Positions 1-64,000 of a stretch of 64,000 nucleotides of DNA are shown here, piece after piece. Both the position numbers and the translations under genes were made by a program. The notes below the pieces were generated by a model that was given only the letters and a program-made list of their open reading frames with translations, was not told the DNA's origin and searched no databases. The stretch comes from Macrostomum lignano. Its lineage: Eukaryota. How positions within the stretch are numbered: the stretch's first letter is position 1; the number at the start of each line of letters is the position of its first letter. Where the stretch lies: positions 1-64,000 of the forward strand of contig NIVC01001367.1 of NCBI GenBank assembly GCA_002269645.1, given 5' to 3'.

Positions 1-604
1 CTGCCAGGCTCCATGCTGTGCAGCATGGGGAGCAAAACTCAGAAAACTGCCACCCCGCACTGTCACCAGCACCCCTGCCCGCTCTTCCCGCAGCCTTAAT
101 CTTAGCTCGCCATCCTGGTTCAAGAAGCTCCGTTGCGCCCGCTGGCCCGTCAGTCTCCCAGCGCTTTGTTGCCAGAGAAAACTTGACGCGATCCCCGTTT
201 ATCTGGCTCATTGGTCTCTCGTTCAAGCTGGAGGGGGACCGGGCGCGCTTTGGGCAGCCACCCAGACTGGCGATCGATAGAGCTGGACAAAATACTAATT
301 GGTTTTGTCTGTGCGATACTCAAGAATTTCAGCGACTGTCAAGCTCAGTGGCGCTGCCGCTGCAAAGCACTGTAGGTCCGTGTTCTAAAAGCAATTCCAG
401 TAAGTAATTTGAGCTCCTGTAGACACTGGCTGCACAGCTAAAACTAGTTCAGCACTTCCTCATCAAATACCAGATTCCTAAAGTACATAGTGTCTCATCT
501 TCTAATAGCCAAGCCTGCTGCACCAGACTATGGTGCTCCCTGGTTGCAGCAGGAGTCCTACTGAGTGAATTGCTTCATTCTTTGCATCCTTATTTTAGCT
601 CGTA

Positions 605-1140
605 CTCATGTGATTCTTATGTGATCTTTATGTGATTCTTATGTGATTCTTATGTGATCCTTTTGTGATTCTTATGTGATTCTTATGTGATTCTTATGTG
701 ATTCTTATGTGATCCTTTTGTGATCCTTTTGTGATTCTTATGTGATCCTTATGTGATTCTTATGTGATTCTCATGTGATTCTTATGTGATATTTATGTGA
801 TATATATGTGATCCTTTTCTGACCCTATGTGATCCTTATGTGATTCTCATGTGATTCTTATGTGATTCTCATGTGATTCCTATGTGATCTTTATGTGATT
901 CTTATGTGATTCTTTTGTGATCCTTTTGTGATCCTTTTGTGATTCTTATGTGATCCTTATGTGATTCTTATGTGATTCTCATGTGATTCTTATGTGATAT
1001 TTATGTGATATATATGTGATCCTTTTCTGACCCTATGTGATCCTTATGTGATTCTCATGTTTCTTATGTGATTCTCATGTGATTCCTATGTGATCTTTAT
1101 GTGATTCTCATGTGATCCTTATTTGACCTTATGTGATCCT
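605..1140. repeat. 11-bp minisatellite (ATGTGATTCTT) with a higher-order duplication of about 200 bp
   Basis: Tandem ATGTGATTCTT variants; the distinctive variant block ATTTATGTGATATATATGTGATCCTTTTCTGACCC recurs at about 790 and about 998. Confidence 0.95.
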
Positions 1141-1854
1141 GATGTAATCAGATTTCAGTAGAAGTTTTGTATCTCTACAGCGAACAAATCGAATTGCAAG
1201 TTCCAGCCTCCATGACGCATCTATTAAACACTCCGCATAGCAAATCTTGTGGAGCTCTCAAAGTGCATTTTGAGCTTTGATCACGGCTGCGAGAGCAGAC
1301 GCTGAGGCTCTGAGTATTTTTGCAGTTTCCCTCCCGTGGCTGTCTGTTGTTTATTCGCCTGCTAATGCTTTGATAATGCTTTGATCATCTGACTCCCGCT
1401 ATCCACTGGGACTGTTGAGTCGCCTGAGTTTCCGCGCATTCTTTCCACTATGGCTGATATTTACCTGTGCACTCCGAATTGGTAAATATACTGGGAGGCT
1501 GACCGATGCCCCTCGAACCGGTGAAGCCAGCGCTGTCTTGCCTTTCATTTTGCTGGTTAGTGATTGAGTGAGCAATGCGGCATTGAGTAAGCAGGGGGCC
1601 TCAATTATAGATTTCGGTAGGCGTTTTGATAATATACACATTCTTATTTAAAAAATGGAGACGGCATGCTGAAGACAGTATGAGTGCGGCCCTCTTGTAT
1701 GGGTTCAGGAGTCACCGGAATCGGCAGAATTGCCTCAGAGCTGGCTGTGGGATCCTATCCTGTCAGTGCTTACTTTTGTAATAAATGCAACCAGTCCAAA
1801 GAGATCGAGTCGTTAAAGGCCAACAGTACTCGTATTGCTACAAGCTACTGGCTA

Positions 1855-1975
1855 CTGGCCGATGCTACAAGTTCTGCAGTTTAGTCTAGTCACAGATTAG
1901 CAAGGATTTGCGCTGGCCGATGCTACAAGTTCTGCAGTTTAGTCTAGTCACAGATTAGCAAGGATTTGCGCTAGC
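1855..1975. repeat. About 60-bp direct tandem duplication
   Basis: CTGGCCGATGCTACAAGTTCTGCAGTTTAGTCTAGTCACAGATTAGCAAGGATTTGCGCT occurs twice, back to back. Confidence 0.9.
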
Positions 1976-2581
1976 TTTGGCCTCCGTGGCACTAAGTTAT
2001 TTTGGAGAGAAGACAGCGCCTTGCAAGGTTGTCTGTCAGGCAGCAGCTGGATGGGATCCTGCTCTGCTAAGCCGGAGTCAAATAGCAGTTTGCATTGCGG
2101 CTGAGCCCCACAGTTCCGCAGCAGTTCGCTAACAGGATTAACTGCATGCACAGGCCAGTTAGCTCGTGTGCCAGTAGCCTTAGAAAGCATATGAGAGCAG
2201 ACAGACCCAACCGCCGAGTGCTGCGAACAGACAGACTGTTTGAGCTTCAAATCTTCGACATTCTCTTGGGCCGAATCGCAAGTGGCAGCTGAGTTCAGAT
2301 CGCTTTCGAACGGCGGTCTTTAAAGCGGATTTCGCTGAGAATCACACGGAACTCAGGCTTAGGAATGTCCTCCCTTCCTGAGATGGTCGAGAAAAGAGCC
2401 GAGCCTGACCAGAGCCTGTGGAGAGGGCTGCAGCCTGTAAAAAGCATCCTTTATAAACAAGCGATGAAGCAACCTAAAAGGTCTGCATTTTTGTGGGGTT
2501 GATGCAAAATCTCGTCTCAAAGGTATTCTGAAAATTGGAAGCAGAGCAACGCGGATCAAATGTTACAGCCGGGCCTGAACG

Positions 2582-2830
2582 CAAAGCGCCTGCTGCAAGA
2601 GCCCATTGCACACACGAAGCGCCTGCTGCAAGAGCCCATTGCACACACGAAGCGCCTGCTGCAAGAGCCCATTGTACACACGATGCTGCAAGAGCCCATT
2701 GTACACACGAAGCGCCTGCTGCAAGAGCCCATTGCACACACGAAGCGCCTGCTGCAAGAGCCCATTGTACACGCGAAGCGCCTGCTGCAAGAGCCCATTG
2801 TACACACGAAGCGCCTGCTGCAAGAGCCCA
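2582..2830. repeat. 33-bp minisatellite
   Basis: GCGCCTGCTGCAAGAGCCCATTGCACACACGAA, about 7.5 copies; accounts for the repetitive ORFs in several frames. Confidence 0.95.
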
Positions 2831-3163
2831 TGCATTGTACTCGTTCGGGCCGAACAGCCGCCCCCAATGCGAATCCACCGGTGGGCTGGGGCGGTCACGC
2901 ACCGCTCTCTGCCAGCTCTACAGATCTGTCTGCGGTAGAGTGAGAGAGCTCTTAATTAAAAATCCCGGGAGCTGGAGTCATTTCTGCTGCAATAGGTCTT
3001 GGAGTCAGGAAAGCAAAGTAATTTCTGTGTTTTGGAAGGAGAGACGGACCAGAGGGCCGGAATTTTCCTGAGCTGAAATTATTTGTGCTTTGGCGTGCAA
3101 GTATGCGGCTCGTGCTATCTACATGTATCACCCTGTCCTCAGATCTAAGCAACTCCTCCGAAT

Positions 3164-4190
3164 ATAGACAAGCCTCCGAATCTAGACACCCCTCCGAATC
3201 TAGACACCCCTCCGAATCTAGACACCCCTCCGAATCTAGACACCCCTCCGAATCTAGACACCCCTCCGAATCTAGACACCCCTCCGAATCTAGACACCCC
3301 TCCGAATCTAGACACCCCTACGAATCTAGACACCCTCCGAATCTGGACACCCTCCGAATCTAGACACCCCTCCGAATCTAGACACCCCTCCGAATCTAGA
3401 CACCCCTCCGAATCTAGACACCCTCCGAATCTAGACACCTCTCCGAATCTAGACACCTCTCCGAAGCTAGACAATCCCTCCAAATCTATAGACACCCCTC
3501 CGAAGCTAGACACCCCTCCAAATCTAGACAGCCCTCGGAGTCTAAACACCCCTCCGAATCTAGACACCCCTCCGAATCTAGACACCCCTCCGAATCTAGA
3601 CACCCCTCCGAATCTAGACACCCTCTGAATCTAGACACCCCTCCGAATATATGGACACCCCTCCAAGTCTAGACACCCTCCGAGTCTAAACACCTCTGTC
3701 GTGTCGTGGCTGGCTAGCCAAACTTGAGCCGCAAATGGGCGAGAGGTTGTTATTTATTGTAGTTGGCATTGCACATAGATGTACATGCAGATACGAGTAA
3801 AGCATCAGCTAATAGATTAGACGGTTAGGCATAAGCGTACATTGACAGACAGAGCAGGCGGGGAGAGAGCAAGCAGTCCTAAACTCAGCGCCAATAACAA
3901 TTGGGGTGCAGCCCCACACTGCGCACTTCAAGTCAAGTCACGATACAACAACCTCTCCAAATCTATAGACACCCCTCCGAGTCTAAAAACCTCTCCAAAT
4001 CTATAGACACCCCTCCGAGTCTAAAAACCTCTCCAAATCTATAGACACCCCTCCGAGTCTAAAAACCTCTCCAAATCTATAGACACCCCTCCGAAGCTAG
4101 ACACCCCTCCGAGTCTAAAAACCTCTCCAAATCTATAGACACCCCTCCGAAGCTAGACACCCCTTTAAATCCAGAAACTACTCCGAATCC
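3164..4190. repeat. 18-bp minisatellite (CTCCGAATCTAGACACCC) split by a solo LTR
   Basis: The same unit family lies on both sides of the 3697-3950 insertion. Confidence 0.95.
3697..3950 (-). mobile_element. Solo LTR (254 bp) of an LTR retrotransposon
   Basis: Starts TGTCGTGTCGTG and ends CACGATACAACA (imperfect inverted termini, TG...CA); flanked by a 5-bp direct repeat ACCTC (3692-3696 and 3951-3955); AATAAA on the minus strand near 3755. Confidence 0.85.
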
Positions 4191-4989
4191 AGACAAATTC
4201 AGATCTATTCCGTCTAGCCACCGATGCCTCGCATTGAATGGATGCGAAGCACCTCCCTCCACCAAGAAAGGCTGCGCAGAAGCTGTTGGCAAGCTTCACT
4301 TTGGATGCCAAATTTGCCAAACTCGTAAAACAGCTCTCACGGAATGACAGTGCTTGGTGTACGAGAATTGCGAACGGAAAGTTGTCTTGCAAGTCATAAA
4401 AAAGCAACGGTACACGGCCAGAAAAAGCCGCGGTCTTAAATGGCTTTTGCCACATCTGTGCAGTGGCTGTAATTTCTTTATTTCCCTAAATACGAGTAGA
4501 ACGACTTGGTTGCTGGCCCAGCCGATTGCAGAAAGCGTGTCCGGTCCCAGCCGCTTCAGCAGCAGCCGAAGGCTGGCTTTCTTTGATGGAGACAGCCCGC
4601 CAAAATGGCACCATTGTCAACTCAGCAGCAGCCGAACTGAATGCATACTCATTACTGATTCTCGATGTCAAAGGCGAAAATACGCCAACACGGCAGTAAG
4701 GAAATATAGCTTTATTTAACACTAAAATATCAACGTTTTTACTTGGGGCAGCCCGTTTTGTTGGCTCACTGATTTTGCAACCCTAAGCTTTCTTTGGGGG
4801 GCGTTGAATAAGCTCAAAATTTCATTTTGTCGAAGTGATGCTACATGTAATCAATACCGCCAGTTCAACAACTCAAACAAACCTTAATGGTGAAGCTTTC
4901 TGTCTTCAATGATGTAAATTTTAGATCTTGTGAAAGAAAGAGAATATGGACTGATGCACGAATGCTTCTATTCTTCGTGCATCTTAAAC

Positions 4990-5296
4990 AAATAATAATA
5001 TAACTGATTACACCTGCCCTAATAGGCAGATGTGCAACCGACAGCTCAGCCGCAGCTATTGCGCGGCGCATCTGAAGGCTGCGTACGGCTGTTCAGTCCA
5101 AGGACTGGGGGGTCGCCACACACACCCTCAATTACCCTTCCCCAGCTAATGCTGGCACCCTACAGCTGAGTGAACTGAAGCAATGCAGAGTTAAGTGTCT
5201 TGCTCAAGGACACAAACTGTTCCACTGGGATCGGGAATCGAACCCCCAACCTTCAAGTCATGAGTCCGACGCTCTGACCACTAGGCTACAACCACC
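4990..5296 (-). mobile_element. tRNA-derived SINE with a CORE/Meta-like central domain
   Basis: Minus-strand head GGTGGTTGTAGCCTAGTGG (A box) ... GGTTCGATTCCC (B box) with a CAT anticodon-like loop but no paired acceptor stem; followed by GTGTCCTTGAGCAAGACACTTAAC...CAGTTCACTCAGCTGT, typical of CORE-type SINE bodies; short TTA-rich tail near 4990. Confidence 0.8.
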
Positions 5297-5744
5297 GCAA
5301 AGACAGCTGGTATTTTATTCAAACCCAGCTTATGCAGATGTAATAAAACTTGTCTATAAATAGTGCCGTCCTCGCACTGGGCCGCGGTTCAGACTGCGTG
5401 TGATGCTGCGGAATGCGACGCCACAGACAGTTTGTCACCGCGATGCCCTTAAGCGTCATCACAGGGCCGGACCGGATTGCAGCTGCGACTGCAGGCCCAG
5501 ACACACAAGGATAAAAAAGTTTTCTTAAAGCGGCATTACCGCCCAGGCGATCCCAGGCGCTCAGAAGCCGCCGGCCGTAATTTAGATTTCGAATTTGATT
5601 AGGCCGCCGCTGCTGCCAGTGCATTCGGCAAATATTAAACTGGCTTTGGCGTTCGCTGCGCACTAAGAGCGACTTTGGCCTCCGTAAAACTCAAAATGAA
5701 CTTTAAGAGCCATTGTGCAACGCTGATTTTCCCTGTCAAAGACT

Positions 5745-6665
5745 GAGCCCTGTACCAGAAACCCTATCCCTGAACCAGAAACCCTATCCCTGAACCAGAA
5801 ACCCTATCCCTGAACCAGAAACCCTAGCCCTGAACCAGAAACCCTAGCCCTGAACCAGAAACCCTAGCCCTGAACCAGAAACCCTAGCCTTGAACCAGAA
5901 ACCCTATCCCTGAACCAGAAACCCTAGCCCTGAACCAGAAACCTCAGGCCTGAACCAGAAACCTCAGCCCTGAACCAGAAACCTCAGGCCTGAACCAGAA
6001 ACCCTAGCCCTGAACCAGTAACTTCAGCCCTGAACCAGAAACCCTAGCCCTGAACCAGAAACCTCAGCCCTGAACCAGAAACCTCAGGCCTGAACCAGAA
6101 ACCCTAGCCCTGAACCAGAAACCTCAGGCCTAAACCAGAAACAGCCCTGAACCAGAAACCCTAGCTTTGAACCGGAAACATCAGGCCTGAACCAGATACC
6201 CTAAGCCCCTGAACCAGAAACCCTATCCCTGAACCAGAAACCCTAGCTCTGAACCAGAAACCTAAGGCCTGAACCAGAAACCCCAGGCCTAAACCAGAAA
6301 CCCTAGCCCTGAACCAGTAACCTCAGCCCTGATCCAGAAACCCTAGCCCTGAACCAGAAACCTCAGCCCTGAACCAGAAACCTCAGGCCTGAACCAGTAA
6401 CCTCAGCCCTGAACCAGAAACCCTAGCCCTGAACCAGAAACCTCAGCCCTGAACCAGAAACCTCAGGCCTAAACCAGAAACCCTAGCCTTGAACCAGAAA
6501 CCCTATCCCTGAACCAGAAACCCTATCCCTGAACCAGAAACCCTAGCCCTAAACCAGAAACCCTATCCCTGAACCAGAAACCCTATCCCTGAACCAGAAA
6601 CCCTAGCCCTGAACCAGAAACCTAAGGCCTGAACCAGAAACCCCAGGCCTAAACCAGAAACCTGT
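5745..6665. repeat. 20-bp minisatellite (CCCTGAACCAGAAACCCTAG)
   Basis: About 45 tandem variant units. Confidence 0.95.
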
Positions 6666-6989
6666 GCCAAGAAACTGTTAATTACACTTGACTTCCAGAG
6701 CATCAAATGACCAAACAAATGCCAAGAACTGCAGTTCAATTGCTAGTGTTTGGATTTCAAATTAGCCATGCAAAATGAAAGGCAATATAAACAACTCGAA
6801 TGATTAATAATGTATAATTAATGCCATTGCAGGACAATAAACATTTGATTAAACAGGACAGAAGCAAAACAAAAGAGATCTAAGCAAAGTTCTTTAAGTG
6901 AAAAAGCAAAAAAGATAAGATATTGTAGATATTATGCGTCCTGTGACGAGATGGATCGGGCGGATCCAGACACAGCTATAAAACATTGA

Positions 6990-7430
6990 GCTCTGAGTGC
7001 TCAAATCTCATGGAGACCGAGTGCTCAAATCTCATGGAGACCGAGTGCTCAAATCTCATGGAGACCGAGTGCTCAAATCTCATGGAGACCGAGTGCTCAA
7101 ATCTCATGGAGACCGAGTGCTCAAATCTCATGGAGACCGAGTGCTCAAATCTCATGGAGACCGAGTGCTCAAATCTCATGGAGACCGAGTGCTCAAATCT
7201 CATGGAGACCGAGTGCTCAAATCTCATGGAGACCCATGCTGTGGGGAGCTCTGAGTGCTCAAATCTCATGGAGACCCGTGCTGTGGGGAGCTCTGAGTGC
7301 TCAAATCTCAAGGACATGGGGACCCGTACTGTGGGGAGCTCTGAGTGCTCAAATCTCAAGGACATGGGGACTCGTACTGTAGGAAGCTCTGAGTGCTCAA
7401 ATCTCATGGAGATTCATGCTGTGGGGAGCT
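6990..7430. repeat. 24-bp minisatellite (GAGTGCTCAAATCTCATGGAGACC) with longer derived units
   Basis: About 10 perfect 24-mers, then units with an added 15-21 bp. Confidence 0.95.
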
Positions 7431-7555
7431 AAGAGACAGTTCAGCCACTAATCACCGAGGACTTTAACAACATTGATCAAAGCTAAACAGAGAAAGCCTG
7501 TACATACTTCTCTATGCGGCAATAATCTTATAATGCGCTGACCAGGCTACTGCAG

Positions 7556-7873
7556 TCAGTAGGCAGACGCCAAAATGGTGTCCAGAGCGATCGGCTCGTC
7601 CAGGGTGAGCAGGCAGGTGTCGGGGCCGCAGCCGCGGGCGAAGCCCCACTCGGTCATGAGGACGAGCTCATCCGGCCCGGGCTCCGGCTCCTGGCTGGCC
7701 TGCTGCAGCGCGGCCAGCAAGTCGAGACCGGCCTGCTTTGCGGGCACCCGGGGCGCCGTTGCTATGGTGACGTGGGCCCGCGACCCCGCCGGCAGACGCG
7801 GCGAGCCTGGCGGAGCCTCATTCTCCGAGACGTCATGGTCCCACAGGGCCAGCTGCTGCTCCGAGAGGTCCAT
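7556..7873 (-). CDS. CNP: CNP coding exon 3 (C-terminal half of the 2H phosphodiesterase domain)
   Basis: MDLSEQQLALW...GSRAHVTIA...AGLDLL matches vertebrate CNP VELSEQQLQLW...GSRAHITLG...TGLDLL; acceptor TTGCAG|ATG at 7874/7873, phase 0. Confidence 0.88.
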   Translation of the reverse strand: MDLSEQQLALWDHDVSENEAPPGSPRLPAGSRAHVTIATAPRVPAKQAGLDLLAALQQASQEPEPGPDELVLMTEWGFARGCGPDTCLLTLDEPIALDTILASAY

Positions 7874-7994
7874 CTGCAACCCAGCGGGAATTACTGAATC
7901 TGATTTCAGTGCCGATATGTATAGAAAATCAACACTGAATTTGATTTCAGCCGATATGTATAGAAATCAACATAACTACAAAATCGAGCCGAAC

Positions 7995-8453
7995 CTTAAA
8001 GCTGACGGTGCGGGTGGTGACGCAGATGGCGGACACCGCGGTGCAGAACACGCGGCCCAGCGCGGCCTGCACATCCGGCCTGTTGTGGTAGTCTATCTGG
8101 CTCACCAGCTCCTGCTGGCTGGCGCCCCGGCGGCCGCAGAACTTGGCGGTGGCGTGCAGCAGCGGCGGCGCGGGCGACTGAGGCGGAGACGCGGACCGCT
8201 GCTTGCGAGACTTGGACCTCCGGCCTGAGGAAGCTGGCACTGGAGGCTCCGCGGTGGCGACCCCGGCGGGCAGCTGCGGCAACGGCTCCGGTGCGCCTGT
8301 GGCGGAGGAGGCCAGGCAGTCGAGGAAGTCACGGGCCAGGCGGAACAGGCGGGCAGCATCGGCGGACTGCAGGAACCAGGCGTAGTAGGTGGGGTGCGCC
8401 GCCTCCCAGCTGGACAGCCGCTGCTCGATGATCTCGAGGGGCACCGAGTGCAG
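7995..8453 (-). CDS. CNP: CNP coding exon 2
   Basis: LHSVPLEIIEQRL...PTYYAWFL...LLHATAKFC...SAICVTTRTVSFK matches CNP PLYFGWFL, VLHCTTKFC and SALFVTPKT; acceptor CCCCGCAG|CTG and donor AAG|GTTCGG; length 459 nt, phase 0/0. Confidence 0.88.
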
Positions 8454-8484
8454 CTGCGGGGTAGGATAAGAAAATAGAGGCTAG

Positions 8485-9022
8485 ATGATCCCCAGCTACT
8501 CATAGTAGTATGCGGTCCGCAGCTCCCGGTAAATCCCCAGCTACTCATAGTAGTATGCTGTCCGCAGCTCCCGGCAAATCCCCAGCTACTCATAGTAGTA
8601 TGCGGTCCGCAGCTATCGGTAAATCCCCAGCTACTCATAGTAGTATGCGGTCCGCAGCTATCGGTAAATCCCCAGCTACTCATAGTAGTATGCGGTCCGC
8701 AGCTCCCGGTAAATCCCCAGCTACTCATAGTAGTATGCGGTCCGCAGCTCCCGGCAAATCCCCAGCTACTCATAGTAGTATGCGGTCCGCAGCTCCCGGC
8801 AAATCCCCAGCTACTCATAGTAGTATGCGGTCCGCAGCTCCCGGTAAATCCCCAGCTACTCATAGTAGTATGCGGTCCGCAGCTCCCGGCAAATCCCCAG
8901 CTACTCATAGTAGTATGCGGTCCGCAGCTCCCGGTAAATCCCCAGCTACTCATAGTAGTATGCGGTCCGCAGCTCCCGGCAAATCCCCAGCTACTCATAG
9001 TAGTATGCGGTCCGCAGCTCCT
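8485..9022. repeat. 45-bp minisatellite filling the CNP intron between coding exons 1 and 2
   Basis: AGCTCCCGGTAAATCCCCAGCTACTCATAGTAGTATGCGGTCCGC, about 12 copies, occupying nearly all of the 579-nt intron. Confidence 0.95.
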
Positions 9023-9032
9023 GGCAACCAAC

Positions 9033-9686
9033 CGTGCGATTGGCGAGCTGCTGAGCGTCGAAGCGCCAGGGAGTCTTGGGCACAACCAGCAGCAGCACGT
9101 AGCCGAAGCGGGTGGCCAGGTCGATGTAGAACTGGAACTCCCAGCGGCGCACATTGGTGTTGTCCACAATGACTGGCGACTTGCCGCAGCTCATGGCCTC
9201 GTAGGCCCGGTTGTTGCAGGCCTCGTGGGCCTCCTTCAGCCTGTCAGCGTCGAACTGGTAGGCGCCGCTGGCCGGGTCGACGAAGAAGAGGTCGGCGGAG
9301 CAGACGGTGCTGCCGGGGTACAGCTGGCAGAGCAGGCGGGTGAGGGTGGACTTGCCGGAGCCAGGCAGGCCGCGCATGAGGAACAGGACCCGGTTGGCGC
9401 GCAGCCAGGCCAGGCTGGCCTCCTCCGCGGTGAAGGGGAAGGCGGCGTGGGCCAGCAGGCGGGCGCCGCTGCTGGGCACCAGCGACTCAGACTCGGTGGA
9501 GCCGACGGCCTCGCCAGCGGCGCTGCCGTTGGCAGGCGCGGCCTCGGAGCCGGGGGTGGCGGCCGAATCAGAGACGTCGTCAACTTCTACGACCAGCCGG
9601 GAGCCGAAGTCGAAGGCGCCATCGTTGCCGGGGCAGTCGGCCTCGCCGCGGAGGCAGCGCTTGCAGGCGCTGTTGCTGTTGCCCAT
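9033..9686 (-). CDS. CNP: CNP coding exon 1 (N-terminal extension plus P-loop/AAA_33 polynucleotide-kinase-like domain)
   Basis: MGNSNS start; LMRGLPGSGKST Walker A; VIVDNTN; EPKT/PWRFD-like segment; donor ACG|GTTGGT; 654 nt. The joined protein is about 476 aa. Confidence 0.88.
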
Positions 9687-10069
9687 GGCGACGGGGTCGG
9701 CGGGTGCAGCTGTCGGTGGGGGGGGGTCAGGATTGATTGACAGGCTAAATAAAAGGCGGTGCTTGAGGGCCTGTGGAGCACATAGATCCCACAGGATGCT
9801 CTGAATGTGTTTTGTATTTGCCCTGTTTGCTCTTGCACTTACAGGTAGACTAGCTTAGACAGGATGTTAGGAGAAACTGGGATGATACTGGGCCACAGCA
9901 ATCATTTATAGATGAGCAAACTTGTAGATTCAACCAAGAAATTTCCATTGGATAAAATCAATAAATATCACGTGACTCTTGGCCAACAGTGACCTGCATG
10001 TGTTCCAAGATTCCTGGATCCTAGGATTTGGCCTCTAAATCTGGGATATCCCAAAACAGATATCTAGGA

Positions 10070-10396
10070 TCCTAAGATTATCCTAGAATTTAAAGCAAAC
10101 TTTGTGGCTTTGGGATCACTAGAGTCAGAAGACTACAAGAATTTTGTCTTCCTTTTTTGTCAGTAGAAATGGCTAGATGATATGCAGAGTCAAGATGATG
10201 TTAGACAGAAATGGATTTCATTCTAGTGACTAGAAATTGGAATTAGAAATCTATTTTTTGTCTAGCATCATTGTGACTCTGCATATCATCTAGCCATTTC
10301 TACTGACAAAAAAGGAAGACAAAATTCTTGTAGTCTTCTGACTCTAGTGATCCCAAAGCCACAATGTTTGTTTTAAATTCTAGGATAATCTTAGGA
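10070..10396. repeat. Long inverted repeat (arms about 150 bp, 28-bp spacer); foldback- or MITE-like
   Basis: 10070-10218 is the reverse complement of 10247-10396; the core of about 115 bp (TTGTGGC...GAGTCA) pairs without visible mismatch. Confidence 0.92.
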
Positions 10397-11850
10397 CTTA
10401 GTATAATCTAGGACTGGTATAGATAGTGCAAAAGTAGGATATCTATTACCATTTCTAGCAGATGGTACAAAGCAAAATACAAGAATCTATTAAATAAATT
10501 TAAAAAATATAATATACTTGTAACATGAGCTATCTCTTTGTGCAAATAACTAAGTTTTCTTATAAAGATAATATATCATTTTGATTATCAAATGATTCTA
10601 AAAGTTGCATACTATATATATATATCTATTAGAGCACTTAGAATTAAGGACTATATATAAGATAAATTAGAGAACAATTTTATATTATTATTTAACAAAT
10701 TAATTCAATCATTTGCTTTTTATTTTTACTATTTTAAACAGCTTTAGCATTTAATATTTTTGCAAAAATAGTTCCAGGGATTAGAATTTTATAGGTTCAA
10801 AATCCACAGCTTTCAATAGTTTGTTAAAATATTAAGCCATATTTAATTTCACGTTTTAAATAAAAAAAATTAATCCTAGACTTTCTTGACTTGAGATAAG
10901 AATCTATTGAGAAATAGACAAGTATTAAATAGAATATAAGTCTAAATTTAGATTATAAGGCCTAGATAGATCTAAAAAATTATAATTCATAGATAAATAT
11001 GGCATAAGTCTAGGTATTATATTTATAGGCTTAATGCATTAAAGATTTGTCAAAATTATAGAACAAACTACACTTGTGACTTGATCTTAAATTAGACCTA
11101 CTAGGCTTATCATTATCAATGTCTATTTAACACCTAGCATAACCTAGGCCTAGTCATTAGGTCTAGTCTTAAGATAGCATGATTTTATTTTATTTTATTG
11201 GAATTTAGTTAAGCCAAAATTAAGAAATAAAAAATTATACTATAGGCTGTAAAATGCAAATGAAATAGAAGTGAGAAGGGCTAGGCCTAGGCTAATTGGC
11301 TGCAAAGAGAGAGGGGACACAATGTACAGTGGCCAGTTTGCAGAGAGTAGGCCCTTACAAATCAAGCTGCACAATGCCTATGGCTAGGCTATGGCTGCTA
11401 TGCCATGTCTAATAGGCCTAAGGCTAAAATTAATTTTTCAATCCTTTTAAAATGTTTTTACTAGGGCTAGGGCCTACCTTGTAGCAGTCAGCTCTTTGCA
11501 ATTGCAGACAAGCAAATTCTTACAAAACTTTAAGCCTAGGCCCTAAATCTCTCTCTATCCCTCCTTTTCCAGTCTTGACCCTCTATTAGGCCTAGTAGAG
11601 TCTAGGATCTGCCTTTTTCAACAAATTTCTGGTTGGAACACTGGCATAAGCATGTCCAAGACTTAATGCCTAAAGCCTTAAAGCCTACCATGCACCACTA
11701 GGCCTAGGCTAGGCCTATAATTAACAGCCCAAGCATTATTGTTAAAATCAAATGTAAGCAAAGCAAAGGCCTAAAATAAATTCTAGAAGCTAGTCTGCTA
11801 GACTGACTGAATTTTTACACAGGGCCTAGGCTAGGCTGTAAGATGCTCAC

Positions 11851-11990
11851 CTTCTGCTTCTTTAAGGGCAAAATCGGTGTCACTTTTCAGTCGATGTGAA
11901 ACATCGACCAATGCTAGCGCTGCTAGCTTTTCTGCTGCGTGATCCGTTGTTAGGGCCTACTCGATGAGTCGATTAATTAGGCCCTACGAT
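11851..11990 (-). other. CNP: Putative non-coding first exon of CNP
   Basis: Donor CAGAAG|GTGAGC at 11851/11850 pairs with acceptor CCGACAG|CTG at 9710/9709, 23 nt before the ATG; CpGs reappear from about 11875. The upstream boundary is a guess. Confidence 0.5.
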
Positions 11991-12538
11991 TTGAATCCAC
12001 AAAACGTTTTCTAGGAATTCGGTAATCTAAGACTTACAAAATGCAAGACTTACGAAGTATTAGAATTGCGTTTGACTTTGGCCTATAAATAAACACAACT
12101 AAGCGCTTGACGGTTCTTGGTTTACACAATGTGTCGCATCGTTATGTATCATTTAATGAAATAATTCTTATCATTTCATTTAAATATCATGAACTATCCA
12201 GATACACTACTGGTATCACTAGCACTGATAGAAAATTTACGTTTTACAAGAGCTATTGCAATTGAAGTCTAGTAAGATTAGACTTTCTAGTTCGCCAGTT
12301 TTTAGAATTCGCTATTGGAATCTTGGAGTCCATTTGCTATCTTATTATGTAAAAACGAGACTTAATAGATAGTAGGTCAAAGAGACAAGTTGTAAAGTAA
12401 GAAAAGCATTTTGACCGAGCCAATTTTATATTAGCTACAATTTTATACATATTTTCGTATTTACAGCAACAATGAAAACCAGCACGAAAAGAAAACATTT
12501 AGCTTGATTAGATGCATATAGAATATATTTAGCACAAA

Positions 12539-13102
12539 TTAATAGTCAAAGTCTCTTCTGCAACCGCCGTACATTCTGTTGGAAGTCCTCAGTGACCAGT
12601 GTCTCCGCCATTCACTGTTCCTGCGCTTCTGCTTCCTGGCCTCCAGTTCGTAGTCAATGAAGTCGCTCTCTCCTACGTGCCAGCTCCAAGCGAAGGTTCC
12701 GCAGCTCTTACCAACTTTGGACAGATTCACCGGGCTTTCAGGCTCCTGCTGATCCAGTTTCTTCCGTTCTCTGACCTGATTACGACTCTCGTAGTCGTCA
12801 GCCTCCCGAAGCGCCCTGTGCGTCTCGTTCTGCTCCTGAAGTAGCGCGAAGTGAATACTTATGAGGTGACGCTCGCTACTTGTCAGCTGACGAGGCTCAG
12901 CTTCCTGCTGCCCGACCTGTGTGCTTTTGCTTTCGCTTGACAAACCGTCCGAATTGAAGAGGCTGAGGAAGGCTGGCGAGGTGGTAGCTTCGCTGTCGCT
13001 GCTACTGCTGAGGTAGCCGGAGTCCTTGCGTTGCCGTCGAATGAAGCTCTGAAGCTTGTTGGTGACGGTAAAGAGTCGAGACTTGGACTTGTGGCTTGGC
13101 AT
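12539..13102 (-). CDS. Hypothetical 187-aa protein, serine-rich, with a DSGYLS motif
   Basis: ATG-initiated, non-repetitive ORF in a GC/CpG-rich block flanked by AT-rich DNA; no family recognised. Confidence 0.5.
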   Translation of the reverse strand: MPSHKSKSRLFTVTNKLQSFIRRQRKDSGYLSSSSDSEATTSPAFLSLFNSDGLSSESKSTQVGQQEAEPRQLTSSERHLISIHFALLQEQNETHRALREADDYESRNQVRERKKLDQQEPESPVNLSKVGKSCGTFAWSWHVGESDFIDYELEARKQKRRNSEWRRHWSLRTSNRMYGGCRRDFDY

Positions 13103-14232
13103 AGTGAGAGCTGGCGGGCTGGCCGTGCGATGGGCGCTGCGGTGTCGCCCGGATAAATACTCCGAGGGGCGTCAGGTATAGAAAATCTGCGGTTTCTCTG
13201 AAGGCACCAAATCGTCATCGCTATTTTTTCGGTGAATTCTTTTCTAAGGAAAATCCAGCAGATTGCAGGACCTTCCGCGAATTGTGTAAATCGCTAAAAA
13301 TAGATTCCATACCTTGGCATTATTTTCACTGCTTGGTGTGCAAGAACGAGTGGGTTGTGGCTCGAAAGAAAACTCACACTTGTCTGCGTACGTTAATGTA
13401 CATTTTGAGTACAATGTCGAGTGCACACCGTATGAAGAAATTTGAGCAGTCCTTCATCGTTCGTTGCAGACCTCTATTTCACCAGGCCTGCATGAGTCAG
13501 TTTAGCACTATTGATGCAGTACATGCACAAGAAAACATCCAGTGCGTGTATATGTCTGGGATATTTACATGAAATTTGTTCTCACTGAATATTCGACATT
13601 AGGCTAATTCTAATTATAATAATAGAAGCGGTGCTAACTTTTCTGTATCTTCTGATGACGTCAGGAGAGAATTAAGAAAGGCTGTCGGTTCGCTCGTATT
13701 TAATAAGCAATTAAGCTGCAAAACTAAGAAAACATTTCGAGGACAGAATTTCCAGCGTAGAGAGAAAGACTCAATGAGCTCACCGTTTGAGCTGCCTCTG
13801 TTTCCACCATTTTTGGGCTTCAAGGCAGCCATTGCATTGGCCATGGAGTGACGATATTGTTATAAAAGCCAGCTTTCTTGCCTTAGATCATGCACAATAT
13901 CCTGGCTTTACTGCTAGTGGCTCCTCTGCCTCTAACATGACTTGCTTTTTGGTAAGCAGAATGAGAGATGGATGCCCTACAAGCAGTCGTGCGTTTAGCA
14001 GCTCGTATAAACAATAGCCGTGAAATTTATCGTGCTCCTGTTTATTAAATAAATTTTAGATCTAAAGATTTAATAGTATAAATTTTGATATAAATATCAG
14101 TTCGTTTCTAAGTTCAAATTCTATAGGATAGATAAAATACAATAGTACACAGTTTGACAAGAGCTATAGAGTATTTAAAACAGTTTAGGCTATAAAAGCC
14201 TTGCATTTGTTCGGAATGAAGTCTTAGCAGAA

Positions 14233-15596
14233 TCAACAAAGGCTCCTCTCGGACACGGACACGAAGACCCCGGCGCACCTGGTGCTCCGGCCGCTGTTCC
14301 AAGCGTAGCTCGCCGCCTTCACAAGTCGCGGCAGAAGCTTCGGATCGGCGCCAGTTGCTTCGGCGCTGCTGATCCTCGCGAACACCCGCATGCCTTGGCT
14401 CAGAACGCGCAGCAGCTGCGCTCGGACGGTCGGCCGGCCAGACAGGAGGCGCTCGAAAGTGACAGCTGAAAGTCCGTGACGAAGGCGGCTGCCGGCTTTG
14501 AGAGAGAGGACTCGGCCGAACAGCGGAAAGCGCCGGGCACCAGGCCGCGGCTGTACGGCGAGCTCCACTGCGCGCTGACCTCCGCCGGAGCTGCGGGTCA
14601 GAAACTGACGAACAGAGCCGCTGCCAAACTGTTGCCATGACAACCCGTTCACTCTTCCGGGCTGTCCAACAAGACGCCACGGAGACCAACTAATAGAGGC
14701 AGTAGATGTGGGGAGCTTCTTTGTAGAGCAAGTCTTCACAGATTTCGTCCTCGGATTTATTGGTTTGGTCACCACAGCAGTGATCTTGGTGGTCTTCTTC
14801 GCCTTCACTGGAGTCCTTTTGGTTGCCACCTTGGCCATCTTAGCTTTTATAGTTTTTGTCGCGGAGCTCACCGTGGCCGCTGCTTTGGTGGACCCAGCAG
14901 CAGAGGTGGCAGACGCTCTCTTCACGAGTCCCAGCATGCGACTTACGTCACCAGGCAGAGCCGGGCCATCCCTTGTGCGCACCTCGTGCTCGTAGATGTC
15001 CTGAAGAGCGTCGGAGCTGCACTCTCGGCCTATGCGATGGCCATCAGGAAGTCGCGAACTCCGCGAATCTCGGCGAGGGGCAGGCGCAGACCAGCCGTCA
15101 CTTTGGCTACGTGATCCATAAACCTGGTTGCCTGATCGTCCGCTGAACGGCACTGCACACAGTACACGGTCACTCCTAGCTGACGCAGCAGCTCAACCTC
15201 AGCCTTCCAGTCAATGCTATATTTGTTCCTGCTGCTGCCGACCTCATGTGGATACGAGTCGCCAATCAGCACCAGAGCTCGAGTGCTGTTGTTGCGCCAC
15301 GTGAGGTGAGTTCTCGCCTGCTGCAGCACCAGCTCGTAGCACTCTGGCCTGTCCGAGCCACCCGTGCTCGACACGGTCTTAGCGAATTTCACCAGATCAG
15401 CGGTTGAGGTGCCAAAGTTCCGTATCTCAGTTTCATACACGTCACCGTAGTCGCCATGTGCGATGAGAGCCACGCGGATCTCCGGGATGTCCGCGCTGAG
15501 TCGCTCCAGCATCTCAGCAATATTCTTGCGCACTTCATCAAGCACTGAGCACATGGAGCCGGTGGTGTCAAAAGAGAAGGCCAGGTCGAGCGGCAT
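14233..15596 (-). CDS. vWA-domain protein with Lys/Thr-rich linker and C-terminal ET/GIY-YIG-like domain; 1-nt frameshift at about 15035
   Basis: ORF 15596-15030 has a vWA MIDAS motif (LDLAFSFDTTGSM, ALIAHGDY, GG.D.PECYE, LVLIGDSYPH). The coding-like sequence continues in the shifted frame (GRECSSDALQDIYEHEV...) to a stop at 14233; adding one base gives MAICIGRE. Confidence 0.72.
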
Positions 15597-15705
15597 CAGG
15601 CCAGGATGAGCCGTGGTTCAGTTAACTAAACCGTTTGGATATGTGATGCTGATTCTTTAGTCAGTTCTTGATTCTGCTGCTCTGAGTAGGGAATGAGTCG
15701 CCTAC

Positions 15706-15712
15706 TTTTATA
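15706..15712 (-). promoter_or_regulatory. TATA box of the vWA gene
   Basis: TATAAAA on the minus strand about 110 nt upstream of the ATG at 15596. Confidence 0.55.
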
Positions 15713-17475
15713 GACCCGAGATGCCTTTGCGTCGCATGTGGCCACACGCGAGCCTGCCTTGCTCTTGGTCTATTTTTATCGCAGCATTATGCTCTCCCAA
15801 ATGCAGCCACTGTACTCCTGTACGCCTCGTCTCCTCTGACCGTGACAAGCATTGTCAGTTCATGCGCGCACTTCCTGTCGACCCCACTGTCTGCTACTTG
15901 CCATTGGCAGTACGCAGCATTCTGTCAGATTTTGAATGTACTTTTGCATAAAAACTTTCATCTCCGTTCCAGTCGGCATGGTAAGCAGTGCAAACCATTT
16001 AGAGGATGCTGAAAGACCTAGCGTGCACCACAGGTACAGATGGTGCACAAAAGCACTGGTAGAACAGAAGCTGATTCCATAGCTATGGATGGACTGTGGC
16101 CTCTGATACACAAAATGGGCCTCTGTTTGTCTATCAATCTGTCAATCAGGAGCAATATCGCATGATTAGTCAACTGTTAATTGAGGTTATCTTATGATTT
16201 GCCACAACTATAGGTAATCAGTTTAAAATAATTTCCAAAACAATCTGTTATTTTGTTTTGTTTTGGAAATTTCAACTTGTCCCGGATAATCTTCAAAAGA
16301 AACTCCAAGAGATGGCTTGCGATTGCTGCTCTCTAATTCCTAAAGAGGCTGTTGTTCTTTTTTTGTGAATTCTAACGACTATTGGTACGAGACTGATAAT
16401 CAGTTCTGAGACTGATATTGGCAAATCCTGTTGCATGATGTTGAGAAGGCACCTAGCGCATCCCTTCTTTTGTTCCAATTCAATACATCCCATTCTTTGG
16501 ACTCTCTCTAACTCAGCCAAAGCGTTCAGCGACTTCCTTTATGAACATCGTATTTCCACGTTTCCACTGATTCAAAGGAAATTCTTGAAGCCGGCAGCAA
16601 CTAACACAGGCCTGTGATTTGCAGAGCCTTGCAGATAAAGTCAACTACATATGCCTGGTTCAACTCAGCTCAAAAGTTGTTGTCACTCAAGCTGATATAT
16701 CAAGACCTTCGACGCGTTGCAGAAAACTTGAGTATCTCCGTAGGAAGGTGGCTCATTTTGCCACAAACTTAAAAACCCCACTAGCCTTAAATGTTACTGA
16801 CATTACATGCTGGTGGTGACCTCATTAAAGCTCTTCTGCTGTTCATTGTGGTCTTGATTGAAGGTTAAAGAATTTCGGTCACACGAGACATGGCATCAAG
16901 GCAGCTGGAAGGTAGCGGGCTCCTTGCTGGCTGACCGAGCTTCTGCTGACCCAGGTGATCTGAAATTCACAATCTCAGTTAACCAATTCATTAGGAATAG
17001 AGGGTGGCCCGGCGTTCTGGAAATATCCGCTACAACCGCCAAATCGCTATACTTTCATAAGCGCCGAATTTCATCAACGCGAAACAGTTTCTGCTGCGTG
17101 GTAAAACTTCATGTTAATGAAACTTAGTTATCTGCAAGAGGCTGCAAATCATATATTCGGATTTATAAAACTACAGTCTATAAAAGCAATGAAGTTTTGG
17201 TGGTTGGAAGGATTGAAGATCCAAGTCGAAGTTCCCGTCTCTCAAATGAACGCACTGTTGCACTGTATACTTGTACGGAACTAAATAAACAAAATGCAAC
17301 AAAACAGGCGGCCGGTTAAGTCTGGATGAAATATTTAACACTTTTCTAACCCGTAGGATCCCCCTCCGTAGCCCTGTTCATTCGGTAACAAACTATACTA
17401 TAGTATCCCTGGCCTGAGCGCCAAGTAAAACTGATTTTCACAAGTGCTGTTTTGAAGCTCCGCTTACCAAGCCGA

Positions 17476-18007
17476 CCGGGGGGTGTTTCTCGAAACTCAC
17501 GTAAGTTCTATGGTAAGTTAGATCGTAAGAAAGAAATTTACGTGTAGCGTAAGTTTGCTCGTAAGACGCTTTCTCAAAACTTACTTAGACTTTGCGTGGC
17601 TTACGCTGTTCGTAAGTCGTATCTGAAACGAAAAGTTGCATGTCTATGGTCATAAATCTGCAAGTATCTTTACTTGGTCTATCGTAAGTTGCTTTCGAGA
17701 AAGACCCACCTTTGATAAAGTTTAACTTGACTTGGCTTGACTAAAGCTTCACGTACTATGCGATTAGTGCTTTAAGTGCGTCTTACGACTGATACCGAGC
17801 AGTCTAGGGTTAAGATCAACCTTACGAAAGACCATAGAAATACGAACGTTTCGAGAAACAGTCTTTTGCGCATAGTTACGAACTCGTAAAGTTGCGATCA
17901 ATCTTACGCATAGCTAACTTGCGAGCCCTTCGAGCAACCCGTAAGTGTAGCTTACCCAACTTACGTCTATGGTCGATCGTAAGTTGCTTTCGAGAAAGAC
18001 CCCCCGG
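17476..18007. mobile_element. MITE, PIF/Harbinger-like termini
   Basis: Left end CCGGGGGGTGTTTCTCGAAA against reverse-complemented right end CCGGGGGGTCTTTCTCGAAA (19/20); internal CTTACG/CGTAAG motifs and an internal copy of the right end at about 17680-17710. The TSD is ambiguous (possibly CCGG). Confidence 0.8.
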
Positions 18008-18934
18008 AACGGAAAGTGGCGGACCATAGACTACACAGGGCTCGCCTTGGCCCAAGATAGTTCTAGATAGCTTACCATCAGACTTTTGGAGGTTTTAAAC
18101 GGGCTCTGGGTGAAGTTTATAATGTACGTTGTACACGCATTTTGGTTTTGAATGCACCGAGGTCGCGCTATCAAAATTTACATTCGACTGTAAGATACAA
18201 TACGATTGTCGATAGTAAGTGGGTTGAGATCTTCAAACACAGAGCCTAAACGGTTTATGATCTCTCTCGAAGCTCGTGAACGGAACGGAAGCCCTGATGA
18301 TCAATCAATCTTTAGCTGTTCGTCAACATGCATAGCTTCCAAATGGCGGCAAACAATTGTTGCTTTTTTCAATGCATCTCGAAATTAGTATGCTTTGGCG
18401 CCCAAACAAGCAGGAATTTGCTGTTACTCGTTACTAATTAAGGCATCAGTTTAAATAGCCATGCATTGATTCAGGATGGTAAGCATGGGGTATACATGTA
18501 GTCCAGTGCTACGTGTTTGACGTAACCTGGGCTGCATGAAAAACCTGTGCAGACCCCTGGGCTCTGGCGCAGAAAAGTACAGCCGCCAGGCCTCTCCCCT
18601 AGACTTTGTCCACTTCTGGATGGTGCAGTAGCTGACATTGCAGCCAAGATCCCATTATCTAGACAACGGGCCCGAGTTGTTTGAAGGTACACGCCAAGGC
18701 GTGGCCGCCACCATGAGGATTACCTGTGCAGGAGTACACCCGGTAAAAACTCTCACTAACGAGACGGGACTCCCGGCCAGACTAAGCTTCTTGACCCCAA
18801 CTGTACTAGAAATGGCCGCGATTAAGGGATTCTATGCGAGTCATACAAGGAAGTCTATTTAGTGCTGGAAACGAGGGCTTTTGCATTAGGGGATCGATCT
18901 TTTAGCTGGTGGGCGACTCTGCGCTACAATTCCC

Positions 18935-19540
18935 TTCTCACTGAAGACCGAGGTGCTGATTTTGCCGGCTGACATCCCAGACGGGCAGACGACCAGGCTT
19001 GCACGCTGCCAGCGGTTCAACTACCTCGGCGATCTGGTGCCTCACGTAGAGGAGGACCTCCTGCGGCGCAGAGGACTTGCATGGAGGTCTTCCGTTCGAT
19101 CCGGGCCGTCGTCCAGTCCGAAGCCTTGCCCGACCGCCAGAGGGCTCAGCTGTGGCAGACGGTGGTCGTAACCGCCCTGCTCTACAACGCCGAGACGTGG
19201 ACGCTGACGGCTACGCTAGAGCGGCAGCTGGACTCGGTGCACTCAGGGCTGCTCCGTGCGGCCTTTCGAGCTGAAGAGAGCGTCGGGACCGAGGCCATGT
19301 ACGCTCGAGTCAAGCTGCAGCGCCCGTCCATCATTCTGCGCCGGCGGTGACTACAACTGGCGGGCCACGTGATCCGGGCCGAGGGCTACTGCCCCCAACC
19401 TGTTCAGGACATCCTGTTGCTCACCTTGCAGGGCCCGTTCAGGCGGGGTCAGGCCCGAACCAGTCGATACGTGGACTGCCTGCTGTGACGACGCTGGGGC
19501 GCCCGACACTGCCAACGGAGCGGACTTCGTAAAATAACGC
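18935..19540 (+). mobile_element. Decayed 3' fragment of an RTE-clade LINE
   Basis: Frameshifted pieces FNYLG..., ALLYNAETWTLT, LQRPSIILRRR.LQLAGHVIRAE are homologous to the minus-strand copy at 20164-21694. Confidence 0.85.
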
Positions 19541-20163
19541 CATTTTAATCTCTTTCCTCCTGGATGGGCTCGATGCAGCAGGGGATGGGGAAGTGCAGAT
19601 CCCAAAGCTCTCTCATGGTGCACATATTTAGATACTTCTATGAATATTTGGACGTCGGCTCATATTCTGTGATTTCACACCTGGTCCTCAGCTTCTATTT
19701 CATGCCCTGCGACAGGTGCACTCCCTACTCACACTTCATGTCACGATTCAAGGCAAAGGAGACAATAGGCAGAAACAGACAAATATGTGAATGGCTAATA
19801 CCCTGGATTTCTGGCCCCGAATTCTGACACTAATAATTCAGTTAATTATTAAGGTGGATAGATTGAGAATGAATATTCGAAGATGGTGAAAAATAGGGGG
19901 TGGGGGTGGCAATACCCAGACAGTGCAAAGGAGGAAACTACCTTATTAGACGGTGGCGGCTGCAGTCACAATGATCCGGGCGACTCAACGTGATGACCGG
20001 AAGTCTCAAATGGGGGTGGGCGTTAGAGGGAGGTCGCAAAAGATGGGGAAGGGGAGGACAGTTAGCAGATGTCTATTAGGAAGATTCTGAAGATCTAGGA
20101 TTAATCGAAATGGTTAGGGGAATTTAGCTTGGTCCTAGGGGGGATCATCGGTTTGGGTACTCA

Positions 20164-21694
20164 ACAACAACAACAGAATACGCAGTTAGCGTCACAGGGC
20201 CAGGTCGCGAATGAACGCCACGCCGTCAGCCGAATCCGGTGCGCCGGCCTCAGCCAGCAGGCAGTCGACGAAACGCCGAGTGCGCGCCTGCCCCCGCCGG
20301 TAGGATGCCTTCAGCGTTAGCAGCAGCACCTCCTGCACCGGCTCTGGGCAGTACGACTCGGCGCGGATGATGTGGCCTGCCAGCTGGAGTCGCCGATGGC
20401 GCAGCAGGTCGCTTGGACGGACCAGGCCGGCGCGGTGATACAAAGCCGGGTTGGTCACTCGCTCGTAGCTGATCTTGAAGGCGGTGCGCAGCAGGCCAGC
20501 GTGCGCCGTGTCAACTTGCTGCTCGAGCGACTCCGTCAGTGTCCATGTCTCGGCGTTGTACAGCAGGACGGTCTCGATCACCGCCTGGAACAACGCCGCC
20601 CTCTGGCCTCGGACTGCAGGACTGCCCTCACAGAACGATGCCCAGGCAAGCAAATCCTCGCGGACGCCGGGAATCGGACCGCCAAGGTAGAAGAACTGCT
20701 GACAACGCGGAAGCTCTGTCGCCTGTCCATCAGCGCATCGGCACAAAATCGCTGCCTCGATGTCGTCCGGCACGCAGAACACGACGGTCTTCTGCGACTT
20801 GACCACCAGGCCGACAGTCGCCGCAACAGCAACTAGCTTGTCCAGTTGTCGCTGGGCGCCCTCGACAGTTGAGAAACAGCAGGGGGAGGTCGTCGGCGTA
20901 GCCAAGCACGCTGAGCCGCTTCTCCGGTTGACGTCGACCCACGCGTCGCCGCAACAGAAAGCCGTCGTCGTTGGTGGAAGAGCGGTCCGCAGCACCCAGT
21001 CAAGTATGGGAAGAAACAAGAACGGCGCAAGCGTATCTCCCTGAAGCACCCCGGAGGATGTCTCAAAGAAGTCCGATAGGCCGTCCGGTGTTGAAACAGC
21101 AGCTTTCGTATCACGGTACATCGCCATCATCGCGTTGTACGCACGGAGCACCTCTGGGAGCACAGACCTGACGACCGAGTCGAATGCCTTCTTGAAATCT
21201 ATGAAGATAACAATCAGGATCGACTGGCGTATATGTGCTTCCTCGATGACACGCCAAAGAGCTAGGATCTGCATCACTGTGCCGCGATGGGGCCGGAAGC
21301 CGTTCTGCTCAGGACGCAGGTACGGATCCAGCACGGGCTGCAACCGCGATAACAGCATCCGATTGAACAGCTTCGCAGCGCAGGGCTGAAGGCAGATGCC
21401 TCGATACTCCTCAAGCCTCGAGGTGCCCGGCTTCTTAGGAACTGCAACGATGTGCGCCGTGGTCCATTCGTTGGGTGCCTCCTCACCAAAGAGCACGCGA
21501 TTCATCACTCTGGCGACCTCACTGGCCACACAGTGGATGCGCAGCGCCACGATGGGCACCTCGTCCGGACCCAGCGCTTTCCCGCCCGATGACTGTTGGG
21601 GGAGCCTCACAACATCGGCTATGCTGACTGGTGCTAGGCTGAAGCTCTCCTCTGCCGGCAACGGCATCTCCGGCGGCAGCCTCAGACTGTCTGA
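20164..21694 (-). mobile_element. 5'-truncated RTE-clade LINE (RT domain, frameshifted) with TSD
   Basis: RT motifs AVPKKPG, RPEQNGFR, FIDFKKAFDSV, GVLQGDTLAPFLF, and LGYADD in a shifted frame; (GTT)n tail at about 20164-20175; 9-bp TSD GGGTACTCA at 20155-20163 and 21695-21703. Confidence 0.93.
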
Positions 21695-22119
21695 GGGTAC
21701 TCAGTACTGCGTGATATTGAAGGCCGTGACCTGTTCTTGACCTCCGTTACCCAGCAACCCCTGATGACGTCACCCACCATCCGCGCTGTGATTTTACGAA
21801 AAATTGGGGTGGGGCGTAGCGGAGAAAATGATTTATGATGGGGGATTACATAACAGGCGGGAAAAAGCTTGGGGAGATAAGGGGTCATAGAGTAATCCCA
21901 ATGAGTTATCACGGAGACACAGGGAAGAGGGAAAATTTTTGGGGAGGCCAAAGGAAGTGCCTACATCATGTTGTCATTCGATAATCCCTCTTCGCACTGC
22001 ATGGCCCAATAGAGGCCTGGGGATTTGACAACTTTGGCAAGATCATCATCGCTGTTCGCTAGCTAGACTACATGTACGAGGTCGTAAATTAACTTACATT
22101 TATAATTCCGATCCAGGAC

Positions 22120-22332
22120 CAGGGCCGTAGCCAGGGGAGGGGGCAAAGGGAGCCGTGCCCTCAATAGGCTGGCAAAAATTATGGTGCCTCCCTTGCCCAC
22201 TGAGTTGGCGCCGTCTTCACAGGTTAGGCGCCCGGGCCTGTTTAGCAGTTCCCCAACAATATTGCTGGCGCCCCACGATGGCGTCCTTTGATGCTGACGC
22301 CCATCCCCCAAAAAATCCTGGTTACGCCCCTG
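22120..22332. mobile_element. hAT-family MITE (213 bp)
   Basis: TIRs CAGGGCCGTAGCCAGG / CCTGGTTACGCCCCTG; perfect 8-bp TSD TCCAGGAC (22112-22119 and 22333-22340). Confidence 0.9.
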
Positions 22333-22764
22333 TCCAGGACGCGAGACTTTCGTGGAGAATTCGCGGTGACTCTTTACATGCAAGTGGCTCACGATTTCCA
22401 AAGTAGACACGAACATGGACTTGTAAATGTACATATCAGTCTGTCTATTAGCGCTAGACTTTCCCCCAAGCCGAAACCCTTACTAACGCAGGTGACTTCT
22501 CTAGCAGCTTATAATTTTGTTAATACGAGTTCTAAATATGTTTCTAAAGCTGCAGTATGAAATATATACTCTACTATATCTTCTCTATAATTGAATACAC
22601 TGTGCCGCATGCCGAGGGAAAGCCGCCAAGGCCGGCCGTAACTCCCCCCAATCGATCCCACAAAATTAAGCCTCAAAACCGAGCTCCTCCAAAAATAAAT
22701 CAAAGATGTAACCAAACTCGACGAGTGAAAGGAGCTCAGCTTTCACCTCCGCTTGGACGTGGCG

Positions 22765-23240
22765 TAGACCGGCCCAGGAGACAGGGTTTGGGGCGCCCAC
22801 CCAGGAGACAGGGTTTGGGGCGCCCACCCAGGAGACAGAGTTTGGGGCGCCCACCCAAGAGACAGGGTTTGGGGCGCCCACCCAAGAGACAGGGTTTGGG
22901 GCGCCCACCCAAGGGACAGGGTTTGGGGCGCCCACCCAAGAGACAGGGTTTGGGGCGCCCACCAAGGAGACAGGGTTAGGGGCGCCCCGCTAGGAGACAG
23001 GGTTAGGGGGCGCCCACCTAGGAGACAGGGTTAGGGGGCGCCCACCTAGGAGACAGGGTTAGGGGGCGCTCACCTAGGAGACAGGGTTAGGGGGCGCTCA
23101 CCTAGGAGACAGGGTTAGGGAGGCGCTCACGTAGGAGACAGGGTTAGGGGGGCGCTCACGTAGGAGATAGGGGTGCCAATCAAGTGATAGGGGCGCCAAC
23201 CTAGGAGATAGGGGCGCCAACCAAGAGACAGTGGCGCCCA
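22765..23240. repeat. 27-bp G-rich minisatellite
   Basis: CCAGGAGACAGGGTTTGGGGCGCCCAC drifting to GGGTTAGGGG variants. Confidence 0.93.
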
Positions 23241-24049
23241 CCACGACACTAAATATCGGCGCCCCTTCGGGCCGTGACTCCTATATAATCAAACTTATTG
23301 TATGTCACTGTATTGATACACTCAGCAACATGTTAAGGTTTCCACCCCGAAACCAATGGTTCTCAGGTGTCAGCCCCAAGTGACGCAATGTATACCAACG
23401 CCTGCGGTCCTATTCTTAACTGCGGGTAAGGCTGGCTAGCTTAGGCAGGTGAGAAGAGAGCGGAGACTTATGGCAAGAGTTGGATTAAAGCTTCTACTTG
23501 TTGACCAGTGGTTTCTGAGTGCATACAGCAAGCACGCAATACTCGTAATTTGCACTCTGCAGTTGTACAGTGTATGCATGACCAGCCACACGGAGACAGG
23601 AATCCAACCTTTCTTGGAGGCTAACAGTATGAGCAAATTACAGAACCAGCCAATTCTCTCCTTAGCCCAATGTTTACGAGTTGCTATCTAAATGTCTACT
23701 TAAATAAGAACAAATAAGTTCTGCCTTCATTAATATTCAGATAATAAACAAAAAATCCAAGCTTCTATGACCCAATGTACATTTGAATTTACAGTTTTTT
23801 GTAAACAAAACAACGGTAGAAAAGTGGTGCGGGATTTAAATTTTTATTTTTAGACGCAGTTCAGTACATTGAAAAGAGTAAATAACATCCGTTTTTTACA
23901 GACTATACCGAAAAAACCAGCAAATTTGTATCTGCTTGGCGTGTTGAATGCTGTAGTAAAAAATTAATTGGTTATTAAATTCGTTATTTGCATCGTTTTC
24001 TGAATAAAATAAAACCAACTAATTATACATAGTTAGGTTTAAGTAAATC

Positions 24050-24330
24050 TGTGTGCTGGAGTGAACCTGTGTGCTGGAGTGAACCACCTGTGTGCTGGAG
24101 TGAACCTGTGTGCTGGAGTGAACCTGTGTGCTGGAGTGAACCTGTGTGCTGGAGTGAACCACCTGTGTGCTGGAGTGAACCTGTGTGCTGGAGTGAACCT
24201 GTGTGCTGGAGTGAACCACCTGTGTGCTGGAGTGAACCTGTGTGCTGGAGTGAACCTGTGTGCTGGAGTGAACCTATGTGCTGGAGTGAACCACCTATGT
24301 GCTGGAGTGAACCTGTGTGCTGGAGTTAAC
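24050..24330. repeat. 18/21-bp minisatellite (TGTGTGCTGGAGTGAACC[ACC])
   Basis: Tandem units about 500 nt downstream of the ATM stop codon. Confidence 0.95.
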
Positions 24331-24843
24331 CTTGAAAATGATGCCTTCAGGATTAATGTTAATCTGCTCTTTGACTGTCAAATGTAATTTTCTTACTTTT
24401 CTTAAAGAGTAAAGTATGCAGGATTGCAAATAAAGCAAATGCGGAGCAAGAGCACCAGGAAAATGAAACAAGCATACGAATGCGGATAAAAGTACATTGC
24501 ATACAAAAATATCTAACTGAAGATAGCAGAAACGCATACATTGAAAAGAAAATAATGAAAAGAATATACTAGAGGAAATATTTCCATACTGCCACTGAAG
24601 AAGCACGGTGAAGCAAAGTGAGCACAGCAGTTCTCAATCTAAACTTCACATTCGTTAATTCATATTAATACAAATTACAGCTGGCTTCGCTAAACTAAAT
24701 TTTTCATAAAAATATTTCTGCTTCACGTGTCCTCCAAGGCAGTACGGGTTAAAGAGAACCGGGACAACTCGCAAATGCATTAAAAAGGAAATTGAAACGC
24801 AGTTAGAAACCAGACAGTCACGCGGCTGAATCCAGCGGTAATT

Positions 24844-27800
24844 TTACAAATAGGGCTGCCAGCCGTGAAACACCAGTGCCAGATTTCTAGGATCCGTGGC
24901 CTGCTTAATCAGGTAGCTCACCTGGCCATCAACATTCAAAGAAAAGTTGTCCTCACGGCCCGTGAGCTTCTCGCGCAGCCGTAGCATCACGCGCTCGGCC
25001 ATCAGCGAACGCTGTGGAACGCTGGCCTCTTTACTGTCGTCTCCCGCTGCGGCCAGGGGCTCAAAGCGCGCTCGAGGCTTAGATATGTTCAGCTGCAAAG
25101 CGTTCGCCCGCTCTGGACTCAGGGTCCAATGATAGAGCGGGTCATGCAGAAGAATGGAGCAGATCGTAAGAATCACATTGGTAGATGAGCGCAGCAGCTC
25201 CAGAGTAATTTCACAAGCACGGCGGAAGTCGCCTTCGACGCCCAAGATGCCCAGGCCATCGACGATGTCGCGGGTCAAGCGAAACGGGATCGTCTCCGGT
25301 GTCGGCAAAAGTCTCCCTTGGTCGAAAGCAACGCCAAGATCAATATGGAATAGACTGGCAGTCTCGTTGTGAACTAAAATGTTGCTTAAATGCCGATCTC
25401 CGAGACCAAGAACGTATCCAACCATGCTCCAAGCCGCCACACTGCGTGTGTAGGTCAGCCGCCTTAGGTAAAATTCGCGAGGCTCGACAAATCGTTCAAA
25501 AAAGAAATGGCGGAAAACTGGTTGGAGTTTACTGCAGATATCTTTGTACGTCGCTATGCGCTCTTTAACACTAAGTTTAAAACTAGATTCCATCATTGTG
25601 CGCGCCGCACTCGGAGTTATATCAGTTGGCCGGTATCGAACGTGGGCTGATTTTGAGCCTTGAGCAAGGTATTCGCTAATAGGCATCGTACCTTCGCACC
25701 ATTCAACAATGCCGCTGCGTTGGCTCATCGGAATTACGTGGTATGTAGATAAAGACAGTTGGCGTTGCGAGGCAGCCGGGCTGTCACAGAGGAGACGGTT
25801 AACGGCATTAAAGACCTGCTGCATAACCGCATCTTGCCGCATGTCGTCGTTGCCTTTAATGAGCTGGCGTCGAGTTATTCCATCTGAACACTGGATGCTG
25901 ATGATCTTGGGAAGATTAATACCTCCAGCGGTGGCATACTTGTCAAGAAATTTAACAGCATAGACAATGTTATTGTACTCCCCTTGAGCATCGACATTCA
26001 ATTTTACAGTTGGAATGTGTACAGCAGAGACGTTTTGAAAAGCAGTGAGGTTGCTCTTGGTACTCAATGATGTTAATGTTCCACTTTTAGACCTTTCGTC
26101 CTTTGGTAGTTGAAAGTTGGCCAACTCGACATAAGCAATACAAAATCGACTTATGAACTTTACAAGCCTATTCGAAGACTCACTTGAACGGAGGACTTGA
26201 TTAATAACCTTCTCAGCTGCCTTTCCTCGATCGAAAACAGGGTTACCGGATGCTAGCGAGGTCCTTGTTGTCTGCATTCTCTGTACAAATTTACTATCCA
26301 AATTGGCGTTAGCGAGCGCAAACAGATTATAGAGGGTGTGATGCGGATGCAAACTGCTAACTCGGCCCAAAAAGTTACTTAATGTAGTTTGAAAAGATTT
26401 AATTGCCTCTTGGCCCTCCAAAAGACGTGCAGACAGCTGTGGAAAGAGTGGAATGAATTTGTCTAATCTGACTTTTTTTAGAGCGTTGGAGACGACTTCG
26501 GATACTTTTTGGTCATCAGTGTTATTTAACCATAGTTCTACAAATCGGTAGACGGACTTGTCGAATGCATCACCACTGATAAGACATTTCGATAAGTTTG
26601 TGACAGTATAGACAAGATAGCTAGCTTTGCGCTGCTGAATGTCTGTGATGCGATCGTTGTCAATTCTTGATTGTTTGTTCAAGCTATTCGTAAATCTTGA
26701 TTTCTCTCCAGCCCTGAGCAACTCGCAAGCATTCTCTTTCGATTGCTTCGTAACAGAGCACCAGGCTTGAAATTCCGGCGATTTAGTGTAGTTTTGCAAG
26801 CTTGTGTATTGGGCATCAGAAAACTCGGCGATTGCGTAATGAAGCCTAGAGTTGGATACATTTGTACTGCAAGCCTTATTTTCGGCAACGAGCAGATAAT
26901 CTTCCAGTATTGAATCGGCGTTTTCATATTTGCTTTCATTTAGCCACTGTGAATAACGTCGAACAACGTTCAGGTACGCATCGATGCCGATTCGATCATT
27001 AGCAGCTAGCGACTCAAGCGACTTCAAGCAACGCTTGCCCAACAACAGTGCAACATCTTTCTCTTGAGTCTCCCAGTAGAGACTTGACTCTTCGAATTTA
27101 ACAAGATGAAATAAAAATTCCGGCAAATTATACTGAGCCTGAGCTAGGCCTTCAGAGAGTGACGATATAAGGGCCTGGGCTCTGCCTGTGCACTTTAGTG
27201 ACACAAAAATGTCTTTAAAGGCAAAACAGTGACGTAAGAACTGTTGCATTCCGTTAAAATCCGGCTGCGACAGCTGAATGATTGTTTTATTCAAGTTCCA
27301 ATGAACAGCTAGAGTCTTGTAGTGCTTGCAGAACTGAAAGTTGTCTGAGCGTTCTTCAGCATAAGATAAAAATGCAGACAATAAAGACTGAAGCTCGCTG
27401 TTGCTATCGGCAACCGTCAATAAGCGTCGAAGGCAGCACAGACCAGAGCGCTTTTCAACAAATTCAAACAAAAGTCGATTGCTGTCGACATGCACTTGGG
27501 AGAAGTCACTTAAGTTTCTGTCCAAAAATTCCAAAATTTTTGCAGCAGAATCTGTCTGACCGGCGAGAATATGCTGATTCGCAAGACTCAAATGACTCCA
27601 AAAGTCTCCTTCAGTAGAGAGAGCACAAGGCAGGTTTTGGTTAGAAATACGAGTCCGCGATTCCGGGTCCTGCCATACCGAAAAATCTTGCAGGCAACAA
27701 AAAAGAAAATCCTTGCGCTCCTCTGATGACTCGAAGAAATTATGCCCAAGAAGTTCTTGTTTTAACATCAGGGGCTTCTTGTAGTCACTTAGTAAGCGCT

Positions 27801-30800
27801 GACAGCCCATCACTGCATCCTCATTGGCTAAGTGGCTGACCAGCGTAAGCAAAACTGGCTCCGCCTCAGGTAGAATTGTCAACACTGTGGAGAAGTGGCA
27901 TTCTAGGAAAAGATGAGCTAAATACGCATCACAGAGCTTTACGGCGGCCGCACTGGCTTCCAGAAATGGAATCTCTATTGTTGGCAATGCAGATGAACAT
28001 CTGTTAGTCTGATTGAGCATTCTAGCAGAATGGAGCTGCAATAGAAATGAAGTTATTTGTCTCAGCCTCTTTTCACACTGACAACTCGATAAAAGGTCTG
28101 ACAGAACTTGTGTAAAGAGCTCGACATCATTCGACGATGCTTGAGATAGGAATTCCGTTAATACGCAGTAAAACGCAGACGCACAAAAACTGGTCGAACA
28201 TCCAACCAAATATTGCAGCTCCAAAGTGAAGCGATCCGACAAAGTATGTGTTCTGTAAATTGCTTTAATAAAGTCTTTAATCCATGTGGAAAAAGGCGAT
28301 TGCTGATTTTTTAGCGCGGCGATTACATCTTGAAAGGTACCAATCTGAGAAATCCATTCAGTAGACCGACGAACTCGGTTTTCTTGGCAAATTGGGCCCA
28401 AAGACGCGATTGAATGACAGATTTCTCGAAATTCACTGTCCGCTGCGTGTTTAACTGTGGATTTGACTGAATCCAGCTGCAGTAATTTCTTCAGACAAAA
28501 AGCTGCTGCCTCTTTTTCTTCGATAGAATTACTAAATGTACTGCTGATGAGGACCTTAATGATAAACAAGCGCTCTGAGTATAAGCAATTCTTGTGTTCT
28601 AAGCAACCTCGACCAACCAGTTTGCCTGATAAAGTTGTGTACGAATTTGGCGCAGAGAGATCAAATTCTCTGTAACCCTTGATGACACCCTCTGTTGCAA
28701 TCTCATTGAACGCCTTAGCGACTCGCACAATTTTTTCCTGCTCTTCTACTGTCTCGGTCTTGTCTAGCCTTTCCTCTAAAGAGACAATAAAGTCACTCCA
28801 GCAAGATGATTTTAACGAAGAATTAATGCAGAATGACGAATATGATTTAAACACAGCATTTGTAACCTTAACAACACTTGCTCCAGTAATAAGCGCGGAA
28901 AAAACCGAGCGACAGAGTGAATCCTCTGCAGTGAACTTAGGCACGTCAAGCTCTGAAATTATTGCTTGACAGCAGTTGTCCTCGGAGGCATGCAGCAAAA
29001 TATCCAAAATTTTAGTCATGCACTTCAAGTGAGACGCGTTATTGACGTTGTCTCGCAGGTTTGCGAAGAAGTTAGCAATGATCAAACTGCAGTTCAGGCG
29101 CTTTAAAAATAATGAGCTCTCCAGGACAACAACGACTGTTGAGAGAACCAACTCGAAACAGCAAGACGCGGCGGCGTGAGGTGATGAGCTCAAAACTTCT
29201 TTAATTTTCACAGCTGCTATTAAAAGAGTATTAAGAACTTGCAAATTGTCAAATAATGAAAACTGATCCGGAAAGCTAGCTGACAGCTTTACTAGGTAGT
29301 TGACAAGATTGCAGCCACTTAGAAGGCTAATTAGTTTGTACTGTGCATCATGTGTGCTCCAGAACTCAATTGCTGTACAACAAACGTTAAGGACTAGCCC
29401 GCTCACCAATTCGGCGCTAGCAAATGGTTCAAGTGGATTTGTTGCTCGAGTGTTGGATAAAAATGAGCAACAGAACATAATGAAATCTTCAACAGAACTA
29501 CCTGATAGGGCCAGTTCGCTTGGCAGAAAGCAACAGCCAGTTATCAAAAACCTTCCAAGATCTCGACAAACAAGTTCCACTCCGTAGTTTTTCAAGTCAA
29601 TTAGTGTCTTTAGCCGATCGAGTGAATCCGAACTCTTGTTTAGAAAGCACTCGGCCAATTTAAGAGCAAAAACTGATATTTGACAAATTGACAGCAGTTT
29701 TCTAGCCGGCAGTGACAAAATATCAGCTACTTGCTGTACGCTCGATAATGACTGAACAGAAGCACTGACGCATTCCTCCGTGCATTCAGAAACGAATTGC
29801 AGAGCTGATGTGTAGTCAAAAAGATCAGTGGGAAACTGCGAAAGCTTGTTTCTTGTCAGCCACTCAGCCAGACACAAAGACAAGTAAAATTTAGGGGCAT
29901 AGTCGCGAATACTAACAGCGGATGACTTCATGACGTCTCTTGCGGACTCTAAATCGAGCAACCCTTCCTGGTGCATCTGAATTAGAGAGAATAAATTGTG
30001 GCCCCGCTGTGACGCATTTGAACTTTGAAGTATGATTGTCATTGCGCGCTTAACTATTGAAACCCTTGATCGCTTCAAATCGTTTAGAAACTGGGTATCT
30101 TCAATAGTGACTTCAATAGAAAACAGATTTTTAATGGCGTTCAAAACAGCGGAAACATGGTCTGCGTCTTTCCAGTCAACAAAACGAACGTTATTTGCAG
30201 CTTTCGTTGCAACCGCATCACAAAAATGTCCGAGTTGTTCAAGAATATAGCGAAAAATCGTCGTACCTTGCTTTTGTCTTGAAAGTAAACTAGGTCTAAG
30301 TTTACACACACGAATCGTGCATTCTAACCATGATTTCAGTAGACAGGTGCTGCACGCGATTCCTTCTTGACAAAGCATGATAACGACAAGAAGCTCCTGA
30401 CAATAGTTAAAATAATTTTCTGCACTGTCGTGACAAAAGTTTCCCAGCTTTTCAATGAATTCAGCAAAAATATCACAAAACTGCACAATAACTGGTTGAT
30501 TCTTCCGAAACTCTCGGAAACCACGTCGGAAAACATCAAATGCTAGCTTTATGTATTGCTGCGTCGAATCAACAGTGGAAGAAAACTGGATGAATTCCTT
30601 CACTAGGAATATAGTAAAAGCGTGCAGATCGGAGTTGCGAGCTGAAAAACTTGAGGAGCTGCCTTGCGCGAGTAGCTTTAATGAGTCTATAACTTCATCG
30701 CAGTTGTCGTAGTCTAATTCAGAAGTTAAGCGAAGATACGCTTTTAGAAGGGATTGACGGAGTCTCTCTTGCCTGTTGATTGTAACTTCGCGGCAGTTTG

Positions 30801-32862
30801 AAGTGTAGTCATTGGCTGATAGCGTGTCGTCACATGTTGGCGAAAACTCCGCTTCGTCTTCGAGGTTTAGAACAGACAAGTCACGTTCGCTGGAATTATT
30901 TGTAGTCAAAAGATCGAAAAACAACTTCTTCGCGTTAAGAAGAAATGCTTTAATAGGCTGCGCTAACACGCTATTGATTAAAGGTCGGAAAACCTTAACA
31001 AAGTCTCCTACTTGATCTGCGAAATAAAAAAGATCGCATTTATCTCTCAGAGTCTCGCAAGTCCGAAGCAAGGACGAAAGTACTTGGGCAACAATAGCCT
31101 GATTTTCAATTAAGTTGCAGCACTGAAGGAATGCAGAAGATATAGTAATATCAACAAATTCATTAAAGCTTGATGGTTTGAAGTCTTTAATAGTAGACTC
31201 GACTATTTTCGAGATCTCGATTAATGTCGGGTCTGATAAACAATAGCACTTCCTATATCGGTCGCTGCAACACGGTGCCTCCCGACTGACAATAGCAATG
31301 CTCACATCAGCAATGTGACAGAACTCTTTCAGTTGAATGGAAACTGGCTTTACCGATAGGCTCAGCTCGAAAGCACACAAAAGCCAGTTCAGGACAGAAA
31401 TGTTTGAGTCACCGGAGTAAGAAGCTGATAAAGCTTGACACAAATGAAATGACAGCTGACGGAAATTTTTCCGAGTCATCATATTGAAGGAAAACTTCCA
31501 GAAGGATTCCATGAAATCTTCATCAAATTGAAAATTCCATTTTTCGAAGCAGTCGGTCACAAGTCTAATCAGAAACGATAGAATCACATCGTCTTTGTGA
31601 TATTTCTGGACATGAATGAGAGTAGACTGCAGACGTTTTAGGCTTGTGTTTGGCACATTTTTCGATTCAAAAAGAGCACGAATTAACTTAATGTCAAGAA
31701 TGACTGCGACGTCGTCAGCGCTAACAGACTCAATGCTGTCGCATGCTTCTTCAATTGCAGAAGCACATCTCTGCCGCTTGTTTTGATGATGGAGCGCTGG
31801 GTCAAGAGCAGGATTTTGCGAGATAGCCGCCAGATCAGAGCTTGATAACACAGCAAGGAGTCGATAAAATACTGGACAGTCGGTAGTCTTATCAGCTCGA
31901 TGGAATCGGACGCTTGGGATGAATTTTTCTTCACGTAGGCGAATTAGAAGCAGTATCAAGGGCTGTCGCAGTAAGAGCAACTCTTGCACAAGTTCTTTGC
32001 AGCTGTCCTGCAGGTCTTTTCTGGCCAGTAGAGTGCTGAAGAATTGGCAAAAGAAAGACAATACAACCTCATGAGTTGCTGTCTTAAATGAAGAGAAGAA
32101 CTGTTCGTAGCACTGAAACAGGCTTTCTGCAAAGGCACAAGTCTTAGAAAAGAATACCGTTAAGTACTCGTGCTTAACAAGACAATCAACAGAATTTACT
32201 ATTCTTTGAAAAAGTCTCTCGTCCTTGTGCTGAAAAGTGGCAGCAAGCCAGTTGGCAAGAACTGATACATCTGCGAAAAGACAGCTCCGTTCGGAAGTCA
32301 CCAGGACAAGCTGCGAGAACAGTGACAGATATTGGGAACAAAACTTGGTTTTCAATTTGGCAGTTAGACTATTGTGAATGCTCTCCAGCAACGCATCGGA
32401 TAAACTGAAAACAAATTCTTTGCAGCTAAAGATGCTAGCTTCAATAAACGAAGCATAATCTTCTCCAACCATTGCTCGCAGACTGGAATCTGACAGAATG
32501 GTGACAAAGAACGACACAATCTCTGTGTTCTTAGCACAACCAGCTGTTCGACAAGCTGCAAATAGTCTTTTGATGGCATCGAGAATTGCTTTTTTCTTTC
32601 TAACAACAATAGAATGCTGGGGTCCCTTTTGGTCGCTGACCTTCTTTAGATGATTCAAGTCTTCGTGGGCTAAATGCACAACGCGCTGCAATGATTGGGC
32701 CCAAAACTGGGCGCGTTTTTCGAGCGAACTTGCGGCCAATTCCTCCAGCAGATTCTTGCTTTGTAGTCGAGTAGAGATCTGCTCATAGAAGTGAATTCTT
32801 TCCTCGAATCGCAGGCCATCTAGGGACGCTACCTGTCCCAGAAATGCCGCTATAGAGGCCAT
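24844..32862 (-). CDS. ATM: Serine/threonine kinase ATM (PIKK: HEAT repeats, FAT, kinase, FATC); single coding exon, about 2672 aa
   Basis: Uninterrupted 8-kb ORF with HPHHTL, RQLIKGNDDMRQDAVMQQVF, GYVLGLGDRHLSNIL, HIDLGVAFDQG.LLPTPETIPFRLTRDIVDG and a FATC end LVFHGWQPYL; first ATG at 32862, 5 nt after a TAG acceptor. Confidence 0.95.
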   Translation of the reverse strand: MASIAAFLGQVASLDGLRFEERIHFYEQISTRLQSKNLLEELAASSLEKRAQFWAQSLQRVVHLAHEDLNHLKKVSDQKGPQHSIVVRKKKAILDAIKRLFAACRTAGCAKNTEIVSFFVTILSDSSLRAMVGEDYASFIEASIFSCKEFVFSLSDALLESIHNSLTAKLKTKFCSQYLSLFSQLVLVTSERSCLFADVSVLANWLAATFQHKDERLFQRIVNSVDCLVKHEYLTVFFSKTCAFAESLFQCYEQFFSSFKTATHEVVLSFFCQFFSTLLARKDLQDSCKELVQELLLLRQPLILLLIRLREEKFIPSVRFHRADKTTDCPVFYRLLAVLSSSDLAAISQNPALDPALHHQNKRQRCASAIEEACDSIESVSADDVAVILDIKLIRALFESKNVPNTSLKRLQSTLIHVQKYHKDDVILSFLIRLVTDCFEKWNFQFDEDFMESFWKFSFNMMTRKNFRQLSFHLCQALSASYSGDSNISVLNWLLCAFELSLSVKPVSIQLKEFCHIADVSIAIVSREAPCCSDRYRKCYCLSDPTLIEISKIVESTIKDFKPSSFNEFVDITISSAFLQCCNLIENQAIVAQVLSSLLRTCETLRDKCDLFYFADQVGDFVKVFRPLINSVLAQPIKAFLLNAKKLFFDLLTTNNSSERDLSVLNLEDEAEFSPTCDDTLSANDYTSNCREVTINRQERLRQSLLKAYLRLTSELDYDNCDEVIDSLKLLAQGSSSSFSARNSDLHAFTIFLVKEFIQFSSTVDSTQQYIKLAFDVFRRGFREFRKNQPVIVQFCDIFAEFIEKLGNFCHDSAENYFNYCQELLVVIMLCQEGIACSTCLLKSWLECTIRVCKLRPSLLSRQKQGTTIFRYILEQLGHFCDAVATKAANNVRFVDWKDADHVSAVLNAIKNLFSIEVTIEDTQFLNDLKRSRVSIVKRAMTIILQSSNASQRGHNLFSLIQMHQEGLLDLESARDVMKSSAVSIRDYAPKFYLSLCLAEWLTRNKLSQFPTDLFDYTSALQFVSECTEECVSASVQSLSSVQQVADILSLPARKLLSICQISVFALKLAECFLNKSSDSLDRLKTLIDLKNYGVELVCRDLGRFLITGCCFLPSELALSGSSVEDFIMFCCSFLSNTRATNPLEPFASAELVSGLVLNVCCTAIEFWSTHDAQYKLISLLSGCNLVNYLVKLSASFPDQFSLFDNLQVLNTLLIAAVKIKEVLSSSPHAAASCCFELVLSTVVVVLESSLFLKRLNCSLIIANFFANLRDNVNNASHLKCMTKILDILLHASEDNCCQAIISELDVPKFTAEDSLCRSVFSALITGASVVKVTNAVFKSYSSFCINSSLKSSCWSDFIVSLEERLDKTETVEEQEKIVRVAKAFNEIATEGVIKGYREFDLSAPNSYTTLSGKLVGRGCLEHKNCLYSERLFIIKVLISSTFSNSIEEKEAAAFCLKKLLQLDSVKSTVKHAADSEFREICHSIASLGPICQENRVRRSTEWISQIGTFQDVIAALKNQQSPFSTWIKDFIKAIYRTHTLSDRFTLELQYLVGCSTSFCASAFYCVLTEFLSQASSNDVELFTQVLSDLLSSCQCEKRLRQITSFLLQLHSARMLNQTNRCSSALPTIEIPFLEASAAAVKLCDAYLAHLFLECHFSTVLTILPEAEPVLLTLVSHLANEDAVMGCQRLLSDYKKPLMLKQELLGHNFFESSEERKDFLFCCLQDFSVWQDPESRTRISNQNLPCALSTEGDFWSHLSLANQHILAGQTDSAAKILEFLDRNLSDFSQVHVDSNRLLFEFVEKRSGLCCLRRLLTVADSNSELQSLLSAFLSYAEERSDNFQFCKHYKTLAVHWNLNKTIIQLSQPDFNGMQQFLRHCFAFKDIFVSLKCTGRAQALISSLSEGLAQAQYNLPEFLFHLVKFEESSLYWETQEKDVALLLGKRCLKSLESLAANDRIGIDAYLNVVRRYSQWLNESKYENADSILEDYLLVAENKACSTNVSNSRLHYAIAEFSDAQYTSLQNYTKSPEFQAWCSVTKQSKENACELLRAGEKSRFTNSLNKQSRIDNDRITDIQQRKASYLVYTVTNLSKCLISGDAFDKSVYRFVELWLNNTDDQKVSEVVSNALKKVRLDKFIPLFPQLSARLLEGQEAIKSFQTTLSNFLGRVSSLHPHHTLYNLFALANANLDSKFVQRMQTTRTSLASGNPVFDRGKAAEKVINQVLRSSESSNRLVKFISRFCIAYVELANFQLPKDERSKSGTLTSLSTKSNLTAFQNVSAVHIPTVKLNVDAQGEYNNIVYAVKFLDKYATAGGINLPKIISIQCSDGITRRQLIKGNDDMRQDAVMQQVFNAVNRLLCDSPAASQRQLSLSTYHVIPMSQRSGIVEWCEGTMPISEYLAQGSKSAHVRYRPTDITPSAARTMMESSFKLSVKERIATYKDICSKLQPVFRHFFFERFVEPREFYLRRLTYTRSVAAWSMVGYVLGLGDRHLSNILVHNETASLFHIDLGVAFDQGRLLPTPETIPFRLTRDIVDGLGILGVEGDFRRACEITLELLRSSTNVILTICSILLHDPLYHWTLSPERANALQLNISKPRARFEPLAAAGDDSKEASVPQRSLMAERVMLRLREKLTGREDNFSLNVDGQVSYLIKQATDPRNLALVFHGWQPYL

Positions 32863-33559
32863 TGCTTCTACATTAGGCAAATTTAAGGCAGAATAATGAT
32901 CAAGTAGAAATCTGAAAGGAAATTTTCAGCTTCTGTAGTCGATAGTTACCCAAAGCACAACTAGCCTGCACTACTACAGGCGGCACTACAAAAGTTTTGA
33001 GCATCAAAGAAATATATATAAAAATTTACACATACAAATTTACAATATATTTTTGTTTCATCATTTTTAAACATCAAAAAAATTATTAAACAAATTTTAT
33101 TTTGATAATACTATGCTTAATGGACATCTTTTTATTGACTAAAATGACTTATTCAAATAATTAGGGTGTTACAAATATGAAGGATAGAAATTGATTGCTA
33201 CAATACTTATCTATAATTATTATAAAATTATTATACTATTAGACTATAGTTAAAAAGGTGGCTTTTGTGTGGAAAATATATAATTAGGCATACTCATATA
33301 AGTAAAGTATGATCTAGACTATAAGATCAACTTAAGTGTTATCACTATTGAAAGTATTACTTTTTTACAATTGGCTGATTGCCATACTGTTTAGATGAAC
33401 CCCTTTGGTGGCAAAAGAAGGAAAGGAATAGTGTAGCATAATGTATAACATTGTAGCTTATGAAAAAGACTAGATATATTAGGTCCTAGAATAGCTATGC
33501 ATACAAATGCCATTAAGTATAGAAGCAAAGCCAATATTCCTTAATGAACATTGGCTCTC

Positions 33560-34150
33560 TATGTACATTTCTGACTCAACTTGCATAAATATAGCAAGCA
33601 ATGCCTCACGGGGCCTTCATGGATTTTTACACTGCCAAATACCACACGGCACAAGTGGTAGCAGAGCTCAGAATGGCAGATGGCAGCCACTGTGCAATTC
33701 TAAGAACTTTTAGCTCTGGCAACTTTGTAGCAGTTTGAGCTGTGTAGCAGCCAACAAGTGGTCAAATGACAAACACTTGCATCTGCCAATGTTTTTGGAT
33801 GGCAAGGCTTTGACAGTCTTATTTGAGCTTGACAAGAAGGATAAAAGCAACTATAGTCAGGTGACCAAAGCATTAATTTCCACCTAGATAGCCAGCACTT
33901 CTTAGCACTAGAGGCATTCAAGAGCCAGAAGCTGCTACCTGGTAAACCTCCTTGGCTATTTTTCTACCACCTAAAGCAGTTACTCAAAGACACTGGAATC
34001 AGCAATAAAAATGCCACAGACTATGCTGACCTATCACTTCATCCATGGGCTGCTGTCAGATGTCAGTAGACAAATCAGAGCTAATGCAACAGTCAAAATA
34101 GTGAGTGATACCTTTGCATGGGCACAACTGCTGCTAAAGCTACTTTCTGC
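33560..34150 (+). pseudogene. Decayed Gypsy-type gag fragment
   Basis: Broken frames read FEL...ANKWS..LHLPMFLDGKALTVLFELD...YSQVTKAL, EAFKSQKLLPG.PP.LFFYHLKQLL and LTYHFIHGLLSDVSRQIRA...AWAQLLL, resembling Ty3/Gypsy gag as I recall it. Confidence 0.65.
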
Positions 34151-36579
34151 CACCATGGATAGAAGCCAATAGACTCTTATAGCAGCAGCTAGAACTAGGG
34201 CCTAGTTGCGGCAGTGCCAAGATTGGCAGATCTAAAGGCTGTAGTCAGCTTGTAGGCAATAGTCCAAGACCTGCTGGCAAAGCTAGGCTTAGAGGCTTCA
34301 GACTCCTGTGTAGTTCACAGTGCAAAGAGATAGTATAAGGTAACCTACTAGAACTGCAACCACTGTGGCCACTAAACTTAGGGCCTATAAAGTTAAAAAA
34401 TAGTATTATACATTTTAATAATACTCTTTTTGTCTTTTTTTTTTATTTTTGCATTTTTTTCAAAATATTCTAATATATACTACTATAAAAATGACATGAT
34501 CATTATTTGTTACTAAAGACAAAGTGACAAGGCCTATTATTAAAATTAATATAAAACTTCATTAACAAGTATATAATGATAGGCCTTTTTATATTATTTA
34601 ATATAAAGTTTTATCTATTCTAATATGTAATTAATATTCTATAATAGCTAAAATATTTCTAATAATAAATATAAAAATATATTAATGTAATAACAAAAGG
34701 CTAACTATATACTTAGCATTGCTATTTAATATTATTTTGATAGGCCTACTGGCCTATATATTATTATTAGACCTATATTTTGCCTATTAGGCCTACCCAC
34801 CTAGGCCTATATATTATTATAGTCTATATACTTCACATACTAAATATAACAAGCCTAAAACCTTTGTCTATACTATATATAAATTAGATGGCATTTTTAT
34901 ATAGTTTTTTACTCTAAAAAGGAATATATATCATGTGCAATATGTATATATCTTTGTTTGAATTGAAGCACAGTGAGTACAAAATATTCCTTGGGCTTGG
35001 CAAGTAGCACATCTAGGCATAGAGACATGGTAGTGTGCATATTTGATTTTATAGCTAGATAGAGAATTGTTTGTTACAACAGGCCTTATAATTATATAGT
35101 GCACACTGTGCCATTTTCTTGACTAGAACTATGGCGAAAAATACAATGCCATGCCAATGGTCAAGGCAGATATAAAGAGGCACCAAAATTCCGAAATTAG
35201 TAGTCGTTTTTGTTCAAAACTATAAGTAAGCCTACCTAAAATTAGCCAACAATTTAGGGGCCTATAGCAGCAATCATTTTTGCTAAAATAAGCGTCTGGA
35301 GAGTGGAGTCTACACATTGACAACTTATTTCGGACTGTAGAATAAATAAAATACTTTAAAATTTTTCATATTTTTCTCTACTCTCCTTGGCGAACTAGCT
35401 CTGCCGCTGCTTTGTTATTTGTAATTAAATTAAGTTGGCCAGATGTCTAACTAGCTTCCATCGCGTCGGCACAGTCAGCACCCCGCCCGTCTTTAACGCC
35501 AGAGGATGTGCCCCGCATGCCATATGTGGTGTTCCACACACATGTGGGGTGTCTGCCACTATCCATAAGCATTGCATTGCACGTTGTTGTACTGTACGGC
35601 CACGGGCACTGCAGAACTCAACTTCGAGATCGCGCACGCTGAATTTTCATTTAAAATTTAAAATTGCACAAAAGGACAATGATAAACTAATCTAATTAAA
35701 TAATTTTTTAAAAATAAAACAATTTAAAAGCCAAAAAGTAAAAGACTGCTCGAAAACACTTTGATATACTTTAAGTAGATTTTGCTTTGATTAGCTGTAA
35801 AGCATACAGTCACGCATAAAAGAACAATTTTAAGTAATGGATAGGCCATTGGCGTAAATTATGAGTAATTATTCCAAATAGGGCAACACGTAACAGGGCA
35901 GCAGAGGGAATGCTCACTATGTAGCTAAAGTTTGTTCCATCAGTTTTCCCCCGCTTTCCTGCCCACTTCGTACGCGGAAACACGTCCATGTGGTATATTC
36001 CCATCCATTCGTTAGGGCTTGAGCTAGCTTTATCATGCCTCTGCTGAAATCGAATGAATGCTGATTGATTACGGATAGGGAGAAAAACGTCCCTTGTTTC
36101 GTACTCGGACCGACAATCATGCACTCGTTGCGGAGCGTTCTGAGTTTTTTTTTAGTCCAAGGTGAGATAAACCACCATATGGATCAGTATGCTGTTGTGC
36201 ATGTCTCCAACGGGGTCCGACGTGTGGGCCAGCTCAACTACAGTACAAAGACTGATAATATAGTTTTTTATGGCTTTTAATGGATATGACTCCAGCTGCT
36301 TCCTACTGGGTTTGTTGAAGCGAAACTGAATGCGAATTCTAGTTCAACACGTTCATACATGTATAAGAACCTTCAGCTACACAGGACCTTTTTTGCTTGG
36401 CAGACTTTCGATGACGAATTTCATGCGCAGTCAATCTGCTGGCCTTGATCTTTGCTTTGAGGCCACGTACGCTGGTGCTGCCGCAGGCATCTCCCGTGTT
36501 TGAGTTCAACAGTTCTGTTGGCCCGTTCTTGGTGAACCTTTTGGGTGCAATGCTGCAGGCTCTAGTATGAGAATTCGCG

Positions 36580-36780
36580 TGCTAGCTTGCAGAAAGCACA
36601 TCACCTGTGTCAGAACTGCACTAATTGATAGCGTGCCGGCTTGCAGAAAGCACATCACCTGTGCCAGAACTGCACTAATTGATAGCGTGCCGGCTTGCAG
36701 AAAGCACATCACCTGTGCCAGAACTGCACTAATTGATAGCGTGCCGGCTTGCAGAAAGCACATCACCTGTGCCAGAACTG
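36580..36780. repeat. 54-bp tandem repeat, about 3.5 copies
   Basis: GCTTGCAGAAAGCACATCACCTGTGCCAGAACTGCACTAATTGATAGCGTGCCG. Confidence 0.93.
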
Positions 36781-37463
36781 CGGCGTACCTTAAAATTTGC
36801 ATCCTTTGGTTGTTGGTTCATGCAAAGCGTAATTTTGAAGTATAGTTGTATAAAGACTTTTTTCAGTGTTGAAAATATTGTATGTACACCTTCCTGAGGT
36901 GAACTTTTGCTTCAGGACCCCACAGAAGTTTGTCCCGCAGGTTATTTGTCTCTGGCACAGTGCATGTTCTGGTAAAGCATCTATAATTGATAGTTTCATG
37001 TCAAGAAAATTAACAATGAAGAACCCTATGCTTGGCACAGGAGTATTCTGGCTTTGGTCAGCAGATTGCAGAGTCTTGATGACTCCTACTAATCTTCCAG
37101 TCCTGCTATAAAAGTGGTACATGTGGTCCAAAGTGTTTAAAGGCATTGGGGATATGGAATAACAGAATATTTTAAGTAAACAAGTTAAAATAAGCATCGC
37201 CTCAAGTTAGTGAGTTTGTCAAAGCAATAGCATGCACATAATTTATTTTTTTTATTTCCCTTTCGTAGCGCAGCCACTTCGAGTCCAGCTGCACTCAAAG
37301 TGTGCGCCAGTTGAAAACGCGGCATGAGAAAAATCTTTATTGAACTTTTAAACCAGCTAACATTGATGCGATTCGAGCGTTTTACGAAGTACCTGCGGTT
37401 TGCAAGCAGTATCACAGCAAGCAGCATCTGCTTGAGCTCGCAAATTTCTGCAAAGCCGTCAGC

Positions 37464-37853
37464 TCACACAGCCTCCTCCTGCTCCAGCGGCATCGGCTCG
37501 GCCGCGGCCGGGTCGCCGACCTTGTCCTCCAGCAACGCGCCCGGCCGTCGCTGGCGCTCTTCGGCCTCCGGATCGCTGGGGCAGCCCAGGCCGAGGGTCT
37601 CAACCACCACCTGGTCGGGAGAGATGGTGCAGTTCAGGTAGCGCAGGAACACAGTCCGGATGTGCTGCACGGTGAAGGACTCCGAATGCTGCAGCATGGG
37701 CAGGTAGGCCGCCAGGAACTCCTCCACGAACTGGCACAGGCACTGCCGCTTGCGGGTGTGCCGCTGCTCGATCGGCGCCGGAAGCTTCTTGGTGGCCAGC
37801 TCCAGGCCGTAGGCGCCGCACATCATCACGGCGATTCGCTCCTCCAGCCGGTG
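37464..37853 (-). CDS. TIR-2TM gene, last exon (exon 8)
   Basis: Acceptor CTTCTCTCCGGCAG|CAC; HRLEERIAVMMCGAYGL...RHTRKRQCLCQFVEEF...; strongly C/G-ending codons; stop at 37464; AATAAA at about 37340. Confidence 0.75.
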   Translation of the reverse strand, partial: HRLEERIAVMMCGAYGLELATKKLPAPIEQRHTRKRQCLCQFVEEFLAAYLPMLQHSESFTVQHIRTVFLRYLNCTISPDQVVVETLGLGCPSDPEAEERQRRPGALLEDKVGDPAAAEPMPLEQEEAV

Positions 37854-37970
37854 CTGCCGGAGAGAAGTTGGGCCGTGCCGGTTCTCGCTGCGAGACAGGA
37901 GCTTTCAGCTACTCTAGCACTACGAGCTAAATTCCCAAAATTCAACTTCTAGACCTTCGTGTTTAAGCAA

Positions 37971-38435
37971 CCAGGTATGTAACCTGGTATCTAATCTGGT
38001 ATCCAGGTATCTAATCTGGCATCCAGGTATCTAATCTGGCATCCAGGTATCTAATCTGGTATCCTGGTATCTAATCTGGCATCCAGGTATCTAATCTGGT
38101 AACCTGGTATCTAATCTGGTAACCTGGTATCTAATCTGGTATCCTGGTATCTAATCTGGTAACCTGGTATCTAATCTGGTAACCTGATATCTAATCTGGT
38201 ATCCAGGTATCTAATCTCGTATCCTGGTATCTAATCTGGTATCCTTGTATCTAATCTCGTATCCTGGTATCTAATCTGGTATCCTGGTATCTAATCTGGT
38301 ATCCTGATATCTAATCTGGTATCCTGATATCTAATCTGGTATCCTGATATCTAATCTGGTATCCAGGTATCTAATCTGGTATCCTGGTATCTAATCTGGT
38401 ATCCTGATATCTAATCTGGTATCCAGGTATCTAAT
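37971..38435. repeat. 20-bp minisatellite (ATCCAGGTATCTAATCTGGT)
   Basis: About 23 variant copies within the last intron of the TIR-2TM gene. Confidence 0.95.
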
Positions 38436-38600
38436 TTACCAGGTATCCCAGAAACTCAATACGAATCTAACACTGGGTACAGACGCTGGGGCAGATGAAA
38501 AAAAGACAAATCAAGGACCTAGAAGACACGGCATCATCAGCAATGTCAAGCTACAGAGAGGATGCAGAACAGAGGATGGCGGTCTTAATTTCTGCATATT

Positions 38601-41600
38601 TTCATGGACTCCAGCTGCTGCCTGCACCCATGCAGTGCTTGAATTCATGGACTCCAGCTGCTGCCTGCGCCCATGCAGTGCTTGAATTCATGGACTCCAG
38701 CTGCTGCCTGCACCCATGCAGTGCTTGAATTCATGGACTCCAGCTGCCTGCACCCATGCAGTGCTTGAATTCATGGACTCCAGCTGCTGCACCCATGCAG
38801 TGCTTGAATTCATGGACTCCAGCTGCTGCCTGCACCCATGCAGTGCTTGAATTCATGGACTCCAGCTGCTGCCTGCACCCATGCAGTGCTTGAATTCATG
38901 GACTCCAGCTGCTGCCTGCACCCATGCAGTGCTTGAATTCATGGACTCCAGCTGCCTGCACCCATGCAGTGCTTGAATTCATGGACTCCAGCTGCTGCCT
39001 GCACCCATGCAGTGCTTGAATTCATGGACTCCAGCTGCTGCCTGCACCCATGCAGTGCTTGAATTCATGGACTCCAGCTGCTGCCTGCACCCATGCAGTG
39101 CTTGAATTCATGGACTCCAGCTGCTGCCTGCACCCATGCAGTGCTTGAATTCATGGACTCCAGCTGCTGCCTGCGCCCATGCAGTGCTTGAATTCATGGA
39201 CTCCAGCTGCTGCCTGCACCCATGCAGTGCTTGAATTCATGGACTCCAGCTGCTGCCTGCACCCATGCAGTGCTTGAATTCATGGACTCCAGCTGCTGCC
39301 TGCACCCATGCAGTGCTTGAATTCATGGACTCCAGCTGCTGCCTGCACCCATGCAGTGCTTGAATTCATGGACTCCAGCTGCTGCCTGCACCCATGCAGT
39401 GCTTGAATTCATGGACTCCAGCTGCTGCCTGCACCCATGCAGTGCTTGAATTCATGGACTCCAGCTGCTGCCTGCACCCATGCAGTGCTTGAATTCATGG
39501 ACTCCAGCTGCTGCCTGCACCCATGCAGTGCTTGAATTCATGGACTCCAGCTGCTGCACCCATGCAGTGCTTGAATTCATGGACTCCAGCTGCTGCCTGC
39601 ACCCATGCAGTGCTTGAATTCATGGACTCCAGCTGCTGCCTGCACCCATGCAGTGCTTGAATTCATGGACTCCAGCTGCTGCCTGCACCCATGCAGTGCT
39701 TGAATTCATGGACTCCAGCTGCTGCCTGCACCCATGCAGTGCTTGAATTCATGGACTCCAGCTGCTGCCTGCACCCATGCAGTGCTTGAATTCATGGACT
39801 CCAGCTGCTGCCTGCACCCATGCAGTGCTTGAATTCATGGACTCCAGCTGCTGCCTGCACCCATGCAGTGCTTGAATTCATGGACTCCAGCTGCTGCCTG
39901 CACCCATGCAGTGCTTGAATTCATGGACTCCAGCTGCTGCACCCATGCAGTGCTTGAATTCATGGACTCCAGCTGCTGCACCCATGCAGTGCTTGAATTC
40001 ATGGACTCCAGCTGCTGCCTGCACCCATGCAGTGCTTGAATTCATGGACTCCAGCTGCTGCACCCATGCAGTGCTTGAATTCATGGACTCCAGCTGCTGC
40101 CTGCACCCATGCAGTGCTTGAATTCATGGACTCCAGCTGCTGCCTGCGCCCATGCAGTGCTTGAATTCATGGACTCCAGCTGCTGCCTGCACCCATGCAG
40201 TGCTTGAATTCATGGACTCCAGCTGCTGCCTGCACCCATGCAGTACTTGAATTCATGGACTCCAGCTGCTGCCTGCACCCATGCAGTGCTTGAATTCATG
40301 GACTCCAGCTGCTGCCTGCACCCATGCAGTGCTTGAATTCATGAACTCCAGCTGCTGCCTGCACCCATGCAGTGCTTGAATTCATGGACTCCAGCTGCTG
40401 CCTGCACCCATGCAGTGCTTGAATTCATGGACTCCAGCTGCTGCCTGCACCCATGCAGTGCTTGAATTCATGGACTCCAGCTGCTGCCTGCACCCATGCA
40501 GTGCTTGAATTCATGGACTCCAGCTGCTGCCTGCACCCATGCAGTGCTTGAATTCATGGACTCCAGCTGCTGCCTGCGCCCATGCAGTGCTTGAATTCAT
40601 GGACTCCAGCTGCTGCCTGCACCCATGCAGTGCTTGAATTCATGGACTCCAGCTGCCTGCACCCATGCAGTGCTTGAATTCATGGACTCCAGCTGCTGCA
40701 CCCATGCAGTGCTTGAATTCATGGACTCCAGCTGCTGCCTGCACCCATGCAGTGCTTGAATTCATGGACTCCAGCTGCTGCCTGCACCCATGCAGTGCTT
40801 GAATTCATGGACTCCAGCTGCTGCCTGCACCCATGCAGTGCTTGAATTCATGGACTCCAGCTGCTGCCTGCACCCATGCAGTGCTTGAATTCATGGACTC
40901 CAGCTGCTGCCTGCATCCATGCAGTGCTTGAATTCATGGACTCCAGCTGCCTGCACCCATGCAGTGCTTGAATTCATGGACTCCAGCTGCTGCCTGCACC
41001 CATGCAGTGCTTGAATTCATGGACTCCAGCTGCTGCCTGCACCCATGCAGTGCTTGAATTCATGGACTCCAGCTGCTGCCTGCACCCATGCAGTGCTTGA
41101 ATTCATGGACTCCAGCTGCTGCCTGCACCCATGCAGTGCTTGAATTCATGGACTCCAGCTGCTGCCTGCACCCATGCAGTGCTTGAATTCATGGACTCCA
41201 GCTGCTGCCTGCACCCATGCAGTGCTTGAATTCATGGACTCCAGCTGCTGCCTGCACCCATGCAGTGCTTGAATTCATGGACTCCAGCTGTGCCTGCACC
41301 CATGCAGTGCTTGAATTCATGGACTCCAGCTGCTGCCTGCACCCATGCAGTGCTTGAATTCATGGACTCCAGCTGCTGCCTGCACCCATGCAGTGCTTGA
41401 ATTCATGGACTCCAGCTGCCTGCACCCATGCAGTGCTTGAATTCATGGACTCCAGCTGCTGCCTGCACCCATGCAGTGCTTGAATTCATGGACTCCAGCT
41501 GCTGCCTGCACCCATGCAGTGCTTGAATTCATGGACTCCAGCTGCTGCCTGCGCCCATGCAGTGCTTGAATTCATGGACTCCAGCTGCTGCCTGCACCCA

Positions 41601-44600
41601 TGCAGTGCTTGAATTCATGGACTCCAGCTGCTGCCTGCACCCATGCAGTGCTTGAATTCATGGACTCCAGCTGCTGCCTGCACCCATGCAGTGCTTGAAT
41701 TCATGGACTCCAGCTGCTGCCTGCGCCCATGCAGTGCTTGAATTCATGGACTCCAGCTGCTGCCTGCACCCATGCAGTGCTTGAATTCATGGACTCCAGC
41801 TGCTGCCTGCACCCATGCAGTGCTTGAATTCATGGACTCCAGCTGCCTGCACCCATGCAGTGCTTGAATTCATGGACTCCAGCTGCTGCCTGCACCCATG
41901 CAGTGCTTGAATTCATGGACTCCAGCTGCTGCCTGCACCCATGCAGTGCTTGAATTCATGGACTCCAGCTGCTGCCTGCACCCATGCAGTGCTTGAATTC
42001 ATGGACTCCAGCTGCTGCCTGCACCCATGCAGTGCTTGAATTCATGGACTCCAGCTGCTGCCTGCACCCATGCAGTGCTTGAATTCATGGACTCCAGCTG
42101 CCTGCACCCATGCAGTGCTTGAATTCATGGACTCCAGCTGCTGCCTGCACCCATGCAGTGCTTGAATTCATGGACTCCAGCTGCTGCCTGCACCCATGCA
42201 GTGCTTGAATTCATGGACTCCAGCTGCTGCCTGCACCCATGCAGTGCTTGAATTCATGGACTCCAGCTGCTGCCTGCACCCATGCAGTGCTTGAATTCAT
42301 GGACTCCAGCTGCTGCACCCATGCAGTGCTTGAATTCATGGACTCCAGCTGCTGCCTGCACCCATGCAGTGCTTGAATTCATGGACTCCAGCTGCTGCAC
42401 CCATGCAGTGCTTGAATTCATGGACTCCAGCTGCTGCCTGCACCCATGCAGTGCTTGAATTCATGGACTCCAGCTGCTGCCTGCACCCATGCAGTGCTTG
42501 AATTCATGGACTCCAGCTGCTGCCTGCACCCATGCAGTGCTTGAATTCATGGACTCCAGCTGCTGCCTGCACCCATGCAGTGCTTGAATTCATGGACTCC
42601 AGCTGCTGCACCCATGCAGTGCTTGAATTCATGGACTCCAGCTGCTGCCTGCGCCCATGCAGTGCTTGAATTCATGGACTCCAGCTGCTGCCTGCACCCA
42701 TGCAGTGCTTGAATTCATGGACTCCAGCTGCTGCCTGCACCCATGCAGTGCTTGAATTCATGGACTCCAGCTGCTGCCTGCACCCATGCAGTGCTTGAAT
42801 TCATGGACTCCAGCTGCTGCCTGCACCCATGCAGTGCTTGAATTCATGGACTCCAGCTGCTGCCTGCACCCATGCAGTGCTTGAATTCATGGACTCCAGC
42901 TGCTGCACCCATGCAGTGCTTGAATTCATGGACTCCAGCTGCTGCCTGCACCCATGCAGTGCTTGAATTCATGGACTCCAGCTGCTGCCTGCACCCATGC
43001 AGTGCTTGAATTCATGGACTCCAGCTGCTGCACCCATGCAGTGCTTGAATTCATGGACTCCAGCTGCTGCCTGCACCCATGCAGTGCTTGAATTCATGGA
43101 CTCCAGCTGCTGCCTGCACCCATGCAGTGCTTGAATTCATGGACTCCAGCTGCTGCCTGCACCCATGCAGTGCTTGAATTCATGGACTCCAGCTGCTGCC
43201 TGCACCCATGCAGTGCTTGAATTCATGGACTCCAGCTGCTGCCTGCACCCATGCAGTGCTTGAATTCATGGACTCCAGCTGCTGCCTGCACCCATGCAGT
43301 GCTTGAATTCATGGACTCCAGCTGCTGCCTGCACCCATGCAGTGCTTGAATTCATGGACTCCAGCTGCTGCCTGCACCCATGCAGTGCTTGAATTCATGG
43401 ACTCCAGCTGCTGCCTGCACCCATGCAGTGCTTGAATTCATGGACTCCAGCTGCTGCCTGCACCCATGCAGTGCTTGAATTCATGGACTCCAGCTGCTGC
43501 CTGCACCCATGCAGTGCTTGAATTCATGGACTCCAGCTGCCTGCACCCATGCAGTGCTTGAATTCATGGACTCCAGCTGCCTGCACCCATGCAGTGCTTG
43601 AATTCATGGACTCCAGCTGCTGCCTGCGCCCATGCAGTGCTTGAATTCATGGACTCCAGCTGCCTGCACCCATGCAGTGCTTGAATTCATGGACTCCAGC
43701 TGCTGCCTGCACCCATGCAGTGCTTGAATTCATGGACTCCAGCTGCTGCCTGCGCCCATGCAGTGCTTGAATTCATGGACTCCAGCTGCCTGCACCCATG
43801 CAGTGCTTGAATTCATGGACTCCAGCTGCCTGCACCCATGCAGTGCTTGAATTCATGGACTCCAGCTGCTGCCTGCACCCATGCAGTGCTTGAATTCATG
43901 GACTCCAGCTGCCTGCACCCATGCAGTGCTTGAATTCATGGACTCCAGCTGCTGCCTGCACCCATGCAGTGCTTGAATTCATGGACTCCAGCTGCTGCCT
44001 GCACCCATGCAGTGCTTGAATTCATGGACTCCAGCTGCTGCCTGCACCCATGCAGTACTTGAATTCATGGACTCCAGCTGCTGCCTGCACCCATGCAGTG
44101 CTTGAATTCATGGACTCCAGCTGCTGCCTGCACCCATGCAGTGCTTGAATTCATGGACTCCAGCTGCTGCCTGCACCCATGCAGTGCTTGAATTCATGGA
44201 CTCCAGCTGCTGCCTGCACCCATGCAGTGCTTGAATTCATGGACTCCAGCTGCCTGCACCCATGCAGTGCTTGAATTCATGGACTCCAGCTGCTGCCTGC
44301 GCCCATGCAGTGCTTGAATTCATGGACTCCAGCTGCTGCCTGCACCCATGCAGTGCTTGAATTCATGGACTCCAGCTGCTGCCTGCACCCATGCAGTGCT
44401 TGAATTCATGGACTCCAGCTGCCTGCACCCATGCAGTGCTTGAATTCATGGACTCCAGCTGCTGCACCCATGCAGTGCTTGAATTCATGGACTCCAGCTG
44501 CTGCCTGCACCCATGCAGTGCTTGAATTCATGGACTCCAGCTGCTGCCTGCGCCCATGCAGTGCTTGAATTCATGGACTCCAGCTGCCTGCACCCATGCA

Positions 44601-45556
44601 GTGCTTGAATTCATGGACTCCAGCTGCTGCCTGCACCCATGCAGTGCTTGAATTCATGGACTCCAGCTGCTGCCTGCGCCCATGCAGTGCTTGAATTCAT
44701 GGACTCCAGCTGCCTGCACCCATGCAGTGCTTGAATTCATGGACTCCAGCTGCCTGCACCCATGCAGTGCTTGAATTCATGGACTCCAGCTGCTGCCTGC
44801 ACCCATGCAGTGCTTGAATTCATGGACTCCAGCTGCCTGCACCCATGCAGTGCTTGAATTCATGGACTCCAGCTGCTGCCTGCACCCATGCAGTGCTTGA
44901 ATTCATGGACTCCAGCTGCTGCCTGCACCCATGCAGTGCTTGAATTCATGGACTCCAGCTGCTGCCTGCACCCATGCAGTGCTTGAATTCATGGACTCCA
45001 GCTGCTGCCTGCACCCATGCAGTGCTTGAATTCATGGACTCCAGCTGCTGCCTGCACCCATGCAGTGCTTGAATTCATGGACTCCAGCTGCTGCCTGCAC
45101 CCATGCAGTGCTTGAATTCATGGACTCCAGCTGCTGCACCCATGCAGTGCTTGAATTCATGGACTCCAGCTGCTGCCTGCGCCCATGCAGTGCTTGAATT
45201 CATGGACTCCAGCTGCTGCCTGCACCCATGCAGTGCTTGAATTCATGGACTCCAGCTGCTGCCTGCACCCATGCAGTGCTTGAATTCATGGACTCCAGCT
45301 GCTGCACCCATGCAGTGCTTGAATTCATGGACTCCAGCTGCTGCCTGCACCCATGCAGTGCTTGAATTCATGGACTCCAGCTGCTGCCTGCACCCATGCA
45401 GTGCTTGAATTCATGGACTCCAGCTGCTGCCTGCACCCATGCAGTGCTTGAATTCATGGACTCCAGCTGCTGCCTGCACCCATGCAGTGCTTGAATTCAT
45501 GGACTCCAGCTGCTGCCTGCGCCCATGCAGTGCTTGAATTCATGGACTCCAGCTGC
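38601..45556. repeat. 7-kb satellite of 43-bp units (39- and 40-bp variants), one EcoRI site per unit
   Basis: CATGGACTCCAGCTGCTGCCTGCACCCATGCAGTGCTTGAATT, roughly 160 near-identical copies. Confidence 0.98.
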
Positions 45557-45849
45557 AGTATGCAGTGCTGCTGGGCTTCAAGTCTTGAAAGTGCCAACAA
45601 GATTCAATTGAAACGGCAATCTTTATCGGCACGCGTTCCATGCTTAAAATCCAAATGAAAGTCCACCAAAGTCTCCCGTGTCTGCGGAGCCCCCCGCCTT
45701 TGAGCCGAAAGGATATTTTCTGGGGAAATCCCGCCGCCCTCCCCGATTTCCCTCGGGGAGCTGAGCGCGGACTGAACTCCCACCAGACTGTGCTCTCAGT
45801 GAGCTCGAGAATTTTAATCGTCAAAAGTGCGCGAGCTGAGCAGACTCAC

Positions 45850-45951
45850 GCCTCTAAGATAGTCGGAGTCCAGGGTGTACACTGCCAGCAGGCTCTCCAG
45901 CTTCCTGTGCTCCGCTGGCCGCACTCGCAGCAGAATTTGGCGAATTTGTTC
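45850..45951 (-). CDS. TIR-2TM gene exon 7
   Basis: CCCGCAG|GAA ... GGC|GTGAGT; 102 nt; EQIRQILLRVRPAEHRKLESLLAVYTLDSDYLRG. Confidence 0.75.
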
Positions 45952-45974
45952 CTGCGGGCGGCGCGGTGAATGAT

Positions 45975-46590
45975 TGAGCTGGCCGCAACCTACTCAGCTG
46001 GCCGCAACCTACTCAGCTGGCCGCAACCTACTCAGCTGACCGCGACCTACTCAGCTGGCCGCAACCTACTCAGCTGGCCACAACCTACTCAGCTGGCCGC
46101 AACCTACTCAGCTGGCCGCAACCTACTCAGCTGGCCGCAACCTACTCAGCTGGCCGCAACCTACTCAGCTGGCCGCAACCTACTCAGCTGGCCGCAACCT
46201 ACTCAGCTGGCCGCAACCTACTCAGCTGGCCGCAACCTACTCAGTTGACCGCGACCTACTCAGCTGGCCGCAACCTACTCAGCTGGCCGCAACCTACTCA
46301 GCTGGCCGCAACCTACTCAGCTGGCCGCAACCTACTCAGTTGACCGCGACCTACTCAGCTGACTGTTCCCTACTCAGCTGGCTGATCCCCTACTCAACTG
46401 GCCGTTCCCTTCTCAGCTGACTGTTCCCTACTCAGCTGACCGTTCCCTACTCAGTTGACCGTTCCCTACTCAGCTGGCTGTTCCCTACTCAGCTGACCGT
46501 TCCCTACTCAGCTGACCGTTCCCTACTCAGCTGGCTGTTCCCTACTCAGCTGACCGTTCCCTACTCAGCTGGCTGTTCCCTACTCAGCTG
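45975..46590. repeat. 19-bp minisatellite with a polar switch between two unit types
   Basis: CTGGCCGCAACCTACTCAG changes to CTGACCGTTCCCTACTCAG at about 46360. Confidence 0.95.
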
Positions 46591-46773
46591 GATGCTTCCC
46601 TGCTAAACTTGGTGTTTGTCAGTGAATCATAAAAATCATTACTCACAATGCACTCCTCAGGATTGTAGTACATCAGAAACACCTGAAAGCAGTTGGATCG
46701 CATTAAAAATAGGTTTGCAGTTGTTGCACAGAGGTATGTGCTGCAGCTTGGCTAAGAGCATTCGAACCCGCAC

Positions 46774-46884
46774 CTGGTAGCTGTCGTCCTTCTTGAAGTG
46801 GAAGGTGGACACGATGAAGGGCCGCCTGCTGGCATAAAGCAGCGCGTTCGACAGCACCGTGTTCATGAAAATCCGCCTTGACAG
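46774..46884 (-). CDS. TIR-2TM gene exon 6
   Basis: CCCACAG|CTG ... CAG|GTGCGG; 111 nt; LSRRIFMNTVLSNALLYASRRPFIVSTFHFKKDDSYQ. Confidence 0.75.
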
Positions 46885-46904
46885 CTGTGGGATGGCGGAG
46901 TGAG

Positions 46905-47752
46905 GCTGGTGAGTTTATCCCCGCACTGCAGTGCAAGGCTGGTGAGTTTATCCCCGCACTGCAGTGCAAGGCTGGTGAGTTTATCCCGCACTGCAGTGCA
47001 AGGCTGGTGAGTTTATCCCGCACTGCAGTGCAAGGCTGGTGAGTTTATCCCGCACTGCAGTGCAAGGCTGGTGAGTTTATCCCGCACTGCAGTGCAAGGC
47101 TGGTGAGTTTATCCCGCACTGCAGTGCAAGGCTGGTGAGTTTATCCCGCACTGCAGTGCAAGGCTGGTGAGTTTATCCCGCACTGCAGTGCAAGGCTGGT
47201 GAGTTTATCCCCGCACTGCAGTGCAAGGCTGGTGAGTTTATCCCGCACTGCAGTGCAAGGCTGATGAGTTTATCCCGCACTGCAGTGCAAGGCTGGTGAG
47301 TTTATCCCGCACTGCACTGCAGTGCAAGGCTGGTGAGTTTATCCCGCACTGCAGTGCAAGGCTGGTGAGTTTATTGCAGTGCAAGGCTGGTGAGTTTATT
47401 GCAGTGCAAGGCTGGTGAGTTTATTGCAGTGCAAGGCTGGTGAGTTTATTGCAGTGCAAGGCTGGTGAGTTTATTGCAGTGCAAGGCTGGTGAGTTTATT
47501 GCAGTGCAAGGCTGGTGAGTTTATTGCAGTGCAAGGCTGGTGAGTTTATTGCAGTGCAAGGCTGGTGAGTTTATTGCAGTGCAAGGCTGGTGAGTTTATT
47601 GCAGTGCAAGGCTGGTGAGTTTATTGCAGTGCAAGGCTGGTGAGTTTATTGCAGTGCAAGGCTGGTGAGTTTATTGCAGTGCAAGGCTGGTGAGTTTATT
47701 GCAGTGCAAGGCTGGTGAGTTTATTGCAGTGCAAGGCTGGTGAGTTTATCCC
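46905..47752. repeat. 32-bp then 25-bp minisatellite
   Basis: GCAAGGCTGGTGAGTTTATCCCGCACTGCAGT switches to GCAAGGCTGGTGAGTTTATTGCAGT at about 47370. Confidence 0.95.
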
Positions 47753-48287
47753 GCACAAAGCTCCGTATGCTAAAAGCCCAGCTCAGCTGAGAAGCTTCTG
47801 TGCCGGTCGCTGCGAGCCCCGAGCACATCAGCTGCCGCGATCCGCGCTGCCACTTGCCTTCCCCACCCCCTGCCTGCTCTTAACTGAGGAGTGGCACAAG
47901 TGATGAGGCATAGAGGATTAAGGCATGAAACGGGCAGAGACTGGCTTTGGTTTGAGCTGCCTGCTCAGGCTTCTCGCCAGTCACTGCCGCTCTCCACCTC
48001 CCCTCTCATTCTTCCCAATCCTTGAGGCAAAGCCAACTGCTTCCGTGCCAAAGAAGGAAAGTTGATGACGGATCAATTACTGTGGGAGCCGCTTCCCGCC
48101 CAGCCTCCCGGCCTGCTGGGCTGCCCCTTAATTTCAGGGAAGGTCAGCGGGGGCTGCCGAATGCTAAAGTGAATTTGAGAGCCAAGCAGCGATCGGCTTG
48201 ATGAGGCCGGTCTGATGGCATTTGTCTGTTGCCAGCGGGTTCCTGGCAGATTTGCTGCCTACAGGGCAGTTCACTGCGGCTGCTCAC

Positions 48288-48388
48288 CTCCTCCTTGTGA
48301 AAGTTGTAGGCGCGCCAGCGGATGAAGTACCCAACCAGCAGCATGACGGCGGGCAGCACAAAGACCCCCAGACGCACGAACTGGATGT
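48288..48388 (-). CDS. TIR-2TM gene exon 5 (second TM helix)
   Basis: CCCGCAG|AC ... GAG|GTGAGC; YIQFVRLGVFVLPAVMLLVGYFIRWRAYNFHKEE; phases 1/0 fit the neighbouring exons. Confidence 0.78.
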
Positions 48389-48471
48389 CTGCGGGAGGGG
48401 GTGGTGGGTGCTCGGCGATGTGAGCAACGGCAATGCGAGCCGCAACGATTTGAGTTCAGCTCGGCGCTCAC

Positions 48472-48637
48472 ACTTGGCCGGCTTCCGCAGTAGCAGCAGC
48501 GCGCCCAGGATGGCCAAAATCCACAGCAGCAGCAGCGCCAGGAAGGCCAGCGAGGGCAGGCGGGAGAGGCGCCAGTCGAGGCGCTGACCGTCGCTGAAGA
48601 TGCACGACATCATGGCGTGCAGGTCCGCGGCGCTGAA
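48472..48637 (-). CDS. TIR-2TM gene exon 4 (first TM helix)
   Basis: CTCCAG|TTC ... AAGT|GTGAGC; FSAADLHAMMSCIF...LAFLALLLLWILAILGALLLLRKPAK. Confidence 0.78.
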
Positions 48638-48669
48638 CTGGAGTGGAGTGGCGGACCGGGGAGCTGGTT

Positions 48670-48843
<174 letters not shown>

Positions 48844-49554
48844 TATTGAGCAGGAACCCTTGTACAGTACAAGATGGCAAGGCTGGTCACCAAGGCATCA
48901 GATATTGATCATCCAGTGCTAATATTTTAGCAGCCGGCGCAGCTCCTTAATCTCATTAGTTGCGGATTAAATTTACAGCCCTCATGGCGGACTGACGAAG
49001 CCAATGGCCTCAGCTGGTGCACGGCGAATGTCTGCCGGACGGCCGGGGATTGCATAAACCGCATCCCCATCCCTATTTCACTCGCTTCATTTTCTCCTTG
49101 TCCCCATTACTCGGCCCAGCCCAGACTCCCTTCCCCAGCCAGTATCTGCCGCCTCGGCCTGCCCAGCATCCAGATGAGGGGGCTTGTCTGCAAGAGATGC
49201 TAGATCTGCATCGGGCATGCGGGATCCGCCTGTCCGTCTCCCCCGGCAGCCCCGGGTGCTGCATTGCAGCACTGAGCAGCCATCGCAGATGCCTGGCTGC
49301 TTGCCAGCCTCTCTCCTCTCCGCCTGCCCTCCCAGTTCCACATCTATCCATCTCCGAGAAAGCTGAGCGCTTTTAGCGAGCGGTGCTGAAGAGGCCAGTG
49401 GCGCAACAGCTCCCCGCCTCTGCCTCAGTTTTGGGGATTTGGATCTGAGCGGGGAGAGTGGGATGGGACAGACAGGAATTAGTTGACGGGAGAGCGGGTG
49501 AGAATGAAGGAGGGCGAGAGTGAGATGGAGTAGGATGGGACAGTGAGCCACAGA

Positions 49555-49855
49555 AGGAGACGGGATCCGCAGGGGAAGGTGCTGGGTCCTTCATCTGCAA
49601 GGGAAGGTGCTGGGTCCTTCATCTGCAGGGGAAGGTGCTGGGTCCTTCATCTGCAAGGGAAGGTGCTGGGTCCGGCATCTGCAATGGAAGGTGCTGGGTC
49701 CGGCATCTGCAGGAGAAGGTGCTGGGTCCGGCATCTGCAGGAGAAGGTGCTGGGTCCGGCATCTGCAGGGGAAGGTGCTGGGTCCGGGATCCGCAGGAGA
49801 AGGTGCTGGGTCCGGGATCCGCAGGAGAAGGTGCTGGGTCCGGGATCCCGAGTCC
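49555..49855. repeat. 28-bp minisatellite
   Basis: GCAGGAGAAGGTGCTGGGTCCGGCATCT variants starting just inside the donor end of intron 3. Confidence 0.93.
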
Positions 49856-49867
49856 CGAGCGGCTCAC

Positions 49868-50057
49868 GAAGGAGTCGACCAGGTCCACCGACGGCTGGTG
49901 CCTGGCGTGCTCCAGGGAGTGGCGGAACTCGGCCTGGCGCCCCACTGGCCGGTGAGGCGGCCCCTGGCCAACACCAGCAGGTGGCCGTTCTCGGAGCCTG
50001 CGGAGTGCGACATCACCGACCAGAGCGTCGTGGAGGAATCCGACAGCACGATGTTCT
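49868..50057 (-). CDS. TIR-2TM gene exon 3 (apparent 1-nt deletion at about 49940)
   Basis: CTCTCAG|AG ... TTC|GTGAGC; 190 nt, one short of a phase-consistent length. The codon bias shifts frame at a GGGG run (…GQWG then RQAEFRHSLEH…). Confidence 0.62.
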
Positions 50058-50148
50058 CTGAGAGGCGGAGGCGACAAGCTTCTCAATGAATTTCTTGTTT
50101 GTAAACACCATAAAACACAGAAGTTTGGAGCACAGTGCGCAGACTCAC

Positions 50149-50916
50149 CGTGCTTGAGCGTTAGCAGCAGGCGATCGAAGAAGTTGCGGTGGTTGGCGCT
50201 GAGCACAGTCAGCGGCTTGATGAGATCGGGCAGCTCGAGGGCGTCGCCCAGGGTGACGGGAATGATTTTTCGCTTCCGCTGGCCGGCGGGCGGGCAGGCG
50301 TGCTGCAGGGCGTCCTCGAGCTCCGGCCAGCTGTGGGTCACGAACTGGCCGCTGAGCACCAGGATGACGCGCTGGCTCAGCATCACCGAGCAGACGACGT
50401 TCTGGATGCGCGAGAAGGTCCGGTTGAAGTCGCGCATGTCGTAGCAGAGGCGGTAGCAGTAGGGCTCCGCCTCCAGCCGCTTCACGAGGCCCAGCGCCCA
50501 CTGCCTGTCCGAGGCGTGGTAGCAGACGAAGGCGTGGTACAGGTACTTCGGGTCCAGCGCGTGCGCGGGCTGGTGGACGTCCATCATGAGGATTACGGGG
50601 TCCGAGGCGATGGAGGAGCGGGCGGAGCGGCCAGAGTACTGCGAGAAGCTGCCGCGCTGCTGCAGCGGACCGGCAGGCGGAGGCACCGACAGCTGCACAC
50701 CGCCGCCGCCGCTGCCGCCGCTCATCGACTGCTGGGAGCGGCGGCGCCGGTCAGCGCTGCGGAGTTCCACCTGCAGCAGGTTGCTGGGGCTTCGCGATAA
50801 GACGGAGTCCGCCGCGGGCGCTGAGCTCGTTTCGAGGGCTGCGGCAGCGGCGGCGGCTGCAGCGGCGGTTGGCTGAAGGCTGGCATCGCAGTCGGTGCCG
50901 ACCAGGCAGTGGGTTT
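50149..50916 (-). CDS. TIR-2TM gene exon 2: low-complexity N-terminus plus TIR domain
   Basis: YHAFVCYH..DRQW, RLCYDMRDF, SQRVILVLSGQFVTHSWPELE, RKIIPVTL, LPDLIKPLT form a TIR fold; acceptor CCGCAG|AA and donor CACG|GTGAGT; 768 nt, phase 1/1. Confidence 0.88.
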
Positions 50917-50934
50917 CTGCGGGTTGAGAGAAGG

Positions 50935-51205
50935 GAAGGCTGGAGATGAGAACTGAAGGCTGGAGATGAGAAGTGAAGGCTGGAGATGAAAATTGAAGGC
51001 TGGAGATGAAAATTGAAGGCTGGAGATGAAAATTGAAGGCTGGAGATGAAAATTGAAGGCTGGAGATGAGAAGTGAAGGCTGGAGATGAGAAGTGAAGGC
51101 TGGAGATGAAAATTGAAGGCTGGAGATGAGAATTGAAGGCTAGAGATGAGAATTGAAGGCTGGAGATGAGAATTGAAGGTTGGGGATGAGAATTGAAGGC
51201 TGGAG
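50935..51205. repeat. 20-bp minisatellite (AGGCTGGAGATGAAAATTGA)
   Basis: About 13 copies abutting the exon 2 acceptor. Confidence 0.95.
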
Positions 51206-51744
51206 CTGAATAGTGGTTACAGCTCGTGCGTTGCATCCCTATAGATTCTATACCATACATGTAACAGCAGACATGCTAATGCCTCTTAAACCACAAACCC
51301 TCTCTGGCTCAATGCTAATTAGCAGATAAAATAAAGCAACTGGATGTGCTGAAGACCACCCGACTGGCTCCTTGGCTGCAGATTCCAATCGACTCAAAAC
51401 TCGACTCAGCGGGAAGTCGAGTTTTGCGCTCACCGAGCGGAGCTCAGAGCCGCCGCACTTTGTAAAAGTGCATTGCTTCTGTACTTTGAAATCCTGCAGT
51501 TCCACCTCACCCGCGGCTCTGCCCTCACCCCGGCTCTGCTGCCGGAGCAGGGAAGCCAAGGGTGCCGAGAATTGAATTTGCATGGAATTCTGCGCCTGCA
51601 GGTCTCTGCATGCCTGTCTGAGTGGCTGCCTCTGTCAGATGCGGCTGGCTGATTCAATCTTTTTTTTCCTGTTGACGCATTCAGCCTGACCGCCGCTGCT
51701 CTGCTCTTCCTTGACCGGCTCGGGCTGCTCGGGTGACGCCCCGC

Positions 51745-53135
51745 TCCCTGCTCGGGTGTGACTTCCCGCTCCCTGCTTGGGTGTGACTTCCCGCTCCCTG
51801 CTTGGGTGTGACTTCCCGCTCCCTGCTCGACTGACTTCCCGCTCCCTGCTTGGGTGTGACTTCCCGCTCCCTGCTCGGGTGTGACTTCCCGCTCCCTGCT
51901 TGGGTGTGACTTCCCGCTCCCTACTCGACTGACTTCCCGCTCCCTGCTTGGGTGTGACTTCCCGCTCCCTACTCGACTGACTTCCCGCTCCCTGCTTGGG
52001 TGTGACTTCCCGCTCCCTGCTCGGGTGTGACTTCCCGCTCCCTGCTTGGGTGTGACTTCCCGCTCCCTGCTCGGGTGTGACTTCCCGCTCCCTACTCGAC
52101 TGACTTCCCGCTCCCTGCTTGGGTGTGACTTCCCGCTCCCTGCTTGGGTGTGACTTCCCGCTCCCTACTCGACTGACTTCCCGCTCCCTGCTTGGGTGTG
52201 ACTTCCCGCTCCCTACTCGACTGACTTCCCGCTCCCTGCTTGGGTGTGACTTCCCGCTCCCTACTCGACTGACTTCCCGCTCCCTGCTCGACTGACTTCC
52301 CGCTCCCTGCTCGACTGACTTCCCGCTCCCTGCTTGGGTGTGACTTCCCGCTCCCTACTCGACTGACTTCCCGCTCCCTGCTTGGGTGTGACTTCCCGCT
52401 CCCTGCTTGGGTGTGACTTCCCGCTCCCTACTCGACTGACTTCCCGCTCCCTGCTTGGGTGTGACTTCCCGCTCCCTGCTTGGGTGTGACTTCCCGCTCC
52501 CTACTCGACTGACTTCCCGCTCCCTGCTTGGGTGTGACTTCCCGCTCCCTGCTTGGGTGTGACTTCCCGCTCCCTACTCGACTGACTTCCCGCTCCCTGC
52601 TTGGGTGTGACTTCCCGCTCCCTACTCGACTGACTTCCCGCTCCCTGCTTGGGTGTGACTTCCCGCTCCCTACTCGACTGACTTCCCGCTCCCTGCTTGG
52701 GTGTGACTTCCCGCTCCCTACTCGACTGACTTCCCGCTCCCTGCTTGGGTGTGACTTCCCGCTCCCTGCTTGGGTGTGACTTCCCGCTCCCTACTCGACT
52801 GACTTCCCGCTCCCTGCTTGGGTGTGACTTCCCGCTCCCTGCTTGGGTGTGACTTCCCGCTCCCTACTCGACTGACTTCCCGCTCCCTGCTTGGGTGTGA
52901 CTTCCCGCTCCCTGCTTGGGTGTGACTTCCCGCTCCCTACTCGATTGACTTCCCGCTCCCTGCTTGGGTGTGACTTCCCGCTCCCTGCTTGGGTGTGACT
53001 TCCCGCTCCCTGCTTGGGTGTGACCTCCCGCTCCCTACTCGAGTGACTTCCCGCTCCCTGCTCGAGTGACTTGCCGCTTCCTGCTCGGTTGACTTCCCGC
53101 TCCCTGCTCGAGTGACTTCCCGTTCCCTACTCGAG
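51745..53135. repeat. Composite 25/23-bp minisatellite
   Basis: CTTCCCGCTCCCTGCTTGGGTGTGA and CTTCCCGCTCCCTACTCGACTGA alternate in AB/AAB patterns. Confidence 0.95.
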
Positions 53136-53195
53136 TGACCCCCCGCTCCTTATTGCAGTTCACCCCGCTCTGCCGCAGGGACTGTCCCAGCTCAC

Positions 53196-53268
53196 CCTCC
53201 TCAATGTGGCTGAGCTCAAAGGCCCGATTGAAGAAGGCGGACTGCGAGCAGCGGAGCCGAGTGCTCAT
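53196..53268 (-). CDS. Candidate first coding exon of the TIR-2TM gene
   Basis: ATG at 53268; MSTRLRCSQSAFFNRAFELSHIEE; donor GAGG|GTGAGC is phase 1, matching the exon 2 acceptor. An alternative phase-1 candidate starts at 51583. Confidence 0.5.
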
Positions 53269-53819
53269 GACTGTGGCATCAGCAGGTGCTGCGGGAGCTG
53301 CTCAGCCGGTATGGATGCCTCATGCCTCCGCCCAGAGTCAGCAGTGAGACGCCTTGGCTGAGATGAAGCTGTTCTCAGACAGTGCTTTGCCAAAAGCAAC
53401 TGCTCGAATGGGATTAGACTGAGACCTCGGGAGGGCAGCGGCTGAGTATGCCATGCATGCATATCCCATGCGGACAGCCAGCCGGTCCCATAGGCCGAGG
53501 GCGCCTCGCCGAATCCCAGCCCCGCCCCGGCCGACCCGCCCGGATTCAACCTTCAACACCCGCTGCGCCGTCGCCACGCGATTTCCGTGCGTGCCGCTCG
53601 CCCGGAAGACAATTTCGATCGTTTTTTAGAACCGAATCGGATTTCAGACTCGGCTTTTATTGGCTTTTTAATCTGCTTCGAATGTCTCCGGATCAGCCCC
53701 CGTGCTGTCAGGCCAGAGCGTTTTAATTTACTGCCACAGCCGCTGCCTGCCTGCCCAGCCCTCATCTGCCCACCTCATCTGCGCCTCCTTTGCTTACTCC
53801 CTCTGAATTTATCCCAATT

Positions 53820-55050
53820 CTCTTTGATAGCATTCACCTACCTCCCCTCTCCCTCCCATAAGCCTCCCCCTCTCCCCTTCTCCCTCCCACTCAGCCTCCA
53901 CTATTTACTTCTCCCTCCCACTCAGCCTCCTTCTCTCCACTTCTCCCTCCCACTCAGCCTCCCCCTCTCCACTTCTCCCTCCAATTTGCCTCCCCCTCTC
54001 CCCTTCTCCCTCCAATTTGCCTCCCCCTCTCCACTTCTCCCTCCAATTTGCCTCCCCCTCTCCACTTCTCCCTCCAATTTGCCTCCCCCTCTCCCCTTCT
54101 CCCTCCAATTTGCCTCCCCCTCTCCACTTCTCCCTCCAATTTGCCTCCCCCTCTCCACTTCTCCCTCCAATTTGCCTCCCCCTCTCCACTTCTCCCTCCA
54201 ATTTGCCTCCCCCTCTCCACTTCTCCCTCCAATTTGCCTCCCCCTCTCCCTTCTCCCTCCAATTTGCCTCCCCTCTCCCCTTCTCCCTCCAATTTGCCTC
54301 CCCCTCTCCCCTTCTCCCTCCAATTTGCCTCCCCCTCTCCACTTCTCCCCCAATTTGCCTCCCCCTCTCCACTTCTCCCTCCCACTCAGCCTCCACTCTC
54401 CCCTTCTCCCTCCCACTCAGCCTCCCCCTCTCCACTTCTCCCCCCAATTTGCCTCCCCCTCTCCACTTCTCCCTCCCACTCAGCCTCCACTCTCCACTTC
54501 TCCCTCCCACTCAGCCTCCACTCTCCACTTCTCCCTCCCACTCAGCCTCCCCCTCTCCACTTCTCCCTCCCACTCTGCCTCCTCTCCACTTCTCCCTCCC
54601 ACTCAGCCTCCCCCTCTCCACTTCTCCCTCCCACTCAGCCCCCCTCTCCCTATCCCTCCCAATCAGCCTCTACTTCTCCACTTCTCCCTCCCACTCAGCC
54701 TCCCCCTCTCCACTTCTCCCTCATACTCAGCCTCTACTTCTTCCCTTCTCCCTCCCACTCTGCCTCCCCCTCTCCACTCTCCCCACTCAGTCTTCCCCTC
54801 TCCCCCCAATCTGCCTCCCCCACTCTACTCCTCCCTGTCCCTTTCTCTCTCCTCTCCTTTCTCTCAACTCTCTTTCTCTCCCTCTACTTCTCTCTTTCCC
54901 TTTTTCACCCCTCTCTTCTCTCCCCTCTTTTCCTCCCCACCCCTTTCTCTCCTGTCTTCCTCTCCTCCCATTTTTCTCCTTCCTTTCTCTCCCTGTCACT
55001 CCTTCCTCTCTAGCTTTCCCCATCTCCCAATTCTCCCCCCTCTCTCCCTC
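53820..55050. repeat. Polypyrimidine/polypurine minisatellite and low-complexity tract
   Basis: About 30-bp units such as CTCCAATTTGCCTCCCCCTCTCCACTTCTCC; the plus strand has very few G residues. Confidence 0.93.
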
Positions 55051-55146
55051 AGCTTCAGTGGCCGTGTCCAGATTGCTCAAATGAATTTTCAAAGCTCGGA
55101 TCGCCTTCGCCACCAAAGCGTCTTGGCTCTCAAAAGCGAGCATTGA

Positions 55147-55709
<563 letters not shown>

Positions 55710-56464
55710 TCCCATAGCCACTGCGTCTCCATCCTGCTCCCCTCTCCCCGGGAACACTTCCTGCTCAGCGGGGGACAGCGGGAAGTCACGTCCCGACCTC
55801 CGGCTCGGCGACTGCGTTCGGCGGCTCCCGAGACCGCAGATCCAACTCGCTGGCTCGGGCTTCATAATTCACAGGCAAGCGAGTTCGGGACCGCCCGGTC
55901 CCCAGAAACTGCCATTTCTGGCTCAGAATAGGAACGAAGCAGAAGAGCCGGGATCCCCTTTCTCGTATTCTTGGTAGGTGAGGCAAAGTTTTCTTAATTA
56001 ATTCTCATGCAAAATGTGGATCGAGGAGGCTGGGCAGCCGTAGCGATGAGGCATGCGAACTCGGAGTTGCCTGAAACCCGCTTTCAACAAACGCACGCCC
56101 TGAAAAGCGTATGAAAAGACAAAGAGCCTCTGCAGGCTCCCCAGGCTTCGCTGCTCTGGCAGAGTCAGCCTCGTGCCCTTGCATTCCTCTTTTTACCCAG
56201 CTCGAATTTATTTAGCAGTAAAGAAGTACTAGAATGCCAGCTTTATACTACTGACTTGACACGAAGTAAGTAGCGAGGCACGCGTTTTGAGCCTATGGTA
56301 TTAATATTAGAGCTTAAAACCGAGCCCTGCTGGAATGCAGAAGCCGGGAAATTTTCTCAACAGGACTCTGCAGACCTTGAAGTGGGCATTTCACACACGA
56401 GCTCGGCAAGCGGAAGCGAAATAAATTAATAACTTGATGTACTTGTTAATCTAAGGCTTGCTGC

Positions 56465-57063
56465 AGGCTCAAGGACTTCTAATTCAATCCTCTCTGTAGC
56501 GACATCTGTCAGGCTCAAGGACTTCTAATTCAATCCTCTCTGTAGCGACATCTGTCAGGCTCAAGGACTTCTAATTCAATCCTCTCTGTAGCGACATCTG
56601 TCAGGCTCAAGGACTTCTAATTCAATCCTCTCTGTAGCGACATCTGTCAGGCTCAAGGACTTCTAATTCAATCCTCTCTGTAGCGACATCTGTCAGGCTC
56701 AAGGACTTCTAATTCAATCCTCTCTGTAGCGACATCTGTCAGGCTCAAGGACTTCTAATTCAATCCTCTCTGTAGCGACATCTGTCAGGCTCAAGGACTT
56801 CTAATTCAATCCTCTCTGTAGCGACATCTGTCAGGCTCAAGGACTTCTAATTCAATCCTCTCTGTAGCGACATCTGTCAGGCTCAAGGACTTCTAATTCA
56901 ATCCTCTCTGTAGCGACATCTGTCAGGCTCAAGGACTTCTAATTCAATCCTCTCTGTAGCGACATCTGTCAGGCTCAAGGACTTCTAATTCAATCCTCTC
57001 TGTAGCGACATCTGTCAGGCTCAAGGACTTCTAATTCAATCCTCTCTGTAGCGACATCTGTCA
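56465..57063. repeat. 46-bp minisatellite, 13 apparently identical copies
   Basis: TCAGGCTCAAGGACTTCTAATTCAATCCTCTCTGTAGCGACATCTG. Confidence 0.97.
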
Positions 57064-57539
57064 GCTACTTTCAGCTGCCCAGAAGAAGAGAGGTAGGCGG
57101 TCACGCTCCCACGGTCAAGTGGACTGGTGCTCTTAGAAGCCTCTATAACAAGATGCTAAAGTTTCACAGCAGGCCCAGTTAATGTCAGCCAGAGGCATGT
57201 ATAGCCTCCTGTTCCACTTACAGCCTCAGGAAGGCTGCACAGGTCCTGCAGGCAGGCAGATGGCGGGCTGCAGATAAACTGCGCTAAACACAGGATATGC
57301 CAGTGGAGAGGGGGCGCACGCAGCCGCAGCCACTCTGCAAGGCATTTTCACTGCTGCGCCAGTGTGCAAGGCAGGAGTGCAGCCAACGTGCGCACTCGGA
57401 CAAAACAGCATCAATAAGGTTGATGTACTTCATCATCACAGCCCCCCCCCGGGCAGCCACCCCACTCCCCCGCCCCGCCTGCCTACAAAGCCCGCTCGCA
57501 GCTGCAGCCGCCTATCGCTCTCAGAAAGCGCCAAGCAAA

Positions 57540-59189
57540 ATGCCGTTTCCGCAGCGAGTGGTGCAGCCGGTGGCCGTGACCCAAACCAGCGACCCGCTGC
57601 CCAAGTCGCAGGACCTCACATTAACCAACAATGTGACACTGAGCAACCTGCTCAGCCAGATGAGCTGCATCAGCGCCCAGGCCAGCGGCATCTTCAGCGG
57701 CCTGGCCAGCGAAATGCAGCAGCTGGTGGGGCGAACCCGAAAGCTCGCGAGCAAAGCGGAGCGCCTCGGCTCCCGGGTGGAGCGGCTGGTGCGGGACCAG
57801 GACCCGCCCCCCATCGACCGGCCGGAGACCTTCGCCTCCCGCCAGGCCACGGAGCAGGGCCTGCTGACGCCCAGCGCCCAGCCAGACTCCGTGCGCAGCC
57901 TGCGGGCCGCCGCCGAGCCCGCGCCAGCGCTAGACGGCCTGGACCAACTGCGCGACGATGACCGCAAAGGCATGAGTCTGTACTCAGACCCCGAGTTCTT
58001 CTTCCGGCTGTGGGCGCAGCAGATGCTGGACCAGGCGGCCAAGTTGGCCAAGCAGCGGCCGGAGGGGGCGGGCGCCGCTGGCCGGGGCGGCAAACGGCAG
58101 AACCGGAAGAAGCGCAAGAAGCCGCGCCAAGTGGCGAAGCCGAACTACGAGGCCATGAAGCACGGCGTGGAGTTCGCGCCCGTCCAGAGCTCGCAGCCGG
58201 CCATCGAGGCGCCGGAGCCGACCAGCGAGGACGAGTACCTGGACCTCGTCACCAAGGAGGCCCCCAGCAGGGCCGCGGCTGCTCCGACCGTCTCCGTGCC
58301 GGTGACTCAGCCTCGGCACTGGGAGGAGGCTGAGGCGGTGGAGGAGGAAGAAGGCGAGTACCTGGACCTGCTGGGCCAGGGGGCCGCCACTCTGCCGCCT
58401 CCTCCGCCGCCGCCGCTAATGGGGGAGGTTTCGGACGGGGGACTGCGCGGCAGTCCGTCGCCACCACCACCGCCACCGCCGCCGCCGCCGCCGCCGCCAC
58501 CGCCGCCAGCGCCGCCGGCGCCGTTGCAGTCAGGAGGACTTGGCGATGAGTGTCTGCCGCCTCCGTCGCCTCCGCCGCCGCCACCGCCACCGGCGCCGCA
58601 GCCGCTAATTTCAGGAGCTGGTGATGGCAATGGAATGCCGCCGCCTCCACCGCCGCCACCTCCGCCGTCGCCGCCGCCTCCTCCGGTGCCGCGAACACCA
58701 GGACCGAGAGCGGCTGCCGCGACCTCGCCGCAATCACCGCCGTCGCCTCCAGCGCAGCAGGCGACGCCGAGAGCTCCGACAACGACCGGAGCGCCCCCGC
58801 CGCCGCCACCGCCGCCTCCGCCGCCTCCACCACCGCCACCTCCATCTGGCGCGGCTGGCGCTGCGGGGCCGCCTTCAGGGAGCGGCGGAGCGCCGACAGC
58901 CGCCTCGCTGACCTCGGCGCGGCTCAAGCCGGTGAGCAAGGAGCAGCAGCAGAGGCAGCCGGAGGCCGGGTCCACCAGCGGCCTGCTGGAGCAGATCCGC
59001 CAGGGCATCCAACTGAAGAAGGCGGCCGTCCAGACCGGCAAGACGGCCGCAAAGAATAAAATTTCTTCGGGCGCCTGCGACGTCCAGGCCATCTTCGACG
59101 CCATCACCAGCATCCGGCCGCACATGGTCAAGGCGGACTCCGACGAGTCGGAGGACAGCGACTCGCCTGGCGCCTGGGACTCGGACTGA
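57540..59189 (+). CDS. WASF: WAVE/SCAR (WASP-family verprolin-homologous) protein, about 549 aa, single coding exon
   Basis: WHD: MPFPQRVVQP...TNNVTLSNLLSQMS...IFSGLASE...YSDPEFFFRLWAQQML; basic stretch; polyproline; WH2 GLLEQIRQGIQLKK; central DVQAIFDAI..IR; acidic end with Trp (GAWDSD). Acceptor CTCTCAG lies 15 nt before the ATG. Confidence 0.92.
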   Translation: MPFPQRVVQPVAVTQTSDPLPKSQDLTLTNNVTLSNLLSQMSCISAQASGIFSGLASEMQQLVGRTRKLASKAERLGSRVERLVRDQDPPPIDRPETFASRQATEQGLLTPSAQPDSVRSLRAAAEPAPALDGLDQLRDDDRKGMSLYSDPEFFFRLWAQQMLDQAAKLAKQRPEGAGAAGRGGKRQNRKKRKKPRQVAKPNYEAMKHGVEFAPVQSSQPAIEAPEPTSEDEYLDLVTKEAPSRAAAAPTVSVPVTQPRHWEEAEAVEEEEGEYLDLLGQGAATLPPPPPPPLMGEVSDGGLRGSPSPPPPPPPPPPPPPPPPAPPAPLQSGGLGDECLPPPSPPPPPPPPAPQPLISGAGDGNGMPPPPPPPPPPSPPPPPVPRTPGPRAAAATSPQSPPSPPAQQATPRAPTTTGAPPPPPPPPPPPPPPPPPSGAAGAAGPPSGSGGAPTAASLTSARLKPVSKEQQQRQPEAGSTSGLLEQIRQGIQLKKAAVQTGKTAAKNKISSGACDVQAIFDAITSIRPHMVKADSDESEDSDSPGAWDSD

Positions 59190-59344
59190 GCGGCTGAGCA
59201 GCGGCCGGGACTCTCCAGTGTTCTGGACTGGCAAATGTTTGTTATTGACACGGCAGTAACTGCTGCAGATCACTAGGGGTGGAGATAAAGTACATCTCGC
59301 CATTTGATTACATACCTAAGCTTCGCTTACGCTATATACAGCTC

Positions 59345-59830
59345 CCATGGCGCCCCCTATGCTCCTCATGGCGCCCCCTATACTCCCCATGGCGCCCGCT
59401 ATTCTCCTCATGGTGCCCCCTATACTCCCCATGGCGCCCGCTATTCTCCTCATGGTGCCCCCTATGCTCCTCATGGCGCCCCCTATGCTCCTCATGGCGC
59501 CCCCTATACTCCCCATGGCGCCCGCTATTCTCCTCATGGTGCCCCCTATGCTCTTCATGGCGCCCCCTTTGCTCTTCATGGCGCCCCCTATATTCCCCAT
59601 GGCGCCCCCTATGCTCCTCATAGCGACCCTTTTGCTCCTCATAACGCTCCCCATGCTCCTCATGGCGCCCCCTGAGAGTGTGCCCCCAATGCTCCCCATG
59701 GCGCCCCCCATGCTCCTCATGGCGCCCCCTATGCTCCTCATGGCGCCCCCTATGCTCCTCATGGCGCCCCCTATGCTCACCATGGCGCCCCCTGAGAGTG
59801 TGCCCCCAATGCTCTTCATGGCGCCTCTGA
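59345..59830. repeat. 21-bp minisatellite (CATGGCGCCCCCTATGCTCCT) downstream of the WAVE stop
   Basis: Tandem variants; AATAAA signals at about 60019 and 60110 suggest it may lie in the 3' UTR. Confidence 0.93.
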
Positions 59831-60279
59831 GAAACTTACGGCGGCCCTTATAACTAAATTTCATCCTCTACACTGTTTTTGCTGCTTTTGGCTGCTGCTT
59901 TAACCAAGCAAACTCAATGAAACTCCCGAGCTCAGCCTGGGCCGGCCAAATGAATTCAGAGCCAGTCAATATAAGTATATTAAATATAGCCTAGGCAGTC
60001 ACTGATAAATTGATTCATAATAAAAGTTTTCCCTATAGATCGGATATTCAATCCTATTTATTTTTATCAAATATACAGGAAGATTTCATATCCGATTGTC
60101 ACAGATTTCAATAAAAAAGTTTTCGATTTGAAGATTTGCACTAAAAGCGTTTCTGATTTTCAAAAAATGGCGTCTTCAATTATTTTTATTTAAAAATAAC
60201 TGACATTGTGTGAGACAGTCTTGCACTTTGATGATACCTGATAGCCCTCCTGTGATGACACCTGATAGTACCTCTGTGA

Positions 60280-61310
60280 TAATACCCCATGATAGTTATT
60301 ATGTGAGGCACCATGATACCCCATGATAGTTATTATGTGAGGCACCATGATACCCCATTAGGTATTCTGTGAGGCACCATGATACCCCATTAGGTATTCT
60401 GTGAGGCACCATGATACCCCATTAGGTATTCTGTGAGGCACCATGAACCCCATTAGGTATACTGTGAGGCACCATGATACCCCATTAGGTATTCTGTGAG
60501 GCACCATGATACCCCATTAGGTATTCTGTGAGGCACCATGATACCCCATTAGGTATTCTGTGAGGCACCATGATACCCCATTAGGTACATGTATTCTGTG
60601 AGGCACCATGAACCCCATTAGGTATACTGTGAGGCACCATGAACCCCATTAGGTATTCTGTGAGGCACCATGATACCCCATTAGGTATTCTGTGAGGCAC
60701 CATGATACCCCATTAGGTATTCTGTGAGGCACCATGATACCCCATTAGGTATTCTGTGAGGCACCATGATACCCCATTAGGTATTCTGTGAGGCACCATG
60801 AACCCCATTAGGTATTCTGTGAGGCACTATGAACCCCATTAGGTATTCTGTGAGGCACCATGAACCCCATTAGGTATTCTGTGAGGCACCATGATACCCC
60901 ATTAGGTATTCTGTGAGGCACCATGCACCCCATTAGGTATTCTGTGAGGCACCATGCACCCCATTAGGTATTCTGTGAGGCACCATGCACCCCATTAGGT
61001 ATTCTGTGAGGCACCATGAACCCCATTAGGTATTCGGTGAGGCACCATGAACCCCATTAGGTATTCTGTGAGGCACCATGAACCCCATTAGGTATTCGGT
61101 GAGGCACCATGAACCCCATTAGGTATTCGGTGAGGCACCATGAACCCCATTAGGTATTCGGTGAGGCACCATGAACCCCATTAGGTATTCGGTGAGGCAC
61201 CATGAACCCCATTAGGTAATCGGTGAGGCACCATGAACTCCATTAGGTATTCTGTGAGGTCCATTAGGTATTCGGTGAGGCCCATTAGGTATTCGGTGAG
61301 GCACCATGAG
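60280..61310. repeat. 31/32-bp minisatellite
   Basis: GTGAGGCACCATGA(T)ACCCCATTAGGTATTCT, about 32 copies. Confidence 0.95.
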
Positions 61311-62188
61311 ACTCGTCCCATTGGTCATGTGAAGCGCCATGGCCTCACGCATAGAGCGGGTCTCAGCTTCATCTTGCAGACGACAGCCTCCAAGTCACAA
61401 AGCGGACCGTCATTTCGTCACGAACCCAAACCAGCTGCCGGTTTAGCATCAGCACAGGCCCAGCATGCCCGCAAACTGAGCTTCTGATGAAGCAGGAAGG
61501 GATTAGCAAGCAGAGGCCGCCCTGCCGGATAGGCGGGCGTGCGGGCTGGGATCGATGAGATGCGAAGTCACGCTCGGGACGGGTTATCGAATAGCGCCAG
61601 AAAATGCCCGCCCAGTGTAGGCGGGGCCACGCAAGCACTGATGCAGCGCGGCGGGACACCCGGCGTCAAAAAACAAAAACAGCTCCCGATGCCAAAAATA
61701 GCGGCAGCCGAAGATTTCACTGCCAGACGCATGCGAGTCTCAGCTGAGAATCTTCTATTGATTTTGGGGCCGGCCCCGCCTGCAGCTGCAGCTCGAGTCG
61801 GAGATTTAGCAGCTGGCTGGGATCGGGAATTAGCGAGGCCGGGACGGCTCGGAGCCTCGGCAGCCCCCCTCCCCCAAGCAAGGCTGCTCAGGAAACAAGC
61901 CGGCGCCTCGAAGTTCCGGCGACTGCAAGGGGCTTCCACTGGCCGCGAAGGTTGAAATGAGAAACTCGCTCGGCGATGCCGGGGAAATCTCCCCGAGCTC
62001 TGCCGGCTTCCCCCGCACACCTGCGCTGCTCTGCCTGCCTGCTCTCTGGACAAGTAAGAGTGCAGTTCTGCAGAAATTTAGGAGCAGACTTGTTGCAGAA
62101 AATTGCCACTGCATTTGTGCCCTCTTCGACAAGACATAAGAGGAAAATTCACTCACAGTCTTTGCTTGAGGCTGGTTTTCACTGCAAA

Positions 62189-64000
62189 ATGAGTTTGGCC
62201 ACAGGTGAGTCACGTGTTTCTCATGAGTTTGGCCACAGGTGAGTCACGTGTTTCTCATGAGTCTGGCCACAGGTGAGTCACGTGTTTTGCATGAGTCTGT
62301 CCACAGGTGAGTCACGTGTTTCACATGAGTCTGGCCACAGGTGAGTCACGTGTTTCTCATGAGTTTGGCCACAGGTGAGTCACGTGTTTCTCATGAGTCT
62401 GGCCACAGGTGAGTCACGTGTTTTGCATGAGTCTGTCCACAGATGAGTCACGTGTTTTGCATGAGTTTGGCCACAGGTGAGTCGTCACGTGTTTTGCATG
62501 AGTTTGGCCTCAGGTGAGTCACGTGTTTCTCATGAGTTTGGCCACAGGTGAGTCACGTGTTTCACATGAGTTTGGCCACAGGTGAGTCACGTGTTTCTCA
62601 TGAGTCTGGCCACAGGTGAGTCACGTGTTTAGCATGAGTTTGGCCTCAGGTGAGTCACGTGTTTCTCATGAGTTTGGCCACAGGTGAGTCACGTGTTTCA
62701 CATGAGTCTGGCCTCAGGTGAGTCACGTGTTTCTCATGAGTCTGGCCGCAGGTGAGTCACGTGTTTCTCATGAGTCTGGCCACAGGTGAGTCACGTGTTT
62801 TGCATGAGTCTGGCCACAGGTGAGTCACGTGTTTTGCATGAGTTTGGCCACAGGTGAGTCACGTGTTTCTCATGAGTTTGGCCTCAGGTGAGTCGCGTGT
62901 TTCTCATGAGTTTGGCCGCAGGTGAGTCGCATGTTTTGCATGAGTTTGGCCGCAGGTGAGTCGCGTGTTTTGCATGAGTTTGGCCGCAGGTGAGTCGCGT
63001 GTTTTGCATGAGTTTGGCCACAGGTGAGTCACGTGTTTCACATGAGTTTGGCCACAGGTAAGTCACGTGTTTCTCATGAGTCTGGCCACAGGTGAGTCAC
63101 GTGTTTAGCATGAGTTTGGCCTCAGGTGAGTCACGTGTTTCTCATGAGTTTGGCCACAGGTGAGTCACGTGTTTCACATGAGTCTGGCCTCAGGTGAGTC
63201 ACGTGTTTCTCATGAGTCTGGCCACAGGTGAGTCACGTGTTTTGCATGAGTTTGGCCACAGGTGAGTCACGTGTTTTGCATGAGTTAGGCCACAGGTGAG
63301 TCACGTGTTTCTCATGAGTTTGGCCTCAGGTGAGTCGCGTGTTTCTCATGAGTTTGGCCGCAGGTGAGTCGCATGTTTTGCATGAGTTTGGCCGCAGGTG
63401 AGTCGCGTGTTTCTCATGAGTTTGGCCGCAGGTGAGTCGCATGTTTTGCATGAGTTTGGCCGCAGGTGAGTCGCGTGTTTTGCATGAGTTTGGCCGCAGG
63501 TGAGTCACGTGTTTTGCATGAGTTTGGCCACAGGTGAGTCACGTGTTTCACATGAGTTTGGCCACAGGTGAGTCACGTGTTTCTCATGAGTCTGGCCACA
63601 GGTGAGTCACGTGTTTAGCATGAGTTTGGCCTCAGGTGAGTCACGTGTTTCTCATGAGTTTGGCCACAGGTGAGTCACGTGTTTCACATGAGTCTGGCCT
63701 CAGGTGAGTCACGTGTTTCTCATGAGTCTGGCCACAGGTGAGTCACGTGTTTTGCATGAGTCTGGCCACAGGTGAGTCGCGTGTTTCTCATGAGTTTGGC
63801 CGCAGGTGAGTCGCATGTTTTGCATGAGTTTGGCCGCAGGTGAGTCGCGTGTTTCTCATGAGTTTGGCCGCAGGTGAGTCGCATGTTTTGCATGAGTTTG
63901 GCCGCAGGTGAGTCGCGTGTTTCTCATGAGTTTGGCCGCAGGTGAGTCGCGTGTTTTGCATGAGTTTGGCCGCAGGTGAGTCGCATGTTTTGCATGAGTT
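62189..64000 (+). repeat. 34-bp minisatellite containing ATG and CAG|GTGAGT in every unit (runs off the window)
   Basis: CATGAGTTTGGCCACAGGTGAGTCACGTGTTTCT, about 53 copies; the first unit follows a CpG-rich unique region (61320-62188). Confidence 0.96.

What the first reader, a model, noticed from the sequence alone, without database searches (positions are those of the whole stretch)
37464..53268. Uncharacterised TIR-first, two-transmembrane protein with a Cys/His C-terminal domain, hidden across 16 kb of satellites
Eight exons join with consistent phases (one 1-nt fix needed) into about 633 aa: low-complexity N-terminus, TIR domain, two hydrophobic helices, and a domain of about 200 aa ending in RHTRKRQCLCQFVEEF. 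This topology is inverted relative to TLR/IL-1R, where the TIR is C-terminal; a two-helix hairpin would put both soluble domains in the cytosol. The TIR keeps a Glu four residues after the conserved Trp (SWPELE), the position of the catalytic Glu in NADase TIRs such as SARM1, plant TIRs and bacterial Thoeris. Inference: a membrane-anchored innate immune sensor or NAD-cleaving effector, conceptually like TIR-STING or bacterial TIR-TM defence proteins.
Basis: partly seen in the sequence, partly recalled or inferred. Interest (0 to 1): 0.8.

Follow-up and report, generated by a model that had tools for sequence, protein, structure and literature searches.

The report
Membrane-anchored TIR protein with orphan-fold domain
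A real, intact flatworm (Macrostomum lignano) gene, spread over 13 kb of satellite-filled introns, encodes a TIR immune-signalling domain tied to a membrane by a two-helix hairpin and followed by a conserved domain of unknown fold; the same uncharacterised protein exists in molluscs and a ribbon worm.

Summary
The gene is real. On the minus strand, eight GT-AG exons (50725..37464) join in frame, with no sequence fix, into a 555-aa protein. A profile built only from relatives in other phyla matches it end to end (406 bits).

The window is Macrostomum lignano. Public annotation holds only 145-148-aa fragments of this gene.

The order is: disordered N-terminus, TIR, small middle module, two-helix membrane hairpin, C-terminal domain of about 185 aa. 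The same order occurs in Lineus (nemertean) and in gastropod, bivalve and cephalopod molluscs. All are labelled 'uncharacterized'. Only 51 representatives were found among 1.84 billion proteins.

The C-terminal domain models very confidently (pLDDT 95) but has no structural neighbour in PDB or BFVD. It keeps an invariant Cys...His-x5-Cys-x-Cys set.

The TIR is TLR/MyD88-like, not SARM1-like. Its Glu137 does sit at the catalytic position. However, six of eleven relatives have Gln, Arg or Ile there, so NAD cleavage cannot be the family's shared function.

No link to STING or to bacterial TIR-TM effectors was found.

Most likely it is a membrane-tethered TIR signalling scaffold. An enzymatic (cADPR) role in the Glu-bearing lineages remains open.

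The parts
50149..50725 (-). Coding exon 1: ATG at 50725, about 57 aa of low-complexity N-terminus, then the TIR domain (about aa 58-192, nt 50554-50149). Trp133 is at 50329-50327 and Glu137 at 50317-50315. The donor is G|GTGAGT, phase 1.
   Evidence: The TIR profile hits TLR15/2/10/6/1 at 1e-19 to 1e-16. The exon is 99% identical to UniRef A0A1I8IB76 (M. lignano TIR fragment).
49868..50057 (-). Exon 2: conserved middle module (ENIVLSDSSTTLWSV...NGHLL...GQW) plus a linker of about 25 aa whose frame is uncertain. Phase 1 in, phase 2 out.
   Evidence: It aligns to Lineus residues 213-260. Public fragment P0001 uses the same acceptor.
48472..48632 (-). Exon 3: juxtamembrane helix and hydrophobic helix 1 (FLALLLLWILAILGALLLL, aa 286-304). 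It ends in phase 1, inside the short loop.
   Evidence: Exon-sized environmental fragments (for example P0021, P0025-P0032) stop at the same loop position.
48288..48388 (-). Exon 4: hydrophobic helix 2 (VRLGVFVLPAVMLLVGYFI, aa 314-332) and the basic RWRAYNFHKEE cluster.
   Evidence: Phe319 is invariant; R315, L316, V318 and P322 are nearly invariant.
46774..46884 (-). Exon 5: start of the C-terminal domain (LSRRIFMNTV...FIVSTFHFKKDDSYQ).
46647..46682 (-). Exon 6: 36-nt mini-exon VFLMYYNPEECI, carrying conserved Cys391 (46652-46650). It is preceded by a 91-nt GT-AG intron.
   Evidence: It is colinear with Lineus ...IYFLYYQRQECI...
45850..45951 (-). Exon 7: EQIRQILLRVRPAEHRKLESLLAVYTLDSDYLRG.
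   Evidence: Fragments P0037 and P0039 cover the same segment as a single exon.
37464..37853 (-). Exon 8: HRLEERIAVMM...KKLPAPIEQRHTRKRQCLCQFVEEFLAAYLP...LGLG, then an acidic tail. His458 is at 37760-37758, Cys464 at 37742-37740, Cys466 at 37736-37734. The TGA stop is at 37466-37464.
   Evidence: This is the most conserved segment of the family.
53196..53268 (-). It is phase-compatible with an acceptor at 50916 but otherwise unsupported.
38601..45556 (.). 43-bp satellite, about 164 copies, filling most of the 7,996-bp last intron. Smaller arrays lie at 37979-38435 (20 bp), 45977-46591 (19 bp), 47350-47749 (25 bp, with imperfect copies running down to about 46915), 48671-48843 ((AGAC)n) and 49561-49847 (28 bp). 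Upstream arrays lie at 50935-51209 and 51733-53128.

Best explanation
This is an intact M. lignano member of a small, previously uncharacterised protein family found in Spiralia (flatworm, nemertean, molluscs).

The protein has a cytosolic TLR/MyD88-type TIR domain and a small conserved middle module. A tight two-helix hairpin inserts it into a membrane. A long stalk helix then leads back into the cytosol to a compact C-terminal domain of about 185 aa. That domain has an unrecognised fold and an invariant Cys-His-Cys-Cys set, probably a zinc site.

The most likely mode of action is a membrane-tethered TIR signalling adaptor. On a trigger, the TIR domains would assemble homotypically with each other or with other TIR proteins at the membrane. 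The C-terminal domain would engage the downstream partner or ligand.

Shown here: the gene structure, the domain order, the topology logic, the conservation, the TIR subtype and the orphan fold.

Inferred only: the signalling role, zinc binding, which membrane it sits in, and any part in immunity.
For: GENE MODEL
- Eight GT-AG exons give 555 aa with no stop or frameshift.
- The match to a profile of non-flatworm relatives is 406 bits and in one piece.

SAME ARCHITECTURE ELSEWHERE
- Lineus longissimus XP_064626799, Haliotis, Babylonia, Saccostrea, Mytilus, Octopus, Argonauta and Candidula.
- One relative is an uninterrupted 579-aa ORF on a 1.9-kb Logan contig. That is what a transcript would look like, with TIR, hairpin and C-domain on one mRNA.
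- Exon-sized fragments from other species start and stop at the same alignment positions as M. lignano exons 3, 4, 5, 7 and 8.

HAIRPIN
- Two helices score 2.2-3.0 on the Kyte-Doolittle scale in every full-length member except the Haliotis model, where the same scan finds only helix 2.
- A loop of 5-12 residues separates them, and a basic cluster follows helix 2.
- The AF2 model shows helices 301-323 and 331-381.

TIR SUBTYPE
- Profile E-values are 1e-19 to 1e-16 to TLR15/2/10/6/1 and 1e-13 to MyD88.
- Foldseek's top hits are TLR1/6/10/2, Hydra TRR-2 and MyD88; SARM1 ranks 39th.

C-TERMINAL DOMAIN
- pLDDT is 94.9 and pTM 0.90.
- There is no PDB or BFVD neighbour: best E 0.79 and 0.09, TM-score at most 0.22.
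- There is no significant PDB sequence hit; the best profile E-value is 0.023, to Tip20, taken as chance.
- C391, H458, C464 and C466 are nearly invariant.

CATALYTIC POSITION
- It reads Q, R or I in 6 of 11 members. This argues for a non-enzymatic shared function.
Against: - There is no transcript evidence from M. lignano itself. Public annotation holds only fragments (P0001, P0002).
- No functional data exist for any family member.
- Flatworms are reported to lack TLRs (PMC7958881), so the TIR's partner is unknown.
- Residues inside the hairpin are strongly conserved (invariant Phe319; Arg315, Pro322; Trp in helix 1). This suggests the membrane part does more than anchor the protein.
- M. 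lignano, Lineus, two gastropods and one unnamed relative keep the catalytic-position Glu. An enzymatic role in those lineages is therefore not excluded.
- The zinc site is inferred from conservation only. Model coordinates could not be inspected.
Confidence: 0.55

Rival explanations
1. Enzymatic TIR. On oligomerisation, the M. lignano protein (and the other Glu-bearing members) cleaves or cyclises NAD+ at the membrane. It would either deplete NAD+ or make cADPR-type signals. The C-terminal domain would act as regulator or as sensor of the product.
For: - Trp133 and Glu137 form the W-x3-E motif. Glu137 aligns with TLR2 E716.
- The 2026 preprint lists TLR2 E716 as the catalytic position, equivalent to TLR4 E750 and SARM1 E642.
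- In the Lineus model the Glu lies on alphaC.
- That preprint reports Glu-dependent cADPR production by TLR-type TIRs, including human TLR4 and a brachiopod TLR.
Against: - The Glu is replaced by Gln, Arg or Ile in 6 of 11 family members. E-to-Q abolishes activity in every TIR tested in the preprint.
- TLR2, the closest solved relative, has the Glu and was inactive. Only 12 of 61 Glu-bearing animal TIRs were active.
- Similarity to proven NADase TIRs is weak: AbTIR 1e-4, Roq1 1e-3, RUN1 0.04, and SARM1 not detected by sequence.
- No family member was in the preprint's tested set.
Confidence: 0.25
2. Decaying or non-functional copy. In this highly duplicated, satellite-rich genome, the locus is a pseudogene or an unexpressed paralogue that merely still looks intact.
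For: - The introns are swollen with satellites.
- A diverged paralogue fragment (P0002, 87% identity) reads through three frames in exon 2.
- Homopolymer-length differences separate the window from P0001 in the exon-2 linker.
- The linker lacks the family's vP..L..HGI motif in any frame.
Against: - All eight exons are open with canonical splice sites.
- Every nearly invariant family residue listed is present apart from Asp161 and Cys162 of the TIR ...EDC...P segment, where M. lignano reads GDA.
- The match is 406 bits from end to end.
Confidence: 0.08
3. Two neighbouring genes wrongly joined: a short cytosolic TIR protein (exons 1-2) and a separate two-helix membrane protein (exons 3-8).
For: - Public M. 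lignano predictions stop after exon 2, at the TGA inside the GTGAGC donor (P0001).
- There are 1.2 kb between exon 2 and exon 3.
Against: - Full-length relatives in three phyla carry both parts in one protein, including RefSeq models and an uninterrupted 579-aa ORF on a 1.9-kb contig.
- The phases of exons 2 and 3 match without adjustment.
- Among 1.84 billion representatives, no full-length protein with the hairpin and C-domain lacks the TIR; the only TIR-less hits are exon-sized fragments and truncated models.
Confidence: 0.04

Closest known systems
TIR domains of the TLR1/2/6/10/15 group and MyD88 (scaffold-type animal TIRs)
   Same: - They are the best sequence and structure matches: E 1e-19 to 1e-13, Foldseek probability 1.0, target TM-score 0.7-0.85.
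- They share the YxAFVSY-like betaA strand, the VLS betaC strand and the W-x3-E motif on alphaC.
   Different: - Here the TIR is N-terminal.
- There is no LRR or Ig ectodomain and no death domain.
- The BB loop lacks the Pro-Gly of TLRs (RDFNRTFS).
- The membrane link is a C-terminal hairpin, not a single N-terminal span.
Oyster TIR-STING fusion (PDB 6wt6/6wt7)
   Same: - It is an invertebrate protein with an N-terminal TIR followed by a second cytosolic module.
- Its TIR is the top single-sequence PDB hit (E 1e-6).
   Different: - The C-terminal domain here is not STING. Foldseek of the confident model finds no PDB neighbour at all.
- Oyster TIR-STING has no hairpin at the equivalent place.
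SARM1 (and C. elegans TIR-1)
   Same: It is an animal TIR with a Glu at the same alphaC position (SARM1 E642 = W638+4).
   Different: - There are no ARM or SAM domains here.
- The TIRs are not detectably similar by sequence: hhalign aligns 22 columns at probability 17%.
- SARM1 ranks 39th by structure.
Membrane-tethered sorting adaptors TRAM/TICAM2 and MAL/TIRAP
   Same: - The concept matches: a TIR adaptor held at a membrane to nucleate TIR assemblies.
- Their TIRs are detectable relatives (E 1e-6 to 1e-3).
   Different: - Those proteins attach by myristate or a PIP2-binding motif, not by a transmembrane hairpin.
- They have no C-terminal globular domain.
Bacterial TIR and transmembrane defence proteins (Thoeris, CBASS or Pycsar-type 2-TM effectors)
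   Same: The analogy is a TIR together with membrane helices.
   Different: - PADLOC and NCBIfam return only weak TIR-region hits, and nothing for the hairpin or the C-domain.
- There is no evidence of common descent beyond the TIR fold.
'ecTIR-DC' families of invertebrate TIR proteins (Gerdol et al. 2017, Dev Comp Immunol 70:145)
   Same: - That survey catalogued conserved, uncharacterised TIR-domain families in bivalves and other invertebrates.
- This family, which is present in Mytilus and oysters, may be one of them. This is a lead from memory and from citing papers.
   Different: The paper is not held in the library, so the assignment could not be checked.

Membership tests
TIR domain superfamily (Pfam PF01582/PF13676) | A significant sequence match to TIR profiles or structures over the whole flavodoxin-like domain of about 135 aa. 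| tested here: met
   - The family TIR profile hits TLR and MyD88 TIRs at 1e-19 to 1e-13.
- Precomputed Pfam hits are on record: both TIR families on the Lineus orthologue and TIR_2 on P0006.
- Foldseek gives probability 1.0 to TLR TIRs.
Catalytic (NAD+-processing) TIRs | A glutamate on helix alphaC at the position of SARM1 E642 / TLR4 E750. | tested here: met
   - Glu137 = Trp133+4 and aligns with TLR2 E716.
- The preprint's Table S4 lists TLR2 E716 as the catalytic-position residue.
- However, the position is E in only 5 of 11 family members.
Catalytic (NAD+-processing) TIRs | Demonstrated Glu-dependent NAD+ consumption or cADPR-isomer production. | not testable with these tools
   This needs an enzyme or LC-MS assay. 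No family member is among the 154 TIRs tested in 10.64898/2026.04.20.719644.
Toll-like receptors | LRR ectodomain, single transmembrane span, C-terminal TIR. | tested here: not met
   The TIR is N-terminal, there are no LRRs, and two helices follow the TIR.
SARM1 / TIR-1 | ARM repeats plus tandem SAM domains N-terminal to the TIR, and a SARM-type TIR. | tested here: not met
   - Only about 57 disordered residues precede the TIR.
- SARM1 is not detected by sequence.
TIR-STING | A STING cyclic-dinucleotide-binding domain C-terminal to the TIR. | tested here: not met
   - The C-domain model (pLDDT 95) has no PDB match, although STING and TIR-STING structures are in the library.
- In the full-length search, 6wt6 and 6wt7 match over about 140 columns (the length of a TIR domain), with low whole-chain TM-scores (0.35-0.37).
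Spiralian TIR-hairpin-CHCC family (defined here; Lineus LOC135487228 and its mollusc relatives) | Colinear TIR + NGQ/GxW middle module + two-helix hairpin (VRLxVFxxP) + C-domain with C...ERxxVM...QRHxxxxxCLCQ[FY]xE. | tested here: met
   The match is 406 bits in a single domain over HMM positions 74-543 of 548, and 43% identity to Lineus over the hairpin and C-domain.
ecTIR-DC classification (Gerdol et al. 2017) | Assignment to one of the numbered conserved families by domain architecture. | not tested
   The paper is not available in the held library.

The most novel reading that the evidence does not exclude
The protein is a self-contained animal TIR signalling unit. On activation, the Glu137-bearing TIR would make cADPR or another NAD-derived nucleotide at a membrane. 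The orphan-fold, Cys/His-containing C-terminal domain, and/or the unusually conserved hairpin, would be a new kind of receptor or effector for that signal. This would be an animal counterpart of the bacterial Thoeris producer-plus-membrane-effector logic, fused in one chain. Some mollusc lineages would have lost the catalytic half and kept only the scaffold.
Probability: 0.1. Interest if true: 0.85.

Novelty: new variant of a known kind. Interest (0 to 1): 0.55.

Why it matters
- Flatworms are reported to lack Toll-like receptors, yet they keep TIR proteins whose partners and outputs are unknown.
- This locus gives a full-length model of one such protein that public annotation had only in pieces.
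- It belongs to a family conserved across at least three spiralian phyla. It joins a TLR-like TIR to a membrane hairpin and to a confidently folded domain that has no structural relative in PDB or BFVD.
- That makes a concrete, testable candidate for a non-TLR, membrane-based TIR pathway in invertebrates. M. lignano allows RNAi and transgenesis.
- It also offers a candidate new protein fold with a probable metal site.
- Recent claims say that TLR-type TIRs can make cADPR. The natural E/Q/R/I variation at the catalytic position within one orthologous family is a ready-made comparison set for testing them.

Tried and rejected
1. It is not needed, because the eight exons are in phase as they stand. 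I scored three alternative frames for the 25-aa exon-2 linker against the family HMM. The scores were 406.2, 406.0 and 401.9 bits, so homology cannot decide.
2. The last-exon acceptor at 37880. I replaced it with 37853, because the longer form inserts 10 residues that Lineus lacks.
3. The upstream exon at 53268. It is phase-compatible but adds no score, so I kept it only as an optional part.
4. Word-index homologue searches with the TIR exon and with a two-sequence profile. They returned almost nothing. The exhaustive HMMER search was what revealed the family.
5. Handing spliced M. lignano protein to the restricted tools (representatives search, contig look-up). Lineus P0003 and single window exons served as proxies instead.
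6. Contig look-ups for P0001, P0002 and P0003. Nothing is on record, so no paralogue or Lineus DNA was available for dN/dS or for a direct intron comparison.
7. PDB sequence and profile searches of the C-domain. The only results were a marginal Tip20 hit at E 0.023 and another marginal hit at E 0.033, all taken as chance.
8. Foldseek against PDB and BFVD. Nothing was found.
9. PADLOC and NCBIfam. Only weak TIR hits appeared.
10. hhalign of the family TIR against SARM1 TIR. It aligned only 22 columns and did not reach the Glu. Positional equivalence was therefore established through TLR2 and TLR4 instead.
11. Cluster look-ups for unnamed fragments. They gave no taxon names.
12. Model coordinates are not exposed, so the clustering of Cys/His residues could not be measured.
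Full report
WHAT IS THERE

The window is genomic DNA of the flatworm Macrostomum lignano. The TIR exon is 99% identical to UniRef A0A1I8IB76, a 148-aa 'TIR domain-containing protein' fragment (P0001). It is 87% identical to a second fragment, P0002.

On the minus strand I located eight exons by open frames, splice motifs and colinearity with relatives:
- 50725-50149
- 50057-49868
- 48632-48472
- 48388-48288
- 46884-46774
- 46682-46647
- 45951-45850
- 37853-37464

Every intron is GT-AG and every phase agrees. The joined CDS is 1,668 nt, giving 555 aa with a single terminal stop.

A 43-bp unit repeated about 164 times (38601-45556) fills most of the 8-kb last intron. Shorter arrays have 20-, 19-, 25-, 4- and 28-bp units.

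IS IT MORE THAN CHANCE?

Yes. A profile HMM built only from relatives in other phyla aligns the spliced protein in one piece, positions 74-543 of 548, at 406 bits.

No 1-nt repair is needed. A 91-nt intron (46773-46683) and a 12-codon mini-exon keep the frame, and the homologues are gap-free across that junction.

I confirmed that this is phase-compatible and gives 643 aa. It contributes nothing to the homology score, and the N-termini of the family are not conserved. The first ATG after a good acceptor near 50774 is 50725, so the N-terminus stays open between 555 and 643 aa.

About 25 linker residues at the end of exon 2 can be read in the assembled frame, or in a +1-shifted frame that uses an acceptor 5 nt upstream. 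The family profile scores the two equally (406.2 against 406.0 bits). The public fragment P0001 differs from the window by two compensating homopolymer-length changes exactly there.

The motif RHTRKRQCLCQFVEEF is present, but the protein continues for about 80 more residues.

THE FAMILY

The hairpin-plus-C-terminal part has 43% identity over 83% of its length to Lineus longissimus LOC135487228. That protein is 540 aa, RefSeq-annotated as 'uncharacterized', with Pfam TIR hits at its N-terminus.

An exhaustive HMMER search of 1.84 billion representative proteins found only 51 matches. The full-length named ones come from these molluscs:
- Haliotis rubra
- Babylonia areolata
- Saccostrea
- Mytilus galloprovincialis
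- Octopus bimaculoides
- Argonauta hians
- Candidula unifasciata

The rest are unnamed exon-sized fragments from environmental or Logan assemblies. These fragments begin and end at the alignment positions of M. lignano exons 3, 4, 5, 7 and 8. Several TM1 fragments run on as '...P-S-K-Y', which I read as read-through of a phase-1 A|GTAAGTA donor. It lies at the same loop codon where the M. lignano intron sits, so this intron position appears conserved. This is my inference from the sequences.

One relative, P0006, is an uninterrupted 579-aa ORF on a 1,892-nt Logan contig from run SRR21676472. That is what a transcript would look like, and it carries TIR, hairpin and C-domain together.

No M. 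lignano protein in the databases contains the hairpin or the C-domain. The full-length gene is therefore new relative to the public annotation searched here.

ARCHITECTURE AND TOPOLOGY

All full-length members are colinear:
- a variable disordered N-terminus;
- the TIR domain;
- a stretch modelled as disordered;
- a small conserved module (S..S...NGQ.L....G.W);
- a juxtamembrane helix;
- hydrophobic helix 1, with a conserved Trp;
- a loop of 5-12 residues;
- hydrophobic helix 2 (VRLxVFxxP, with an invariant Phe);
- a basic cluster (RWRR...K);
- the C-terminal domain.

Hydropathy finds both helices in every full-length member except the Haliotis model, where the scan finds only helix 2.

The AlphaFold2 model of the Lineus protein has mean pLDDT 80. 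It shows:
- TIR at residues 84-211;
- a low-confidence stretch at 213-232;
- a beta-hairpin/helix module at 239-286;
- helices at 301-323 and 331-381, the second continuing about 30 residues beyond the membrane as a stalk.

With so short a loop, both ends must lie on the same side of the membrane. TIR domains are cytosolic, there is no signal peptide, and the basic cluster follows helix 2. Together these place both soluble parts in the cytosol. The argument is from sequence, not experiment.

THE TIR AND ITS GLUTAMATE

The family TIR profile matches TLR15/2/10/6/1 TIRs at 1e-19 to 1e-16, MyD88 at 1e-13 and oyster TIR-STING at 7e-12. Proven NADase TIRs are far weaker: AbTIR 1e-4, Roq1 1e-3, RUN1 0.04. 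SARM1 is not listed. Structure search agrees, with TLR1/6/10/2, Hydra TRR-2 and MyD88 first and SARM1 at rank 39.

In the phmmer alignment it pairs with TLR2 E716. I verified the SARM1 TIR sequence against PDB, which fixes E642 as W638+4.

A 2026 preprint (10.64898/2026.04.20.719644) lists SARM1 E642, TLR4 E750 and TLR2 E716 as the catalytic-position residues. It reports Glu-dependent cADPR production by TLR4 TIR and some invertebrate TLR TIRs. TLR2 was not active, and only 12 of 61 Glu-bearing animal TIRs were. In the Lineus model the equivalent Glu159 lies on helix alphaC, residues 148-167.

So the positional claim is right. Within the family, however, the residue varies:
- Glu in M. lignano, Lineus, P0006, Babylonia and Candidula;
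- Gln in Saccostrea, Haliotis, Octopus and Argonauta;
- Arg in Mytilus;
- Ile in P0043.

E-to-Q abolishes activity in all tested TIRs, so catalysis cannot be the function that holds this family together. It may still exist in the Glu-bearing lineages. No member of the family is among the sequences tested in the preprint.

THE C-TERMINAL DOMAIN

The model was built with a 31-row alignment. Residues 356-540 of Lineus fold with mean pLDDT 94.9 and pTM 0.90. The fold is a long helix, a beta-hairpin and six further helices.

Foldseek finds no neighbour. The best PDB E-value is 0.79 with TM-scores of at most 0.21. The best BFVD E-value is 0.09.

Sequence and profile searches of PDB give nothing significant; the best E-value is 0.023, taken as chance. 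Bacterial defence and NCBIfam libraries match nothing in this domain.

It is therefore not STING, not a death-fold adaptor domain present in PDB, and not a known bacterial effector. No AlphaFold DB search was possible.

Nearly invariant residues include Cys391, Glu431, Met436, His458, Cys464, Cys466 and Glu470 in M. lignano numbering. In the model, the Cys at the start of one helix, the His in the preceding long loop and the CxC at the start of the next helix are placed where a zinc knuckle could form.

MECHANISM

The evidence best fits a membrane-tethered TIR signalling scaffold (confidence about 0.55). TIR-TIR assembly at the membrane would bring together the C-terminal domains, which bind an unknown partner or ligand.

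The strong conservation inside the hairpin hints that the membrane segment has a specific role, such as oligomerisation or a partner contact.

The rivals are:
- an enzymatic TIR in the Glu-bearing lineages (about 0.25);
- a silent or decaying copy (about 0.08);
- two genes wrongly joined (about 0.04).

Flatworms are reported to lack TLRs but to keep TIR proteins (PMC7958881). The upstream trigger here is therefore unknown.

NOVELTY AND SCORE

The TIR domain is a known kind. The combination with a hairpin and an orphan-fold Cys/His domain is an uncharacterised variant that public databases label only 'uncharacterized protein'. It may already have a number in the ecTIR-DC catalogue of Gerdol et al. 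2017, which I could not read.

I rate interest at 0.55. This is a solid, testable new family and a possible new fold in a tractable flatworm. It is one of many uncharacterised invertebrate TIR families, and it has no functional evidence yet.

Noticed in passing
window 24844-32880 (- strand): A single uninterrupted 2,678-aa ORF encodes an ATM/Tel1-type PI3K-like kinase. Its last 400 aa match human ATM at E 1e-128. It lies just downstream of the TIR gene on the same strand. An 8-kb intronless ATM is unusual next to a gene with seven introns.
   Followed up: partly
window 20192-21667 (- strand): A 491-aa ORF has a reverse-transcriptase domain of the non-LTR retrotransposon type. Its best PDB matches are R2 and LINE-1 ORF2 proteins, at E 1e-9 to 1e-7.
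   Followed up: partly
window 49868-50057 (exon 2), around 49930-49945: The public fragment P0001 differs from the window by two compensating homopolymer-length changes (GQWAPGPSS against GQWGARPSS). The paralogue fragment P0002 reads through all three frames of this exon. The cause is either assembly indel noise or real indel variation in the linker.
   Followed up: partly
UniRef entry behind P0002 (A0A1I8FHQ9): A 145-aa M. lignano fragment that is plainly the TIR/exon-2 part of a paralogue is named 'NR LBD domain-containing protein' by its source. This is probably a mislabel.
   Followed up: no
window 15030-15596 and 8991-9686 (- strand): Two further protein-like ORFs. One starts MPLDLAFSFDTTGSM... 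and, by eye, resembles a von Willebrand A-type domain. The other has a P-loop (GLPGSGKST) and an N-terminal MGNSNS that could be a myristoylation signal. Neither was searched.
   Followed up: no
whole window, for example 2474-3621, 6976-7432, 8102-9172, 51733-53128, 53848-54783: The window is crowded with many different short-unit tandem satellites (units of about 16-75 bp). They create long spurious ORFs on both strands. Any ORF-based gene call here needs homology support.
   Followed up: partly
P0056/P0018 (Octopus bimaculoides XP_052833621/2): The octopus orthologue has a low-complexity insertion of about 170 aa (Asn/Ser-rich) inside the TIR domain, at the BB-loop region. RefSeq names it 'probable serine/threonine-protein kinase pats1', apparently because of that low-complexity stretch.
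   Followed up: no
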